Shown here piece after piece: positions 1 to 64,000 of a stretch of 64,000 bases of DNA. The position numbers and the translations under genes were made by a program. The stretch spans positions 4,340,001 to 4,404,000 of the forward strand of contig JAQOWU010000008.1 of NCBI GenBank assembly GCA_030867685.1. The letters run 5' to 3'. Each line of letters starts with the position of its first letter. Position 1 is the stretch's first letter. The notes beneath the pieces were generated by a model. The model worked only from the letters and a program-made list of their open reading frames with translations. It was not told the DNA's origin and did not search any database. This DNA comes from Wickerhamiella versatilis. Its lineage: Eukaryota.

Positions 1-716
1 ATGGCTTCGTACGAATCTGGACCAGCAAAAAAGTCATTGGGATTCAAATACCAGTCATCGGCGTAGCCAAAATCACCTGGATGGACGACAAACTCATACG
101 AGTCAGCAAGAGATAGCAAACGCTCCACACTTGGATGATCTTGAGAGGGCGCATTGTTAGAGGTGTTTTTAAAGCCGTCTGTGCCAAAGAGTCCCATATC
201 AATTGCGACGGCAAAATTAAATGGCGTGTTATCTCCAGCTGTGCGACCACTCGTAAAGCTGCCAATAGTGCTATTGCTCGATTGAACCTTGTAATAGTAT
301 TTCGTCGATGGCTGCAAACCAGTGAGTTCCACAGAGCTGTACCATACTCGTGAAGTGGCATAACTTATGGAACCATTATCCGAACATGCAGTTGAGTTCA
401 GATTATCCTCCTCCGTGCCATAGGACACACATGGTCTCTGATACTGTTCAAAGGAGCTCCAGCCGATGTTCATCGATGATGGGGATGAGAACCCGAGCCG
501 TAGGCCTACAGGGGTTGAAGGGTCAGATGGACGCTGCGGCCACACACTTTTACCATCATAAGACGCAGAATCATTACCAATTGATGGCGTTGCCTGTGGA
601 TAGAATGCTGTTGACGCGTCATATGGCGTTATGAGGGATACCGTAGCGAAAATAGCGCCGCAGCTTTTGGCCATTAATATGAAAAATAGCGGTGAGAACC
701 AAAAAATGAACGCCAT
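1..716 (-). CDS. Secreted purple acid phosphatase / metallophosphoesterase, 5' part (runs off the window edge; missing from the ORF track)
   Basis: Manual translation from ATG 716: hydrophobic leader MAFIFWFSPLFFIL, FN3-like segment (VELTGLQPSTKYYYKV), then metallophosphoesterase motifs IDMG and HPGDFGYADDW. Open to base 1. Confidence 0.85.
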   Translation of the reverse strand, partial: MAFIFWFSPLFFILMAKSCGAIFATVSLITPYDASTAFYPQATPSIGNDSASYDGKSVWPQRPSDPSTPVGLRLGFSSPSSMNIGWSSFEQYQRPCVSYGTEEDNLNSTACSDNGSISYATSRVWYSSVELTGLQPSTKYYYKVQSSNSTIGSFTSGRTAGDNTPFNFAVAIDMGLFGTDGFKNTSNNAPSQDHPSVERLLSLADSYEFVVHPGDFGYADDWYLNPNDFFAGPDSYEA

Positions 717-1020
717 ATTGCAAACGGATTAAATTTAGAGCTAAAAAAAGAGAGATGGAGGGTAATAAGACTATTTAAATATACCTAGGAATTTGAAGGG
801 TCGGTCTTTCTTACTAACCAAGAAGATACCAGGGAGTCGATTGACGACTGGTTATAATTAACATCATATATAAGAAGGGAGTTATTAATGCCAGATAGGA
901 AGGGTAGCAATCTATATTACCAAAAGTCAATATGATATCTACAGCAAGCACTAACATATAGAAAAAAATGTCGCGTTGTTTTCCCAAGATGCAGTGATCA
1001 GCACATGACAAAGGCGGTAC

Positions 1021-1035
1021 CACGTGGGACACGTG
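1021..1035. promoter_or_regulatory. Tandem CACGTG E-boxes (Pho4-like sites) upstream of the acid phosphatase
   Basis: CACGTGGG at 1021 and CACGTGG at 1030, about 305 bp upstream of the phosphatase ATG. Pho4 binds CACGTG in yeasts. Confidence 0.5.
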
Positions 1036-2437
1036 GATCAGCCACTCCCGATCAACACAATGAACTTAACTGGGAATGAAGCCGATCTCATTGGTTAAAC
1101 GAGCTCGAGTCAAACACCCAAGTAACTGTATTTTAGTCGCTAAGATATACCTAGCAAATGACCGTCAATTTTTTAGACAGGTAGGTTATGGTCATCAGAT
1201 ATGGGTAGTGGCAAAAATAGGTGAATCCAGCAAGAGTATTGTTATTATATTGATTTCCTAGGATCGGAGAGGAGAAAACACAAATTTGAGCTATAGAATT
1301 CCTATGAACGAGTCCTTGCAAAAAACGTACCAGTAACTGAAAGTCATTTAAGCTAGTACGAAATTATCACAGCTCACAGGCTCAGGATGAGTTTCTTTAT
1401 GTTGACAAGAGGGGGTTGGTGTAAGAAGCAGCAAAAAGAACATATGTACGTATCTGCATGATAGCTGAAAGTGCAAGCTAGAAGAACTATAAACTCGATC
1501 GATTATGTTGAATTGAAGCCCATAAAAAGTATAAACCAAGGCCTAGGATATCGTAATAATTGTGAATTTAGAAATTTGTCAAATATTTTCAAGGTAATCT
1601 AGTAATTTTCCAGAAGTAATCATGGTAGCAGCATCATGACTTGTCATTCCCCTTCCAAGCTATATGCCGGTCGACACGCTCATTGTGTTCTCCGTCAGCC
1701 CATTCCGCCCCACATGCCCAGGGGATAGGGATAGGGGAGTTAATAACAGCCCCATAGTGCCTTTCTATTACTCCCCTTACCTCTCTTCCACTGTGATCAG
1801 CATACAATATAATTTTGCGAATAGTTGAGAAATTAGTTTATCATAATTGTGGATGAAGCAGACATATGAAATAATTTCTGAGCATCGAGAGCCCCCTTTC
1901 CCCTATTTAACCTAAATATTGTCAAATTCTGTAGAAAGAGCACTCTTTGGGACAGTACTCACGTGTGTATGTTTCAATGCCAGACCATACCGGGTAATAG
2001 AAATGCCTTGCGTCGGATATCCCCACTTATCATCAAAGTGCCTGCACTGATGACTGTTGGGTACTCTTCTGACATATTCGTAAAGTACACTTGAGAAAGG
2101 CAATAGAAATACAAGAAATTTCATAAGTATAAAAATCATAAGTATTAAGGGCCACTATACAGTACTATTGTAACAGATGTATCAGAAACCAATGCGGTAT
2201 GGTTGCCATGCCCCACTGGTAACCATAACAATACAAACAGTAGCTGCATTAGAAGATCAGTAACATAGGAGTACATGCATATTGTATAATAATGTAAATA
2301 AACAACCTAGAGGAAACTGGTGCACAACCATTATGAGTGAAAAATGGAGAGTTTACACTAGTACATTCCGCATATGCATAACCGTACGTGATCACCGTGG
2401 AGCACCTATATAGTGTGAAGCTTGTTATCTTGTATTT

Positions 2438-5383
2438 ATGGTTCGTGTTAGAAGATTTCTGTCACTGCAAGCTTCTTTGCAGTTTGCGTTCGGCGAAAGC
2501 CTTTCATCTGGCTCAGCTCTAAGCTCAGTTGTGTTCACTACCCCTACTTATAATCTGGTAGCACCTACAAGCAGCTCAAACTGTGTTTGTGAGAATGAGA
2601 GTGTTGCCGATGATCTAGCGAATCTCCTTGGCAAAACTGTTGATGAGGCGTTTTCTGTTTTTTCTGCAGGGTTGACACCATGGAATATTGTGAACGATGT
2701 CCAGACCATTCAGCACTTATTTAGTGATCTTAAGAGTCAAGCAGGTTCTATTGACTGCATCAGTTACTCCACTCAGGCAAAGCTCCTTAGTCTCCTTGAC
2801 CAGGTTTTGGATATTGATCACCAACTTTTGGAAGGTCTATATTCATTCGGGATTGTCGAGCTAATTGACGATCTTTTACCTGCCCTACATCTAATTAATG
2901 AGGGAATATCGAGTATCATAGTTAGCGTGAGTGGCGGGCTCTCGCTTCACCCATGCTGTGTTCTCTATGCTGAAGTGAATTCATCGGAAGATTTTATCAA
3001 CAAATTGAACACCATAGTTGATGCAATTAATGTCCTGGCTCCTATTCTTCATCTTCCACATGTCTCTGGATTTGGTTTGACTGTATCACTTACTGATTGC
3101 ACATCTAGTACAAGTAGCACTGGTTCTACTGGTACTTCTTCATCTGAAGTTTCTACTACATCGAGCTCCAGCTCCATCTCCAGCTCCAGTAGTACGAGGA
3201 GCGTTAGTTCCGCCGCCCAGAGCTCTTCCTCGATCTCGCTTCCTAGCAGCGTACCCACCACCACCATCTACCCCTCTATTTCATCATCCTACAGCATACC
3301 TCTGCCAAGCTCCACTTCGAGCTGTGCCTGCGATAATTCTGATGTCTCTGAACTGGTCCTTAGTTCGGTGCACAAAGCTGAAGATGCTGTGGTGGAGGTA
3401 CTGAGGGCGGGTATTAGTGTGTTCAATCTGCCGGGAAAGATCAATGCCCTCCAGTCAGTATTTGAGGATTTGAAGGACCTGGCGTCTGATATTGACTGTA
3501 TTAGCTATGATTTACAGTCAAAGCTATTCTCTGTCCTAGATTCGGCTCTTCAAAATGTTCACGAGCTTCTGGAAGGCGTATTATCACTTGGTGTTGTAGA
3601 ATTGATTGATCAGATAGCACCAGGTCTCGCATTGATCAACGAAGGCCTTTCGACTGTCACCGTGAAATTTACTGGCGGACTATCTCTGCACCCATGCTGT
3701 GTGCTTTGGGAGGAGGTAGAAACAACTCAAAAATTTGTTGATGATCTGAACAACCTTATTCATAAGCTGAACTCTATATCGATCATCAAATTGCCCGATG
3801 TTTATCCATTTGACTTATCGATTTCGCTGAAGGATTGTCCCACTTCATCATCCACCAGTGAGTCACCTGCTACAACGAGTATCTTATTGACAACCTCCAG
3901 TAGATTGTCAACTGCTCCTCAAAGCAGCACTTCCATTGGCTCTAGTGGGTCATCGAAAGCCCCCTCGAGCAGTACCTCAACTAGATCTAGTGGATTGTCA
4001 ACTGTTCGTCACAGCAGCACTTCCACTGGCTCTAGTGGATTGTCAACTGGTCCTCACAGCAGCACTTTCACTGGATCCAGTGGGTCATCGAAAGCCCCCT
4101 CGAGTAGTATCTCAACTAGATCTAGTGGATTGTCAACCGCCCCTCACAGCAGCTCGCAAGGTGCCCAGTTGACTACCTCTAGTAGATCGCCAATCGTCTC
4201 TGGCAAATCATCGCCTGTCCCTCCTTCCAGCATTAAACACCCAGCTTCATCCCTTCTAACCACCACTGGTTTGAATGTATGGAATTCTACTGTGTCATTT
4301 TCCGGGACAGCTAGTACGAGCGTAACAGATGTCGGCGCGCCAACCGATAGTGGCTCCTCTGGTACTTCTAGTATTTCTGGTGTTTCTGATGTATCAACCA
4401 GTGGTGCGACTGGTACACCTAATAGTGACGGATCTGGTGCTACTGGTAGTGGGTCTGGTACAGTAGCAGCAACTGGCGCTTCTACTGGGGGAAGTACTAC
4501 CGGTACGCCTGCTGGTAGCGAAGCTGGGACCGGTACTTCAGCTACTGAGGGTGGCGCTTCTGGTGCAGGTGTAACAACTACTGCCGGGTTGACTTATTTT
4601 ACGACTTATTGTCCATCACCAACTACATTTACCTATGGTTCTTCAACTTATACAGTTTCGGGACCGACGACATTGACCATTACTGAATGCCCTGCTTGTA
4701 GTGGAGGTGCTCCAACAGGTATCTCAACGGATAACGCAGGTGCTACGGGTACCGAATCTGGCGCTGCTGGTGTAACAATTACTAGTGAGGTGACTTATTT
4801 TACGACTTATTGTCCGTCGCCAACCACATTTACCTATGATTCCTCGGCTTATACAGTTTCGGGACCGACAACATTGACCCTTACTGAATGCCCTGCTTGT
4901 AGTGGAGGTGCTCCAACAGGTATCTCAACGGATAACGCAGGTGCTGAGGGTACCGAATCTGGCGCTGCTGGTATAACAATTACTAGTGAGTTGACTTATT
5001 TTACGACTTATTGTCCGTCTCCTACTACATTTACCCATGACTCTTCAACTTATACTATCACGGAACCAACCACGTTGACACTTACTGGAGAGCCATCCAG
5101 CTCACGCTATACATATACACCCCAAAGTGGCGGTGAGATATCTGAAGTCTCTAAGTCTGCTGGAACCGGAGCAACTAGCCCCTCTCCTACTGCTGAAACA
5201 TACAGTGGGATTGGTTCACCTAGTGCTACACCTGCCCCCCAAAAGTCTAGCGGGAATGTTTCACCTCTAGCCGAGCTCTCTAGTTCGCCTGAAGCTTCCG
5301 TGGCTGTTGCAAATGCAGCTACAAATGTAAAGTCATTAAGTGGTGCGTTTGGTATTGCACTTGCAGCAATTTTGATACTGTAA
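2438..5383 (+). CDS. GPI-anchored cell-wall/adhesin-like protein
   Basis: 981 aa. N-terminal leader, two copies of a Cys-containing domain, Ser/Thr stalk, three Sed1/Ccw12-type repeats (TYFTTYCPSPTTFTY...TTLTITECP) and a hydrophobic GPI tail (ANAATNVKSLSGAFGIALAAILIL). Confidence 0.88.
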   Translation: MVRVRRFLSLQASLQFAFGESLSSGSALSSVVFTTPTYNLVAPTSSSNCVCENESVADDLANLLGKTVDEAFSVFSAGLTPWNIVNDVQTIQHLFSDLKSQAGSIDCISYSTQAKLLSLLDQVLDIDHQLLEGLYSFGIVELIDDLLPALHLINEGISSIIVSVSGGLSLHPCCVLYAEVNSSEDFINKLNTIVDAINVLAPILHLPHVSGFGLTVSLTDCTSSTSSTGSTGTSSSEVSTTSSSSSISSSSSTRSVSSAAQSSSSISLPSSVPTTTIYPSISSSYSIPLPSSTSSCACDNSDVSELVLSSVHKAEDAVVEVLRAGISVFNLPGKINALQSVFEDLKDLASDIDCISYDLQSKLFSVLDSALQNVHELLEGVLSLGVVELIDQIAPGLALINEGLSTVTVKFTGGLSLHPCCVLWEEVETTQKFVDDLNNLIHKLNSISIIKLPDVYPFDLSISLKDCPTSSSTSESPATTSILLTTSSRLSTAPQSSTSIGSSGSSKAPSSSTSTRSSGLSTVRHSSTSTGSSGLSTGPHSSTFTGSSGSSKAPSSSISTRSSGLSTAPHSSSQGAQLTTSSRSPIVSGKSSPVPPSSIKHPASSLLTTTGLNVWNSTVSFSGTASTSVTDVGAPTDSGSSGTSSISGVSDVSTSGATGTPNSDGSGATGSGSGTVAATGASTGGSTTGTPAGSEAGTGTSATEGGASGAGVTTTAGLTYFTTYCPSPTTFTYGSSTYTVSGPTTLTITECPACSGGAPTGISTDNAGATGTESGAAGVTITSEVTYFTTYCPSPTTFTYDSSAYTVSGPTTLTLTECPACSGGAPTGISTDNAGAEGTESGAAGITITSELTYFTTYCPSPTTFTHDSSTYTITEPTTLTLTGEPSSSRYTYTPQSGGEISEVSKSAGTGATSPSPTAETYSGIGSPSATPAPQKSSGNVSPLAELSSSPEASVAVANAATNVKSLSGAFGIALAAILIL
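4590..5090 (+). repeat. Intragenic tandem repeat with a 201-bp (67-aa) period, about 2.5 copies
   Basis: TGACTTATTTTACGACTTATTGTCC recurs at 4590, 4791 and 4992 with near-identical intervening sequence. Confidence 0.9.
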
Positions 5384-6985
5384 TCTATCTTATTTTGAGA
5401 TTGTATTTTTTTTGGTGATACCCACATTTTTTTTTGATATTTTTGAGTTTTCTTACTTCTTCATTGATTGTTTGTGTAATTGCTACTTAGTGTACAAGAC
5501 AATAGGAGAGGGATAAGGGATAAGGCTATTTGTTGCCATTTTATAGGCACTTAACGTCTTGGACCAAAAAAACAAGTTTTCGTAGAATAGCAATTCAATA
5601 AATCAAATACTACAATAAAAATAACTCAAAAAATCTAATATTCCCTTAGCGAGGCTTTCGAGCCATAGCCTAGCTTAGTTCAATAAGTATCCTGGTTCTC
5701 GAAGGAATGAGTGAAAGCATTTTCTGCAATCAGGTATGGGCTGAACACCATTTTCTTTCCTTTTTCAGATTCAATAAAGAATTATTTATGTAGTTTGTTT
5801 TACGGATGATAGTTGATTTTGGGATTCAGAGGAATTTTGCTTGAACTCTAGTATTTCCAGATAATTGAATCAAACAAATTGAAGCATACAGTCACTTTAA
5901 TCGGTATAAAATGCGGATCCATAGCGGGTCCAACGTCGATGACAAAGGATAATGATTAGCAATCTGGTACGTTATCTGTCGTGACATCACGTGCAATAAC
6001 GCAATGACCTTCAAAGATCTGAGGTCATATTCTATCATCTATAGGTAATTTGTCGAAATCTCTTTGTTTGAGCCTTTAAAATTAGGTGGAATCCGAATCT
6101 GTCACTCCCGCTCGCTTGTTGCAAGCCAATGAGAGCGGCACACCAAACGGATTGGATGCACAATACTATGCTATAGACAATCAAACTGAAACTCTAGGAA
6201 CGTTATTGAAAGCTGGTGCACTAGTAAGGAATCTTTTAACTCCCCGTACCTCGATAACGGTGACGATGATTAGGTTGGCGTGGAAAACGTTACAAGCATT
6301 GTGAATCAACACAACCTTTTAATATACTATCCATTATTTCAAATATGAGGATAGAAAAGACAAATAAGACAATCCAAATGAGAAAAGGCGACAATTATCG
6401 TTAAGATAATAGATGCTTTATCAGGTCCAAGCAGTCTCAGGTATCAGCAGGTCGAATACGTATAAGTCAGTGTACCATCCTTTCGACATCACCACTTTTC
6501 AAGAGTAGTAAGTTTGGCGTAGACCATCACTAGCTGGTCTTCATAGTTATATTCAATTCAAATTAGCGAGTGTCACCATTGCCTGATACTGGTTGGAGCT
6601 AAATAGATCAAGCTTGAGCCAGAATTGCTGTTTACCTAGCCCAAATTGATGGATAAGCACCAAAAAAAAATTAAGAAGGACATGCATTATTTAGGTTCCT
6701 CCCCCTCTGTTGTCTTTATTCTCAGTATTGAAGATTTCAGATAGCTAAAGGGTCGATAAATGGTGGATTTATTCGCGGATTATAGCTCTTGCTCACACTA
6801 AGCTTCCTCAATGGGCACATCCAAATGGCAATTTTGCAGCATTTTAATACTGCTTTAAGATTTATATGATCATATTTACGAGGTCCAAGTCATATGTGAT
6901 TTAGGTCACAACGATTAATAACATTACCAATCGTGCATGGATCGCATGGTATATAAATAAGCACCCTGATGGATTGTAAGTAACT

Positions 6986-8050
6986 ATGCCTTCTCTCTTC
7001 GATTCAATTAAACTAGGCTCGTTCGAGTGTTCAAACCGTGTTCTCATGGCGCCGCTCACCCGGGCCAGGAGCGACCGTTCTGCGGTTCCCAATGATCTCA
7101 TGGTGGAGTACTATGCGCAACGTGCTGGCGCCGGACTCATCATCAGTGAAGCTACTGCAATTAGCCCTGAAGGGCACGGGTGGCCCAATGCACCCGGTAT
7201 ATGGACCGAGGAGCAGGTGAATGGCTGGAAGAAGGTGACAGATGCTGTTCATGCTAAAGGCGGCAAGATTGTATGCCAGTTGTGGCACATGGGGCGCTGT
7301 GCACACTCCGACGTCAGCACTGTGCCAGTTGTGGCGCCCTCACCAATCTCTTTGGGCACTTTGATACATGTCTACGACGGAAAGAAACCTGCCGAGACCC
7401 CGAAGGAGCTAACTAAGGAGGATATTTCTCGGATAGTTAAGGACTATGCCAAGGCTGCCAAGAACTCAATAGACGCAGGATTCGACGGTGTACAGCTGCA
7501 TGGTGCAAATGGGTATCTTGTGGATGAGTTTTTGAAGGATTCGACCAACAAGAGGACAGATGAATATGGCACCGACCGCGTCAAGTTTTTGCGTGAAGTT
7601 GTGGGCGCTCTGGTCGACGCCATAGGCGCGGAGCGGGTTGGTGTACGTTTCTCGCCCAATGGCGACACTTTTGGTGCATACAGTGAGCATCCTGAGAAGG
7701 TCATGATCCCGGCGGCAAAGGTCTTACAGGATGCCGGTGTGGCGTGGCTGGAGTTGCGGGAACCTGGTGCCCAGGGTACTTTTGGCTCCACAGAGCAACC
7801 CAAATTGCATGGTGAAATACGCAAGGTGTTTAAGAACCCCTTGTTCCTTAATCAAGACTATACCAAGGAGGCTGCAGTGGAAACAGTTCAAAGTGGTGTA
7901 GCGGACGGTATAGCGTTTGGCAGGCCGTTTATATCAAATCCTGACCTTGTAAAGAGACTCAAGGAAAACCTGGAACTAGCTAAGGACGACATGGCCACTT
8001 GGTACAGTCCAGGTCCGCATGGGTACGTGGATTATCCCGAGGCGAAATAA
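6986..8050 (+). CDS. Old Yellow Enzyme family NADH:flavin ene-reductase, alphaproteobacterial type
   Basis: MAPLTRAR, QLWHMGR, catalytic HGANGY, WLELREPG..GTFG.T.QPKL and LNQDY. Closely resembles Gluconobacter/Zymomonas ene-reductases as I recall them. Confidence 0.93.
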   Translation: MPSLFDSIKLGSFECSNRVLMAPLTRARSDRSAVPNDLMVEYYAQRAGAGLIISEATAISPEGHGWPNAPGIWTEEQVNGWKKVTDAVHAKGGKIVCQLWHMGRCAHSDVSTVPVVAPSPISLGTLIHVYDGKKPAETPKELTKEDISRIVKDYAKAAKNSIDAGFDGVQLHGANGYLVDEFLKDSTNKRTDEYGTDRVKFLREVVGALVDAIGAERVGVRFSPNGDTFGAYSEHPEKVMIPAAKVLQDAGVAWLELREPGAQGTFGSTEQPKLHGEIRKVFKNPLFLNQDYTKEAAVETVQSGVADGIAFGRPFISNPDLVKRLKENLELAKDDMATWYSPGPHGYVDYPEAK

Positions 8051-8478
8051 GACCTTTATTTAGTCAATACATTTTAGTGGTGATGAAAGGTTGCTTGGAC
8101 GCATTACCGTTATGCATAAAATAACTTGGGAAAGAAGCTGTAGTTTAATGAACCTTCTTTAACTTGTATTATATTTAATCAAGCTAATCTTCGCGGCAAA
8201 AATACGGCAAAAATACAGCGATTCAAAGCTTCCTCGCATGAGACATTTAGTTGTTATCCACCTATAATTAGAATTCCAAATAGGTACAAAACAAAAAAAA
8301 ACCACTCTAAGTAAAAATGTTGCGAAAGTCCGAGCGGTCTAGATCTCGCGGAAACTGTAACCGGCCCGCAAAATCTATTATGTAAGTTCGCACAAACATT
8401 CAATATTTATTTAATAATTTATTGCTTGTTTGGGCATAAACGTTAGACAGACACCCGGTAGATAGTTTGAACCGCAGG

Positions 8479-10077
8479 ATGAGTGAGTCTTTTAAAGATG
8501 AGAAGACAGTGGGAGATCAGGAGCAGCCTCAAGTTCTGCGGCCTGATGATATCCCTTTAGCCGAACCTGAGGCGCCTGAGGGCTCTTTGTTGCAAAGAAT
8601 TTCATCCCGGGTATCTAGTTTCAAGTTGCCTGATAACGATAATTATGAAGTGAGCAAGGAGGGACTGGTCACAGTCCCCGTAACATCCCCATTGCATCCT
8701 TGGTCATGGCCCACAGGAATCCGTATCTTTTGCACAGTTATCTATGCCGGTGCAACTGCTACAGTCCAGATGTCGACAACGTATGTTACATCAGATATAC
8801 CCCAAATTGCGCAACGATACAATGTCGGCACCGAAGTAGTCACTGTAGCGTTTAGTGTGATGATCCTGGGTAATATCATTGGCTCTGTTATTCTCTCGCC
8901 TCTGAGTGAGGCTTACGGGCGCAAGATATCGGTTTTCGCCTCCAACTTTGTATGTGGAGCTATTATTTGTGTTACTACGAACGTCGACAGCATTGCGGCT
9001 TTTACCGTCTTCCGGTTTATCGCTGGAATTTTTGCTGGGGCACCTCTCTCCATTGGTGCAGGTGCAATGTCCGACTTATGGGAGCCAAAGATTCGTATCG
9101 CTGCCATGGCCCTCTATGGTACCATGATTACGGTTGGAAGTGCAGTTTCTCCTGTTTTTGCTAGTCTACTAGTGACCCATGACCCTGGGTATGGCGACCG
9201 GTGGGGAGGCTGGACAATGGGGATATTCCAAATGGCATGGTCCCTATTAGCATTGTTAACTGTTCGTGAAACGTTTGTTCCCGGAATTGAGCGCGGTGTT
9301 TCTACAAACGTACGTGTCTCCCTTGAGCGATGGAATATCCATAGCCGCCTTGACAGGTATCGACTTACGGCAGGAGAATTCCTAACCGTCCATATTATGC
9401 GCCCAGTATGGCTGTTTTTCACGCCGACCATGTTATGTTACAATACCCTTTCATCGTTTGTTTATGGACTATTCTTCCTGCTCATTTCCACGAACACAGA
9501 AAACTTTCAGACAGTGCATAATTTCCCTGCCACCTCGGCTCATTGTACTTTCTTTGCCATTGTCGCTGGTTTTCTGTGCGGAGGAGCAATGCTGGTGGGC
9601 TTCGGCGCGGACATGGCCAGGTACGCTCAGAAAACTCGGGGCCCTCCACCGCCAGAGATGCTGCTCCGACCCATGATGATAGGCGTTGTATTTCTGCCGT
9701 CGGGCTGCTTCTTATATGGATGGAGTTTATATTCGTTCGTTCACTGGATTGTTCCGTGCATCGGCCTTGCGCTGGTAGGTGCGGGGTTTGCGCTAGTATT
9801 TGTGGTTAGCTTGGCATATATTGTACAGTGCTACAGTACGCCAAGGGCATCCTACGCGGCGAGTGCTATCGCTGCGAATATGATTTTGCGTTCAGGACTT
9901 GGCGGCGGGTTCCCCCTATTTGCAAGACAAATGTACCAGAACCTGAATGTCCATTGGGCAAGCTCCCTCTTGGGATTCCTCCTTGCCGTCGCTATACCGA
10001 TACCTTTCATTTTCTATATGCTGGGCCCTCGCATTCGTGCGGGAGATCGGTTCCGCAAAGAGCTCGAGTCTATGTGA
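8479..10077 (+). CDS. MFS drug:H+ antiporter, DHA1 family
   Basis: 12-TM pattern, PLSEAYGRK, YAASAIAAN..RS...FPLFA. First ATG is at 8479 (the track start at 8467 is TTG). Confidence 0.9.
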   Translation: MSESFKDEKTVGDQEQPQVLRPDDIPLAEPEAPEGSLLQRISSRVSSFKLPDNDNYEVSKEGLVTVPVTSPLHPWSWPTGIRIFCTVIYAGATATVQMSTTYVTSDIPQIAQRYNVGTEVVTVAFSVMILGNIIGSVILSPLSEAYGRKISVFASNFVCGAIICVTTNVDSIAAFTVFRFIAGIFAGAPLSIGAGAMSDLWEPKIRIAAMALYGTMITVGSAVSPVFASLLVTHDPGYGDRWGGWTMGIFQMAWSLLALLTVRETFVPGIERGVSTNVRVSLERWNIHSRLDRYRLTAGEFLTVHIMRPVWLFFTPTMLCYNTLSSFVYGLFFLLISTNTENFQTVHNFPATSAHCTFFAIVAGFLCGGAMLVGFGADMARYAQKTRGPPPPEMLLRPMMIGVVFLPSGCFLYGWSLYSFVHWIVPCIGLALVGAGFALVFVVSLAYIVQCYSTPRASYAASAIAANMILRSGLGGGFPLFARQMYQNLNVHWASSLLGFLLAVAIPIPFIFYMLGPRIRAGDRFRKELESM

Positions 10078-12099
10078 ATTTTGATGACGCCATAAAACAC
10101 GTAGCAGGATTCGGGCTCAAGCCTCTCTACTAATAGGAAGCCAGTTTATTCCGACTCGGTGGTTGACCGACAGGCGACAGTATCTGTTTAATCTATCTGA
10201 CAAATCAGTCCAGCTAATGTGCGGCTGTGTTGTTGGTGATGTTGCACAAGATAATTCAGCCACATAAGTTTTAATAGCCCAATACGGGATGATATATAGA
10301 CAATAGAACTACTAATGACCGCAAAGCTTTCAGCTGTATCTAAGAAAGTGTGTCGCTCTCAATTTGTCATTATTCATGGCTGGTTAAAAGACCTGGGATT
10401 AGGATGTGTCGACCGAAAACCTGCATATCTATCTGCTAGTTATGCGAACGGTTAGCATAAAGTTCTTGCTAAAATTCGAGTTCTGCGAAAAGCTTAGAAA
10501 CAGCATTACTAATCTGCGACAGACTAGAGGTTTTGGAGTTTAAAACTACGAGCTTCAGGTCCTAGGAGAGTTATCACCTGGAAATTAAGTGGAAATATGG
10601 GGTTATACAGCAATGGCTGAGATTCTTACTATGAACATAGTTGACAGTAGTCAGTGAACAATCGTCGGCGAGCAGCGGCTAATGGCCAGCGGCAAGTGTA
10701 TACTGCTTTTCTATTACTATTTAGCTCTCCATGATGTGATGAGTGGACTCTTTCATGTAAGTTAGCCTACTGTCAACCCCTTTCGTCCCTAAATAGAACA
10801 CCTTGCATATTAGTCACCATGTGTAATCGGAACTCCATGATGCGATGTTTATTAATGAGACATTATCTTGTCCATCTCGCTCGTCGTTCATGGGTCAGAT
10901 TAATTGAAGTTATGATCCTTGAACAATGTTTAAGCTAATACAGATATCAGTGATAGTGAATGGCTTCGTTTTATGCAGCTTAGAACCCGGTTTCATCGCA
11001 CGCATGGAGAGGGGGCGACGTACAAAATAATTAAGCTTAAAATGGGATGCAGTACTATCCATGGATTATTTGATATAAAATATTCATGAAGCTTAACAGT
11101 AGTGGTAGAGTTCTAGCCAATATCCTAATTATAGTGAGAAGGTTGTCACATGGCACCCACCGAGAGCCTGTAAGTGACGGTGTCATGGTAGTTTTGTAAA
11201 ATTTTCAGGCAAATAATAGCCAAATTTTCTTTATTTTTTGCTTTGTCGTCCGTTTTCTGGGTTCACACCCAGTGGGCATACTGGTGCCGATCGAACCCTA
11301 GCCCAGAAATAAGCGTACCTTAATGTACTTCGCCAGTAGATGGCACCGATCAAATAGATATTGCGATGGGTCATGTTTTCGCACCGCGATAGAGATAACA
11401 TAGCAACGACGTTTTAGTTAGTAGGTGCTAGCCCTGTTTAACTGTCCGTAAAGGATGGATGCTTGATGACCAGTTGTGCACACACCTCATTGGATGAATG
11501 AAATTTTTTTCGGCGACCAGCATGTTGCGGATTTTACGTACTGGAGTCAATAATTATAGCACTAAATAAGAACTTTTTATAATATAAGCGGTTCTTTTGG
11601 CCAGTTTTCTGACCTTGATGCCCCTGAGATTGCAAAGGTAAGGGGTTACACTGCCAGTTACATAATATAAAAAATCTGAGATGCGCTCTACTAGGCGAGG
11701 GCACTGCTGAGGCCAAATTACTAGAACTCTCAACAGCTCTGTGCTCTTTGCATATTTATATACCTGTAGTCGATATCAATGGCAGTGAGTAGGAGTTGTC
11801 TTCTGGTGGAAGTAGCAAAATGAGTCTAGTCAGCTTACCTGGGATAGGGTTATATTACCCTTGTTGATTTTGCATATGTAGCGAGATGCTAAAGATTTCC
11901 GGATATAGTATATTGTGCCAGTATATGAGGCCCTAAAGGTCAGCAAATGCTTTTTCCTTATTGTTGTCTCAATATTTGAGTACCTTAGCTTCTGTGGTAA
12001 GCTAATGTCTCAAATCGATCATCGTACAGGCTGCAGCTTACATAACTTCGTGAGGAAGTTTATAATAGGCGAGAATTCTCATCTGGGTAATCGCCAACT

Positions 12100-14094
12100 A
12101 TGAGTTCTTCGCCGACAGACCCAGTTCCGGCGACGGCCGAACAGGAGAAGTTGCCTTCAGAATCACCTCGAGATGTCTCGCTTGATGAGAAGATGTCTAA
12201 GAGTGATCCAGAGGACAGCTTGGGTTCCGACTCAGATGAAGTGTTTTTGGATAACTATGACAAGGGTGGTCATCGTGGTGTGATGCGTATCACTGCTATC
12301 AACAGGATACTCAATACCTACGGCACGTTTACTTTATTCGGCCGCAAAATTCATACTCTGAGAATCACGCTTCTGTTCTTCTTGTTTCTACAGGGGTACG
12401 TCACCGGCTTGGATGGTAACATGTCTATGACCATGCAGCAGGCACTTATCTCTATATTTGGTAGCAACGGTGATACAGCAGCTGTCACTACTGTGAAGTC
12501 TGTTATTGCGTCTGCGGTATTCATTCCATACGCCCGCCTGTCGGATAGGGTTGGACGTATGGAGATCTGGCTTGCTGCACTAATTCCATTCCTCGCTGGA
12601 AGGATAGCCACAGCAGCCACCCCTTCTTTTGCAGGGTTATTCGCAGGTGTCGTCGTCGAGGAGTTCGGCTACGCGGCTTTTCGTTTTCTGTCGGGTGTTC
12701 TTCCATCTGATATTTCCTCTCTTAAGGATCACACTTTCACGATTAACATCTATGAGTTGCCAGAAATCATCAATTTGTGGGCAGGATCGTATATTTCGCA
12801 GTCTTTGATAGGTGCGGATAAAACGGAGTACGGTCAACATGAAACCCAAGTCCGATGGGGATTCGGTATGTTCACCATCCTTGTACCATTCACCACAGCT
12901 ATGCTGGCCAGTGTGTATCTGTATGCACAATTTGTGGCTTACCGCCGTAAGGAGCTACCCAGTCTGCGTGATAGGGACTCTGGGAAATCCTTCGGCCGTA
13001 GCCTATATGATCTTTTGAGGGAACTGGATATTGTGGGTGTCATCCTTTATACAGCTGGGATGGTTCTCCTTTTTCTTGCGTTGAGTTTGGGTGGTGGTAA
13101 AGCAAACGAATGGAGTAGTGCACACATCATTGTAATGATTGTTATTGGTGGTGCCTTGATTCCGATCTGGGTTATATGGGAGGTTTTCTTTGCCACATCG
13201 CCGATTCTGCCGAAGCGCTACTTTGGAATCACATTTGCGTCTGCGCTAGTCATCGAGTTCTTCACTCGTGCCGCTATTTCAACTTTATTGGGGCAGGCTT
13301 CTACAGTCCTTTTGATTGCGTATGGCCAGTCTACTCAGCATGCTCAATGGCTAGGTGGAATGGTACTTTTTGTGGGTGCTGTTGTGAATCTCGTGATAGG
13401 TATCATATTGCACTACTGGCCTCATCCCAAATTCTTCGTAATGACTGGTGGATATATTTTCTTGCTTGGCGTAGGACTTTTCGTCAAGTATCGAGTGGCT
13501 TACTTCGATAACGGTATTCATGGATACATTGGAGCTGTGGTTATTATGGGACTCGGTGCTGCTTTTATACGCTATCCTTTATGGACACTAGTGCAAGCCT
13601 CTGTACCTCATAAGGATATGGCCTCTGCTCTAGGTCTTTTGATGTCCGCATATCAGATTGGTGCCTCTGTTGGATCTTGTCTTGCTTCGGCTATTTGGCA
13701 GAATACGATCCAAAAAGGTCTCATGGAATACGTGGCCCCAATCGAGAAAGTGTCTTACATGAACCCCAAGATGCACAAGGTCGTTACTGTCCCTGGCAAG
13801 AAATTTGCCGAGCTATTCTTCGCAAATCCGAATATGCTTGCAAGTGCATTTAAGCAACCAAAGACAGGCGAGCAAGTGCGTGAAGCTGTTCTAAAAGCTT
13901 ACGTACATGGCAACTGGGTCACGGCAGTGGTTGCCGTGGCGCTAGCCGCAGTTGTTGCTGTTTTGGTATTCGTTCCCTTCCCATATGACGTTGTGACTGA
14001 AAATGAAACCATTTCCGAAGAGAAACGTAAGGACGAGGAACGTAAGTTCTCAGATGGCCGCAAGCCGTACGTGCTCAGATTTTTCGGGTTTTAA
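12100..14094 (+). CDS. MFS siderophore-iron transporter, ARN/SIT family
   Basis: 664 aa, 14-TM. GVMRI.AI, YARLSDRVGRME, RWGFGMFTIL, QASVPHKDMA, GASVGSCLASAIWQN. Confidence 0.82.
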   Translation: MSSSPTDPVPATAEQEKLPSESPRDVSLDEKMSKSDPEDSLGSDSDEVFLDNYDKGGHRGVMRITAINRILNTYGTFTLFGRKIHTLRITLLFFLFLQGYVTGLDGNMSMTMQQALISIFGSNGDTAAVTTVKSVIASAVFIPYARLSDRVGRMEIWLAALIPFLAGRIATAATPSFAGLFAGVVVEEFGYAAFRFLSGVLPSDISSLKDHTFTINIYELPEIINLWAGSYISQSLIGADKTEYGQHETQVRWGFGMFTILVPFTTAMLASVYLYAQFVAYRRKELPSLRDRDSGKSFGRSLYDLLRELDIVGVILYTAGMVLLFLALSLGGGKANEWSSAHIIVMIVIGGALIPIWVIWEVFFATSPILPKRYFGITFASALVIEFFTRAAISTLLGQASTVLLIAYGQSTQHAQWLGGMVLFVGAVVNLVIGIILHYWPHPKFFVMTGGYIFLLGVGLFVKYRVAYFDNGIHGYIGAVVIMGLGAAFIRYPLWTLVQASVPHKDMASALGLLMSAYQIGASVGSCLASAIWQNTIQKGLMEYVAPIEKVSYMNPKMHKVVTVPGKKFAELFFANPNMLASAFKQPKTGEQVREAVLKAYVHGNWVTAVVAVALAAVVAVLVFVPFPYDVVTENETISEEKRKDEERKFSDGRKPYVLRFFGF

Positions 14095-14436
14095 TTTCTT
14101 TTCCTGGTCTACAGCACGAATTAGTACCAGTAATGTTAAGCTTTACGACGATATTGACTAAGTAATTGATATTCTAAATCCAGATATTAATGTTAATGCT
14201 TTTTGTTTGGTTGGAAAATACCATAAAGGTAATGAATATTAAAACTCGTCTTCCGAGGAGATCAAACTGATTATTTATAATAGTCCTTGTAATCTTTAAG
14301 ATAAAATAATATGAATAATACTAGTACACAAGAACACTTTCATTACACTAAGTATCAAGAGCGGTAAACCCCTTATCAACTTGAAGGGGTATTACTCTAA
14401 CAAAACAAAATGTTTAATGCATAGAAGCAAAATTTT

Positions 14437-16290
14437 TTATGATACCGGGCATTGATCCCTGTAATGCCACTCATACTCGGGTAAAATCTCGTCCAGCTTG
14501 TCAGCGAATTCTAATTCGGCTTGAGCCATATTCTCCTGGCTCAGGGCCCTCATAATGTCAGCAAGAAGCTGCCAGGTACCCATCAATGGGTTATTTTCAC
14601 CCCTTGCCGGCCATATCTCATTCCTAAACTCATGCAGGGATTTTTGAATGTAATCAAGATCTGATAGACTAGATCTGTCACTAGGATAGCACAACTGTTT
14701 GTAAAGAAGCACAAACAGTGAGGTGGTGACGCCTATAGAGCCCCTAGGTGATAGGCCCCTAGTCAGTCTCTGACTGGACAAAGAAACCCTAAATAGGTCA
14801 CGAGCAGCCTCAGTTATTTTGAGCAGGGACTTAGGAAATATTCCCGGAAAAAAATCTCGGTCGAAGGCCGGGATGGAATGGATGGCAATCAAGATGTAGT
14901 AATAGTTATATTGCACATCGAATGACGAGTAACAGTACAGCAGATCGTTCAAAGTTGGCTCTGCGGGTAAGGAAGTTTCCCATATTTCCCTGCGCGTATG
15001 AACCTTCCAATTTTCGGCCGTTGCCACAAGATTCTGTAGTTCCTCACAAAGACTGTCTTGTGAGATACCTGGGTTGAGTCCAAAAAGATACTTAAAAGAC
15101 CTATCATAAATCCTGTTCAGCTCAAGGGTGTGTTCAAGATAAGATGCTTCAGACATCGAAAGCCGTAGATTATGCGTCACTAGTTCCGGCTCGGAAACCA
15201 AAGACTTCAGTGAAAGTGCCGTGCAATGGGTATACTGAATGGTACATATTAAGAACCAGACATGCTCTCTCCACTCTGCCTCCTTTTTGGGATATCTGGA
15301 GTTTATATCTGCCCGATTAATACGGATTTTTTTTGCTATGTCGACTATGGCTTCCAAAAAATGAAACAATGACGGAATCGCGGTAGTGACAGCTAATAGC
15401 CAGAAGAGCAGCAATGATACCCTTGCCAACTGAAAAGAAGGCTTTGAAAAATGCATTAGATTCAAGCTACGGATTGCTTGATAGTAAGCTTTTTGGAGCT
15501 CTATATCAACAAACTCCTTCGAGAAGCCCCGGTAGTCTGAATTGCAACGCATATCTAAAGCTCCAGATATAATCACCGCAGCCACCACGCCATTTCTCAG
15601 GGGGTCGGGAATGCTCTGCCAATAGTTGGTCTCAAAGGTACTCGGAGGAACGAGAGGGTGAAAAAGAAAAATAGATGAGCCACAATATATTTCGGTGCAC
15701 TTTTTGAAAAGAGGCGTATTGGGAGAAATCTCACCCGTACTTTCGAACATACGCGCCACTACAGTTTGCGTAGATCGCCACAGATCATGTGACAGGGCTT
15801 CAAACTTATAGCCTAGCAATGGATCACCAAGCCTTCTTGAGAGAGTATTTATATGATCAGGACTTAAAACAGATACGACCATACCCGAGATATATGTTGT
15901 TGAGGACGGCTCATCCCCACTTGTGTATATTTTCATTCTCCCAAGGCGATCGTTAAAAGTTGGTTGAGGTATTCGATCTATATCCTGATTCGATGCGTTA
16001 TCATCTGAAGAATCTCTTTCCTGCAGTGAGCTTTCGTCATTTTGAGACGCCTTAGAACCGGTGAACTTTGCAAATGCTCGTTCAAGGCGTTCAATACGTT
16101 TATTCATGGAATTCAATTGCAAATGGGACGAATGTTGTCGATTTGTCGAAATATAGACGCATTCTTCGCCATATTTAGCACAATTTCCGCACACAGGCTT
16201 TTGGGCATCACACCTTGTCTTACGTTGCCGACAGAGGTTACACGCGACAGCGACACGTGTCTGTCGATGCTTCGATATGCCCCCCTCCAT
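14437..16290 (-). CDS. Zn(II)2Cys6 fungal transcription factor
   Basis: ACNLCRQRKTRCDAQKPVCGNCAKYGEEC followed by a coiled coil and a fungal TF middle region. Confidence 0.93.
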   Translation of the reverse strand: MEGGISKHRQTRVAVACNLCRQRKTRCDAQKPVCGNCAKYGEECVYISTNRQHSSHLQLNSMNKRIERLERAFAKFTGSKASQNDESSLQERDSSDDNASNQDIDRIPQPTFNDRLGRMKIYTSGDEPSSTTYISGMVVSVLSPDHINTLSRRLGDPLLGYKFEALSHDLWRSTQTVVARMFESTGEISPNTPLFKKCTEIYCGSSIFLFHPLVPPSTFETNYWQSIPDPLRNGVVAAVIISGALDMRCNSDYRGFSKEFVDIELQKAYYQAIRSLNLMHFSKPSFQLARVSLLLFWLLAVTTAIPSLFHFLEAIVDIAKKIRINRADINSRYPKKEAEWREHVWFLICTIQYTHCTALSLKSLVSEPELVTHNLRLSMSEASYLEHTLELNRIYDRSFKYLFGLNPGISQDSLCEELQNLVATAENWKVHTRREIWETSLPAEPTLNDLLYCYSSFDVQYNYYYILIAIHSIPAFDRDFFPGIFPKSLLKITEAARDLFRVSLSSQRLTRGLSPRGSIGVTTSLFVLLYKQLCYPSDRSSLSDLDYIQKSLHEFRNEIWPARGENNPLMGTWQLLADIMRALSQENMAQAELEFADKLDEILPEYEWHYRDQCPVS

Positions 16291-17791
16291 CGTTTTGTGC
16301 AGATATCTCTATGATACCCGGTAAATCACCCAAGTTGGTCGGGAGGAAGAAGATAGCGGGTGTCGGGACACACAAGATTCCGGATAATTACAAATCATCA
16401 CTATCCTATCTCAAAAATTGGGGATCGGGACACACGTGTGATACGGGTACCGTGAGCTTAGGGCCAAGAACCGTTGTCTAAACTGGTAGAGAGTAACGTT
16501 GGAGAATTCAGAGGTTCTCAGTTATTAAAGCCCAGGAAACATCTAGTACTGCTCGTATCAATACTGGTAAATAGCACCCATATATGCCGAGAGGAACACG
16601 TGACAGAACCGGAAGCCTCCGTGGTAGACAGATGGCGCCCCGTTTGCCGAAGTAAGATTGAGACGAAACATTTGTACAAAGCATAATTATAATATCCTCA
16701 TATGTATTTAGTTCACTTTTACTGATTGAGGAATTTCCTAGGGATCAGGCAGATATAGCCTAGGCCTCGGAAGACCAATACATGAAAGGGTTTAAACACC
16801 TCAAACTTGTTCTAAGAGAAGTTGACTGCAGATCCTGATTTTAGAACCTTGCTAGCTTGGTTCCAAATCTTTACATTATGATTTATCTTCTAAGGTAATA
16901 ATTACATTTCCTATTGATAAGTCCTTCGCTTTTCCACCCGATTTGACCCCACCCACCATAATTATATAATCATTATTGGGAGGGAGATTAGCTTTGGCAT
17001 GATCGAAGGTGATAGAACTAGGACCAGAACCGTAAAGGCAGTCCTATGCCCAGACCACCTTCATATATGGTCACGTTTGGAATTCATCGAGCAAAGTGAT
17101 GAATTCGAAATTCTGGGATTGTATGGCCCAGGCCCGAAAGTTACACAAATTGGGAGGATATGGTGTTTATGATAAACCAGAGGAATTGCTTTCCATTTGA
17201 GCCGAATTGTGTTTTATTTATTCCCTGGAATATGACGCTAGCCGACTGGCCCTCACAGCGGCTTGTCATGGTGTTAAGGGACTACTACTAGAGAGAATTG
17301 GGGTCGTAAACTCTCAGGAGACATTCGAAACACTGAAAGAATTAGCTATATTGAGACCCTATATACTTATCGAGTGGTGACGGAAGATGCATTATAGTGA
17401 TGCAATGGAGAAGGCCCGAAATCTGCTGGAGAGGCTGGTCAAACAAAACAAGTGCGCTATTTGCTACCTTGTTATTGTCACATTCCACCTAATGTCCTCG
17501 ATTCCCATAAAGGATCTCAAAAATAGCGATTATTACATTTTTTTTGTTGGGGGCTCGACATGTTGGGCACAGTCTCAGATAACCGAGAGACGATGACGTA
17601 ATACTTTTTTCCCAGTAGATTAAGGTTTGCATATTCTGAAGATCATCGTAATCCAACGTCAAAACCTTATTGCCCAGGATAAGTAAAAAACGAGACAAAA
17701 AAGCGGATATTCCAATATATTTAGTGGTAGGTTTCTATGATTTCACTGAGTCGCGATTGCTAGGCCAGTAAGGCCAAAAAAATCCACCAAC

Positions 17792-17955
17792 AGGGTAAGG
17801 TTAACCCAGGTGCTAGGAACGACCACTCCTGAGGCAATCATTTTCAAATAAGTCACAGGATATGGTGGAGCATAATGATCTACCGCCGAACCCCCCTTCA
17901 AATATGTGGTTAAACGGATTGCTGGTGATCATATAACCCATTTGCATGGAGATGG
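17792..17955 (+). pseudogene. Degenerate copy of the proximal promoter and first ~30 codons of the DHA1 gene at 21665
   Basis: Aligns with 21594-21768 (GGTTAACCCAGGT..TGAGGCAATCATTTTCAAAT..ATGGTGGAG..GATCTACCGCCGAACCCCCCTT..ATATAACCCATTTG), with an internal deletion and other indels. Confidence 0.85.
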
Positions 17956-18401
17956 GAAGTAACATTTGCACCGAGGAGCACGATTAAGATTTCTCCATAG
18001 AAAGAAGTTGTGGATTGCTATTTTATTCCGTGTATCAGAGATTGCTGTTGATACCATCTATCGAGCTCGAAAAGGCATGGCGTGTTCAATGGCGTTTTAG
18101 TCTGTTGCTAGAAGATCGCGTTTAATAACGGTATAGAGCTGAAAATAGTCCTATATACCAGATCGAAGGGTTAATATTAAATAATGTAATCCATGAGTGA
18201 CGGTAAATACCTACATGCGTTTAATCTATTGTGTTTATAGAAGGATAGTTTCTATTCAAATATGACTGTCATGTCCATAAGGGAGGAACTGGCACCTACA
18301 ATACAGTAAACTAGCAATGTATACCTACTATGCATAGTGCATATTGAATATTTGTATTTGGACAATAACGAGGTGAGCATTTTTTCGTGTTTTGCTATCC
18401 C

Positions 18402-20099
18402 TCACTGTAGGACTACCAAGCTGCTTGCAAGTTCTTCTAACCCCTGAATATACAAAGTATTGTTCCCAAGGGTCCATTTCACATCTCCCCAAGGCTGATT
18501 AACTATCCTCGACACGTTTTTGGGAAGCCTGATGCTCAGAGAGCTTTCGTGGCGCATGTAATCCAGGTTAGCTAGTCCAAGCATGATCTGATTCCCTGAA
18601 ACCCAATAAGCCACATCTATTAGAGGTTTACTAGCTATTTTCAGAGACACGGGCTGGGATCCCAATAAAAAATCAGATACTGGAGTGCCGGTAGCAACTT
18701 GGGCCATTCTACTATACGAATCCTGTTGGGCTGCACTAGTTGGGAAATCCCAACTCATGATTGCCTTGGCCTTATGGTTCCAGCTAAGTATCATCATAGC
18801 CCAAGTTTCTTGGGGTGTTGGATCCCGACTCCAATATTTCTCACCACTAAATGATTGCAATACAGCCCACAATGGCTTTTTGAAGCCGCCAATCCAATTT
18901 TGATACGTCTCAAATGTATCAAGCCTATTGCTTACATCTTCAAGTTCTCCAATGCAATTATCACAACCACAACACCCATAAGTAGTATTACAAACAGTAT
19001 CGTACTTCCTGGAGTAGTTCGGGCTTATACCAATGGGGTAGGCATCTTCCATAATGAAGTCGGCACCGGACGAATACTCTTGAAAATAGTAATTCTCACA
19101 GTTCAAGACAAGGGATATAGGATGGTAAGGATCTTCTCTCTTCAAAAGTTCGTAAGCACTTCGAGTGCTGTTAATCGGGTCAACATTTCCATCAGGCTCA
19201 TCTGCAGTATACCAACTCAATAAGTTGGACCTATCTTTAACATGCGGAATTTGTTCTCGAACCGAAGTAAGATTAGAATAAGACCAACGCATATTATACT
19301 GGTACCACAAGTTGACTTCATCCAACCAATCAAATAGGTAGCTCATATCGGCACTTTCAAATGAACAGCCAGGATTTATAGCATTGAAACCTAAGTCCTT
19401 ATAAGCTGAAACATTGGCAATGCTGTAATCAAGGTAATTTGAGCATCCCGTATAGAACCCAAACGGTAAAAACTTATGAAAAGCATAGCTTGTGAAGTTA
19501 TTTGCCACCAGAAGCCCGCCATTGAGATTATCTATCTTGACCATACTGCCGGTACGTTTCGTCGGTAGATACAGAAGCTCTCCAGCAGCGCTGAAAGACT
19601 GGTTGCTATAGGAAGCTGAGGGTGCACCATAAATTACCACTTTATAGGGAGTTAGTTGAGGTTCGAGAGCGTTGAGGGCAAACTTGACGATATTACCCGT
19701 CGTGTTCACTCTGATTTTTTCTGAAGCAAGCAGCTGATTCGTATTTTCAATTCTGATATCTAGAAACAAATCTGAAAAATGTTGCGTCTCATTCAAACCA
19801 GATGGTACAGGGGTACTATTGGACCAAGGAGCACCGTGAATGTGTGAAAGGACTGCGTCAACTATGAACTCACCGGTATCTTCGCTGCTCACATAGATAC
19901 TGTGACGAGGCTGAACCTTTAGATGTAGCTTCAGCTCTTGAGAGGGCTTAGGCTCTGATAAAATCCCACGTAGTTCCACATTTGGAGATCCCGCTTCATA
20001 AGGTTTACCACACCAACGAGGAATATCGGAGAGGTCCCGAGCTCCCAATTGGGCAGCCACATGATTAAATATCAGTAGTATTGCAAACAATAACTTCAT
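18402..20099 (-). CDS. Secreted uncharacterised glycoside-hydrolase-like (TIM-barrel) protein
   Basis: Signal peptide MKLLFAILLIFNHVAA (ATG 20099), LLSWYTADEPDG, YHPISLVLNC, Cys cluster CNTTYGCCGCDNC and many N-glycosylation sequons. Confidence 0.7.
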   Translation of the reverse strand: MKLLFAILLIFNHVAAQLGARDLSDIPRWCGKPYEAGSPNVELRGILSEPKPSQELKLHLKVQPRHSIYVSSEDTGEFIVDAVLSHIHGAPWSNSTPVPSGLNETQHFSDLFLDIRIENTNQLLASEKIRVNTTGNIVKFALNALEPQLTPYKVVIYGAPSASYSNQSFSAAGELLYLPTKRTGSMVKIDNLNGGLLVANNFTSYAFHKFLPFGFYTGCSNYLDYSIANVSAYKDLGFNAINPGCSFESADMSYLFDWLDEVNLWYQYNMRWSYSNLTSVREQIPHVKDRSNLLSWYTADEPDGNVDPINSTRSAYELLKREDPYHPISLVLNCENYYFQEYSSGADFIMEDAYPIGISPNYSRKYDTVCNTTYGCCGCDNCIGELEDVSNRLDTFETYQNWIGGFKKPLWAVLQSFSGEKYWSRDPTPQETWAMMILSWNHKAKAIMSWDFPTSAAQQDSYSRMAQVATGTPVSDFLLGSQPVSLKIASKPLIDVAYWVSGNQIMLGLANLDYMRHESSLSIRLPKNVSRIVNQPWGDVKWTLGNNTLYIQGLEELASSLVVLQ

Positions 20100-20420
20100 T
20101 TGTAGCAAAGTGAATAAGCTATTCAACCTTTACAAGACACCCAAACTATAGGAAGCTGTTGGTTGGATCTTGCTTATCTCATGTTATGATTACACACGCA
20201 ATGTAAGTGGGATGCGTTCAGGCTATGATAATCTTGCGATAAGATCTATACGAATTTCATAAAGCTGACACTTACTTACTTATACTGATTGATAACTCAA
20301 AAGTTCACAATCACATCCTTATAGCGGTAAATTCTTAATCACTGTGAGATGGTTTTTGATAAAAGGAAATTAATTTAAATACGTTTATATAGCTCATAGG
20401 ACTTACTATTTCAACTACTA

Positions 20421-20756
20421 TTAGACTTTCTGGTACTTATCTGTATAGGTAGCCTCTTCAGTGGGGATTCCAGAAATCACATCTGGGGCTCTCTCATCTT
20501 GAATCCACCAAAATATCGGCGCTAAAATGAGTAGTGAGCCAGAAACTAAACCCCAGTTTATGGCAAATTCTACATTGTAGTTTGTGCCTCTTGCGTTAAT
20601 TTTCCACGCAATGGCACCACCCACACCTTGCATTGACTTATAGAGACCAACAAAACGAGCCAGGAACAAATCTTCATTTGGTGTATCGTCCTGTCCAAGT
20701 GCACCAATCAACCAATAGGCCATTGTTTGCCAGACGGCACGAATGGTGCCTATCAT
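20421..20756 (-). pseudogene. C-terminal fragment of a UNC-93-like (DUF895) MFS transporter
   Basis: AVWQTMAYWLIGAL...ARFVGLYKSMQGVGGAIAWKI...FAINWGL matches the last helices of fungal UNC-93-like proteins. No intact upstream frame. Confidence 0.65.
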
Positions 20757-21664
20757 TTTACTCTTGATCCCCCCAAACTATCACTATACTTGCGTGAAGG
20801 TAGGGCTGGCTATTCTGCAGGGGAGTCCCGCTTGGACGAGTTTGGCGAGACTACACCACCCCGATGCATTCAGAAGTATTTCTTCAGACAGATGGACACT
20901 TTTTTGGAGAGGGTACGCCTTGGTCAGGTAAAGAGCAATGTGAACAGGTTAGGCTCATGTGGGATTCCTTTGCAGATGGAAATCATGCAAATTATGGACA
21001 TGATATTCAAAAGCGCAAGATCACATTCTTGGGTAGACAGCCCAAACTTTATGAGGGCTCCTATGACTTGATAGGCAGCATAGCTAACGAATAGAGATAC
21101 AGCATTAGAGTAAAATTAGGGCCAAATTTAGGTTACGACCTATTTATTTATGTTTGCTCAATTCCTTAGAATCGTGGCCAAATGATTACTGTATTGCCCT
21201 CAATAATCGGTCTTTGGTATAAATAAGTACATGCTGGGGATGCTTCTGAACAGGTGGATGGCCTGAACAGATACATTATCCAATCGTCTTTGTAGACGGC
21301 CTCTGCCTGATATTGACCTGTTAAAGGGCTTTTTAAAATGGTGAGTATTCTTTCCTCTTCTACGTTGTTTTGTCTGAGGTCTATATGTCTCAGATAAAGT
21401 TGAGGCCCTGATGTAAGCATTTCCAATTGCTTTAGGTTATGCATGTATGAAGATCTTGGTAATTTGGGTGCAGATCCTCTAGGATAAATAAGAAGCTATA
21501 AAGAGGAATATCCCAACGTTTGTAAAGGTGAATTACTGTCTAGATTCAAACAGGTTCCAGACAAGATCGACAGGGCTAAAAAAGGCCAATACTAGGGTAT
21601 GGTTAACCCAGGTACTAGGAACGGCCACTCGCTGAGGCAATCATTTTCAAATTAGTCACAGGAG

Positions 21665-23188
21665 ATGGTGGAGAACAGTGATCTACCGCCGAACCCCCCT
21701 TATTCTAGGGACAAATATATGGTTAAACTGACTGCTGGTGATCCATATAACCCATTTGAATGGAGTGGACGCAAAAAGACCTTCACTACTGCTATAGCGA
21801 TTGCAGGAAACTTTAACTCGATTTTTTCGTCGGCTATCCTCTCGCCTGGAAGCGCTGAGATTTCAAAAGACTTCCATGTGGGATCTGTAGTTGCGACATT
21901 GGGTGCAGTAAGTCTCTTTGTTGCAGGCTTCGCTAGCGGTCCTATCGTTTGGGGCCCGTCGTCCGAAATTCTTGGTCGCCGGATTCCATTTGCCCTCTCG
22001 GAGTTTCTGCTCATGTGCTTTAATTTTGCAGTGGCAACTAGCGAGAACATTCAAACTCTCGCGATATGTAGGTTCTTTAGTGGAATCGCAGGCTCGGGAG
22101 GACTCGTGCTTGCGCCGGCGGTTATTGGCGATATGTTCCCCACAAAGACCCGCGGGAAAATACAGACTTTAAGTGTTACGTTATTCATGCTTGGACCAGC
22201 ACTTGGGCCGATAATTGGTGCATATATCTCCCATTCGTATTTGCGCTGGCGCTGGACGATGTACCTAGACGGAATCATCAGCGCCGCCGTTCTCATCTTG
22301 CTGGTGTTCTTCCTCCCCGAGACATTCGCACCGATGAAGGCTAAGGACAAAGCTATGGCATTGCGGGACCAGTCGGGTATCTGGCCGCTTTTCGCACCCA
22401 TCGAGCGTGAACAGGTTGACATGGGACACGTAGCTCGCAAGGTGCTGCTACGACCGTTCTATCTCTTGCTCACAGAACCAATACTGCTGCTTCTCAGCTT
22501 GTACATTGGCTTTCTTTATGGTATACAATACCTGCTTCTGAGTTCCGTACCTCTCATCTTTGAGAGTTATGGATGGAAAGGCGGAAATGCATTTCTACCG
22601 TACATCGGCTTCTTGGTGGGGAATTTTGTGATTAGTGCTCTTAACATCTTTGTATTTGACCCCTATTACTTCCGGGGACTCGTTGCACGGAAGCAAAAGA
22701 TGTGGCCCGAAGGTCGACTTCCAGCCATGGTGTGCACGAGCGTGTCGTTTCCAGTAGGAATCTTTTTACTGACATGGTCGGGCAACTATAAGGTGCACTG
22801 GATTGTGCCTACAATTGGCCTGTTTTTCGTGGGAGTGGCTCTCTCTGGGATGTACATGGGGGGCTTTAATTACATTGTTGAGACGTATTTGAACGTGAGT
22901 GCGTCGGCAATGGCGGCTAATACGTTCATGCGGTCCGGAATGGGCTGCGCATTCCCACTGTTTTCTGTTATAATGTTTAAGAACCTGGGGACGAATTGGG
23001 CCGGTACGCTTCTCGGGTGTCTTGCCGTATTCTTCGCACCGGTTCCGATCGTGTTCTTCCTGTTTGGAGACAGGATCCGCCGATGGTCTAAGCACACTGT
23101 TAAGGACGATGACATGGAGATGGCTATCGAGGAGGACACGAAAGATGAGAAATCCTGTTCGGAGGAAGAGAATATGGCTAGTGAGTGA
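21665..23188 (+). CDS. MFS drug:H+ antiporter, DHA1 family (Tpo1/Flr1-like)
   Basis: DPYNPFEWS, GPIVWGPSSEILGRR, WRWT, PEGRLP, SASAMAANTFMRS. Confidence 0.92.
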   Translation: MVENSDLPPNPPYSRDKYMVKLTAGDPYNPFEWSGRKKTFTTAIAIAGNFNSIFSSAILSPGSAEISKDFHVGSVVATLGAVSLFVAGFASGPIVWGPSSEILGRRIPFALSEFLLMCFNFAVATSENIQTLAICRFFSGIAGSGGLVLAPAVIGDMFPTKTRGKIQTLSVTLFMLGPALGPIIGAYISHSYLRWRWTMYLDGIISAAVLILLVFFLPETFAPMKAKDKAMALRDQSGIWPLFAPIEREQVDMGHVARKVLLRPFYLLLTEPILLLLSLYIGFLYGIQYLLLSSVPLIFESYGWKGGNAFLPYIGFLVGNFVISALNIFVFDPYYFRGLVARKQKMWPEGRLPAMVCTSVSFPVGIFLLTWSGNYKVHWIVPTIGLFFVGVALSGMYMGGFNYIVETYLNVSASAMAANTFMRSGMGCAFPLFSVIMFKNLGTNWAGTLLGCLAVFFAPVPIVFFLFGDRIRRWSKHTVKDDDMEMAIEEDTKDEKSCSEEENMASE

Positions 23189-23794
23189 TCAGCGGTCACC
23201 GGAAATGGCTATCTTTCATGAAATATTTATATATAATAATGATAATCAAAGGTGTGCTGAAATTTGCGTTCTTGATTTTTTTTTGGGCATAAGTTTGGCA
23301 ACCATCATAAAGCAGGCAGATTGATGATGCCACTCACAAACCTGGTTTTTAGAATATCACCCGGGGCTCTGATTGATCTGCTAAGACCAATATCAACTCA
23401 AACATCCTGCAGTGATTTAAAATACAAACATCTTTCAACCTAGTTCGTGTTGTATCGGATTCCCACGAGTCCTTATTGCCACACTTCCTCTTCCTCTTCC
23501 TGTTTTACAAACGAGTTGATTTCTCGAGTTCGTCGTATATCATGGCAAACAACGATTTCCCCCGAGTATTCGGCCGAAATCATTCAGATCCAGCCTATCA
23601 TGTAGATCAGGCGGTTTCAAAATATGTTATCCCTGATGTAAGGTAGCTCTTGCTGATCGCGGTTGTGTGACCCTAAGATCACGGCAATTACCGCTTCTTT
23701 GATGAGTAAGCAATTTTTGATAAAGTAATGACATAGATAGGATGCAGTGTAATGGTTGGATAAAAAACTTCACGTATACTATAACCATTGCGGT

Positions 23795-23837
23795 ACTCGG
23801 ACTCTAGCCATCGTGGCACTCGGACTCCAGCCATCGC
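23795..23837. repeat. 23-bp tandem duplication
   Basis: ACTCGGACTCTAGCCATCG at 23795 and ACTCGGACTCCAGCCATCG at 23818. Confidence 0.75.
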
Positions 23838-23893
23838 GAAATGCAATAATCGTATACCGTAACATTCAATAAGCTTCGTCGATCCTGCACAGC

Positions 23894-23979
23894 CACAACG
23901 TTGCGCCCACAACGATGAGCCTGGCAACAGTGAGCCTGGTAACATTGTGCCCGGTAACATTGTGCCCCACAACGTTGTG
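23894..23979. repeat. Degenerate ~15-bp minisatellite, about 6 units
   Basis: cacaacgttgcgcc / cacaacgatgagcct / ggcaacagtgagcct / ggtaacattgtgccc / ggtaacattgtgccc / cacaacgttgtg. Confidence 0.75.
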
Positions 23980-24506
23980 AAGTGGCGCAATATCATCTAT
24001 TTTTGCGGATAAGTGATTTTATTTTAACGCTCTGTAAGTTGTATAGCAGTTAAAGTTTTTAGGCAACATCGTGAATCGTGGGTTCGACAGCAAACACGAA
24101 CCAAACTGACAATGTCATAAAACACCTGATGCACACGGGCAGTGGTTCCTGGTGCGATTCATAGCGCAACTTGGCTATGGAATTAATAGGGTTGGGCAAT
24201 GGGTACGGATCTTTAAACCGTGCCCCTCCGGCATGACCCGGTTGCTAAAAAAAAGAAGCTCAATCAAGCGAGTAATGCTGTAAATACATAGAGTTGCATT
24301 CATATGCTTTTTGTTATCTTTATAGAACTGATTCTAAAGACACATGCGGCTCCGGTCCACCTCTGTGGGGCCATCATCATCCCTTAAGTGGCTTACTTTC
24401 TGCATAGATTTGCACGTTGAAACCTTACTAATACCAATTTTATAGGTAAAAGTAGAAAGATTGTCGCTGTAAAAATTCGGCAGATCTAGGAACCAGATAA
24501 TTCTCG

Positions 24507-26099
24507 ATGTCGCAACAGGAGAAAGGAAAGGAGGAGACATTTCAGAGTCCGAACGAACAATGGCCTTCAGGGCATACGTCAACGCAAAGCGAGGACATCG
24601 AACACCAAACCATCCCCTTGGAGGATCATCAGGAAAAGATTACCGAGCTGGATCTCGATAAAGAAACGGTCAGAACGACCAAAACTAGGGATACCGAGCC
24701 CAATACGCTAGTAACCATTGAGCCATGGGAGCCGCAGCATCCGCTGGCCTGGAGCACGCGTAAAAAAATCACCCATACCGTAGCATATGGCCTCACTACA
24801 TTCACCGCTCAGTTCTCGGCATCCGTAATATCGCCGGCCGAACATCAGCTCGCAGAGCAGTTCTCAGTCGGTCGTGAAGTAGGCGTGCTTTGTTTTATAA
24901 TGTTCATTGCTGGAAACATTTTGGGGCCTATGATATTCGGCCCATTGAGCGAGGTTTATGGACGGAAACCGAGTGTATTTATTCCTAATTTTATATCGGG
25001 TATTCTCATGATTGTTTGCGCAAACGTTTCGAGTATCTGGGCACTGCTGGTATTCCGGTTTGTCGCTGGTATATTTGCAGCAGCCCCCATTGTGAGTTCT
25101 GGGGGCGCAATGGCAGATTTATGGGACCCAACTCAGCGGGGTGCGGCAATCATTCTGTACGCCCTGTGTATAACGACGGCGAGTTCTGCCGCACCAATAT
25201 TTGGCGCGTTATGCATCGACTCGGGCTCGTATGGCTGGCGGTGGGCATGCTGGCTCGGCTCGTTTCTGCAAATTATTGTGTCTGGGCTGAATATGTTGTT
25301 CTTGTCGGAGTCGTACCGACCGGTGATAGAGGCTCGACAGGTCCGGCGTATGCGGCAGTCAACGGGCAAATGGGGCCTGCACTGCATCCACGATGAGTGG
25401 GCGCTGACCCCGCAGGAGTTTTTCCAGATCCACCTGCGGCGGCCAATTCTGATGTTCCTGACGCCAATCCTCGCTCTTATGATGTCTTATGGATCTTTTG
25501 TGTATGGGTTGCTATTCTTGCTCATTGAGACAACGGGAGAGCAGTTTCAGGGTTACCACGGGTTCTACTTCACGACATCCTTTGTTCCACTGATTTGTAC
25601 GGCTATCGGATTTTTCTTTGGCGGAATGATCAACATCTGGAACTCAAGTCGGTATGCAGGGATATCGCGGCGAATCGGGGGCAGGCCGAACCCCGAGGAG
25701 CGGCTCATCCCTATGATGTACTTCTCGTGGGCGCTACCAGGTGGCTGCTTTATGTACGGATGGACTATTTGGGCACAAAGCCACTGGATTGGTACGTGCT
25801 TTGGGCTATTTCTTGTCGGATTTTCACTATGTATTTGTTTCCAAGGGGCGCTGGTATACATGGTGGACTGCTATACGAAATATGCCGCATCTGCCATCGC
25901 TGGCTATACCGTTATGCGGAGTGTATACGGTGCGGTCTTTCCTCTGTTTGCCAGCCAGATGTTCAGTGCAATGGGACCACACTGGGCAAGTAGTCTGCTT
26001 GGTTTTGTGGGTATAGCGCTCATGCCCATCCCATGGATATTCTATTTCTTCGGACCACGAATTCGGATGCACGATCCCTTCCGCAAGGAACTTACTTAG
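24507..26099 (+). CDS. MFS drug:H+ antiporter, DHA1 family
   Basis: HPLAWS, GPLSEVYGRK, WRW, PEERLIPM, YAASAIAG. Paralog of 8479-10077. Confidence 0.92.
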   Translation: MSQQEKGKEETFQSPNEQWPSGHTSTQSEDIEHQTIPLEDHQEKITELDLDKETVRTTKTRDTEPNTLVTIEPWEPQHPLAWSTRKKITHTVAYGLTTFTAQFSASVISPAEHQLAEQFSVGREVGVLCFIMFIAGNILGPMIFGPLSEVYGRKPSVFIPNFISGILMIVCANVSSIWALLVFRFVAGIFAAAPIVSSGGAMADLWDPTQRGAAIILYALCITTASSAAPIFGALCIDSGSYGWRWACWLGSFLQIIVSGLNMLFLSESYRPVIEARQVRRMRQSTGKWGLHCIHDEWALTPQEFFQIHLRRPILMFLTPILALMMSYGSFVYGLLFLLIETTGEQFQGYHGFYFTTSFVPLICTAIGFFFGGMINIWNSSRYAGISRRIGGRPNPEERLIPMMYFSWALPGGCFMYGWTIWAQSHWIGTCFGLFLVGFSLCICFQGALVYMVDCYTKYAASAIAGYTVMRSVYGAVFPLFASQMFSAMGPHWASSLLGFVGIALMPIPWIFYFFGPRIRMHDPFRKELT

Positions 26100-26315
26100 G
26101 CAATTATAATTCATTTATTTATTTAGATAGCGATGGTGAATTCTGAACGATTAGTATGATGTGGGACCAATGGATGGTGGGCATAGGTGCTATGATGAGA
26201 GTGCGTATATAAGGCCAGAATGGTCAGATTCAGATTATACTTGCCATAATCAGTTTAAAAGGAGATTTTAAGGGAGAAGAATTTTCACAAGGAAAGGAAG
26301 TCGGGTGGGCTATCA

Positions 26316-26355
26316 CTGTCACGTGACAGGGACAAAACAACACGTGCAGCACGTG
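26316..26355. promoter_or_regulatory. Three CACGTG E-boxes, one inside the perfect palindrome CTGTCACGTGACAG (Cbf1-like), upstream of GDT1
   Basis: 14-bp palindrome at 26316-26329 and further CACGTG at 26341 and 26350. Confidence 0.5.
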
Positions 26356-26411
26356 CGTTCAAATCAATCAAGGGTATCAAGGCCCACTACCGTGATTATT
26401 GTGAAGAACAA

Positions 26412-27533
26412 ATGCACGCGAGCTATTCAATTTATAGTTTTGGACTTTTAGGACTAGCCCATGCGCCAGGAATTCTTTCAGAATCACAGGTGGCCCCAGC
26501 GGCGACGTCCCCCGCTGGAATGGAGCAAGTCTCCGCCTATGATAAGGTACTTCGACATAAAGATACTCAAATGAAGGCCACAGCGATCCCTAAAGTAGGA
26601 AATCCACAAACTGTGACCATTCAGGACCATGGCAAGATGAACGATGCCGTTAACAATTTACAGGGAGAGCAATATGCTGAGGAGATCGTATTAAATCGTG
26701 ACACAGAGTCCAGAACTCACAAAAAACATGGTAAAGGTAGACATTCTCATGAAAAAAGCGGAAAATACGGCGAATACGATGACATGGAAGGTCTATCAGG
26801 GCAAACCAGTGATCATGAAACGGAATCACAGGTGCATCAGCCAAAACTTAGTCGGTGTCTCGCAGTCTCAGCTATGATAGTGGTGAGCGAGGTGGGAGAC
26901 AAGACGTTTTTTATTTCTGCTCTTATGGCAATGAGAAGCTCACCATGGCTTGTGTTTAGTGCCAGCATAGCACCCCTGGCTATCATGCACACGTTATCAA
27001 CATTTCTCGGGTTGGTGCTGCCTAGCATTCTCTCTCCAAAAAAGACCTTACTTCTTGCAACAGTGCTATTCTTGGTATTTGGACTAAAAATGATGGTCGA
27101 GGCACTTAGAATGAAAGTCGGCGATTTGAGCAATGAGGAGATGGAGGAGGTTGAGCATGAGATAGAGATCCAGGACTCAAATAGAATAATGGAAAAAACA
27201 GAAAAACAGTCGAATGAGTCAAGCATGTCGGGTGATAGATTCAGATTCTCGTCTGTGGTCTCCCCAATGTGGATCCAAATCTTTGTGATGATATTTCTTG
27301 CTGAGTGGGGTGACAGGTCGCAGATAGCAACGATTGCCTTAGGTGCCAGCACACATATTCGAGATGTTCTTTTGGGTGGAATTGTAGGTCATGCAATATG
27401 CTCTACCCTTGCTGTGGTTGGTGGGTCGCTGCTTGCAACAAAACTATCACCTCGCACTATTACGTTCTGTGGGGCAACTTGTTTTTTGGCATTTTCAGTT
27501 CTTTACTTTCTAGACTGGAAAAAGGAATGTTAG
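26412..27533 (+). CDS. GDT1: GDT1/TMEM165 (UPF0016) Golgi Ca2+/Mn2+:H+ antiporter
   Basis: Both family motifs are present: SEVGDKTF and AEWGDRSQIAT. Confidence 0.92.
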   Translation: MHASYSIYSFGLLGLAHAPGILSESQVAPAATSPAGMEQVSAYDKVLRHKDTQMKATAIPKVGNPQTVTIQDHGKMNDAVNNLQGEQYAEEIVLNRDTESRTHKKHGKGRHSHEKSGKYGEYDDMEGLSGQTSDHETESQVHQPKLSRCLAVSAMIVVSEVGDKTFFISALMAMRSSPWLVFSASIAPLAIMHTLSTFLGLVLPSILSPKKTLLLATVLFLVFGLKMMVEALRMKVGDLSNEEMEEVEHEIEIQDSNRIMEKTEKQSNESSMSGDRFRFSSVVSPMWIQIFVMIFLAEWGDRSQIATIALGASTHIRDVLLGGIVGHAICSTLAVVGGSLLATKLSPRTITFCGATCFLAFSVLYFLDWKKEC

Positions 27534-28206
27534 AATTCGAAATGTACCTAAAAATGGCAAAACGAACCTGCATGATATCAAAAGAGCAGTTATTTCCAAT
27601 CCGCATTTTTCTATGGTCAGCTAATTACATCCCTGAATCTGTTACAGAGCAATACCTGCTAAAAATGGGACTTCCTCGTTAGACGTTCTTGAATCCTGCA
27701 CAGCCAATTATGATCACACTAACTTAATTTATCAGCACCAACTCAATAAGATGTTAGAAAGTAATTTGAGGGAAAATAAAACGAAATATACCAGAAAGAA
27801 ATACACTGATATACATTTAAAGCCCAACTGATTCTTCCCCAAAGTATTGTGGAAGTATCAAGCGTCGCCAACTTTCCCAGATGGTAACCCCCGGGAATAT
27901 TCCGACTGAGCGATATTATTACTCACCGGATAGGGCGAGGGCAGATATTATCACCCTGTGTTCTGAATCAGGACGGGTTTATCCTGGCTTTATCGTGTTG
28001 TGTATATCATGCCAAGGGACAAAGTGTCGGAAAATGAGAGAAAAGAGATCCCGGGCTCCATTTGGATCAACAACTCAAACAATGCTTCTCAAGAAACTGA
28101 TGAGGGGAGCTCTTCTTTAAAAAAAGCACATAAGTTCCTCCATACGGTGGCATGTGGGTCCTCACCTTCTGAAAACAACTTTAATCTACACTTTGGCCAT
28201 TGGTGG

Positions 28207-28565
28207 GATTGAATTGACCGTACAAACCGGGGTGTACTGGGGTGTACCGGGGTGAATTTACTGATTTCTATCCAATATATACTTTCAGCCTACGTGCGAC
28301 ATTGGTAGGCTGTAAAGGTTTTCACTTCACGTCTAGAAAAAGAGAAAAAACACTAACAGCTCACATTATTCTGTAATGCGCCGCGCTACATGCTCTGATT
28401 GAACTGACCGGGGTGTAGTGGGGTGAATTAACTGAATTCTATTCGATATGTACTTTCAGCCTACATGTGACGTTGGTAGGCTGTAAAGGTTTTCACTTCA
28501 CATCTAGAAAAAGATAAAAAACACTGACAGCGCATTATTCTGTAACGCGACGCGCTACATGCTCC
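28207..28565. repeat. Tandem direct duplication of about 190 bp and 169 bp with an internal hairpin
   Basis: Copy 1 at 28207-28396 and copy 2 at 28397-28565. Both run GATTGAA.TGACC...GGGGTG...CAGCCTAC-N11-GTAGGCTG...CGCGCTACATGCTC. Confidence 0.92.
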
Positions 28566-28612
28566 TAATTCTTTCTTTCTTTATTAAAATATAAAAAACA
28601 TGCCTTAGTGTA

Positions 28613-28651
28613 ATATTATTATTATTATTATTATTCTTATTATTATTATTA
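28613..28651. repeat. (ATT)n microsatellite
   Basis: attattatt... run with one interruption. Confidence 0.9.
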
Positions 28652-28758
28652 CTGCTAACTCGATACATCATCCCAGTAAAATCTGCTGTGGTGTAGTTTT
28701 AGCCATTTGGATTGGCAAGTAACATCTATTATCAATAGTCACATAATGTCGGACGACC

Positions 28759-29886
28759 TTAAAGACCACCACTTCCGATGACTCGGATGGAACTACCCGA
28801 ACCGTATTTAGCCTGAGCAATTCCTGCCTGCTTGTTGTCCAAATCGTAAACAACATAGGCTGAACGAAGGAATGTGTCTCCTAGGATAACCTGGTTCTCG
28901 GTTTGACTGGCAGGTGCGAGGCCAAACACCTTTGTGCCGCTTTCTTCAACAATGAGTTCAGAGGCAGGCACAGTGATTTTAGTGCCTGAGAAGTCAAATT
29001 CAACGTCAACGCCGTCGCTATCACCATGAATGATATACAAACCTTGGAAGAAGTCGTAGCTAGCTCCAAACTCCTTAGCAAGGCTTGAAACTAGAGAGTC
29101 GTCGAGATAAGTCAAGCTGGTACCACTGTCAAGGACGCCATTTGCAGACTGGCCATTGACTGAGAAATCAACGTTGAAAGACCGGTCACTTGTGAAAGGA
29201 ACCTTGCCCAACGAGCCCTCATAACGAGAGTCATCAACAGCACCAAGGAGGAAAACCCCAGTGTCGGAGTTAACATCATCAAGATAAAGAGAGTAAAGTG
29301 CCGAGGAAATTATGCTTTGCTTCTTAAGAGCATATGGCAAGTTGTCGTATGTGGACCCATCGGTAGTTGCCTCGGTAGACTTGAATCCGACGCCAAACAC
29401 AGTATCGTCCAGATTCTCATAATTATCAGTTACGGCGAACTGCAAGTCAAAGTCAATACCACCCCAAGATACTTTGTCAGTGTAATAATCGCCATTTGCA
29501 CCCGATCCATCTACATACATGATGCTGAAATCATCAGACACGTACTTGCTCGAAGAACTGCTGCTCGAGTCGTACTGATATTTAGCCTGAGAAACCTTTG
29601 AGCTATACACCCACAAGTCGGATGATCCGGTGTCAAGAGCGCTGGTGAAACTCTGGCCTGGCGAGCCCAAGTCGAAAGACACCAAGTACTGGAACACTTT
29701 ATTAGTTAGGGTTTCCGAAGCACCTCCGTTAGATGACTTCACAATAGCGTGACGGTGCAGTGGCGAACTAGGAGCAGTTGTGTTAGTACGATGGCGCTGG
29801 AAGCCTGCAGATAGATAGCCCTGGCCACTAGTAGGTGCACCTAATACATAGGCAGAAAGCAGTAGAAATGCTGAAGTTATCTTCAT
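28759..29886 (-). CDS. Secreted pepsin-like aspartic protease (Sap/yapsin-like, no GPI tail)
   Basis: Signal peptide, catalytic LDTGSSDLWV and LDSGTSLTY, and ILGDTFLRSAYVVYDLDN. Confidence 0.95.
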   Translation of the reverse strand: MKITSAFLLLSAYVLGAPTSGQGYLSAGFQRHRTNTTAPSSPLHRHAIVKSSNGGASETLTNKVFQYLVSFDLGSPGQSFTSALDTGSSDLWVYSSKVSQAKYQYDSSSSSSSKYVSDDFSIMYVDGSGANGDYYTDKVSWGGIDFDLQFAVTDNYENLDDTVFGVGFKSTEATTDGSTYDNLPYALKKQSIISSALYSLYLDDVNSDTGVFLLGAVDDSRYEGSLGKVPFTSDRSFNVDFSVNGQSANGVLDSGTSLTYLDDSLVSSLAKEFGASYDFFQGLYIIHGDSDGVDVEFDFSGTKITVPASELIVEESGTKVFGLAPASQTENQVILGDTFLRSAYVVYDLDNKQAGIAQAKYGSGSSIRVIGSGGL

Positions 29887-31377
29887 TTTTGATATTTTAG
29901 ATGTAGTATACCCTGGTATTGTACCATATATATACCCATTAGTCTGGTTAGGGCTATAGGTGTGATCTTCGGGTCATGTATCTCTCGTGATAGTCTAATG
30001 CTCCCATAATGGTGGGGTCTCGAGCGATTAGTACACCGATGCGTTCGAATCTTGAACGAATAAACGTATCTAAATAATTCAAATTGTATAGTAATAAACC
30101 GAGAGGTATTTAGCACTAGGAGCTGCTCAGAACTAGGGACTACTATGTGGGTAGGGGTGAAGATCTGCAAATGATAAACGATTGCGTATTCGACAATGGT
30201 TATTTGACATATGACGAAAGAATGGGCATGTCCTAATCAGCTATTTAGAGCAGAAGAGACGATTTTAGCTTTATTGCTATCATCGAGAATCCGCTTTTAT
30301 GCTTTATCTGGACCTTTGAATAACTTGTCGAATTAGCATCCGGGAAATTGTTATGTGATTTGCTAATCGTGATCGCATTAGTGATTTGCATGCCGTAATT
30401 TAGAGATTGGAGTAGTGATGTCTTATTATTGCGACGCATCACTCATATCCCGATTCAGTTAGAATTTTCCTTTCGCTTGTTCCATGGCGATCGCACCTTA
30501 AGACATATGGTATCATTTAGAGGGTAAGGGGCGGGTACCTCCGGGTTAATGCCGGCTGACTTATACTCTAATCGGTTAAGTTTAATGAGAAGAATATCCT
30601 CATTTGTCAATGCTTTAGACGGTTTGTTTCCTCGATTCCTATGATACCCGTCTGCTAATTATGATTTGCGCGTGTGGCCGATATATCTGGCGATGCCTTT
30701 GATTGGTAATAAACTAGTTAAGATTGTCGTGATTTTGGGATGTCTGCTGATGTACTATTGCCTAATTTTTGTGAAGACACAGTGCTTTCTCATTAAGCAT
30801 TGTATGTCCTGGGCATTTCAACTTAGTGAAAAATAAGTCATCATGATATAGTAAGGGCAAGATTGGATTGCAAAAACCGAAGATGAAGTTACGTGCGAGG
30901 AATAAATGTTCATGATGATCTATCAAAAAATTATTTTCAAATTGAAAAATATAGTATATTCCTCAGAGGGCCTGAAATTAACCACGGTCACAATTTCTTT
31001 TTTAGAAGTATTATTTAAGCATTTATTAATTTTATTGTAAGTGCATAAATTCTAATAAGAGAATTTGAGTATCATGAAGTGTTTTTTTACCTCTAGATAT
31101 CAGTACATGAGAGGCTCTGTACTTATTCATTCAAATATTGTCATTCAAATATTGTTCGATAAAACTCTATATTCGCTTGATATGTACGCCAGGCCATTCT
31201 CACCGTGCCAGTATTTGTCACCTTAGTTTATATGATGATAATCGATAACCCGGACTTGTTTTGTTCTGTAACAAAATTGAGTGTTGTCCGTAGACATTTT
31301 TTCTACATATATATATTTCTTATTGCTAACTACTTAGATACGATGATTTCTTAGACTGAAAGAACGTTAAAGATTGA

Positions 31378-32544
31378 CTATGATGAGATCGTGTGAGATG
31401 GACTAGGACCAGATGGGGCAGAAACAAAAGGAGGATGTCCGGATGGTAGGACACCAGATAAAGGTAGAGCTGATAGGGGGCTACCAGAAGGTAGTAAGCC
31501 GGGGGCTCCACGCTTTTTGAGTTGTGCAGCTGTCACTGAACGAGAAGTGATGAAATCCGAAGGAATTGGGCCAGAGGGAATTGGATCGGAAGGGATTGGA
31601 CCAGAAGGAATAGGACCCGATGGAACAGGAATCGATAGAGGTTGTCCAGAAGCAGCACGCTTCTTGAATTTAGCCTCTGAAGTTGGACCGGAAGGAATTG
31701 GACCGGAAGGAATTGGACCGGAAGGAATTGGACCGGAAGGAATAGGACCGGATGGAATAGGACCCGAGGGAGGCGGACCAGGTAGTGGAGAGCCAGAAAC
31801 CTCACGCTTCTTGACTTCAGCAGCTGGGATTGAGCCAGAAGGAGGGGGACCCGAAGGGATGGGGCCAGGTGGTGGAGAGCCAGAAGCATCACGCTTCTTG
31901 AATTTAGCCTCTGAAGTTGGACCGGAAGGAATTGGACCGGAAGGAATTGGACCGGAAGGAATTGGACCGGAAGGAATTGGACCGGAAGGAATAGGACCGG
32001 ATGGAATAGGACCCGAGGGAGGCGGACCAGGTGGTGGAGAGCCAGAAGCATCACGCTTCTTGAATTTAGCCTCTGAAGTTGGACCAGAAGGAATTGAGCC
32101 AGAAGGAATGGGACCCGAGGGAGGCGGACCAGGTGGTGGAGAGCCAGAAACCTCACGCTTCTTGACTTCAGCAGCTGGGATTGAACCAGAAGGAGGGGGA
32201 CCCAAAGGGATGGGGCCAGAAGGAATTGAGCCAGAAGGAATGGGACCCGAAGGGATGGGACCAGGTGGTGGAGAGCCAGAAACCTCACGCTTCTTGACTT
32301 CAGCAGCTGGGATTGAACCAGAAGGAGGGGGACCCGAAGGGATGGGGCCAGAAGGAATGGGACCAGATGGAACAGGACCAAATAAAGGAGGGCCAGAAGT
32401 ATCTCGCTTGCTAAGTTCAGCAGCTGGGGCTAAACTAGATAAAGCAGCACCAGGTATAGAAGCGTATGAAGGCACAGGTCTACTGGGATCTGTAGCTGGA
32501 GCTGCGTATGTGAGACTGAGCAAATAAAGATATGAAAACAACAT
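31378..32544 (-). CDS. Secreted Pro/Ser/Gly-rich repeat protein with 8 Kex2 (KR) sites; Kex2-processed repeat protein precursor
   Basis: Signal peptide MLFSYLYLLSLTYA and (PSGPI)n blocks separated by AAEVKKR/EAKFKKR. TATA-like TATAAA lies just upstream on the minus strand. Confidence 0.85.
   Translation of the reverse strand: MLFSYLYLLSLTYAAPATDPSRPVPSYASIPGAALSSLAPAAELSKRDTSGPPLFGPVPSGPIPSGPIPSGPPPSGSIPAAEVKKREVSGSPPPGPIPSGPIPSGSIPSGPIPLGPPPSGSIPAAEVKKREVSGSPPPGPPPSGPIPSGSIPSGPTSEAKFKKRDASGSPPPGPPPSGPIPSGPIPSGPIPSGPIPSGPIPSGPIPSGPTSEAKFKKRDASGSPPPGPIPSGPPPSGSIPAAEVKKREVSGSPLPGPPPSGPIPSGPIPSGPIPSGPIPSGPIPSGPTSEAKFKKRAASGQPLSIPVPSGPIPSGPIPSDPIPSGPIPSDFITSRSVTAAQLKKRGAPGLLPSGSPLSALPLSGVLPSGHPPFVSAPSGPSPSHTISS
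31560..32395. repeat. Coding 15-bp minisatellite (GGACCGGAAGGAATT) nested in higher-order ~90-160 bp units
   Basis: Perfect 15-bp arrays at about 31685-31740 and 31919-31990, with repeated CACGCTTCTTGA spacers. Confidence 0.9.
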
Positions 32545-33277
32545 GACGAGTAAAGGGATATACCGGCATTATTTATAGTTAAAATTACTCTCCAATTGCT
32601 GCTGAGCCTTCACACCTAGCCAAACCCTATGCCTCAAGGAGTTTGATATCGTGCATGCAGCAGTGCTTGCAAAGAATCACTCTGTATTCACAAGTCATCA
32701 GAAGTTGATTAAAGAAACCTAATTATCTTATTGAATGTGAAATATGCTTCGCTAGAGCCATAATAGGCATATTCAATTTACTGTATTGCGTAATTAGTTA
32801 CTTTTCTTAACAACGAAACCTCGGTCTCGTAGGGGCTACGTAAGAAATATTCTCGGTATATTTCAAGAGTTGTTTTTAAAGAGCTGTTCTGCTACAATTC
32901 TAAGGCTTTTGGCGGACATCATGCAAAGTAGAGGCTCAGCACTGTGAATATATAGTTACTAATCGGAATTATTTTCCGTCAACTGTCACGTAGCAGGTCG
33001 GGATGTGGAAATAGTCGACCTTTTCCGTTTGACATCCTTTTTAGAAACATTAATTAATTATGTATTAAAACGATCCATGAATCTGTGAACGTTTATAGTT
33101 ATTTTCCTTGGATATTCTGTGCATAAGAGTCAAGCGAACCTATGACGCGAGAATTGGATAATCTTTATCTGTAACAGCATTTTGTCCTTATGACGAAATT
33201 TAGCATGCAGCTATGAGTTGAGCCTCCTTCAGGACTATATCCGATGTTAATAAGCGGATGTATTCCATTATTTTGAA

Positions 33278-35128
33278 ATGGGTCGTGTAGGAAAATCGAA
33301 ACACACAGCTATAGCTTGTACTAGTTGCAGGAGACGCAAAATCAGATGTGATTCACAAAGACCGAAGTGCGAGAACTGTATTAGCTCCACCGAGATTTGT
33401 GAATACAGAGAAATTCCTCGTCAGTCTATACCAGCAACATCACTTTCTGCCGTGTATCAGCGCCTCAGTGCACTAGAAGAGAAAGTAAGCTTACTTTCAG
33501 AGCCCGCTAAGGAGCCTAGGTCCATGGTGAAACCTATATCTTCCTGGATGGACACAGAAAAGAAGCCTGCATTTATGGCTGAGGAACCAAATGAGAAGAA
33601 AAGTAAAGAGCTTTTGATCCCTTTTCGTGACATGCCTCCGTCAAATCCTACTTTCAATGATCGCTTAGCTGACTTTAAAGCACAAGTGAATGGAGAGAAA
33701 GAGTATAGTAACATGATGTACACTTCAGGCTTGTTCTTCATAATCCTAGGACCAACTGAAATTGAAAAAATTTCTATACGACTTTACGATTCGCATTTGA
33801 TGGAGTACCTGGAATACGTCTCTTATACCATCTGGCTCAAAACTCAATCGCTTCATGCACAACTAGTTCATCCGCTTTGGCAATCTCTACCACAGGGTAG
33901 CTTTTTAGATCAATGTAAGGAAGTTTTTGCAGAAAATTTTGCATTCTATCCCCTAATCACCCTGAAAGACATTGAGAAAGGTGTGTTTTCTGAAATTCCG
34001 GGACAACAGGAACAATGCCAGAATGCCATGAATGCCGCTATAATTATCATAGGATGCATCAAAATGAGAGAAAATAAAGAATTTGAGATGTTTCCAAAGT
34101 CTTTTCTTGATACTCAGGAAACTCTCGCCTATTACCATGCCATCAAGATTCTGAGCTTGATCAAGTTTTCGCCTCCCTCTTTTTGCTTATTGCGTATCTC
34201 AGCTTTTTTGTGGAGGCTGCTTTATGATAACACTGCGACTCCATCATTACAGTTATTGCTACGTTCCATTCTTGACATGGCTAGAGCTGTTGGCTTAAAT
34301 GAATTGGGGCGGTCTCCGCATTCTTGTTCGCCGCAACCACCAGATATAAAGCAGCGAATACAGACCTCATGTGTGTTGGTTAGTTTTCAACACTCTATCA
34401 GCATATCACTATCCTTAAAACCTTATGACTGGAAGCTGGACACACAGGCACTCTTGAATGGGTTAACCTGCCCTGAAGAAGTTGAAATATACAAACATGT
34501 GTTCAAGTTGCACCAAGTATATAGCAAGACTCATCATTTGCTTTTCTCACTTCCTATTCGCAGAGCTCCTATTCAAGAAATTCATCATCTTGTGGTGGAA
34601 TTAGGACGAGAGCTTGCTGAATGGGAGGAGAATGGACCGGAAGGGATGTGGAATCATGACAATTCTTCCAGTGAGATCAAATTTACATATTTTTGCCCAC
34701 AGTACGAGGTTCACTGTGAATACTATCATACTTTGATTGCAATTCATTCTGTATCAGCTTTCAACCCAGAGTGCTTTCCCGATCAGTCTCAGATGTCTTT
34801 GAACAAAGTGACTCAAGCCGCAAGACAACTACTTAATGTATGTTTAAGTGCTCAAAAAGTGAAGAGTGGTCTTACTTTACTAGAAAGCAGCGCTGTGACT
34901 GCGGCACTTTGTGTATTTCTGTATAAGCAAATATGCTTTCCTGGGGAACAATCTCTTTTTGCAGATATGGGATACATCCGTGACTTTATGAGTAAATTCT
35001 CAGATTTAAGCTTGTGGCCTGGAGAAGATTCTGAGATCCCTACAGTGGAAATTTGGAGAACTTTAGTTCAAATTATGAATCGTGTTTCAAATGCGGAGCA
35101 GGAGAGAGCGAGGCTTTCTGGTATTTAA
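33278..35128 (+). CDS. Zn(II)2Cys6 fungal transcription factor, paralog of 14437-16290
   Basis: ACTSCRRRKIRCDSQRPKCENCISSTEIC. Shares PTFNDRL, LIAIHS and LYKQ.C.P with the other TF. Confidence 0.93.
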   Translation: MGRVGKSKHTAIACTSCRRRKIRCDSQRPKCENCISSTEICEYREIPRQSIPATSLSAVYQRLSALEEKVSLLSEPAKEPRSMVKPISSWMDTEKKPAFMAEEPNEKKSKELLIPFRDMPPSNPTFNDRLADFKAQVNGEKEYSNMMYTSGLFFIILGPTEIEKISIRLYDSHLMEYLEYVSYTIWLKTQSLHAQLVHPLWQSLPQGSFLDQCKEVFAENFAFYPLITLKDIEKGVFSEIPGQQEQCQNAMNAAIIIIGCIKMRENKEFEMFPKSFLDTQETLAYYHAIKILSLIKFSPPSFCLLRISAFLWRLLYDNTATPSLQLLLRSILDMARAVGLNELGRSPHSCSPQPPDIKQRIQTSCVLVSFQHSISISLSLKPYDWKLDTQALLNGLTCPEEVEIYKHVFKLHQVYSKTHHLLFSLPIRRAPIQEIHHLVVELGRELAEWEENGPEGMWNHDNSSSEIKFTYFCPQYEVHCEYYHTLIAIHSVSAFNPECFPDQSQMSLNKVTQAARQLLNVCLSAQKVKSGLTLLESSAVTAALCVFLYKQICFPGEQSLFADMGYIRDFMSKFSDLSLWPGEDSEIPTVEIWRTLVQIMNRVSNAEQERARLSGI

Positions 35129-36309
35129 GTCTTGTTGATAGTGTCGTGTACAAAGCCTCCTTGCATGAAGATGTCAAAATACCATAGGAGTACCCGACTA
35201 TTTCGAACATGAACTAAAATTTGCGTCAAATACTAAGTAAGTTGTAGGACCTAGTAGCATTGTTTATTTATTAATTGTCCATACGCCGATGAAAAAGGGG
35301 GTACAGCTAGAACTTCATTTTAAAAAAGTTTCAAGGAGCAGCTAGTGCATAGTTAATATCGATTGGTATGAGCTCAACTGGCATACTATGACTATAGTAA
35401 AATAGATAAACCAACGCTACAAGGGCTAGGGTATAAATGGTGCACTTCGTGACCACTAAGGATGGCGCTTCGAAATATCGAGAGTTAAAAAATTTCTCAG
35501 AGATTTTGAGATGGACCGATTGATATGCGGTGCCTTCAATAGTCGTTAACACTTCGAATCTTGAGGATAGGAAAACTTACATAAATACACATGCTAACTA
35601 GATTATGCCAGATCTTATCGGACATTACGCATTTTTATAGGCTAGAGGCTGATGCTAAAGCTCATGCTATTAATATTAATTGAAGTTGTTCATTGAGTAT
35701 TTATGTGATTAATTTAAGTTCCTGATTTCTACCTGCCCTTTTTCATGTTTACTCCCTGCCTTGAACTTACTTAGACTTTCAGTTTAATGCTAACGGCTAA
35801 GATGCAGATATGACTCAGATATGTTATTTCAGGTAATTATATCCCTGCAGACCACTGTCACTACCTTTAAGTTTATTCTTAGTGATATGGGATTGTGTGC
35901 TATGTGCTGGATTGACAGCTATCGCACTCTCTGATGTTCTCATTCAACCAGAATGAGTTATAATAACTGGGCAAAAGCTATGAATATAGTAAATTTACTA
36001 TAGGAGGAGCCTATTTTCCTGCTATTATAATCAGTGAGAGAGAGAGTAAGTGTGACAATCGCTGAGTAATGACGAGTGATAAGCAATTCCAAGCTTTATT
36101 TTTATTAGTATTCAAATTACGTGTTGTTATTCAATCATCAGGTAACTGTTGAGAGATTTTTCTAATATGTTGATTAGAAAATGAATGGAATAGCTTAACA
36201 AAAGAGATGATTAACGAATTATATTCCTCGTATAATGTGGACTGCGAGGGGATATTGGTGCGTTGCGAAAGCGAGGAATAACCACAAGTCGCTAGCAGAC
36301 GGTGATTTT

Positions 36310-36975
36310 TTAGCCAGTGGCAAGCTTCTTTAGCTGGGTAATATCGCCATTGAAAATATCAGAGTCGCCACCTGCGGAATAAGAATCCGCATTTTGCCAA
36401 ATAGTCTCAAAAGGCCAGCCTCCGGGGGCGGCCTGAGGTGAGGATCCCCAGCTAGCAAGCATGAGGGGAGAATTCTTGCTGAATTTTGTACTATCTCCAG
36501 TACATTCCTTCCACCATGATGGAGAGGTGTACAAAATTGGGTAGCGACCTGTTTTGGAGTGATATGTATCGACAAAGTCGCTGATATAGTTGACGGTAAA
36601 GGAGGCGCTTCCTGGGCAGACACCCTCCAGATCTAGCATACCTGGAAGGGTTATTCCGTCATCACTCCATCCTCCACCATGAGCGAGAAAATACTCCGCC
36701 TCAGAGGCACCATTTCCATAACTTGCAAAGTGGTAACCTCCACGAATTAGGCCCGCCTCAGTAGCTCCCGTATACTGCTCACTGAATTCGGGGCTGATAT
36801 AGCTGGTACCCTCCGTTGCCTTAATGACAACGAATCGGGCACCATTTGAATAGGCAGATTTGAAATCTACATTGGGCTGGTAGCTAGAGATATCAAATCC
36901 TTGCACGGAGGCTGCGGAAGCAGCACCAATCATATATCCTAAGAAACCCAGACTGCCAATATTGTTCAACCTCAT
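36310..36975 (-). CDS. Secreted GH25 lysozyme (Chalaropsis-type N,O-diacetylmuramidase)
   Basis: Signal peptide, VQGFDISSYQ, IKATEGT, IRGGYHFA, GGGWSDDGITLPGMLDLE (catalytic D and DxE). Confidence 0.93.
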   Translation of the reverse strand: MRLNNIGSLGFLGYMIGAASAASVQGFDISSYQPNVDFKSAYSNGARFVVIKATEGTSYISPEFSEQYTGATEAGLIRGGYHFASYGNGASEAEYFLAHGGGWSDDGITLPGMLDLEGVCPGSASFTVNYISDFVDTYHSKTGRYPILYTSPSWWKECTGDSTKFSKNSPLMLASWGSSPQAAPGGWPFETIWQNADSYSAGGDSDIFNGDITQLKKLATG

Positions 36976-37203
36976 TTTTTATTGGGAATCTTCACAGAAT
37001 TTATTTTTTAGGCAATAATATATATATTAATATGGGCTAGGAGGGGGCAAGGAATATGAATTCGACCAACCAGATGCCTTGCTTGCATCGTACTTATGTG
37101 TAAGATGATCACCGAAATTGTCTTGCATGAGACCGCAGGTCCTTCGACATTGCTTTATATAAATAAACTAATAATTATACTTCCAGTTTGCACATTGCTG
37201 TAA

Positions 37204-38355
37204 ATGAGGTCATTTCCATTTCATCTTCTCCCGGTATTCAATCATTTAATGTGCACACCATTTTTTGGTGCCTCGAGCCTAACTATGAATGGTGCTATTG
37301 CCAGTCCACAATTAGAAGGGACTAGCCAAAAGTCAAGCATGTGTGATCTTGAAGATGTTGAATTACTTGCAGCAACACATGTTATATATTCGTACAGCGG
37401 CGCGGAACCTCCTCTAGAACTACTCAACCTGACAGAACAGGGGAAAGTCGGTGGCATTATGCTTTTCGGTGGAAACGTTAACGATAATCTCTCAATTAAT
37501 ATTGAGAAAATTCAGCAAGCATATAAGATGAGTCCTGCATACTTTGGCAAACCTCTTTTGATTTCAACTGATCAAGAAGGAGGCTATGTGAAAAGGATAC
37601 CTGGTGGGCCATATGAATCTGCAAAGGAGGCAGGACAACAAAGAAACCCAATTTGTGCCGCGTTACAGGACGGAAAGGATGCAGGACAAACGCTCAAGAG
37701 TCAAGGAGTAAATGTGAATTTGGCACCAGTGCTAGGTGTTTATCGATCGGAAAGTAATTTTTTGAATCAGTTTAACAGGTCATACAGCAATGATACAACC
37801 ATTGTCTCAGCCTGTGGTTCTTCGTTTATTCAGTCGGAACAAAAAGTAGGCATTGCGAGTACTGCAAAGCATTTCCCTGGGCTAGGCTTAGCAGGAAGTG
37901 ATACCACTGATGGGGTACCAGTGACAATAAACTCGACTCTTAAAGAGCTCAGAGAGATTGATATTGTACCGTTTCGTAATGCCATATCAGATGGCGTCGA
38001 CCTAGTTATGGTCTCATGGGCATTCTATGATGCCTTGGATGGCAGCTTACCAGCAGGATTGAGCAAGAAGTGGGTAAAAGGGGAACTTAGAAATGAAATT
38101 GGTTTTGAGGGTGTAACAATTACAGATGCAATTGAAGCAGGTGCCCTCATATCTTTCGGAGATGATAATGAAAGAGCTATCCTCGCAACCCAGGCCGGCA
38201 TGGATCTAATTTCTGCAGGACGTCGCAATGTATCGCAAGGTCTATCGATTGTGAAGGCACTTAGTGCTAAATTGGCTGACGGTTCATTGCCACTTCAAGA
38301 ATTCAGAGAAGCTACTAACCGGATTCAAAAACTCCAAATGAAACTTGGAGCCTAG
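37204..38355 (+). CDS. Single-domain GH3 beta-N-acetylglucosaminidase-like (NagZ-related)
   Basis: LLISTDQEGG.V.R, NLAPV, AKHFPGLG, ITDAIE. No C-terminal GH3 domain. Confidence 0.85.
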   Translation: MRSFPFHLLPVFNHLMCTPFFGASSLTMNGAIASPQLEGTSQKSSMCDLEDVELLAATHVIYSYSGAEPPLELLNLTEQGKVGGIMLFGGNVNDNLSINIEKIQQAYKMSPAYFGKPLLISTDQEGGYVKRIPGGPYESAKEAGQQRNPICAALQDGKDAGQTLKSQGVNVNLAPVLGVYRSESNFLNQFNRSYSNDTTIVSACGSSFIQSEQKVGIASTAKHFPGLGLAGSDTTDGVPVTINSTLKELREIDIVPFRNAISDGVDLVMVSWAFYDALDGSLPAGLSKKWVKGELRNEIGFEGVTITDAIEAGALISFGDDNERAILATQAGMDLISAGRRNVSQGLSIVKALSAKLADGSLPLQEFREATNRIQKLQMKLGA

Positions 38356-38969
38356 AATGCTGTATATTCAAGAGATGAAAATCAATGTTACGAAATTACA
38401 AGTTGAATTATATCTTAAATACTATATACTTAGGCAGCAAGAGCGATAAGCTATAGACTGATTTTAGTGCATTACAGAACATTTTTGATTCAGTAATAAT
38501 ATTAGCCAGCAAACGGTTACTTAAATGTTTTGACCAGAGACAAAGCGTGATACTTTGAGTGCACACACAAGCGGAGTATCTAAAGTTATCCCACCACAGT
38601 CTATAGCAAAATTCAGAAATAAAACAGTTAGAATTTCAGCTCAGACAGAAAATTCAGTGTCACTTCGCTTTCGAGATATAACGCCACATCGAATCCCCGT
38701 CCTCGGTGCCCGAATCCATAACTGTGACTATGCCATCGCATACGTAACGCAGTTTTCCGATATAAAGTTGGAGGAGCCCCATACCTCTCTTTTTAGCTAT
38801 AATATATAATAGTAAGAATCAAAGTTTAATAATTAATGATACTTCACGCTACCCAATCTCTGAGTTTTGTGAGCTAGTTAACCATCGGAAAATGTCGTCG
38901 GAACTTGATTGTCGATTACTCATATTTTGTGGGAGACTACTGTTGACTCAATCTTTCTTGTCTATTGAC

Positions 38970-39545
38970 ATGGCAATTGAGCCTAAGCATGTTGTATTGA
39001 CTGATGGATCAGATGCAACGGTATTCACTGTTGCATCTGCAGAGGAAGTCACTGCTGATATTGCAAGAAAAATGTGCGAAATGTACAATTATGAGGTCTC
39101 AAGGGGTCAAACGTTTCCCCTCGATGAAATACTAGACATAAGTAGTTTTTGTGACTACTGGATACCGCCTTGTTGTGGAATTATGGTATCTGGCTATCAT
39201 CACAAGTTGCCGTCTGATGGAAGCACTGTGCTAGCAACATACTTTATCAAAAAAAACTATCCCTACGGTAGGTGCTCCCATATCGGCAATGCTGCCATGA
39301 TGGTAGATCGTAATGCGCGGAGAAAGGGTATTGGAAAGATTTTAGGTTCTTGCCTGCTTCAAGATGCAAAAGCGTTAAGATATACCTACATAATGCTGAA
39401 TCTGGTGTTTATCACTAACGTTGCTTCACAGAAAGTCTGGGAAGCCATCGGATTCGAAAAAATTGGGCGCATACCTCACGCAGTTAAAGCAGAAGGATAT
39501 CCTCAGCCAGTCGATGCACTAATTTATGGAATGACACTTTCGTAA
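38970..39545 (+). CDS. GNAT N-acetyltransferase, Mpr1/Spt10-like
   Basis: YFIKKNYPYGRCSHIGNA, ARRKGIGK, NLVFITNVAS..WE.IGF..IGRIP. Likely start 38970, with an in-frame ATG also at 38892. Confidence 0.85.
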   Translation: MAIEPKHVVLTDGSDATVFTVASAEEVTADIARKMCEMYNYEVSRGQTFPLDEILDISSFCDYWIPPCCGIMVSGYHHKLPSDGSTVLATYFIKKNYPYGRCSHIGNAAMMVDRNARRKGIGKILGSCLLQDAKALRYTYIMLNLVFITNVASQKVWEAIGFEKIGRIPHAVKAEGYPQPVDALIYGMTLS

Positions 39546-40174
39546 AAAGTGCATAAATCAAGGCAGAGCGACTATCCTACTCATTCGGTTACACTTATTA
39601 AGGCTTAATTGAATCAAAGATACTAGCTTAGTTCTCACATTCAATCTCTAATAAGCTAAATCGGATTATACAGTATAAATTTATGGACTTAAAATTTTCT
39701 GTACGTCAAAGATGTTAAAAGTCAAAAGAAAAAATTCATCAAAATAGAAAAAAACAATTGTATTGAGTGGGTAGGTAAAAAAGTTCCCGTATTTCGCTGA
39801 ATATGATAGCGGCTATTAGGAATATCAGTGATAAACATTTATTCCGACACATGTGTAATCGCAAAAGTTACTTTGGAGACCATGACCGCTCACACCACAA
39901 GCCCAGAGAACGGGGGTTTCACCAGCTTTAACCTTGACTGGATCACAAAAATCGGGTTTCCACAATCAGTGTAGATTTATTTGGAACTCAATGATTTATG
40001 TTGAACGACATGAGCAAAAAGACACAGAATACGCAGTGCTAATAAATGGCATAAATATAACATAGTTCCATATGTAAAATTATTACAGGTAAGTGTATTA
40101 TTAGAAAACAACCGAGTAGGGGACAAAACCTTGAAAAAAGTGTTACCCACTTAAGAGTGATTGCACAGGAAGAA

Positions 40175-41185
40175 TTAATTAGACCAAGAATAAGATCCCA
40201 AAATAATTACCACAATACAGCAGCCGGAAAATACAGTCACGACTCCATAAGCATAGGCTCTCCACAAAGGCAAGCTATACATCTCAACAATAACCATAGG
40301 CACGGTGCTTAAGCAAGCACAAAATCCACGTGTTAAGCTATACAGTACTTGTCTCTGCAGAGTTGAGGACGTAACAGAGCTCCGAAGAATTCTAAACATA
40401 CATGCTAGAGCAACACTGAGCATGTTAGCAGCGAAGGTGCCCAATTTGTAGTATGGTTTGTTAAATCTCGTCAGATAGAAGCGCAACCATGTTCCGAACG
40501 GGGAGAACGATGCAATCAAAGGCAAATTCCTTTCAGAGCCCATTACGACCGCTAGCACTACCACAGTCACCCACCCTGCCACTCCAAGCGTAGCCGTGGC
40601 ACGAAGATACCACAATTCTAGGATAGGATCTCGAATGAAATTAACAGGAAGATAAAGTTCACAAAAGGAGGCCAAATGAATTCCCATTTGAAACCCTGAA
40701 AAACTCACCGCTATTTCAATGATTAGATCTGCCATAAACAATGGTACTCCATATCCATACGTTGGCCAGTTACTCTTTGGTGACGTGACATTAAAGAACT
40801 CAACAATAAGGTAAGTACTTAAGCTTGACAACGTTCCACTAAGACCCATCCCATGGAGTATAGACAGTTTAGGACCAAATACCTCCCGGAGACCCATGAG
40901 CAAGGAGCCGGCAAAGTTAACCCACTTAGTGGATCCATTTTCAAAGCCAGTCAGGTTCTCTAGACCAGTTCGTGCGACAGAGCCGCATAAAGAGAAGAAA
41001 GCCAGAGCCAGAGCTAACTCAAGGGTCTCTAGTTTTGAAACAGAGCGTGTATCGGCAATCGGGATTAAGTCAGATCCTACGAAATAAACGATGAGTAAGC
41101 TATATATGTCGGACGACAGTTCGTAGTACCCATACCTACTATTCGAGGACATATCAGCTGAGCAGATATCGTACTTAAAGGCCAT
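40175..41185 (-). CDS. Fluoride exporter FEX-like (two CrcB/Fluc domains), diverged
   Basis: G..AR.GL..., NFAGSLLMG, PFGTWLRFYL...GTFAAN, RGFCACLSTV. Confidence 0.8.
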   Translation of the reverse strand: MAFKYDICSADMSSNSRYGYYELSSDIYSLLIVYFVGSDLIPIADTRSVSKLETLELALALAFFSLCGSVARTGLENLTGFENGSTKWVNFAGSLLMGLREVFGPKLSILHGMGLSGTLSSLSTYLIVEFFNVTSPKSNWPTYGYGVPLFMADLIIEIAVSFSGFQMGIHLASFCELYLPVNFIRDPILELWYLRATATLGVAGWVTVVVLAVVMGSERNLPLIASFSPFGTWLRFYLTRFNKPYYKLGTFAANMLSVALACMFRILRSSVTSSTLQRQVLYSLTRGFCACLSTVPMVIVEMYSLPLWRAYAYGVVTVFSGCCIVVIILGSYSWSN

Positions 41186-41219
41186 TAAATAGATATTTTT
41201 TATTGAGAAAATACAAAAT

Positions 41220-42509
41220 CTATTGCAATGTGCGTGCGGTCTGAAAAAAAATGCGTGCTGCCGATCCCATCTCTATTAGCTGTGATCTTAAATTACTATT
41301 TCCAGAGCCATTTTCAAATTCGCTAGAATCAGGATGCTGTCCTTCATTGCTGTTCACGTACTGATTGTATCGATCAGCACGTGACTTATCGAGCTTAGTG
41401 GGGTTCATGTCCCCCGCATACCATCCATCATTAAACTTCAAAAATTCATTCATGAGAAAAATAGTATTGTTTGCTTGAAAATGTATTGACTGGTCCAGTT
41501 TTGAATCGCGACCACCGAAAATTTCAAGATAATCAGCGAAACTAGTGACAAGTAGCTGGTAGAACTTGGTATAGTCGGAATAAAAACGCCGGCTTGTGTT
41601 TGCTGGACGTGTGTCAAATATGGCTGTCGAGCTGTTTGTAGCTTGAGACATTATATCATGGCTTTTTTGGTAGTAGGATTCATCTTTAGTGTACTTGTAC
41701 AGCAACGTACACAGGGATACTGGGGTCCCTTGATTGTAAGTCCACTTTCGCAAATTTCCACCACCCCCAGAGGGAGGTCCATCATAGAATAGCCCATCCG
41801 AAGGATCGAGAGTATTGCTCCAGAGATAATCGAGACATTTCTTTGCAAAGTCTGTATAGGTATCATTTCTCAAATGATTCGCTAGGCGTGCAGCGGCTAA
41901 GCCTGCCTCAGAGGTAGTGACCGTGTTTGCACCTGGATGATTTCTGTGCCAAACGACGCCTCCAGTGGTGTCATTCCAACCTGTCATGAGAAAGTCAACA
42001 CAACGTTTTCCGTATTCGAGGTAAGTATTGTTACCACTGACCTCATATGCTGTGAGATATGCCTCTGCAACCTGGCTATTGTCATCGTAGTACATATCAG
42101 TATCTCCATTAAAGTATTCCGTGGCGGTGTATCCCTTCTGAACAGGGTTCCAGTAGGTGTCAAGCGTATCAAGCGCGGTGGCCATCTTGGGAAGCCATCC
42201 CGAGTCAGCACTGGCTGCATCCACGAGAGCCTGAGCGGCAACCACCGTACTCCAAAGCTCGTACTTCCCTCCACTCATGCCACCGGTACTGTTGTTCATA
42301 TCAATAAAAGCATTCTGGCCTCCACTGTAGAAATGGGACAGCATATTTCCTGCGACAGTGAATCCTGTTTGACGACTGCCAGAAACATCTATCACTTGCT
42401 CAGCACGGTTTTGGAAATGGTGATGGTGCTGCACAGGCTGAGATCGAGTGAAATCTATAGAGCATAGAAGGACACATAGTACCCGCAAAATTCCGTGATG
42501 TTGTCCCAT
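41220..42509 (-). CDS. Secreted GH76 alpha-1,6-mannanase-like protein
   Basis: Signal peptide, catalytic YYDDN, GGVVW, DGLFYDG, WTYNQG. Confidence 0.88.
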   Translation of the reverse strand: MGQHHGILRVLCVLLCSIDFTRSQPVQHHHHFQNRAEQVIDVSGSRQTGFTVAGNMLSHFYSGGQNAFIDMNNSTGGMSGGKYELWSTVVAAQALVDAASADSGWLPKMATALDTLDTYWNPVQKGYTATEYFNGDTDMYYDDNSQVAEAYLTAYEVSGNNTYLEYGKRCVDFLMTGWNDTTGGVVWHRNHPGANTVTTSEAGLAAARLANHLRNDTYTDFAKKCLDYLWSNTLDPSDGLFYDGPPSGGGGNLRKWTYNQGTPVSLCTLLYKYTKDESYYQKSHDIMSQATNSSTAIFDTRPANTSRRFYSDYTKFYQLLVTSFADYLEIFGGRDSKLDQSIHFQANNTIFLMNEFLKFNDGWYAGDMNPTKLDKSRADRYNQYVNSNEGQHPDSSEFENGSGNSNLRSQLIEMGSAARIFFQTARTLQ

Positions 42510-42618
42510 AGCCCAAATTAACTTGATCGACGAAAGGTTAATGGTCTTAATATAAAGCTCTAAAAAATGGTTTCTAACGGCTCGGGGATCAACCCCTTCC
42601 CTTATGTTTATAAGCGAT

Positions 42619-42784
42619 ACGCGTGAGACAGCAGTACCCTTACATATAATGAGAGGTACGCCTGCCCTCTACCAATGCTACATTGTAATAGAAATAATTG
42701 GAGTTAACAAGGCATATTTTAATGATGAAATAACCAGAATCCTAACTTTTCTGCGCGAAAAACGCGTCGGACTTGCTGACGCGA
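42619..42784. promoter_or_regulatory. Cluster of MCB/SCB-like elements upstream of the GH76 gene
   Basis: ACGCGT at 42619 and 42762, CGCGAAA at 42754, ACGCGA at 42779. Confidence 0.4.
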
Positions 42785-43392
42785 ATCACTTACCTTACCT
42801 CTCCGATATTTGTTACACGAGAAGAGAGGGGTAGATCGTGTGCCTTGGTAGCAAATCTTCGCGATTGTTCCACACTTGAAAACAGGAAATTATGTCTAAA
42901 GATTACATAGATACAATCTACTAGATCGAGACTATATCTATGAGTTCTTAGTAGTATCTAAAGCAGAGGGTTAATTTTCCACTGACTAACCAGCCAGATG
43001 TTAGCCATGCTGAGTACAACTAGTAAATGCTTAAGGCTAAATTTGGACACCAAAAAAAAGGTGATGCAGGACCTCTAATCTGATGGCTTGCTGAACATTC
43101 TTTAGAGGGCATTTGTCAATGTCCTAATCTTTCCTTACCACCAAAGTATTATAAAGACGATCCTTCTGTACAACAATACCAAATACGACAGCTCGAATGT
43201 TTTCGTGGCTCAGGACCACATGACTCGCTGGTTCGCTGGTGTACATAGGTGCGAGCAAACTATTGTAGCCAACTTGAGTAGGTAAGGTCAGAAGAGAAAC
43301 AGAGAGGTAACAATTCAAACCTCGATAGGTCTTTATACAAAACATCTAGTTCCACACCATCGTAACAGGTATCAATGATTATATATATTTAT

Positions 43393-44442
43393 CTATTGCA
43401 GACGTACCACAATCTTATAGCCTGATGCACCATCTTGCATCGCCTTGAAAGCTTTAGGTATGTCATCGAGCGAATTACCGAGCACATGAACCGGCAATGC
43501 TTTCAGGCCCTTTGCTTTAATGACTGAACTTACTTGTTTGATGATTTCAGGTCCCTTCTGGAACACAGCAGGTGGCGCAGGAACTTCCGTGTCACCGAAC
43601 TTTATTTTGTCGTGTAGGAGGAAGAAAACCATTATACCGTGCACAGTTACATTTTCAGGGGCCTTTACATCAACGGGGAGGAACACATTGAAGTCGACCT
43701 TCTTCGATTTGGATGCTACTTCCAGCGCCTTGCTAGATGTGGCTGAGCTGCTAAATGCGTCGAAAATCATATCAAAATTATCACCACCTAGTTCGCGTGA
43801 CTGCTTGACCCAATCACCGTTACGATCCACAAAGTGTCCAATTCCTTCCAATAGAGACTTATACTGAGCACCAGCCACAACAACAACCTCGTAACCAAGA
43901 TATTTCAGAAGCTGTGCGGACTCGTAGCCAAGTGAAGTTGAAGCACCATACACAAGCGCCCAGGAGCCCTTTTTACTATCCTTGACAAGATCTATGCCGT
44001 TGTATCCCACTATGCTTGCTGCAGCTGTCCATGTACTGAGGGCATGTGCCGCTGCCGCCTCATAATGAGTAGCAACTACTTCGGATGGGATTTCAGAGCC
44101 TTCTCCAAGTTCCAGGGAAGGGAACTTGGTAACAAAGTCCTCATGCGTTTTCACTTCATTCGAAAAAGCCCCTTGCCAAGGCTCCAAGGGGTTGGCGCCT
44201 TTAAGCATGGCAGCTACCTTGTCCCCAACTTTCAGCGAGGTAACTGCCACGCCTACCTCTATTACATCACCGGCGAGGTCACAGCCCACACCAGTATTTT
44301 CAACGGCAAGCTTGTAATCACAAGGGTTCAGAGCCACAGCCTTTGGTTTGATTAGAACCTCGTGGGGACCAAGCTCAAGCTGAGGCACACTCTTGGCTAC
44401 AGGCGCACCTTTTTCCATAACATAAAGAGTACGGTTAACCAT
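43393..44442 (-). CDS. MDR-superfamily zinc-independent enoyl/quinone reductase (ToxD/YCR102C-like)
   Basis: AVALNPCDYK, GCDLAGDVIEVG, LVYGASTSLG, SGYKIVV. First ATG at 44442. Confidence 0.87.
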   Translation of the reverse strand: MVNRTLYVMEKGAPVAKSVPQLELGPHEVLIKPKAVALNPCDYKLAVENTGVGCDLAGDVIEVGVAVTSLKVGDKVAAMLKGANPLEPWQGAFSNEVKTHEDFVTKFPSLELGEGSEIPSEVVATHYEAAAAHALSTWTAAASIVGYNGIDLVKDSKKGSWALVYGASTSLGYESAQLLKYLGYEVVVVAGAQYKSLLEGIGHFVDRNGDWVKQSRELGGDNFDMIFDAFSSSATSSKALEVASKSKKVDFNVFLPVDVKAPENVTVHGIMVFFLLHDKIKFGDTEVPAPPAVFQKGPEIIKQVSSVIKAKGLKALPVHVLGNSLDDIPKAFKAMQDGASGYKIVVRLQ

Positions 44443-46653
44443 CTTGTACTGATTTAATTGATCGGGGATTGACAATCAAGGAACCTTATATAGTCGCTAT
44501 CTTACTAAATTATAGAGGTGAAGGGTCTGGAATTCCTTCGAAACCTTAGTAAGTACGCTTTAGCCATAGGGCCGTTGATTTCCTAGCCTGTTGAGTGAGT
44601 ATTTAACAACCAATGGAAATCACATTTTAACTAATAGGCTATAAATGCAAACCTTTGGACCAAGAATTGTTTTTAGTAGAACTAGAGCCATCCCTTATTA
44701 CCTTCGTGCCGCGATGACTAAAGCACGCAATGCACATATTGCTTTGTTGAATAATAGATCGTCAATATTAACGACTGTAAACTCTGGTGACAACGTTTCC
44801 TGAGAGCAAAAGCGAGATATGTAAAAGAACTTGTAATAAGCATAGTATAACAACATGTGTTACTGAGTTTGTACAAATCTGTGATTGGAGCAGGCCTAAG
44901 TAGACGGAAATAAAAGCGTATAAGGACTTTTTAAAAATTGTGGAAGACAACAATAATACTCAGAAATCTTAAGCGCTCATGAACAAAATCGAGATGCAAA
45001 AGAAATATTTGAACGTGATATATTGGATTCGACTCGACTATCATGATTTGGTCATTAGATAGTACTATATGCATTAAGCAAGTCAATTTAAGTTGAGTAG
45101 AGCCACGCGAGTATCAAAAACTGCTGTTCTGTGTATTCTTTATGTTGTACCCTAATAGAAAGCTACCCAGCCTTTATAGTATCGTGACTTTAAAAGAATA
45201 GCACCCTTACTAGGCTAAATATGACTATGACAGTCCTACTCTCGCTAATAATTAGCACTTCGAAAGGAAGAAATAGCTCATTGTTAATGGTTGTTTCTGT
45301 TTGTGGTCGCAGGAGCAGCTATGCAGATACTACGTCGTCAGGGCGAATGTATATTACATAAACACATTGATACCCGATATGCGAGATGTTGATAGAATAG
45401 ATTTAGATATAGTATATTTTAGGCTAATTGCTGATAGCATTTATTTCAGAAGGCGTCCCTAATTAAATATATGGTCCAGCAGCTCTAATCGTAAAAAGTG
45501 AAATCTAACCAAGCCGGCGTATGTCTCAGAGCTTACTGCATCGAGCATTGTAAGCTCCTATCCCCCGTTGTTGATCTGGTGAAACAATGGTTTGTGTGAC
45601 CCAATTTGATATTTGCCCGATAAAGTGATGCTTCAGCTCCACTCATACTATAATTGTGATACCGCCTTTGAATAAATTGCAAGAGAAAAATAATCAGCTA
45701 GGTATAGAGTCGCTCCAAACCTGGGGGAAACATATCGGCATAAATACAACTCATGATTTTCATTTGCAAAAAAAATTGCCAAAATCTTTATAAAATGCTA
45801 GAATACATTCCCATAAGCCTTTCGGGCTTATCACTCATTGGATACCACAAGCTAGCTTAATGCGAGCGATACGTTAAGAACAAAGTAATTAAATAAATTT
45901 CTACGGTATTTTAATTGAAATATGCGGCAACTGCTATCTCTTGGCAGCAATATCATATCTATGGGGATTGCTCTTGATATAGTAAAATTTTTGCCAGTAT
46001 CGACTGGCACGTATATAATTCAGTACCAGACAGCTAACTGAATTTGTAGGTTACTGAAATCTAAGGAGTATGTTTTTGCACAAAGAACAGAATTTTGGTG
46101 CATATCGGTGTTATATAGCAACGATATCTTGGAACTCTTGCACTTAATAATGGTCCGGGGGTCTAACACATAAGCGCTGGTATGTACGTTGACGAAACCA
46201 TGGTCAGAAAAGCAGCAATAGCAGACTAGAGCCCATTTTAGATCTTAATAGACTGATATTACTGGCGTATGTCTTCTGACATAGCTAGAACCTTGCGAAT
46301 CACGAAGCATCGAACAAATCTGCGAACTACCTTGCATAATATACACTCGGATAAGTCCGATTAAGAAGTAATAGTTCAATAGATTTGAAACCTTTTAGCT
46401 AGAAGAACTAACATTAGCCCTATTTTCTATTTTTCGCTTCCGCATAGGGTATATCAGCCAGACATGGTTAGGGTAGGGTATAATTTGTAAAGTCGCTCTT
46501 AAATACTACATAGAATCAAGCAGCCAGATCCGACTCCTGTGGCTCATGACCCTCGCCCTCCGTTTCCTATGATTCTGCCCCGGTTATACGATAGATAAGA
46601 AATTTATTGGTTTTCAAAATTAAAAGTTTCTCATCGGATCGTTATCTTGGAAA

Positions 46654-48211
46654 ATGAAGCTCGATATCTTTGAATTAAGACAGAGTAGCGAGTCCCAAAG
46701 AAAAGATCATGAGAAAGGCTGGATAGCTGATATACATCTGGGATGTTCAGAATCTCTGAACCGTGAGTACTCGATGCTGAGTGTCTTTTCATTTACGATA
46801 TCGATTTCGGCCCTTTTTGCAACAGTAGGAACGTCATTTGCTTATCCTTTGATAGCTGGAGGACCAGTATGTATTGTATGGTCATGGCTAATAGGTGGTG
46901 TAGGCTCCCTTCTCATCGCATTGTCAGTTTCAGAACTCGTAAGTGCCTATCCGCGTTCTGGAGGGTTGTACTATGTATGCAGCCGTGTTTTTCCTGCGGA
47001 ACCTAGTTGGCACGGATGGGCCCCGCTGATGGCATGGGTCAATGGGATACCTTAGTTTAGGTGGACAACTGGCTTGCGCAGCTTCCTCAGAGTGGGGTGG
47101 CGCTCAAATGGTTCTGAGTGCCGCTTCAATGGGGTCGGACTTTACCTATATTCCTACAGACTCCCATACTGTCGGTACGGTGAGCGCAATCATTCTATTT
47201 CATGGTTTTATTAATTGTCTACCCACAAAATATGTGGAACGTTTAGGTAGAGTCTACTTTGTGCTACACTACGCTGCGCTCGTTGCGGGCGTGATTACTC
47301 TCCTGGTATGTACGAAGGACAAGAATAATGTTGACTACGTGTTTAAAAAATTTGATTCGACCTCAGGATGGTCTCCAGATGGCTGGTCATTTATGTTTGG
47401 CTTCCTTGCTGTTAGTTGGACACTTACCAATTATGATGCACCTGCACACTTGTGTGAGGAGACCAAGAGCCCAGATACCAAGGTGCCTTGGGGTATTGCC
47501 ACTGGAAATTCAGTTACAGTACTCCTTGGTTTTGTTTACAATATAGTCTTATGCTTTTGTATGGGTCGGCCAGATTCTATCGTTGATGCTTCTCTGCCTG
47601 TAGCACAAATATACTATAACCAGCTTGGTAAAGCAGGAGGTATCACATTTACCATACTAATGTTTCTGGTAATGAACTTTGCTTGCATTAGTATAATCCA
47701 GGCTGCAAGTAGAACAATGTGGGCTCAAGGAAGGGACAATTTATTTGGAAGACGAGGTTCGCGACTAGTAGGAAGGGTCAATCACGTTACGAATACTCCA
47801 ATAAATTCTGTATTAATCTCTTCTTTCCTGTGTATCTGTATAAACTTGATTGGGCTCGGTAGCGACGAGACAATTAATGCTATATTTAATGCTACACCAA
47901 TTCTTATTGATTGGTCCGCATGCATACCAATTATTGGGAAGCTACTTAATCCCAAATTATTTAAACGTGGTCCCTGGCATCTGGGAAAAGCATCGACTGC
48001 TATAAATGTCGCTTCAGTCCTGTGGACATCTTTTGTGAGCATTGTTTTTGTTATGCCCAGCTCAATGCCAGTGAACAAAGAAAATATGAATTACTGTGTT
48101 GTTTTCATAATTGCTCTATTGTTTTCATCTCTACTAGGATGGCGATTTGGTGGTAAAAGAGCTTATAAAGGTCCTGAGGAGGAATCAGAGATCGAATACT
48201 CGGAAAAGTAG
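46654..48211 (+). pseudogene. Fungal APC amino-acid/GABA/polyamine permease (Uga4/Tpo5-like), split by a 1-nt frameshift
   Basis: ORFs 46654-47055 and 47042-48211 join into one permease (SELVSAYPRSGGLYY...WVNG|YLSLGGQ...YDAPAHLCEET) if one G is removed from AATGGGATAC (47044-47046). Could be an assembly error. Confidence 0.85.
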
Positions 48212-48304
48212 GGAAAGTTCTAACCATCAAGCTTTTTTGAAATAAGCTTCTAAATTTTAACGATAATTTGAATTTTTTAGGAATAAAAAAGAAAAAAATT
48301 TAAT

Positions 48305-49759
48305 CTAGTTCCATATAAGCAATTTCAAGGGTGTCGGTTCATAACCACTGCATGGGTTATTGAGCTGGGGGCAATTTGAGATCAGCACCACTAGGTCCAT
48401 TTTGGCTTTCATCTCTACATATTTTCCTGGGCCTGATACACCATCAGCAAAGTCAAGCACACCATCTGGGGAGACAGGGACATTCATGAAAAAGTTAATA
48501 TTATGAGCGATATCGCGTTTGGTGATCCCAAACTCTGGATGCAGAGCTGTTGCAAGCATCCAGTTGTCACGGCATGAATGCATATGTCGCCTTTCCAGAT
48601 CATATCGGACAGTGTTGCTCTCACTGGCACATGCTCCACCAAGTGTATCATGCCTACCACATGTGTCGGCTGTAATCTCTAACATTTCATTACCCAGATT
48701 TGAAAGAAGTTTGGTGCCCGTACTCAAATACAAATTTTTCTGTTCCCGAATTGTATCCATGCAGCTATAACGCTCTGAGGTATCATCTGCGCGAAAGAAA
48801 AGCGTATCCGCGGCTTCATTGCCTTCAACGTCTACAATTCTTAAGGTTTGTCCTTTCCTAACCTTTCCAATGTAATGATCGCCGGCATCAATGACGTAGT
48901 GAGTGATAGCATTTTCCTCACGTTTGATGCTCTCCAAAAGACGAGGGTTTTCAAATTTCATATTAGCGAACCTGTCCACCACATCGAAGCTGCTTTTGTC
49001 ACTAGAGTCATGTAATGATAGTGAGCTCAAATTCCGTAGTCCTAAGTGATAGAGACGATTATTCTCAAATCCTCTCTTGTTTTCAGGACAGTGTTTAAGG
49101 CACAAGTCGGAAGATAGCATGGGAGGTGCTTCACTGAGGTTGATATCAACACCTCTCTTGATATAATTTAGGCTCGAATCCATAGGATGTGGACAGGTGT
49201 GGATAATTACAAGTGTGTCCATCTCGAAACGAAGTGTAACACTACTTCCAGGCTTACAATTTCCAGGAACGTAAGCCAGCTCCCCGCGATCGTCACATTC
49301 CACTTTACTGAAAATATTCAGGTTTGCAGGCATATCTCGTCGTCCGAGGCCATATTTGGCCATCTCAATAAGAAAACTTTCGTATCCGGTTTGAGTGCGA
49401 TCGTTATGAGCTGACTGGAAGCCAACTTCTTGCCAAAATTTACGCAGCATGAGATCTCTAGTAAGATTCCCACCCACGCAATCGTGCCAACCCACATTGT
49501 CTGCGACAATTGAAGCAAAAATTCTTCCCATATCAGAATAGATACAATTTCCACGTGACAACTTGAATGTATGCTGACACTTTAACGTATCGGGTAGATT
49601 CAGACGCTCCAACTTATTTTCAGGGTTGAAGAATAACATACCAACATTCGTATCTTCATATTGGGTAGACAATGTCATTGTGGTACCTTGACGTAGTCGT
49701 AATGACCAGTGCTGGCCACCGGGTAAATGTGTAGTGTAGCTGAATTCTTTTTGTTCCAT
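48305..49759 (-). CDS. cgdAB: Fused carboxyguanidine deiminase CgdA-CgdB (two urea-carboxylase-associated DUF1989 proteins in one ORF)
   Basis: N-half LPGGQHWS...ERLNLPDTLKCQHT...YSDMGR...WHD...CPHP. C-half GQTLRIVDVEGNEAADTLF...DTCGRHDTLGGAC...NINFFMNVPV...SNCPQLNNPC. A Ser-rich linker separates them. Confidence 0.9.
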   Translation of the reverse strand: MEQKEFSYTTHLPGGQHWSLRLRQGTTMTLSTQYEDTNVGMLFFNPENKLERLNLPDTLKCQHTFKLSRGNCIYSDMGRIFASIVADNVGWHDCVGGNLTRDLMLRKFWQEVGFQSAHNDRTQTGYESFLIEMAKYGLGRRDMPANLNIFSKVECDDRGELAYVPGNCKPGSSVTLRFEMDTLVIIHTCPHPMDSSLNYIKRGVDINLSEAPPMLSSDLCLKHCPENKRGFENNRLYHLGLRNLSSLSLHDSSDKSSFDVVDRFANMKFENPRLLESIKREENAITHYVIDAGDHYIGKVRKGQTLRIVDVEGNEAADTLFFRADDTSERYSCMDTIREQKNLYLSTGTKLLSNLGNEMLEITADTCGRHDTLGGACASESNTVRYDLERRHMHSCRDNWMLATALHPEFGITKRDIAHNINFFMNVPVSPDGVLDFADGVSGPGKYVEMKAKMDLVVLISNCPQLNNPCSGYEPTPLKLLIWN

Positions 49760-50111
49760 AATGCGACTGTAAAAGTTGTGAAGACTGTTACCATAAGATA
49801 TATCAATATATACTCCGCGGACTTAGTATCAAAATCTCGCTACAAATTACCCTGCAACTCGGAGCGACGGTTACCAGGATCGGCAAACGGACGCCGCAGC
49901 TAGTTGCATAACTTTGTCATGGTAACGAGTACTGCATATGAAGAAATGGCAATTTAGAGCGAATAAGCCACTTTACTTTATTTTAAAATATGAGATAGAT
50001 ACTAGTGGAAAGTTATAGCGATGATATGTGTTTAATCACGGTGCTTAGAATCTCAATCAGATCTACAAATAACCGCTATACCCTTCAATTTAATTCAAAC
50101 AACCGCTTCAC
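49760..50111. promoter_or_regulatory. Bidirectional promoter between cgdAB and the carboxylase
   Basis: 352 bp between divergent ATGs, with a GC-rich core carrying four CGG triplets and three GTTACCA copies. Confidence 0.6.
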
Positions 50112-53100
50112 ATGTTCGATAAGGTATTGATAGCGAACCGTGGTGCAATAGTAACGCGAATTCTTCGCACCTTGAAACGATTAAAGATAAAAGCGGTTGT
50201 TGTATATGCTGAAAGCGACCGCGAAGCGCCATATGTACATGATGCGGATGAATCCTACTCTCTCGGTGATGGAACAGCTAGCCAAACATACCTTGACATG
50301 GAAAAAATTCTCATTATCGCTCGCAAAAGTGGAGTGGAGGCTATACACCCTGGATATGGGTTTCTATCGGAGAATGCCGACTTTATTAACGCCTGTGATA
50401 AATCAAAAATTGTCTTTCTTGGTCCTAAGGCACATCATGTTCAGGAATTCGGCTACAAGCATCGGGCGAGGCAATGTGCTGAACGAGCAGCTGTAGCACT
50501 AGTGCCTGGTTCTGGACTTCTTGATGATGTGGAAAAAGCTCAGAAAGTAGCTCAAGAAATAGGTTTTCCCGTGATACTCAAATCAACTGCTGGTGGGGGA
50601 GGTATTGGTATGCAGGTGTGTGAAGACTCCTCGGCTTTGAGTCGATCTTTTGAGTCTGTACAAACTCTCAGTAAGCGTAATTTTGGGAACGGAGATGTCT
50701 ATATAGAGGCTTTTATACCTAAAGCCCGTCACCTGGAAGTCCAGATATTTGGTGATGGTACAGGCAAAGTAGTAGCTCTTGGAGAGCGGGATTGTTCATC
50801 GCAGCGCCGCAATCAAAAAGTTGTTGAAGAATGTCCAGCACCCGCACTGCCCGATCGTGTAAAACAGGAAATTCATGACACAGCTAGGCGCCTCGGGGAA
50901 TCGGTTAAGTACCAAAGCGCAGGCACTGTAGAGTTTATCTATGACGTACCTCGTCAAAAGTTTTACTTTCTTGAGGTCAATACGCGACTTCAAGTAGAGC
51001 ATGGGGTCACAGAACTAGTTTGGAATGTTGATCTTGTCGAGTGGATGGTTCGTCTAGGGGCAGGTGAGCTGCCTCAGTTAGACTCTCTAAGGAGTAACCT
51101 AGCACCTTCTGGCCATGCTATTCAGGCAAGAATATATTCTGAAGATCCCCTACATAACTTTCGTCCTAGTTCAGGACTTCTCACAGAAGTGAGATTTCCC
51201 GAGTTCCATGGACTACGAATTGATCACGCACTGAAGGCAGGAATTGAAGTCTCGGCGCTTTATGACCCCATGATTGCGAAGGTGATATCTTTCAGTTCTA
51301 ATCGCAACAATGCTTGTGACCTGCTAAGGGAATCACTTGAAAATACTCAGATTTATGGAGTCATCACGAATAAGGAGTGGCTAGTAGCTCTACTTACTAG
51401 TAGAAGCTTTTTATCCGGAAATATTTATACTCAATGGTTAGAGTCATTTCAGTGGTTACCAGATGCAATCGAAATACTAGCATCAGGTACCCTCACGACT
51501 ATTCAAGATTATCCTGGCCGCCAAGGATATTGGAATGTCGGTGTTCCTCCCTCTGGGCCCTTCGATGACTGGTCCTTCCGACTTGGAAATCGCCTTCTAG
51601 AGAATCCAGAGAATGCTGCAGGATTTGAGATAACGCTAAATGGACCCAAAATACAGTTTTTCGTCGCAACCCAGATAGTAATTGCTGGCTCATCATACTC
51701 AGCGACACTCAATGGAAACCCTATCCAGCCGTGGGTAGTTATTGATGTGAATGTAAGGGATATACTCTCTATGGGCTCTGTATGCAATGGTATGAGAAGC
51801 TACCTATTGTTCCGCGGGGGTGTCAAGTGCCCTCTGTATTTAGGCTCACGTAGCACGTTCACCCTGGGACAATTTGGTGGCCATGTTGGGCGCTCACTGA
51901 AGACAGGAGACCAACTTGGCCTCAACAAGCTTCCTCCGGTTCGAACTCGTATTCTTAATCCTTCCCTATTGCCAAGATATTCTAATGGCGATGGACTCTG
52001 GGAAATATCAGTATGCTATGGACCTCATGGCGCCCCAGATTTTTTCACAGAACAGGACATCAATACTCTATTCAGTCACCAATGGAAAGTTCATTATAAT
52101 TCAAGTCGTACTGGTGTTAGACTTATGGGACCGCATCCTGAGTGGGCCCGTAGTGATGGTGGAGAAGCAGGTCTGCACCCGTCTAATATACATGACAATG
52201 CATATGCATTTGGTACAATTGACTTTACTGGAGACATGCCTATCATCCTCGGTCCTGATGGACCCTCTTTAGGAGGTTTTGTCTGTCCTGCCACAGTAAT
52301 CCACAGTGATCGCTGGAAAATAGGGCAGTTGGCACCCGATGACAGAGTTAAATTCGTTCCTGTCTCAATGAATCAAGCGCAAGCCATTGAGAGACAGTAC
52401 ACTCATGCTCTAGAAAACTTATCCCCACTATGCCTGCCTGCTATTATACCATCTAAAGGCTCACCTATTCTACGTGAAGTAGAAGCAAGTGAAGCCGGTG
52501 AATGTATAACATATCGTTGTGCTGGTGACGATTTTCTACTTATCGAGTTTGGACCCATAATTCTCGACATATCTCTTCGCTTTAGGGTGCATACCTGGAT
52601 GCTTTGGGTAGAGTCGCATAAATTACCGGGAATAAAAGAATTGACGCCAGGAATACGCTCTTTGCAGATACACTACGATCCCAGCAGATTGTCGATAGAA
52701 GCACTTTTGATTCATTTAAGGCAAGCTGAGAATGAGCTGCGCAGTATTAATGATTTAGAAGTTGAGACTCGTGAGATATTCCTCCCAATTTCTTGGGATG
52801 ATCCTGACTGCCAAAAGGCAATCGATCATTACCAGCAGAGTGTCAGACCAGGAGCACCATGGTGTCCAAGCAATTTAGAATTCATCCGTCGAATCAATGG
52901 ACTTAAAGATATCAGTCAAATAAGAGATATTATTTTTGATGCTAGCTATCTTGTCATGGGGCTGGGTGATGTATATCTTGGTGCGCCAGTGGCCACTCCA
53001 TTAAATCCAACACAACGGCTCGTAACCACAAAGTATAACCCAGCTCGTACATGGACGGCAGAGAATTCAGTTGGTATAGGTGGCGCTTACCTTTGTGTTT

Positions 53101-53711
53101 ATGGGATGGAAGGTCCTGGTGGATACCAATTTGTCGGGCGGACATTGCAAATGTGGAATCGTTACGAGAGTACCGAATATTTCAGTAACCCCTGGTTATT
53201 GAAGTTTTTCGACCAGTTGCGATTCTATGAAGTTAGTCATGACGAATTGATCAGAATACGTCGAGACTTTCCACATGGTCGTTTCAAGCTGAATGTTCGT
53301 CAGAATACTTTCCGATTAGCAGACTACGTCGAAGATATGAAGAAGATTCAAGAGGATGTCGATGAGTTTCGCGTAAAGCGCGAAAAAGCTTTTCAGGAGG
53401 AAATTGCCAGATGGCATGCGAATGGTCAATTCACGTTTGAAGAAGACCCGAAGGAGTTGTACAGTAATGATAACCCAGTTGTTGAAGATGGCGAGCTGCA
53501 GGTTGAAAGTCCAGTCTCGGGGAACATATGGAAAGTGATGGTGAATGTTGGCGATTTCGTACAGAAAGACGACACACTTGTACTTATAGAGTCGATGAAA
53601 ATGGAACTCGCGGTATGTGCCCAGTGTAATGGAGCTATTGAGAGAATTCTGATCAAGGAAGGGGTTATGACTACCAACGGTCAGCCTTTGATCGTTATGA
53701 AAGAAATATGA
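50112..53711 (+). CDS. uca: Stand-alone bacterial-type urea/guanidine carboxylase (biotin carboxylase + carboxyltransferase + BCCP; no allophanate hydrolase domain)
   Basis: MFDKVLIANRGAI, FLEVNTRLQVEHGVTE, GLHPSNIHDNAYAFGTIDFTGDMP, TKYNPARTWT and biotinylation site ESMKME. 1199 aa versus about 1830 aa for yeast Dur1,2. Confidence 0.95.
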   Translation: MFDKVLIANRGAIVTRILRTLKRLKIKAVVVYAESDREAPYVHDADESYSLGDGTASQTYLDMEKILIIARKSGVEAIHPGYGFLSENADFINACDKSKIVFLGPKAHHVQEFGYKHRARQCAERAAVALVPGSGLLDDVEKAQKVAQEIGFPVILKSTAGGGGIGMQVCEDSSALSRSFESVQTLSKRNFGNGDVYIEAFIPKARHLEVQIFGDGTGKVVALGERDCSSQRRNQKVVEECPAPALPDRVKQEIHDTARRLGESVKYQSAGTVEFIYDVPRQKFYFLEVNTRLQVEHGVTELVWNVDLVEWMVRLGAGELPQLDSLRSNLAPSGHAIQARIYSEDPLHNFRPSSGLLTEVRFPEFHGLRIDHALKAGIEVSALYDPMIAKVISFSSNRNNACDLLRESLENTQIYGVITNKEWLVALLTSRSFLSGNIYTQWLESFQWLPDAIEILASGTLTTIQDYPGRQGYWNVGVPPSGPFDDWSFRLGNRLLENPENAAGFEITLNGPKIQFFVATQIVIAGSSYSATLNGNPIQPWVVIDVNVRDILSMGSVCNGMRSYLLFRGGVKCPLYLGSRSTFTLGQFGGHVGRSLKTGDQLGLNKLPPVRTRILNPSLLPRYSNGDGLWEISVCYGPHGAPDFFTEQDINTLFSHQWKVHYNSSRTGVRLMGPHPEWARSDGGEAGLHPSNIHDNAYAFGTIDFTGDMPIILGPDGPSLGGFVCPATVIHSDRWKIGQLAPDDRVKFVPVSMNQAQAIERQYTHALENLSPLCLPAIIPSKGSPILREVEASEAGECITYRCAGDDFLLIEFGPIILDISLRFRVHTWMLWVESHKLPGIKELTPGIRSLQIHYDPSRLSIEALLIHLRQAENELRSINDLEVETREIFLPISWDDPDCQKAIDHYQQSVRPGAPWCPSNLEFIRRINGLKDISQIRDIIFDASYLVMGLGDVYLGAPVATPLNPTQRLVTTKYNPARTWTAENSVGIGGAYLCVYGMEGPGGYQFVGRTLQMWNRYESTEYFSNPWLLKFFDQLRFYEVSHDELIRIRRDFPHGRFKLNVRQNTFRLADYVEDMKKIQEDVDEFRVKREKAFQEEIARWHANGQFTFEEDPKELYSNDNPVVEDGELQVESPVSGNIWKVMVNVGDFVQKDDTLVLIESMKMELAVCAQCNGAIERILIKEGVMTTNGQPLIVMKEI

Positions 53712-53775
53712 GCCAGGTTAAACTTTCTTTAGATTATTATTGAAATTATGTTATATCGTCTGATTAGTGAGCATG

Positions 53776-54195
53776 CTAAATTATCGTCACATTATATACC
53801 GTAGACAACATTAACTTACTTACCATTTTGAGGCCCACAACACCACCTACTATCATAGATAAGAACACAAATTTAGTTAAGTCCATGGACTCAGTACCCC
53901 ACAGTACAGATACACTTACTGTCGCGACCCCGCCTACTGCAGTCCACACCGCATAAGCCGTACCAGTTGGTACAAAACTCATTGACCAACCCAAACCTCC
54001 CATACTTATAGAAAGACCAACTAGGAAAATTGATATAGGTGCAGCTTTGTGTGGCCCCTCCACATTCCCGAGAGCTGTAGCCCAAACGGCCTCGAACAGT
54101 CCGGACACCAGCAATATTAACCAAGCACTTTGGTTACTGTTCGCAGCAAAGCTTCCGGATTCTTGTTTGAGCGAAAATGAATTTGGAATCCACAT
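53776..54195 (-). CDS. gdx: SMR-family guanidinium exporter Gdx/SugE, bacterial type
   Basis: AWLILLVSGLFEAVWATAL (membrane Glu13 and Trp16 equivalents), ISM, PTGTAYAVWT, GVVGLK. Four TM helices with short N- and C-terminal extensions. Confidence 0.88.
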   Translation of the reverse strand: MWIPNSFSLKQESGSFAANSNQSAWLILLVSGLFEAVWATALGNVEGPHKAAPISIFLVGLSISMGGLGWSMSFVPTGTAYAVWTAVGGVATVSVSVLWGTESMDLTKFVFLSMIVGGVVGLKMVSKLMLSTVYNVTII

Positions 54196-55052
54196 TTCGT
54201 TTTCTTGTACTCCAGCATTTTAATCAAACTTCTTATACTTTGTATAGCCGGGGACTCGTTCTTAACTTCCCTCAATAGACATCATGACTAACACACCTGC
54301 GTGATAGCGTGCTCGGTCTCTGTTACGTTCTCTGTTACTTGTCTTTAGTAATTGGATGTCATTAGTAGTTGGATATCAGTTAAGGTTTCAGGTTTCCTAA
54401 GTTGAGCCGCGCGACATCCGTTAAGGTATTAGCCACAACGTGGAACGGTTCTAGCTAATTTATGAAAAGGAATGAAGCTAGATGGTGTCGCAAAAACAAA
54501 TCATTAATAAAATCTCTAAGCTGATTCTCATGATGTGGCTATAATGGTATTGGTTATTTTTCGACTGTATTCTGCTGTTACGAGTATCTGTATGGTCATA
54601 GAGGCATCACAGCAATCACCCCAATCCCCGCCATTTTCCAATTTTTTTCCTGTGTTAGGCTGTTTATTACATGCGATGATGTTCCATGCTTCACAAAATG
54701 TGAAAACACATATTATGATTGATAATACCTCAGATGCCTTTTTTCAGACGTATTTGGGCCTTTACTAATTTTGAATGATCTGTTAATATAAGATCAGCAA
54801 CCAGCTATAACTCATCATGCAGCACTGTACTCGCACTTTCTTGTATAAGCTTTGTTAAAAATACATTAATTCCAGTAGTCAGTAAATTTGTTTTTGTTTC
54901 TAGCGACTAGAATACCGCCGGGGTTTCGCGTTTCTGGCAGTGTCGAACTGGGGTATTATTACTATGACTAATTTGATGAGTAGCATACGTAACAAACAGG
55001 TTAAATCAAGCCGCGGCTTACGCTTCACCATTTTTTAAAGGGGCTTTGATTA

Positions 55053-56180
55053 ATGTATAAGGTACTTGTTCTCGGTGGATCATTTGCCGGTGTATGCATC
55101 TCACATGCCCTCCTGAAACAAAATTCAGACGTGCACGTAACCCTAGTAAACCCCCACGATGATTTTTACTTTTGCCTAGCAGGGCCCCGCATATTTGCAG
55201 ATCCGAGCTTTTTTAAGCCAGAACAATATTTACACTCCATAAAGGAAGCATTTAAGAAGTATGGGCGCAGGTTTGAGTTTGTGAAAGGCTTGGCTGAGGA
55301 CATCGACCTAAATGACAAAACCGTACTGCTCTCAAGTTCCCAGAGACTTTCATACGACTACCTTGTAATAGCTACTGGTAGCAAAACAACATTTGATGCT
55401 TTCAAACCATCAGGCGATTTAAAAGAAAGCATTAAAAACCTTCAGGATCAAATAGCCAAATCTAAAAGTATAGCGATTGGTGGTGGTGGACCTTTAGGTA
55501 TTGAAATTGCTGGAGAAATTGCAAACTCGTATCCATCAAAAAGCCTTGTACTCATTTGTGCTACAGATCGGTTATTGGACACACTCAAGCCTTCTGCTGG
55601 TACTAAGGCGAGAAACCTTCTTGCAAAACAGAATGTTAAGGTAATTGAAGGCACGAAGGTAAAAGAATATGTGGATGGAAAGGTCTATCTCACGAGTAAT
55701 CCTATGTCGAAGGTGGTGAAGAAGTCCAAAGTTACTGGATACGTAAGTAAAGAAGCAACTTTCGATAATTCAGGTGAGCCGCTTGATGCAGATTTGTATA
55801 TACCGGCCACAGGTGTCACGCCAAATAACAGTGCCATTCCCAAATCCTTATTGACAAGCAGCGGATATGTTAAAGTTAACAAGAACATGAAAGTCGCGGA
55901 CTATGTATATGCTGCCGGAGATGTGACAAATATTTCCGACAAGCTCGCTAGCAGAGCCATGGATGAGGCTAAGGTAGTAGCCTCCAATATAAGTTCAGAG
56001 GTTCGCGGTACAAGGCCTTCTAAGAAATTTAAAGAAGGGCCATTAATGATGCTTGTACCCATAGGCCCTTCGACAGGGACAGGCCAGATCTCCAACATAA
56101 TCATTAGTGGCTTTTTGATCAAATACATTAAGGCCAAAGATTTTCTGATATCATTCGGTAAATCCATTGCATATCAGTAG
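55053..56180 (+). CDS. AIF/AMID-like FAD-dependent pyridine nucleotide oxidoreductase
   Basis: VLVLGGSFAG, YDYLVIATG, IGGGGPLGIEIAGE, YAAGD. Confidence 0.88.
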   Translation: MYKVLVLGGSFAGVCISHALLKQNSDVHVTLVNPHDDFYFCLAGPRIFADPSFFKPEQYLHSIKEAFKKYGRRFEFVKGLAEDIDLNDKTVLLSSSQRLSYDYLVIATGSKTTFDAFKPSGDLKESIKNLQDQIAKSKSIAIGGGGPLGIEIAGEIANSYPSKSLVLICATDRLLDTLKPSAGTKARNLLAKQNVKVIEGTKVKEYVDGKVYLTSNPMSKVVKKSKVTGYVSKEATFDNSGEPLDADLYIPATGVTPNNSAIPKSLLTSSGYVKVNKNMKVADYVYAAGDVTNISDKLASRAMDEAKVVASNISSEVRGTRPSKKFKEGPLMMLVPIGPSTGTGQISNIIISGFLIKYIKAKDFLISFGKSIAYQ

Positions 56181-56561
56181 ATAGTCAGGATATGACGAAA
56201 TGCTTAATATGTTCCTTTAATCCTGAATATACCAATCAGGAGATTTTATCAGCTCTTTAATTATGGTACTAAGATTATGTGATCGATTCGCTGGTAAATA
56301 ACGTCTTTGATTCATAGTTGCCAAGAAGACGTAACAACGAAATGTCTATAAGTAATTAGGGTCTGTAGAAGTCGATTCCTGAAAATACAATGTATTTCTG
56401 CGCTGGAAGCCATGTCGTTGACTTCAATTTGTAGCAAGATGTTACTGCATCCCAAGATTGTGTAATTTATTTTACATTGCTATGATAGCTTCCCTGGTTC
56501 TCAGATATGATTTCTGCAATATTAGTAATATATCCCCTCCCCACAGGGACAGAAAACGTAA

Positions 56562-57518
56562 ATGCGAGCAGCGGCGGTAGCAGCAGCAGGCGGTCTTGGA
56601 TTGACTATATTACTCTATGTCAAACGCTCCAGGTCATGGGAAATGATTGAACCTAGTTTGAGGAACATTGTGGTTCGTTTCAAAACACCAAACGCAAGTA
56701 CTTGGATCTGGATACTTAGAGTCCTCGGACGGTTACCGCAACCTCTATATCCTAAAACAGTAGTAAGGAAACATGATATCAATGCGAATGGGCTTCAATT
56801 GTATCTTTACTTGCCGGAGAAGGCCACATCGAGAGGAGCTCTTTTCTACGTGCATGGTGGTGGTTTCATCGGTGGAAGTGCACCGCTTTATCATAACCTT
56901 TTATCAGAAATCGCAGGGAAGGCGAAGTGTGTAGTCGCGCAGGTTGAATATCGGTTGGCCCCTAAGAATCCTTATCCAGCTGGGATGGATGATAATTGGG
57001 AAGGATACAAATGGCTCCATGATCATGCAGACGAACTAGGGGTCGATAGAAATTATCTGGTGATAGGTGGAGACAGCGCGGGTGGAGGCCATGCAGCGTC
57101 ATTGGTACATAAGGTTCATGATGAGTGGCCGGCGGCTCAGCCTGTGCTGCAGTTGTTGAATTATCCGATGCTTGATGATAGAACACCCAAACAGTTTCCT
57201 CGTGGGGAGCTCATCTGGACGTGGGAATCAAATCAACACGGTTGGAAGTCGTATATAGGACAAAATCCAGGGAACTATACAGTAGCGGCGAGGAGAAATG
57301 ATCTTAGTGGACTACCTCCTGCTTGGATAGGTGTGGGTAGCCTTGACTTATTCTATGAGGAGGATCTTACCTATGCGTCGAGACTTAAAGAAGCTGGAGT
57401 TCCTTGCACACTAGATATTGTCGAGGGCGCTTATCATGCGTTCGACTTCCTACCCACCCAAATCTCACTACAGTATCGAGAGAGAATGATAGCAGCTTTA
57501 GCTAAGGCTATCAATTGA
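56562..57518 (+). CDS. HSL-family alpha/beta-hydrolase esterase
   Basis: HGGG oxyanion hole, EYRLAP, GDSAGG nucleophile, DLF and YHAFD. Confidence 0.92.
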   Translation: MRAAAVAAAGGLGLTILLYVKRSRSWEMIEPSLRNIVVRFKTPNASTWIWILRVLGRLPQPLYPKTVVRKHDINANGLQLYLYLPEKATSRGALFYVHGGGFIGGSAPLYHNLLSEIAGKAKCVVAQVEYRLAPKNPYPAGMDDNWEGYKWLHDHADELGVDRNYLVIGGDSAGGGHAASLVHKVHDEWPAAQPVLQLLNYPMLDDRTPKQFPRGELIWTWESNQHGWKSYIGQNPGNYTVAARRNDLSGLPPAWIGVGSLDLFYEEDLTYASRLKEAGVPCTLDIVEGAYHAFDFLPTQISLQYRERMIAALAKAIN

Positions 57519-58105
57519 TCCGCTTGGCCCATTATGAATGTTATCTCATTTGCTTGGCTGTCTCTATTCTGTTCTTGGGTTTGGTTTTTGGTTTATCACT
57601 ATGCTTATCGCAAATCTTCTATAAATTTGAGAATTCTTTTTTTTTGGATATGAAAATTATGACACACTTTCTAAGAATTAAAGTTACTCCACAGGGTACT
57701 CACTGTTACACTTATTTACTTAGGGGAAAGTTAAGCGAAAACGTAATGTTTCGCTGATGTAACAACCGGAACTCCGAAACACTTGAAGTTCTATGGATGA
57801 TAGGGTTATGTATACCGCGCTAAAAGGTTCTTTTAGTGCTCTGCAATATCCAATGGATGAAAGATATTTTTACTAGAGCTAACAATCTGACCGGTTGGAT
57901 CAAAAGTTTTGTCACTCCTGTTTAGAAGCGCCGCATTAGTCCCATTCGTTGTATGCAGGAATGTTAGGAATGTTTTTGTAAGCTACGGTCCCCCGAGCTT
58001 CCACCTACGTAATTAATTTGATAATCGAAGTATTATTAAGTATTTATTCTCTATAAGTATATGACGCGATATAAATCCAAGTTAGCAACTGCGGGAATTT
58101 TAGCC

Positions 58106-59002
58106 ATGTGGTCAAATCTCTCTTACCTATTACTCTTGGCTACTGCCCGCTGTAGCCCAACTTGTGCGGCACCCACATCCTCACTATCAATAGCGGAGGT
58201 CTATAATCCTGGACTTGGATCGATCTTCGATGTTTCTTCTGAAATCTTGGAAACAGACGATTATCTGGTACTTTTTGACACGCAGTTCCAGAAAAATGAT
58301 TCAGAAGTATTGGTTCAGAAGATTAAAGACCTCAACAAACCTTTGAAGACAGTTTATGTTACTTATTCAGATCCCGACTATTACTTTGGGGCTGCTGTCA
58401 TTCAAGATGCTTTCCCGGATGCGCAGATAGTTGCTACCCGTCCAGTTGTTGATGCTATAAAGGGAAATGAGGAATTGAAGCAAAAGACCTGGGATAAGCA
58501 GCTGGGTGATAATGCTCCAGACCGGATCGTAATTCCTGACCCTATTGATGTGGGAAGCTGTCATGTTGTACTTGATATTGAGGGACACAAAGTGTATTCC
58601 TACGGAGTTCTGGATAACCGTACATTCAATTGGATTCCTTCACTTGGCACAGTGCTTGGTGGTATACTTGTTGATGTGAATGCTCACGTTTGGTTAGCTG
58701 ATACGCAGACTACAGAATCGCGAGAGATATGGATTCAATCATTGGATCAAATTAAGAGCCTTAATCCAGCAAAGGTCATTCCAGGCCACTTTTACAAGAA
58801 TAGCAATGGCACCGACCCCTTTTCTATCGCATCCATTGATTTCACTGCGGAGTATATCCGTAAATTTAATGAGGAAAACTCTCGCACTGGTAACTCCACT
58901 CAGCTCATCGATGCAATGACAGCAATATATCCTGATCTCGCAGGTACCAGCAATCTCGAAACGAGCGCTCAGGTCATTAAGGGTGAAATTCCTTGGCCAT
59001 AG
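58106..59002 (+). CDS. Secreted MBL-fold metallo-hydrolase-like protein, proteobacterial type
   Basis: VYNPG..SIF.VSS, DTQFQKND, TYSDPDYYFG, HVWLADTQT, VIPGH, C-terminal KGEIPWP. Signal-like start at 58106, alternative ATG 58061. Confidence 0.82.
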   Translation: MWSNLSYLLLLATARCSPTCAAPTSSLSIAEVYNPGLGSIFDVSSEILETDDYLVLFDTQFQKNDSEVLVQKIKDLNKPLKTVYVTYSDPDYYFGAAVIQDAFPDAQIVATRPVVDAIKGNEELKQKTWDKQLGDNAPDRIVIPDPIDVGSCHVVLDIEGHKVYSYGVLDNRTFNWIPSLGTVLGGILVDVNAHVWLADTQTTESREIWIQSLDQIKSLNPAKVIPGHFYKNSNGTDPFSIASIDFTAEYIRKFNEENSRTGNSTQLIDAMTAIYPDLAGTSNLETSAQVIKGEIPWP

Positions 59003-59725
59003 AAGAGCAATTTAGCTATATTATAGAATTCGAACTACCCTAGAAATGAATGATTTATAACTTGAAATTATCGCTGATAAAAATGACTGAAAGAGATCCA
59101 GTCATCTTGGTATTACGGGTGGAGTAGCCTATACATGTCACTGCACGCACTACTGGGGAGCGCAATCTCGCTACCAGTATCAGGCTTAGAAGAATTCTAC
59201 AAGGCATCTTCAATAACCTCTTATCGGCTTATACAGATAGATCTCAAATCTTGGACCTGCATCTACTGACAGAAAAGTATCCTAATCGAACGTAACGAGA
59301 GTTTTAGGTTTGTAATTCTTAGGCACGAGAATCGAGGGTTGGGCAATCACAAGCCAAACAGGGATTGAAAGATACAGTAAAATAAAAAGAAACGACATCG
59401 CATACAATTGTGACTATATATCTTATGACGTTTTTGGTATGGAAAGATCTGTATCAACCAAATCTAGTAGTGGCGTGGTTATTGAGATGAGGCACAATTC
59501 TAGTTCAATACTCTCTGCTATACTTGCTGAGGTTGTGCCACCTTCGCTTATATTATGAGACTTCACGGTTATGAAAGATATCGGTCCGATCCTGGATAAA
59601 CATGATTGGTAATTGGTCTCCACCTATTATATTTAGATGACAAATATTTATAAGCGGAATTGGGTTAAGAGATTATTATAAAAGACAAGTTGTAAGTGTG
59701 AGTGTTTGCAGGAGTGCTCACATCA

Positions 59726-60388
59726 ATGAACGTATCTGAGGCCATTGCGACCCGTCGTTCCGTTAGGAAGTATTTACCCGATCCAGTATCCTTAAGTACC
59801 ATTCAAAAGGTGTTCGATAAAGCCCGCTGGTCGCCATCAGGATGCAACTTTCAACCCTGGGAAGGCACCGTGCTCGCAGGCCAGCCATTGAAGGATCTTC
59901 AAGCAAAGCTTGTGAGTGCACCGAGGGATGATCCTTTGGAGTATGACTGGTCAATACCGGATAAAGTTGAAAAATACCTAAAACGCAAGCAGGAGTTGGG
60001 AGCGTCAATGTATGGTGCCCTAGGTATTAAGCGTGACGATACGGAATCACGTAGGAATTTCGTTGTGGAGAACTTGAAATCCTATGGGGCTCCTGCTCTT
60101 TTGGTGATCTACTTCCCCAAGATGATGGAGGCACCCCAATGGTCCGACGTCGGGATGTGGCTGCAGTCTGTTATGTTACTCCTTCGAGAAGAGGGCCTAG
60201 ACAGCTGCCCTCAAGAGTTATTGGGATGGTACGGTCGTACTATCAAGGCCCATCTTGGCCTTCCGGACGACTACATAGTGTTCTGTGGGTTGACAATTGG
60301 CAAAAGTGATTCAGAAGCCCCCATTAATACATTTGAACGTCCGAGAGTTCCGCTGAGTGACCAAGTGAAATTTGTTGGGTTTGATTAG
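59726..60388 (+). CDS. Nitroreductase family flavoprotein, bacterial type
   Basis: MNVSEAIATRRSVR, SPSGCNFQPW, DVGMWLQSVMLLLREEGLDSCPQE. First ATG 59726. Confidence 0.92.
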   Translation: MNVSEAIATRRSVRKYLPDPVSLSTIQKVFDKARWSPSGCNFQPWEGTVLAGQPLKDLQAKLVSAPRDDPLEYDWSIPDKVEKYLKRKQELGASMYGALGIKRDDTESRRNFVVENLKSYGAPALLVIYFPKMMEAPQWSDVGMWLQSVMLLLREEGLDSCPQELLGWYGRTIKAHLGLPDDYIVFCGLTIGKSDSEAPINTFERPRVPLSDQVKFVGFD

Positions 60389-60876
60389 GGGTTTGTGGAA
60401 GCTATTGCGTCTCCAGAAACGTGGGCTTTGAAAATGTATTCGATGCGGCACGCTGTCATTGATGATGCTAGTGACCGCATGCCACATATTCAGATATCTT
60501 AGTCGATATACCAGGCAGAGGAGGTGCTATGAGCTTATGAGTATGTGGCCCTGAATACCATTGCTATTTCTAGGTCAAGCAATTTTTGAGACCGTCACGA
60601 ACCACAACACTTAATCAGCTATCATAATTCTTAGATTCCACGCTGGAATCTATCTTTGAAAGGACCAGGTAAAAAAAATACAATACTAGAGTATTTAAGA
60701 TTAATCGGACATGAGGTCCTGTGTAATTTCAAAAAAATTGAAATAAAGGATAACAACGACACATGTCACTTTTAAAGTACATTTGGAGTAATCAACCTCG
60801 ACACCAAACCTTAACCCATTCATCATCATATGGGCTCTCTACACTTCAAAAAAAATACTCATTCTATAGAAATCGA

Positions 60877-61866
60877 TTATTCGGGGTACAAGCCATGCGT
60901 TCTTGCAAATAATCTGGCCATGCCAAACAGATCATTCATGCTAGGAGTTTCAATTCGCAACAATCTGGCGAGCTCCACCACACTCGCAAGGATGGCATCA
61001 AGCTCTATAGGCCTTCCTCTTTCTGCATCTTGGAGCATGGATGTTTTAACTGCTCCCAGTCCAGCTGTGAGTTTGTTTCGTTCCTCTGGGGTCCAGGAAA
61101 TATAAAGCCCTAATTTTTCGCCAATAAATTTAGCTTCATTCATGACTTTGACACAGAAAACACTTAAGAACTCATCGTTCAGAATCCTGTCCACAGTAGC
61201 TCCTGTGATTGCAGAAAGAGGATTAAGTGTCATATTACCCCATAGTTTATACCATATCTCTTGTCGTATCTTTGACGTAACTGTAACCCTTAGGCCTGTA
61301 CCTTCGAATAATGATGCAGCTTCACTTAGGACGTGTTCATTGGCTGGAGTAGGCGTACCAAAAATCAAGTGATCACCTCCATTATGAAAGACATGTCCAG
61401 GTTTATCATCCAAAGTGTGCGCGCTGGGATGCACCACACATCCAATAACCTGGTCATTAGGTACAGCTTTTCGAATCAAACCCTCCGGATCGAGGACTGA
61501 GAGTCTCTTTCCATTCAAAGCCTGCAATCCTTCGTCGAACCACCACGGAATACCATTCATTGCCGTGATAATTTGCGTATCAGGTCCAATAAGGGGGGTA
61601 ATTTTGTTGATTATATGAATCAATGCATGCGCCTTGACAGAAATCACTACAAAATCTTGAACTCCCAAATCCTCAGGATTATCGGTTGCAGCAACTCTGA
61701 AAGTACTGATTCCAGCGTTTGTTTGAAGTTTCCAACCTTGACTTCGAATAGATGTCAAGGTTTGGTTACGAGCAATCACACTGACCTCGTTCTCTTTAGC
61801 GCTACAAAGGTTACATCCTATAAGACCACCTATTGCACCAGCTCCGAAGATACAGATTTTTGGCAT
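60877..61866 (-). CDS. panE: 2-dehydropantoate 2-reductase (PanE/ApbA family), proteobacterial type
   Basis: ICIFGAGAIGG, VKAH, AMNGIPWWF, WYKLWGNMTLNPLSA, SMLQDAE.GRPIE. Confidence 0.88.
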   Translation of the reverse strand: MPKICIFGAGAIGGLIGCNLCSAKENEVSVIARNQTLTSIRSQGWKLQTNAGISTFRVAATDNPEDLGVQDFVVISVKAHALIHIINKITPLIGPDTQIITAMNGIPWWFDEGLQALNGKRLSVLDPEGLIRKAVPNDQVIGCVVHPSAHTLDDKPGHVFHNGGDHLIFGTPTPANEHVLSEAASLFEGTGLRVTVTSKIRQEIWYKLWGNMTLNPLSAITGATVDRILNDEFLSVFCVKVMNEAKFIGEKLGLYISWTPEERNKLTAGLGAVKTSMLQDAERGRPIELDAILASVVELARLLRIETPSMNDLFGMARLFARTHGLYPE

Positions 61867-62921
61867 ATTGAATCGGTTGAACCAACCTTACCTGGGAACA
61901 GACGACAAAATTATGTAACAGCACGTGACCACGGTATTAAGCATGTGTCGGAACTAGCTTTGCAGCGGGCCGTATATAAATAATAGTAGAATTGTTGTAA
62001 TAATAAGCCAGAGCTGCTAGATGTTTCTGATTACCTGCTCCTAAACTGCCAAAGAGGTCGATGTTGGCTAACACGAATACGGTAATACCAAGTAAGCCTA
62101 CATAAAATTTATTCCTGTTTTTTAGAGGTGGGCAGGCAAAAAGTTTTTTTGTAGAACATGAATTCACGTGCCGTAGAATGCTCTATTCGGCTATCCTTAC
62201 GATAGAATAACCTTATTTAGACTCCACTTATCATAAAGCTTATGAAACCGCTGGTTCACCAAAAAATACATGATAGCCCAGATTAGCTGAATATTTGGAG
62301 CTTATTGCCAGCGCGAAATATTGAGCCTGGGTGTCAAGCACTGCGGGGTAATGTACTTTATCACTTAGGGTTGAGGGTTGTGTTGCATGATCCTAGTACT
62401 GGTAAGCTTTCCAGTGAAGTGGCCTACTGTGTGACTGTGAGCACCAAAAGTATCTTTATATATTAATATTTGCGGGTAAAATTTCAAGTTTCGCAGCCGG
62501 AAATCCAGCTTTTTAGAGAAGATTAGTGACCTGATAACTCCCTCACGCTATTCGCTTTGCCTTTGCCTCACCCCATGGTACTAAGTCTGACACAGAGAAT
62601 TTTCGACAAAACGGAAGAGGAAAAATCTCAGACATTTCGCCGTGCATCGCTACCTGGGAAAAAGACTGCATAATGAAGTTCATAACGCCGACTTTGATAG
62701 TTAGAAGTATCTACTAGATTTCAGCATGCGAACTCTAACAAGAGACATAATGCTTTTAGTTCTTTTAGTTTTGACTAAGTCAAGAAGATGCAGCTTGAGA
62801 TCGATCCAAGCTAAAAAAGATTAATTTAGTCATATATACTTGCTGTCGTGTACCTGCCTACATTCCTGTCTGAATGGCCAGAATGCAATGATTATATAAA
62901 GCTCGATTCTCACAATATCTC

Positions 62922-63707
62922 ATGGGTTTACGGGTTAAAAATAAAATTGCACTGGTTACGGGTGGTGCCAAGGGTCTGGGAAAGGCGATATCAAACCTGC
63001 TAGCCGAAGAGGGTGCTACGGTGTTCGTCACAGATATGGATGAGGTTGCAGGCGCTGAGACCGTGGCCAAGATGAAAGCTGAAGGTTACCTCGCCTTTTT
63101 CTTCAGGCTTAACGTTGCCTTAGAGTCCGACTGGAAGAACGTTCTAAGCGAAGTGGAGGAGAAGTATGGCCGACTCGATATTTTGGTAAATAATGCGGGG
63201 ATCGCGATTTTTGAGAGCGTGCAAGACTCGAGTTTGGAAAATTGGCGCAAGGTTCTCAGTATTAACTTGGATGGTGTTTTCCTAGGTACAAAATATGCTA
63301 TTGAACTTATGAAGCCCCAGAAGAGTGGTAGTATTGTCAACCTGTCCTCCATAGAAGGCATCGTTGGTGACCCAAGACTCGCGGCTTATAACGCCAGTAA
63401 GGGTGGAGTGAAGCTTTTCAGCATGTCATCTGCTCTGGATGTTGCTAAAAGTGGTATTAGAGTCAACACTATTCACCCTGGCTACATCGAAACTGATATG
63501 GTAAAACAAAATTGTGCGGAGAGCGAGCCAGAGACTAAAGATTTCCGGGAAACAGCTAAGTACCGAGAACTTGCAAGTTTGCATCCTGTTGGAAGGCTTG
63601 GACAACCCATTGATATCGCTTATGGTGTTTTATACTTAGCGTCTGATGAATCGAAGTTCGTAACCGGCAGCCAGCTAGTAATAGATGGTGGATATACTGC
63701 TCAATAG
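62922..63707 (+). CDS. Classical SDR oxidoreductase (cyclopentanol/R-alcohol/3beta-HSD-like), bacterial type
   Basis: TGGAKGLG, NNAG, SSIEG, YNASK, IHPGYIET, VIDGGYTAQ. Confidence 0.92.
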   Translation: MGLRVKNKIALVTGGAKGLGKAISNLLAEEGATVFVTDMDEVAGAETVAKMKAEGYLAFFFRLNVALESDWKNVLSEVEEKYGRLDILVNNAGIAIFESVQDSSLENWRKVLSINLDGVFLGTKYAIELMKPQKSGSIVNLSSIEGIVGDPRLAAYNASKGGVKLFSMSSALDVAKSGIRVNTIHPGYIETDMVKQNCAESEPETKDFRETAKYRELASLHPVGRLGQPIDIAYGVLYLASDESKFVTGSQLVIDGGYTAQ

Positions 63708-64000
63708 GCTCAGCAGGGTGATTTATGGGCATTTCTGAGATTTTCAAATGCAATTCTTGTCATTTTATTATTTTCTGGATCCTAAGACTATTACTGTTAA
63801 TAGGACTGACTGAATTGTTGAATTTCTAGTAGTAGACATAGCAGCATAAACCATGTGTGCCAAACTAGCATTGCTCATATAAATAGCCATAGGCCTGAGA
63901 CTTGTTGAACAATGTAAGATAGCCCACAGATTGAGCAAGTGCGAAAGGCCTATCCCAAACTTTATAATGTGATTATGCAGTATTTGCGGATGCAATAGTT

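Follow-up and report, generated by a model that had tools for sequence, protein, structure and literature searches.

A Gdx-type SMR gene of bacterial origin next to guanidine degradation genes in the yeast Wickerhamiella versatilis

A DNA stretch of 64,000 nucleotides from W. versatilis (here called the window) contains an intact SMR gene of the Gdx type, located beside the genes uca and cgdAB (Table 1). This gene is probably a functional, horizontally acquired Gdx gene that came from an actinobacterial-type source and was domesticated in an ascomycete yeast, while uca and cgdAB would derive from a separate, Halomonadaceae-like operon. The exporter and the degradation genes point to different bacteria, so this eukaryote seems to have assembled a small guanidine pathway from two bacterial sources.

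Table 1. Features of the SMR-uca-cgdAB locus in window coordinates
Feature	Position	Strand	Basis or remark
APC-family amino acid/cation permease, two overlapping ORFs	46654..48211	+	Apparent +1 frameshift near 47049
cgdA-cgdB fused carboxyguanidine deiminase, two DUF1989 domains, 484 aa	48305..49759	-	TIGR03425 and TIGR03424 above cutoffs
cgdAB/uca divergent intergenic region, 352 bp	49760..50111	.	ORF listing
uca, stand-alone urea/guanidine carboxylase, 1199 aa	50112..53711	+	TIGR02712, 1701 bits (cutoff, 1304)
Tail-to-tail spacer, uca stop to SMR stop, 64 bp	53712..53775	.	Convergent genes
SMR (Gdx-type) CDS	53776..54195	-	139 codons plus TAG; ORF listing, Pfam, Gdx-Clo match, four-helix model
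C-terminal extension, codons 127-139 plus stop	53776..53817	-	Specific to this genome; begins at GTAAGT word
Conserved four-helix SMR core, codons 23-126	53818..54129	-	E35, W38, S64, Y81, W84 present
N-terminal tail, codons 1-22, eukaryote specific (MWIPNSFSLKQES...)	54130..54195	-	Alignment A1; absent from bacterial relatives
SMR upstream region, presumed promoter and 5' UTR	54196..55052	.	No riboswitch; no motif in common with cgdAB-uca promoter

Family, subtype, and the link to guanidine

The SMR ORF runs on the minus strand from an ATG at 54195-54193 to a TAG at 53778-53776. Residues 24 to 115 of its product match positions 2 to 93 of the 93-position Pfam profile PF00893 (Multi_Drug_Res) with an E value of 1.7e-18 and 67.3 bits, above the curated gathering cutoff of 23.7. 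The closest relative of solved structure was Gdx-Clo (6wk5_B; E value, 2.2e-17; 66.7 bits), to which residues 24 to 126 align without gaps over 103 residues (chain residues 2 to 104; 36% to 38% identity), whereas EmrE scored only 27 bits. In the AlphaFold2 model (mean pLDDT, 83.4), helices are predicted at residues 14 to 43, 51 to 71, 77 to 99, and 106 to 138, consistent with the core of ~100 to 110 aa and the four transmembrane helices of the SMR family. The top fold match of this model was Gdx-Clo 8vxu_B (TM score of 0.89 on the target; rmsd, 1.6 Å; 102 columns), and EmrE was also among the matches. The membrane-embedded glutamate of SMR helix 1 (E13 in Gdx and E14 in EmrE) corresponds to E35, which is invariant in alignment A1 and whose GAG codon (54091-54093, minus strand) was read directly. 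The sequence-only reading had proposed an intact four-helix SMR with the essential glutamate, and both the ORF and the model bear this out.

Several features assign the protein to the Gdx subtype. With an offset of 22 residues relative to Gdx-Clo, residues E13, W16, S42, Y59, and W62 correspond to E35, W38, S64, Y81, and W84, all of which are present in the yeast protein and invariant across A1. They make up the Gdx hydrogen-bond stack, S42 and W62 included, and the roles of the stack residues are taken here as given in the available parts of PMC9574504 and PMC10443351, according to which W16 is replaced by glycine or alanine in drug-exporting SMRs. The protein was nearer to the characterized Gdx than to Qac/EmrE proteins, and its top NCBIfam model was SugE (69.6 bits), with Qac models at 46 bits or less, but that score was below the curated cutoff of 126 for the E. 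coli-type SugE equivalog NF008512. A genetic tie to guanidine sensing is seen in the bacterial relatives: in 14 of the 19 actinobacterial loci examined, or in 13 of 18 when these are counted as distinct bacterial places, a Guanidine-III riboswitch that reaches at least the Rfam gathering score immediately precedes the SMR gene. No riboswitch was found at the yeast locus (Rfam scan of 47500-55600; E values up to 1; 0 matches), and the tie to guanidine metabolism there is provided by the neighbors, uca at a distance of 64 bp and cgdAB at 4 kb. The yeast SMR would be a guanidinium/H+ antiporter working as an antiparallel dimer, and guanidine, not urea, would be the substrate of the uca route.

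Alternatively, the SMR could be functional outside any guanidine module, its adjacency to uca reflecting a landing zone for foreign or accessory genes and its substrate being another small cation. Guanidine derivatives, quaternary ammonium compounds, and polyamines are the other cations that come into question for such an exporter. The window does contain many genes of accessory type (MFS transporters, Zn2Cys6 regulators, and oxidoreductases), and several downstream neighbors score strongly against bacterial family models, among them a 2-dehydropantoate 2-reductase (NF005089; 373 bits against a cutoff of 223). Gdx proteins also carry some substituted guanidines, according to the available part of PMC10461911. 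In addition, the SMR and uca/cgdAB have no common promoter motif: the regions 49760-50111 and 54196-55052 share 12, 3, 1, 0, and 0 words for k = 8 to 12, which is the level of shuffled sequences (means of 13.5, 3.4, 0.9, 0.2, and 0.03), and GATAA is not enriched, with a single occurrence in the three intergenic regions but 2.6 per kb in the window as a whole. However, all five stack residues, W16 included, are retained, the riboswitch controls most of the distinct relatives, and by our estimate two foreign genes related to guanidine are unlikely to end up adjacent by chance among several thousand genes. We therefore regard an SMR unrelated to guanidine as an unlikely explanation.

Bacterial sources of the SMR gene and its neighbors

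The SMR relatives nearest by sequence are from Actinomycetota (55% to 63% identity), and among the 120 best matches all 21 that carry an organism name belong to this phylum. Identity to the yeast protein decreases from 63% (P0004) and 62% (P0007) through a 60% cluster, which includes a Corynebacterium protein and makes Corynebacterium-like bacteria the closest named group, to 45% to 53% for most other Actinomycetota. In genome sets that are samples and not whole groups, the best SMR match was 57% identical (117 bits) in 301 Actinomycetota, 41% identical (76 bits) in 301 Pseudomonadales, and 40% to 41% identical (69 bits) in 201 Halomonadaceae; no SMR above 41% was thus found in the last two samples. 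The ESM Atlas language-model neighbors of the yeast SMR fall in clusters with Pseudomonadota as the commonest phylum, a likeness that is not a phylogenetic measure. The motifs SGLFEAVWATALG and PTGTAYAVW are common to the yeast SMR and actinobacterial Gdx proteins.

The neighbors point elsewhere. The best named relatives of uca are Halomonadaceae proteins (62% to 65% identity), and uca was found in 97 of the 301 Pseudomonadales genomes (best identity, 63%) versus 7 of the 301 Actinomycetota genomes (best identity, 51%), a pattern reciprocal to that of the SMR. The yeast clade of the uca tree (support, 100) has Carnimonas as its sister (99) within a clade of Halomonadaceae, Salinisphaera, and Endozoicomonas (97), whereas the Actinomycetota rows, 46% to 51% identical to yeast uca, form a separate clade (100). 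The two halves of cgdAB are 65% to 67% and 71% to 73% identical to adjoining genes in the Halomonadaceae genomes G181 and G102, where cgdA and cgdB also adjoin uca; in G181 all three are on one strand in the same direction, and they form one operon in Halomonadaceae. In the yeast, the two halves are joined by a linker of ~25 aa. A candidate bacterial cgdAB fusion in genome G078 was rejected, because several stops interrupt the linker when the alignment is read through, and the two genes are hence not fused.

The SMR tree was calculated from 103 columns. In the 195-row tree, the yeast rows are within a 148-row clade (SH-aLRT, 96) that contains none of the 33 Pseudomonadota rows and in which 97 rows are labeled Actinomycetota, 44 are unnamed matches, and 4 have another or no phylum label. 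In a 67-row subset, on which the AU tests were also run, the yeast clade (100/91) joins P0012 (96/80), a Corynebacterium group (99/92), Aestuariimicrobium (99/86), and Gordonia (98/88). Placing the yeast rows with a Pseudomonas-type clade, chosen after the tree had been viewed, was rejected in a three-tree AU test (delta lnL, 55; p-AU, 0.004; p-SH, 0.033), with a p value of 0.083 when this constraint was compared with the free tree alone. Forcing a 23-row Pseudomonadota-rich outgroup and the yeast to one side gave a tree 16.9 lnL better than the free search (p-AU, 0.72), in which the outgroup joins the yeast stem and the neighbors of the yeast rows are unchanged. Without the yeast rows, the outgroup attaches on the Nonomuraea/Rothia side, and a position beside the Corynebacterium-type clade is worse by only 5 lnL (p, 0.38). 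By the AU tests, more than one root position of the clade is acceptable, and the yeast branch may therefore be basal to the actinobacterial-type clade instead of nested inside it.

This bears on the possibility of a direct donor outside Actinomycetota, the yeast branch standing beside the actinobacterial-type clade or coming from another phylum with this Gdx type. Polyangiaceae, Trueperaceae, and Saccharimonadales rows are found inside the clade in the 67-row tree; this Gdx type thus passes from one phylum to another, and the immediate source could have been a bacterium of another group. No organism label is attached to P0004, P0007, and P0012, the bacterial proteins closest to the yeast SMR. 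However, a branch sister to the whole clade does not predict the identity gradient described above, and Actinomycetota account for most of the labeled rows of the clade. We find a donor from another phylum rather improbable.

A single transfer is a further step down in probability. One bacterial donor, for example by way of a plasmid or island, would have carried an actinobacterial-type Gdx gene together with the cgdA-cgdB-uca operon. The SMR and uca are tail to tail, exporters and catabolic genes are often joined in bacterial guanidine operons (PMC9574504, available part), and Gdx of the actinobacterial type is found in a few other phyla, so that a gammaproteobacterium could have carried one. 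Against this, the Pseudomonadales and Halomonadaceae samples, the latter being the family of G181, lack a close SMR; among the five genomes with the closest uca, only two have any SMR match, at best 30% identical and megabases away from uca; uca of Actinomycetota falls in its separate clade; and the yeast SMR is convergent with uca, unlike the same-direction genes of an operon. The comparisons thus support different bacterial groups as the sources of the SMR and of uca/cgdAB. In the sequence-only reading, the wording of the SMR had looked actinobacterial and cgdAB/uca proteobacterial, and both impressions agree with the searches. For the trees with topology tests that it had called for, a Pseudomonas-type placement of the SMR fails and uca groups with Halomonadaceae, while the SMR branch may be either nested or basal. 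Assembly of the cluster in the yeast lineage by separate transfers, as it had suggested, is the most economical reading rather than a proven one.

Constraint and host setting

The start methionine of the bacterial proteins aligns with yeast SMR residue 23, confirming the added N-terminal tail of ~22 aa noted from the sequence. The same tail is present in the two closest homologues, P0002 (89% overall identity; 20 of 23 tail positions identical) and P0003 (60%; 9 of 23), and, among the matches listed, only in these two sister orthologues. Its residues 1 to 20 have pLDDT values of 56 to 59 in the model. The C terminus of the sister orthologue (...GLKIVSEN) differs from that of the window's SMR (P0001). 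No splice joint was seen at the GTAAGT word near the SMR 3' end, where the read depth of 0 to 2.5x is too low to decide. The sister protein ends near this site without needing an intron.

The three orthologues are intact and diverge by up to 40% at the protein level. Thirty-two columns are conserved in 90% or more of 29 bacterial rows, and P0001 retains 30 of them. Between P0001 and P0003, 36 of 103 core columns differ, but only 2 of the 32 bacterially conserved ones (hypergeometric P, 1.5e-5), and 2 of 32 also differ between P0002 and P0003 (P, 7e-5). Changes thus avoid the conserved columns, and the SMR sequence is under constraint within the yeast lineage.

Expression is hinted at by the RNA reads, which come from a strain 1% to 5% divergent from the window. 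In three RNA runs, the depth was ~0 to 3x over the SMR and 0 to 2.7x over the tail of uca, compared with ~20 to 80x over a neighboring gene. In run X1, which covers part of the SMR gene and is only guessed to be RNA, a contig over uca stops at 53783, 8 nt inside the SMR 3' end, and another extends to 54235, in the SMR upstream region. Such low depth, the C terminus that varies between sister species, and the frameshift in the adjoining permease (ORFs 46654-47055 and 47042-48211; AA_permease_2; E value, 1.6e-41) would suit a decaying relic or an unexpressed gene. However, the three ORFs are intact with their changes kept out of conserved columns, the Lys+Arg bias described below is the same in all three although the charged positions have shifted, and catabolic nitrogen genes would be expected to be quiet in standard media; a relic is very improbable.

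A fungal setting is supported by other genes of the contig, which include two Zn(2)Cys6 regulators, a GH76 enzyme, and transporters of the MFS/TRI12 type. The GC3 of the SMR is 0.41, against 0.36 to 0.57 for neighboring genes, and since the GC3 of the transferred genes (0.37 to 0.41) resembles that of host genes, both transfers are old. With bacterial nearest relatives, a host-embedded position, and, among the matches listed, no vertical fungal relatives beyond the two sister orthologues, the gene has the marks of a bacterium-to-fungus transfer. Bacterial contamination or an assembly chimera, for which nothing was found in favor, is practically negligible given fungal genes on both sides in one 64-kb window, a host-like GC3 where actinobacterial genes are GC-rich, the gene and its N-tail in two other assemblies, and run X2, in which 100% of the sampled words of 48000-54600 are present but which may be source data and is therefore not independent support.

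Topology, proposed mechanism, and known systems

The Lys+Arg bias is +1 (3 versus 2) in P0001, P0002, and P0003, held although the charged positions themselves changed, and -1 in eight of the nine nearest bacterial proteins. A bias near zero, within +/-2, in a single gene is the criterion for dual topology in the available part of PMC9574504. The yeast SMR has such a bias, and no second SMR ORF appears in the ORF lists of the window (lower limits of 80 and 150 aa), so by sequence it would qualify as a dual-topology protein. A complex prediction with two copies of residues 20 to 128 and alignment A1 gave a score of 0.02, which speaks neither for nor against dimerization.

In the scheme that we favor, the SMR gene would have come from an actinobacterial-type source whose nearest sampled relatives are Corynebacterium-, Aestuariimicrobium-, and Gordonia-like Gdx genes, and uca and cgdAB would have arrived as one unit, from the cgdA-cgdB-uca operon of a Halomonadaceae-like gammaproteobacterium. 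In the yeast, the operon would have been inverted into a divergent pair with cgdA and cgdB fused, and the SMR gene would have acquired its 22-codon tail and a host-like base composition. Two identical four-helix subunits could insert in opposite orientations, because their Lys+Arg bias is near zero, and form an antiparallel dimer in which the paired Glu35 residues would exchange two H+ for one guanidinium. Powered by the proton gradient across the plasma membrane or the vacuolar membrane, the dimer would clear guanidinium from the cytosol, and it would serve as a safety valve while the carboxylase/deiminase route draws nitrogen from guanidine.

A stronger version, in which the yeast lineage built its guanidine module with genes of two bacterial phyla and keeps the exporter under selection as a true dual-topology protein, is put forward tentatively and is possible rather than probable. 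Identical chains would enter the endoplasmic reticulum (ER) membrane both ways, possibly by different insertion routes, and pair antiparallel. To our knowledge, dual-topology membrane proteins are nearly absent from eukaryotes. With a Gdx under purifying selection and a +1 bias in three species, the question of dual topology at the ER would become testable by ordinary yeast genetics. If true, a genetically tractable ascomycete would for the first time provide a dual-topology transporter maintained by natural selection.

The sequence-only view that SMRs are essentially prokaryotic needs revision. Gdx-like SMRs of bacterial origin, with glutamate and tryptophan in helix 1 and a weak charge bias, were described in Neocallimastigomycetes in 2023 (Seppala et al. 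2023, PMC10443351), where they are 79% to 80% identical to proteins of rumen Firmicutes and Spirochaetes. According to the available part of that paper, a MycoCosm search in 2023 found the SMR family in no fungi besides Neocallimastigomycetes, and whether the ER can make dual-topology proteins was raised there for the anaerobic-fungal SMRs; the same question applies to the yeast protein. Since SMRs have been known in anaerobic fungi from 2023 on, the yeast SMR adds to those already known from fungi. The earlier ones belong to another fungal phylum and, in the available part of PMC10443351, have no tie to guanidine catabolic genes. The yeast SMR is, judged from its sequence, an independent acquisition of actinobacterial type.

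Compared with Gdx-Clo (PDB 6WK5, 6WK8, and 8VXU), the yeast SMR has the same four-helix fold and the same five key residues, but it is a predicted transporter that adds a 22-aa N-tail and a 13-aa C-tail and would insert at the ER. Its closest relatives, the actinobacterial Gdx proteins under Guanidine-III (ykkC-III) riboswitches (45% to 63% identity), are single 104-aa proteins with a near-zero Lys+Arg bias, whereas the yeast gene lacks a riboswitch, is spaced in the manner of eukaryotic genes, and encodes a protein with extra tails and a bias of +1 rather than -1. The yeast uca and cgdAB match the models of the bacterial guanidine carboxylase pathway (TIGR02712, TIGR03425, and TIGR03424; Schneider et al. 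2020, as given in the available parts of PMC12623156 and PMC9574504), but the yeast differs in having a fused cgdA-cgdB gene that diverges from uca. In 2011, the Saccharomycotina species then examined were reported to lack a stand-alone urea/guanidine carboxylase (PMC3073912, available part).

The locus is a clean example of a eukaryote that has brought genes of two bacterial phyla next to each other to deal with a single small molecule, and it suggests that free guanidine matters in the niche of this yeast. No report of the yeast guanidine cluster or the yeast SMR was found in the literature searched, many subscription papers being outside reach. Large yeast HGT catalogues may already include these genes. 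They may also be among the six prokaryote-derived genes of a yeast genome paper (PMC4022394, Additional file 8, as far as the available part of that paper goes). The locus also shows an operon remodeled into eukaryotic gene units by inversion, fusion, and added tails. The siderophore operon transferred into budding yeasts (bioRxiv 10.1101/399394, available part) is likewise a bacterial multigene unit kept as neighbors, whereas the guanidine genes trace to two phyla and the operon has become a divergent pair with a convergent gene beside it.

A Gdx-type SMR gene in a yeast genome

The SMR gene consists of 139 uninterrupted codons, from an ATG at 54195 to a TAG at 53776 on the window minus strand, and its product (P0001) matched PF00893 over nearly the full profile (E = 1.7e-18; 67.3 bits; cutoff, 23.7). 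The top match among solved structures was Gdx-Clo (6wk5_B; E = 2.2e-17), whose residues 2 to 104 pair without gaps with yeast residues 24 to 126; EmrE scored just 27 bits in that search. Yeast residues E35, W38, S64, Y81, and W84 correspond, at an offset of 22, to Gdx-Clo E13, W16, S42, Y59, and W62. In the available part of a review (PMC9574504), E13 is described as binding substrate and protons, W16, S42, and W62 as a hydrogen-bond stack holding E13, and Y59 as contacting E13 across subunits. A helix-1 Trp marks guanidinium exporters, and Gly or Ala is found there in drug exporters, according to the accessible text of PMC10443351. The AlphaFold2 model (32-row alignment; mean pLDDT, 83.4) has four helices, and its top fold match was also Gdx-Clo (TM, 0.89 on target; rmsd, 1.6 Å). 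The highest NCBIfam match was the SugE equivalog, yet the score was under the cutoff (69.6 versus 126 bits). The profile match, the ungapped alignment, E35, and the four model helices confirm the SMR-family identity put forward in the sequence-only reading.

The yeast protein starts 22 residues ahead of the position of the bacterial start Met, and the same N-terminal tail is present in its two closest homologues, P0002 (89% identity, 128 amino acids [aa]) and P0003 (60%, 127 aa), which we take to be sister-species orthologues. P0002 and a cgdAB homologue, P0121 (97% identical), both have a longest contig of 19,793; the equal value hints that the SMR gene and cgdAB are linked in the sister species as well. 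The C termini differ: the protein in the window ends in ...GLKMVSKLMLSTVYNVTII and the sister orthologue in ...GLKIVSEN. The divergence begins at a GTAAGT word resembling a 5' splice site, and CACTAATCAG lies past the stop codon. Spliced reads were absent from this 3' end, where depth was near zero.

Two Zn(2)Cys6 regulators, a GH76 enzyme, and MFS/TRI12-type transporters lie in the same 64-kb window; as a lead only, Eukaryota make up 91 to 98% of the Atlas clusters nearest to the GH76 protein, with Ascomycota the commonest phylum. GC3 is 0.41 for both the SMR gene and cgdAB and 0.37 for uca, all inside the range of the neighboring genes (0.36 to 0.57). The SMR gene is a fungal gene and not a contaminant. 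In the SMR alignment, 32 of the 103 core columns were at least 90% conserved when the 29 bacterial rows alone were considered, and each yeast protein retains 30 of these 32. P0001 and P0003 differ at 36 core positions, just 2 of them in conserved columns (hypergeometric P = 1.5e-5), and P0002 and P0003 differ at 33, again with 2 in conserved columns (P = 7e-5). It is thus almost certain that this is a real, constrained Gdx-type gene located in a fungal genome.

All three yeast proteins have Lys plus Arg counts of 3 versus 2 in tails and loops (bias, +1), although the individual charges differ; the protein in the window has no loop-2 Arg and carries a second Lys in its longer C-terminal tail. 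In eight of the nine bacterial proteins nearest to them, the counts are 2 versus 3 (bias, −1), and the ninth has a long, probably miscalled N-terminal extension. Single SMR genes center on a bias of 0, with just 3% beyond ±2 (PMC9574504, available part), and the values for the yeast proteins therefore fall inside the dual-topology range. On balance, it is somewhat more likely than not that the protein would export guanidinium as an antiparallel dimer, tied to the neighboring pathway.

Features of the cluster and its surroundings (window positions), with RNA depth summed over three runs and depth of run X1 contigs
Feature	Position	Strand	Summed RNA depth	X1 depth
APC-family permease	46654-48211	+		
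Permease, first ORF	46654-47055	+		
Permease, second ORF	47042-48211	+		
cgdAB (fused carboxyguanidine deiminase)	48305-49759	-		
cgdAB and uca head-to-head pair	48305-53711			
uca (urea/guanidine carboxylase)	50112-53711	+	0-2.7x (tail)	
X1 contig over uca	reaches 53783			13.6
X1 uca contig beyond uca	53712-53783			
SMR gene	53776-54195	-	about 0-3x	
SMR 3' end, divergent C terminus	53776-53830	-		
X1 segment over SMR gene	54008-54235			4.3
Intergenic bins	54319-54520		0-0.5x	
X1 contig over next gene	from 55010			6.8
1-base difference	55031			
Next gene	from 55053		roughly 20-80x	
Pyridine-nucleotide oxidoreductase ORF	55053-56180			
5-base difference	55249			
Loose read ends	55254			
Genes scoring on bacterial models	56562-63707			

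Bacterial relatives of SMR, uca, and cgdAB

A word-indexed search of 5.8 billion proteins with the SMR protein gave 706 matches at E ≤ 0.001. Among the best 120 of these, which were examined, the two yeast proteins came first, followed by 104-aa bacterial proteins (49 to 63% identity), and all 21 matches with a named organism were from Actinomycetota (Rothia, Gordonia, Aestuariimicrobium, Prauserella, Microbacterium, Aeromicrobium, Arcanobacterium, Arthrobacter, Microlunatus, and Actinomycetospora). A Corynebacterium protein belongs to the cluster of P0005, a homologue 60% identical to the yeast SMR. An exhaustive search of 50%-identity representatives gave 1463 matches at E ≤ 0.001, with only the cluster of P0002 below 1e-30. 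The top match was 57% identical (117 bits) across 301 Actinomycetota genomes, 41% (76 bits) across 301 genomes of the GTDB order around Pseudomonas sediminis, and 40 to 41% (69 bits) across 201 genomes of the family of G181, a genome with one of the closest uca genes. No close SMR was found in the five donor-like genomes with the closest uca; two of the five had a match, 26 to 30% identical and far from uca.

At 14 of 19 actinobacterial loci, a Guanidine-III riboswitch scoring at least the Rfam gathering threshold precedes the SMR gene in the same orientation and ends 10 to 100 nt before it; since two of the loci (L002 and L141) are one place in one genome, this corresponds to 13 of 18 distinct places. 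The Rfam scan found no such riboswitch at loci L140, L146, L147, L148, and L047 and no match of any kind at the yeast locus. At L145, a tandem SMR pair follows one riboswitch. Tandem pairs occur in some Actinomycetota (that of L145 in genome G457, L150/L164 in G374, and L154 in G314); they are presumably heterodimeric and of the same clade as the single-gene forms.

The uca product (1199 aa; TIGR02712, 1701 bits) is most similar to one yeast protein (71% identity), and then to full-length bacterial proteins of 62 to 65% identity, the named ones all from Halomonadaceae, with Salinisphaera, Endozoicomonas, and other marine Gammaproteobacteria at 56 to 62%. Of 301 Pseudomonadales genomes, 97 had uca (best identity, 63%), compared with 7 of the 301 from Actinomycetota (best identity, 51%). 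In a quick LG+G4 tree (42 rows, 1204 columns), Carnimonas is the sister of the two yeast rows (support, 100 for the yeast pair and 99 for the sister grouping); these lie inside a clade (97) with Halomonadaceae, Salinisphaera, and Endozoicomonas, and a separate clade (100) contains the four rows from Actinomycetota. A urea carboxylase 57% identical to yeast uca (P0472), on a 6.4-kb contig labeled as the cyanobacterium Kaarinaea lacus, clusters with gammaproteobacterial proteins; this contig is possibly a contaminant, and its row bears an erroneous gammaproteobacterial label in the uca tree.

The two genomes whose uca is closest to the yeast gene, G181 and G102, carry cgdA and cgdB directly ahead of uca in the same orientation, and the two products are 65 to 67% and 71 to 73% identical to the yeast cgdAB halves. 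The identity rank order of cgdAB tracks that of uca across seven genomes. This adjacency and the matching rankings indicate that uca and cgdAB arrived jointly from a Halomonadaceae-like operon. Independent cgdAB fusions from metagenomes and two eukaryote proteomes are more distant (45 to 61%). In G181, cgdA and cgdB share a reading frame with a single TAA between them; in the yeast, the junction is a linker of ~25 aa (RNLSSLSLHDSSDKSSFDVVDRFANMKFENPR) in one 484-aa protein. The bacterial order is cgdA-cgdB-uca on one strand, whereas yeast cgdAB and uca are divergent with 352 bp between them; the operon has been converted to a head-to-head eukaryotic gene pair with a shared upstream region. The SMR gene is convergent to uca, with a stop-to-stop distance of 64 bp.

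Placement of the yeast SMR and probable separate donors

In a quick tree of 195 rows, the three yeast rows (SH-aLRT, 92) fall within a 148-row clade (SH-aLRT, 96) of 97 Actinomycetota-labeled rows, 44 hits without a name, one unknown row, and a single row from each of Myxococcota, Saccharimonadota, and Deinococcota; the 33 Pseudomonadota rows all fall outside it. This tree comprised all assembled rows except L055 and L132 (HSPs of <90 residues) and P0061 to P0120, of which six named proteins were kept, and a P0514 cluster member was added. The Gdx genes of L001, L011, and L019 (Polyangiaceae, Trueperaceae, and Saccharimonadales MAG contigs) nest in the otherwise actinobacterial clade; either this Gdx type has spread across bacterial phyla or these are mixed bins.

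For a careful tree we chose 67 rows: the nearest hits, a selection of named Actinomycetota rows, every named locus from outside the Actinomycetota, and 10 of the 24 rows from the Pseudomonadales sample. Support was 100/91 for the yeast rows alone, 96/80 with the homologue P0012, and 99/92, 99/86, and 98/88 on adding the Corynebacterium group, Aestuariimicrobium, and Gordonia, respectively. The Pseudomonadota-rich rows form a clade apart (100/97).

That SMR shared a donor with uca was addressed by constrained trees. Grouping the yeast rows with the 23-row Pseudomonadota-rich clade (test A) gave a tree that beats the free search by 16.9 lnL (p-AU, 0.72); in it, the yeast neighbors are unchanged (P0012, P0007, and the Corynebacterium group), and the long outgroup stem joins the long yeast stem. 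With the yeast rows removed, the outgroup joins on the side of Nonomuraea and Rothia, and nodes of 100/97 and 99/94 separate it from the more deeply nested Corynebacterium-type clade; shifting the outgroup beside this clade (test C) cost just 5 lnL (P = 0.38). Several root positions of the actinobacterial-type clade thus fit the 103 columns, and it is likely that the yeast SMR is nested within Actinomycetota. A more direct probe, grouping the yeast rows with the eight-row Pseudomonas-type clade (test B), gave a tree that trails the free tree by 38 lnL (P = 0.083) and the best tree of a three-tree AU test by 55 lnL (p-AU, 0.004; p-SH, 0.033), P values that are weakened because this clade was picked after the tree was seen. 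On the whole, the proposed mosaic is supported, and the actinobacterial look ascribed to SMR and the proteobacterial look of uca/cgdAB agree with their respective relatives. The source of SMR very probably differs from that of uca/cgdAB, and its direct donor was probably an actinobacterium.

Eukaryotic SMRs were first reported in 2023, from three Neocallimastigomycetes; the earlier statement that SMRs are essentially prokaryotic is qualified by that report. In the accessible text of that report (PMC10443351), these proteins are Gdx-like with a weak charge bias, are 79 to 80% identical to rumen Firmicutes and Spirochaetes proteins, and can be expressed in S. cerevisiae membranes, and a MycoCosm search placed the family in no further fungi. 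A 2011 survey (PMC3073912, available part) described the Saccharomycotina species it examined as having no stand-alone urea carboxylase. Our literature search, with supplementary HGT lists outside its scope, found no report of a yeast SMR or a yeast guanidine cluster. The yeast gene is therefore regarded as an independent acquisition of actinobacterial type, and it adjoins guanidine catabolic genes that were very probably acquired separately.

Expression and flanking genes

Expression was assessed from three RNA runs under the same species label; most reads were 95 to 99% identical to the window and hence came from another strain. No splice joints were seen at the depths listed. The depths fit, loosely, low basal transcription of all cluster genes under conditions that were probably nitrogen rich. 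In run X1, the kind of which was only guessed as RNA, the uca contig runs 8 nt into the convergent SMR ORF from its 3' end and stops there; should X1 be RNA, the 3' ends of the uca and SMR transcripts would overlap.

In runs X6, X9, and X10, essentially all RNA reads lack one base and five bases at the two positions listed, the latter within the oxidoreductase ORF; the X1 contig is without these differences, which may represent strain divergence or a local assembly difference. The permease adjoining cgdAB is split into two overlapping ORFs, and its reading ...AWVNG|YLSLGGQLA... goes on in the +1 frame near 47049; the split reflects either a pseudogene with a frameshift or an error in the assembly, and the permease, if intact, could serve as an uptake partner of the cluster. 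Downstream of the oxidoreductase, several genes scored strongly on bacterial family models, including a 2-dehydropantoate 2-reductase (NF005089; 373 bits; cutoff, 223), a Vmh-family MBL hydrolase (264 bits), and an SDR (295 bits), and genes of bacterial origin or accessory type may be concentrated in this stretch.
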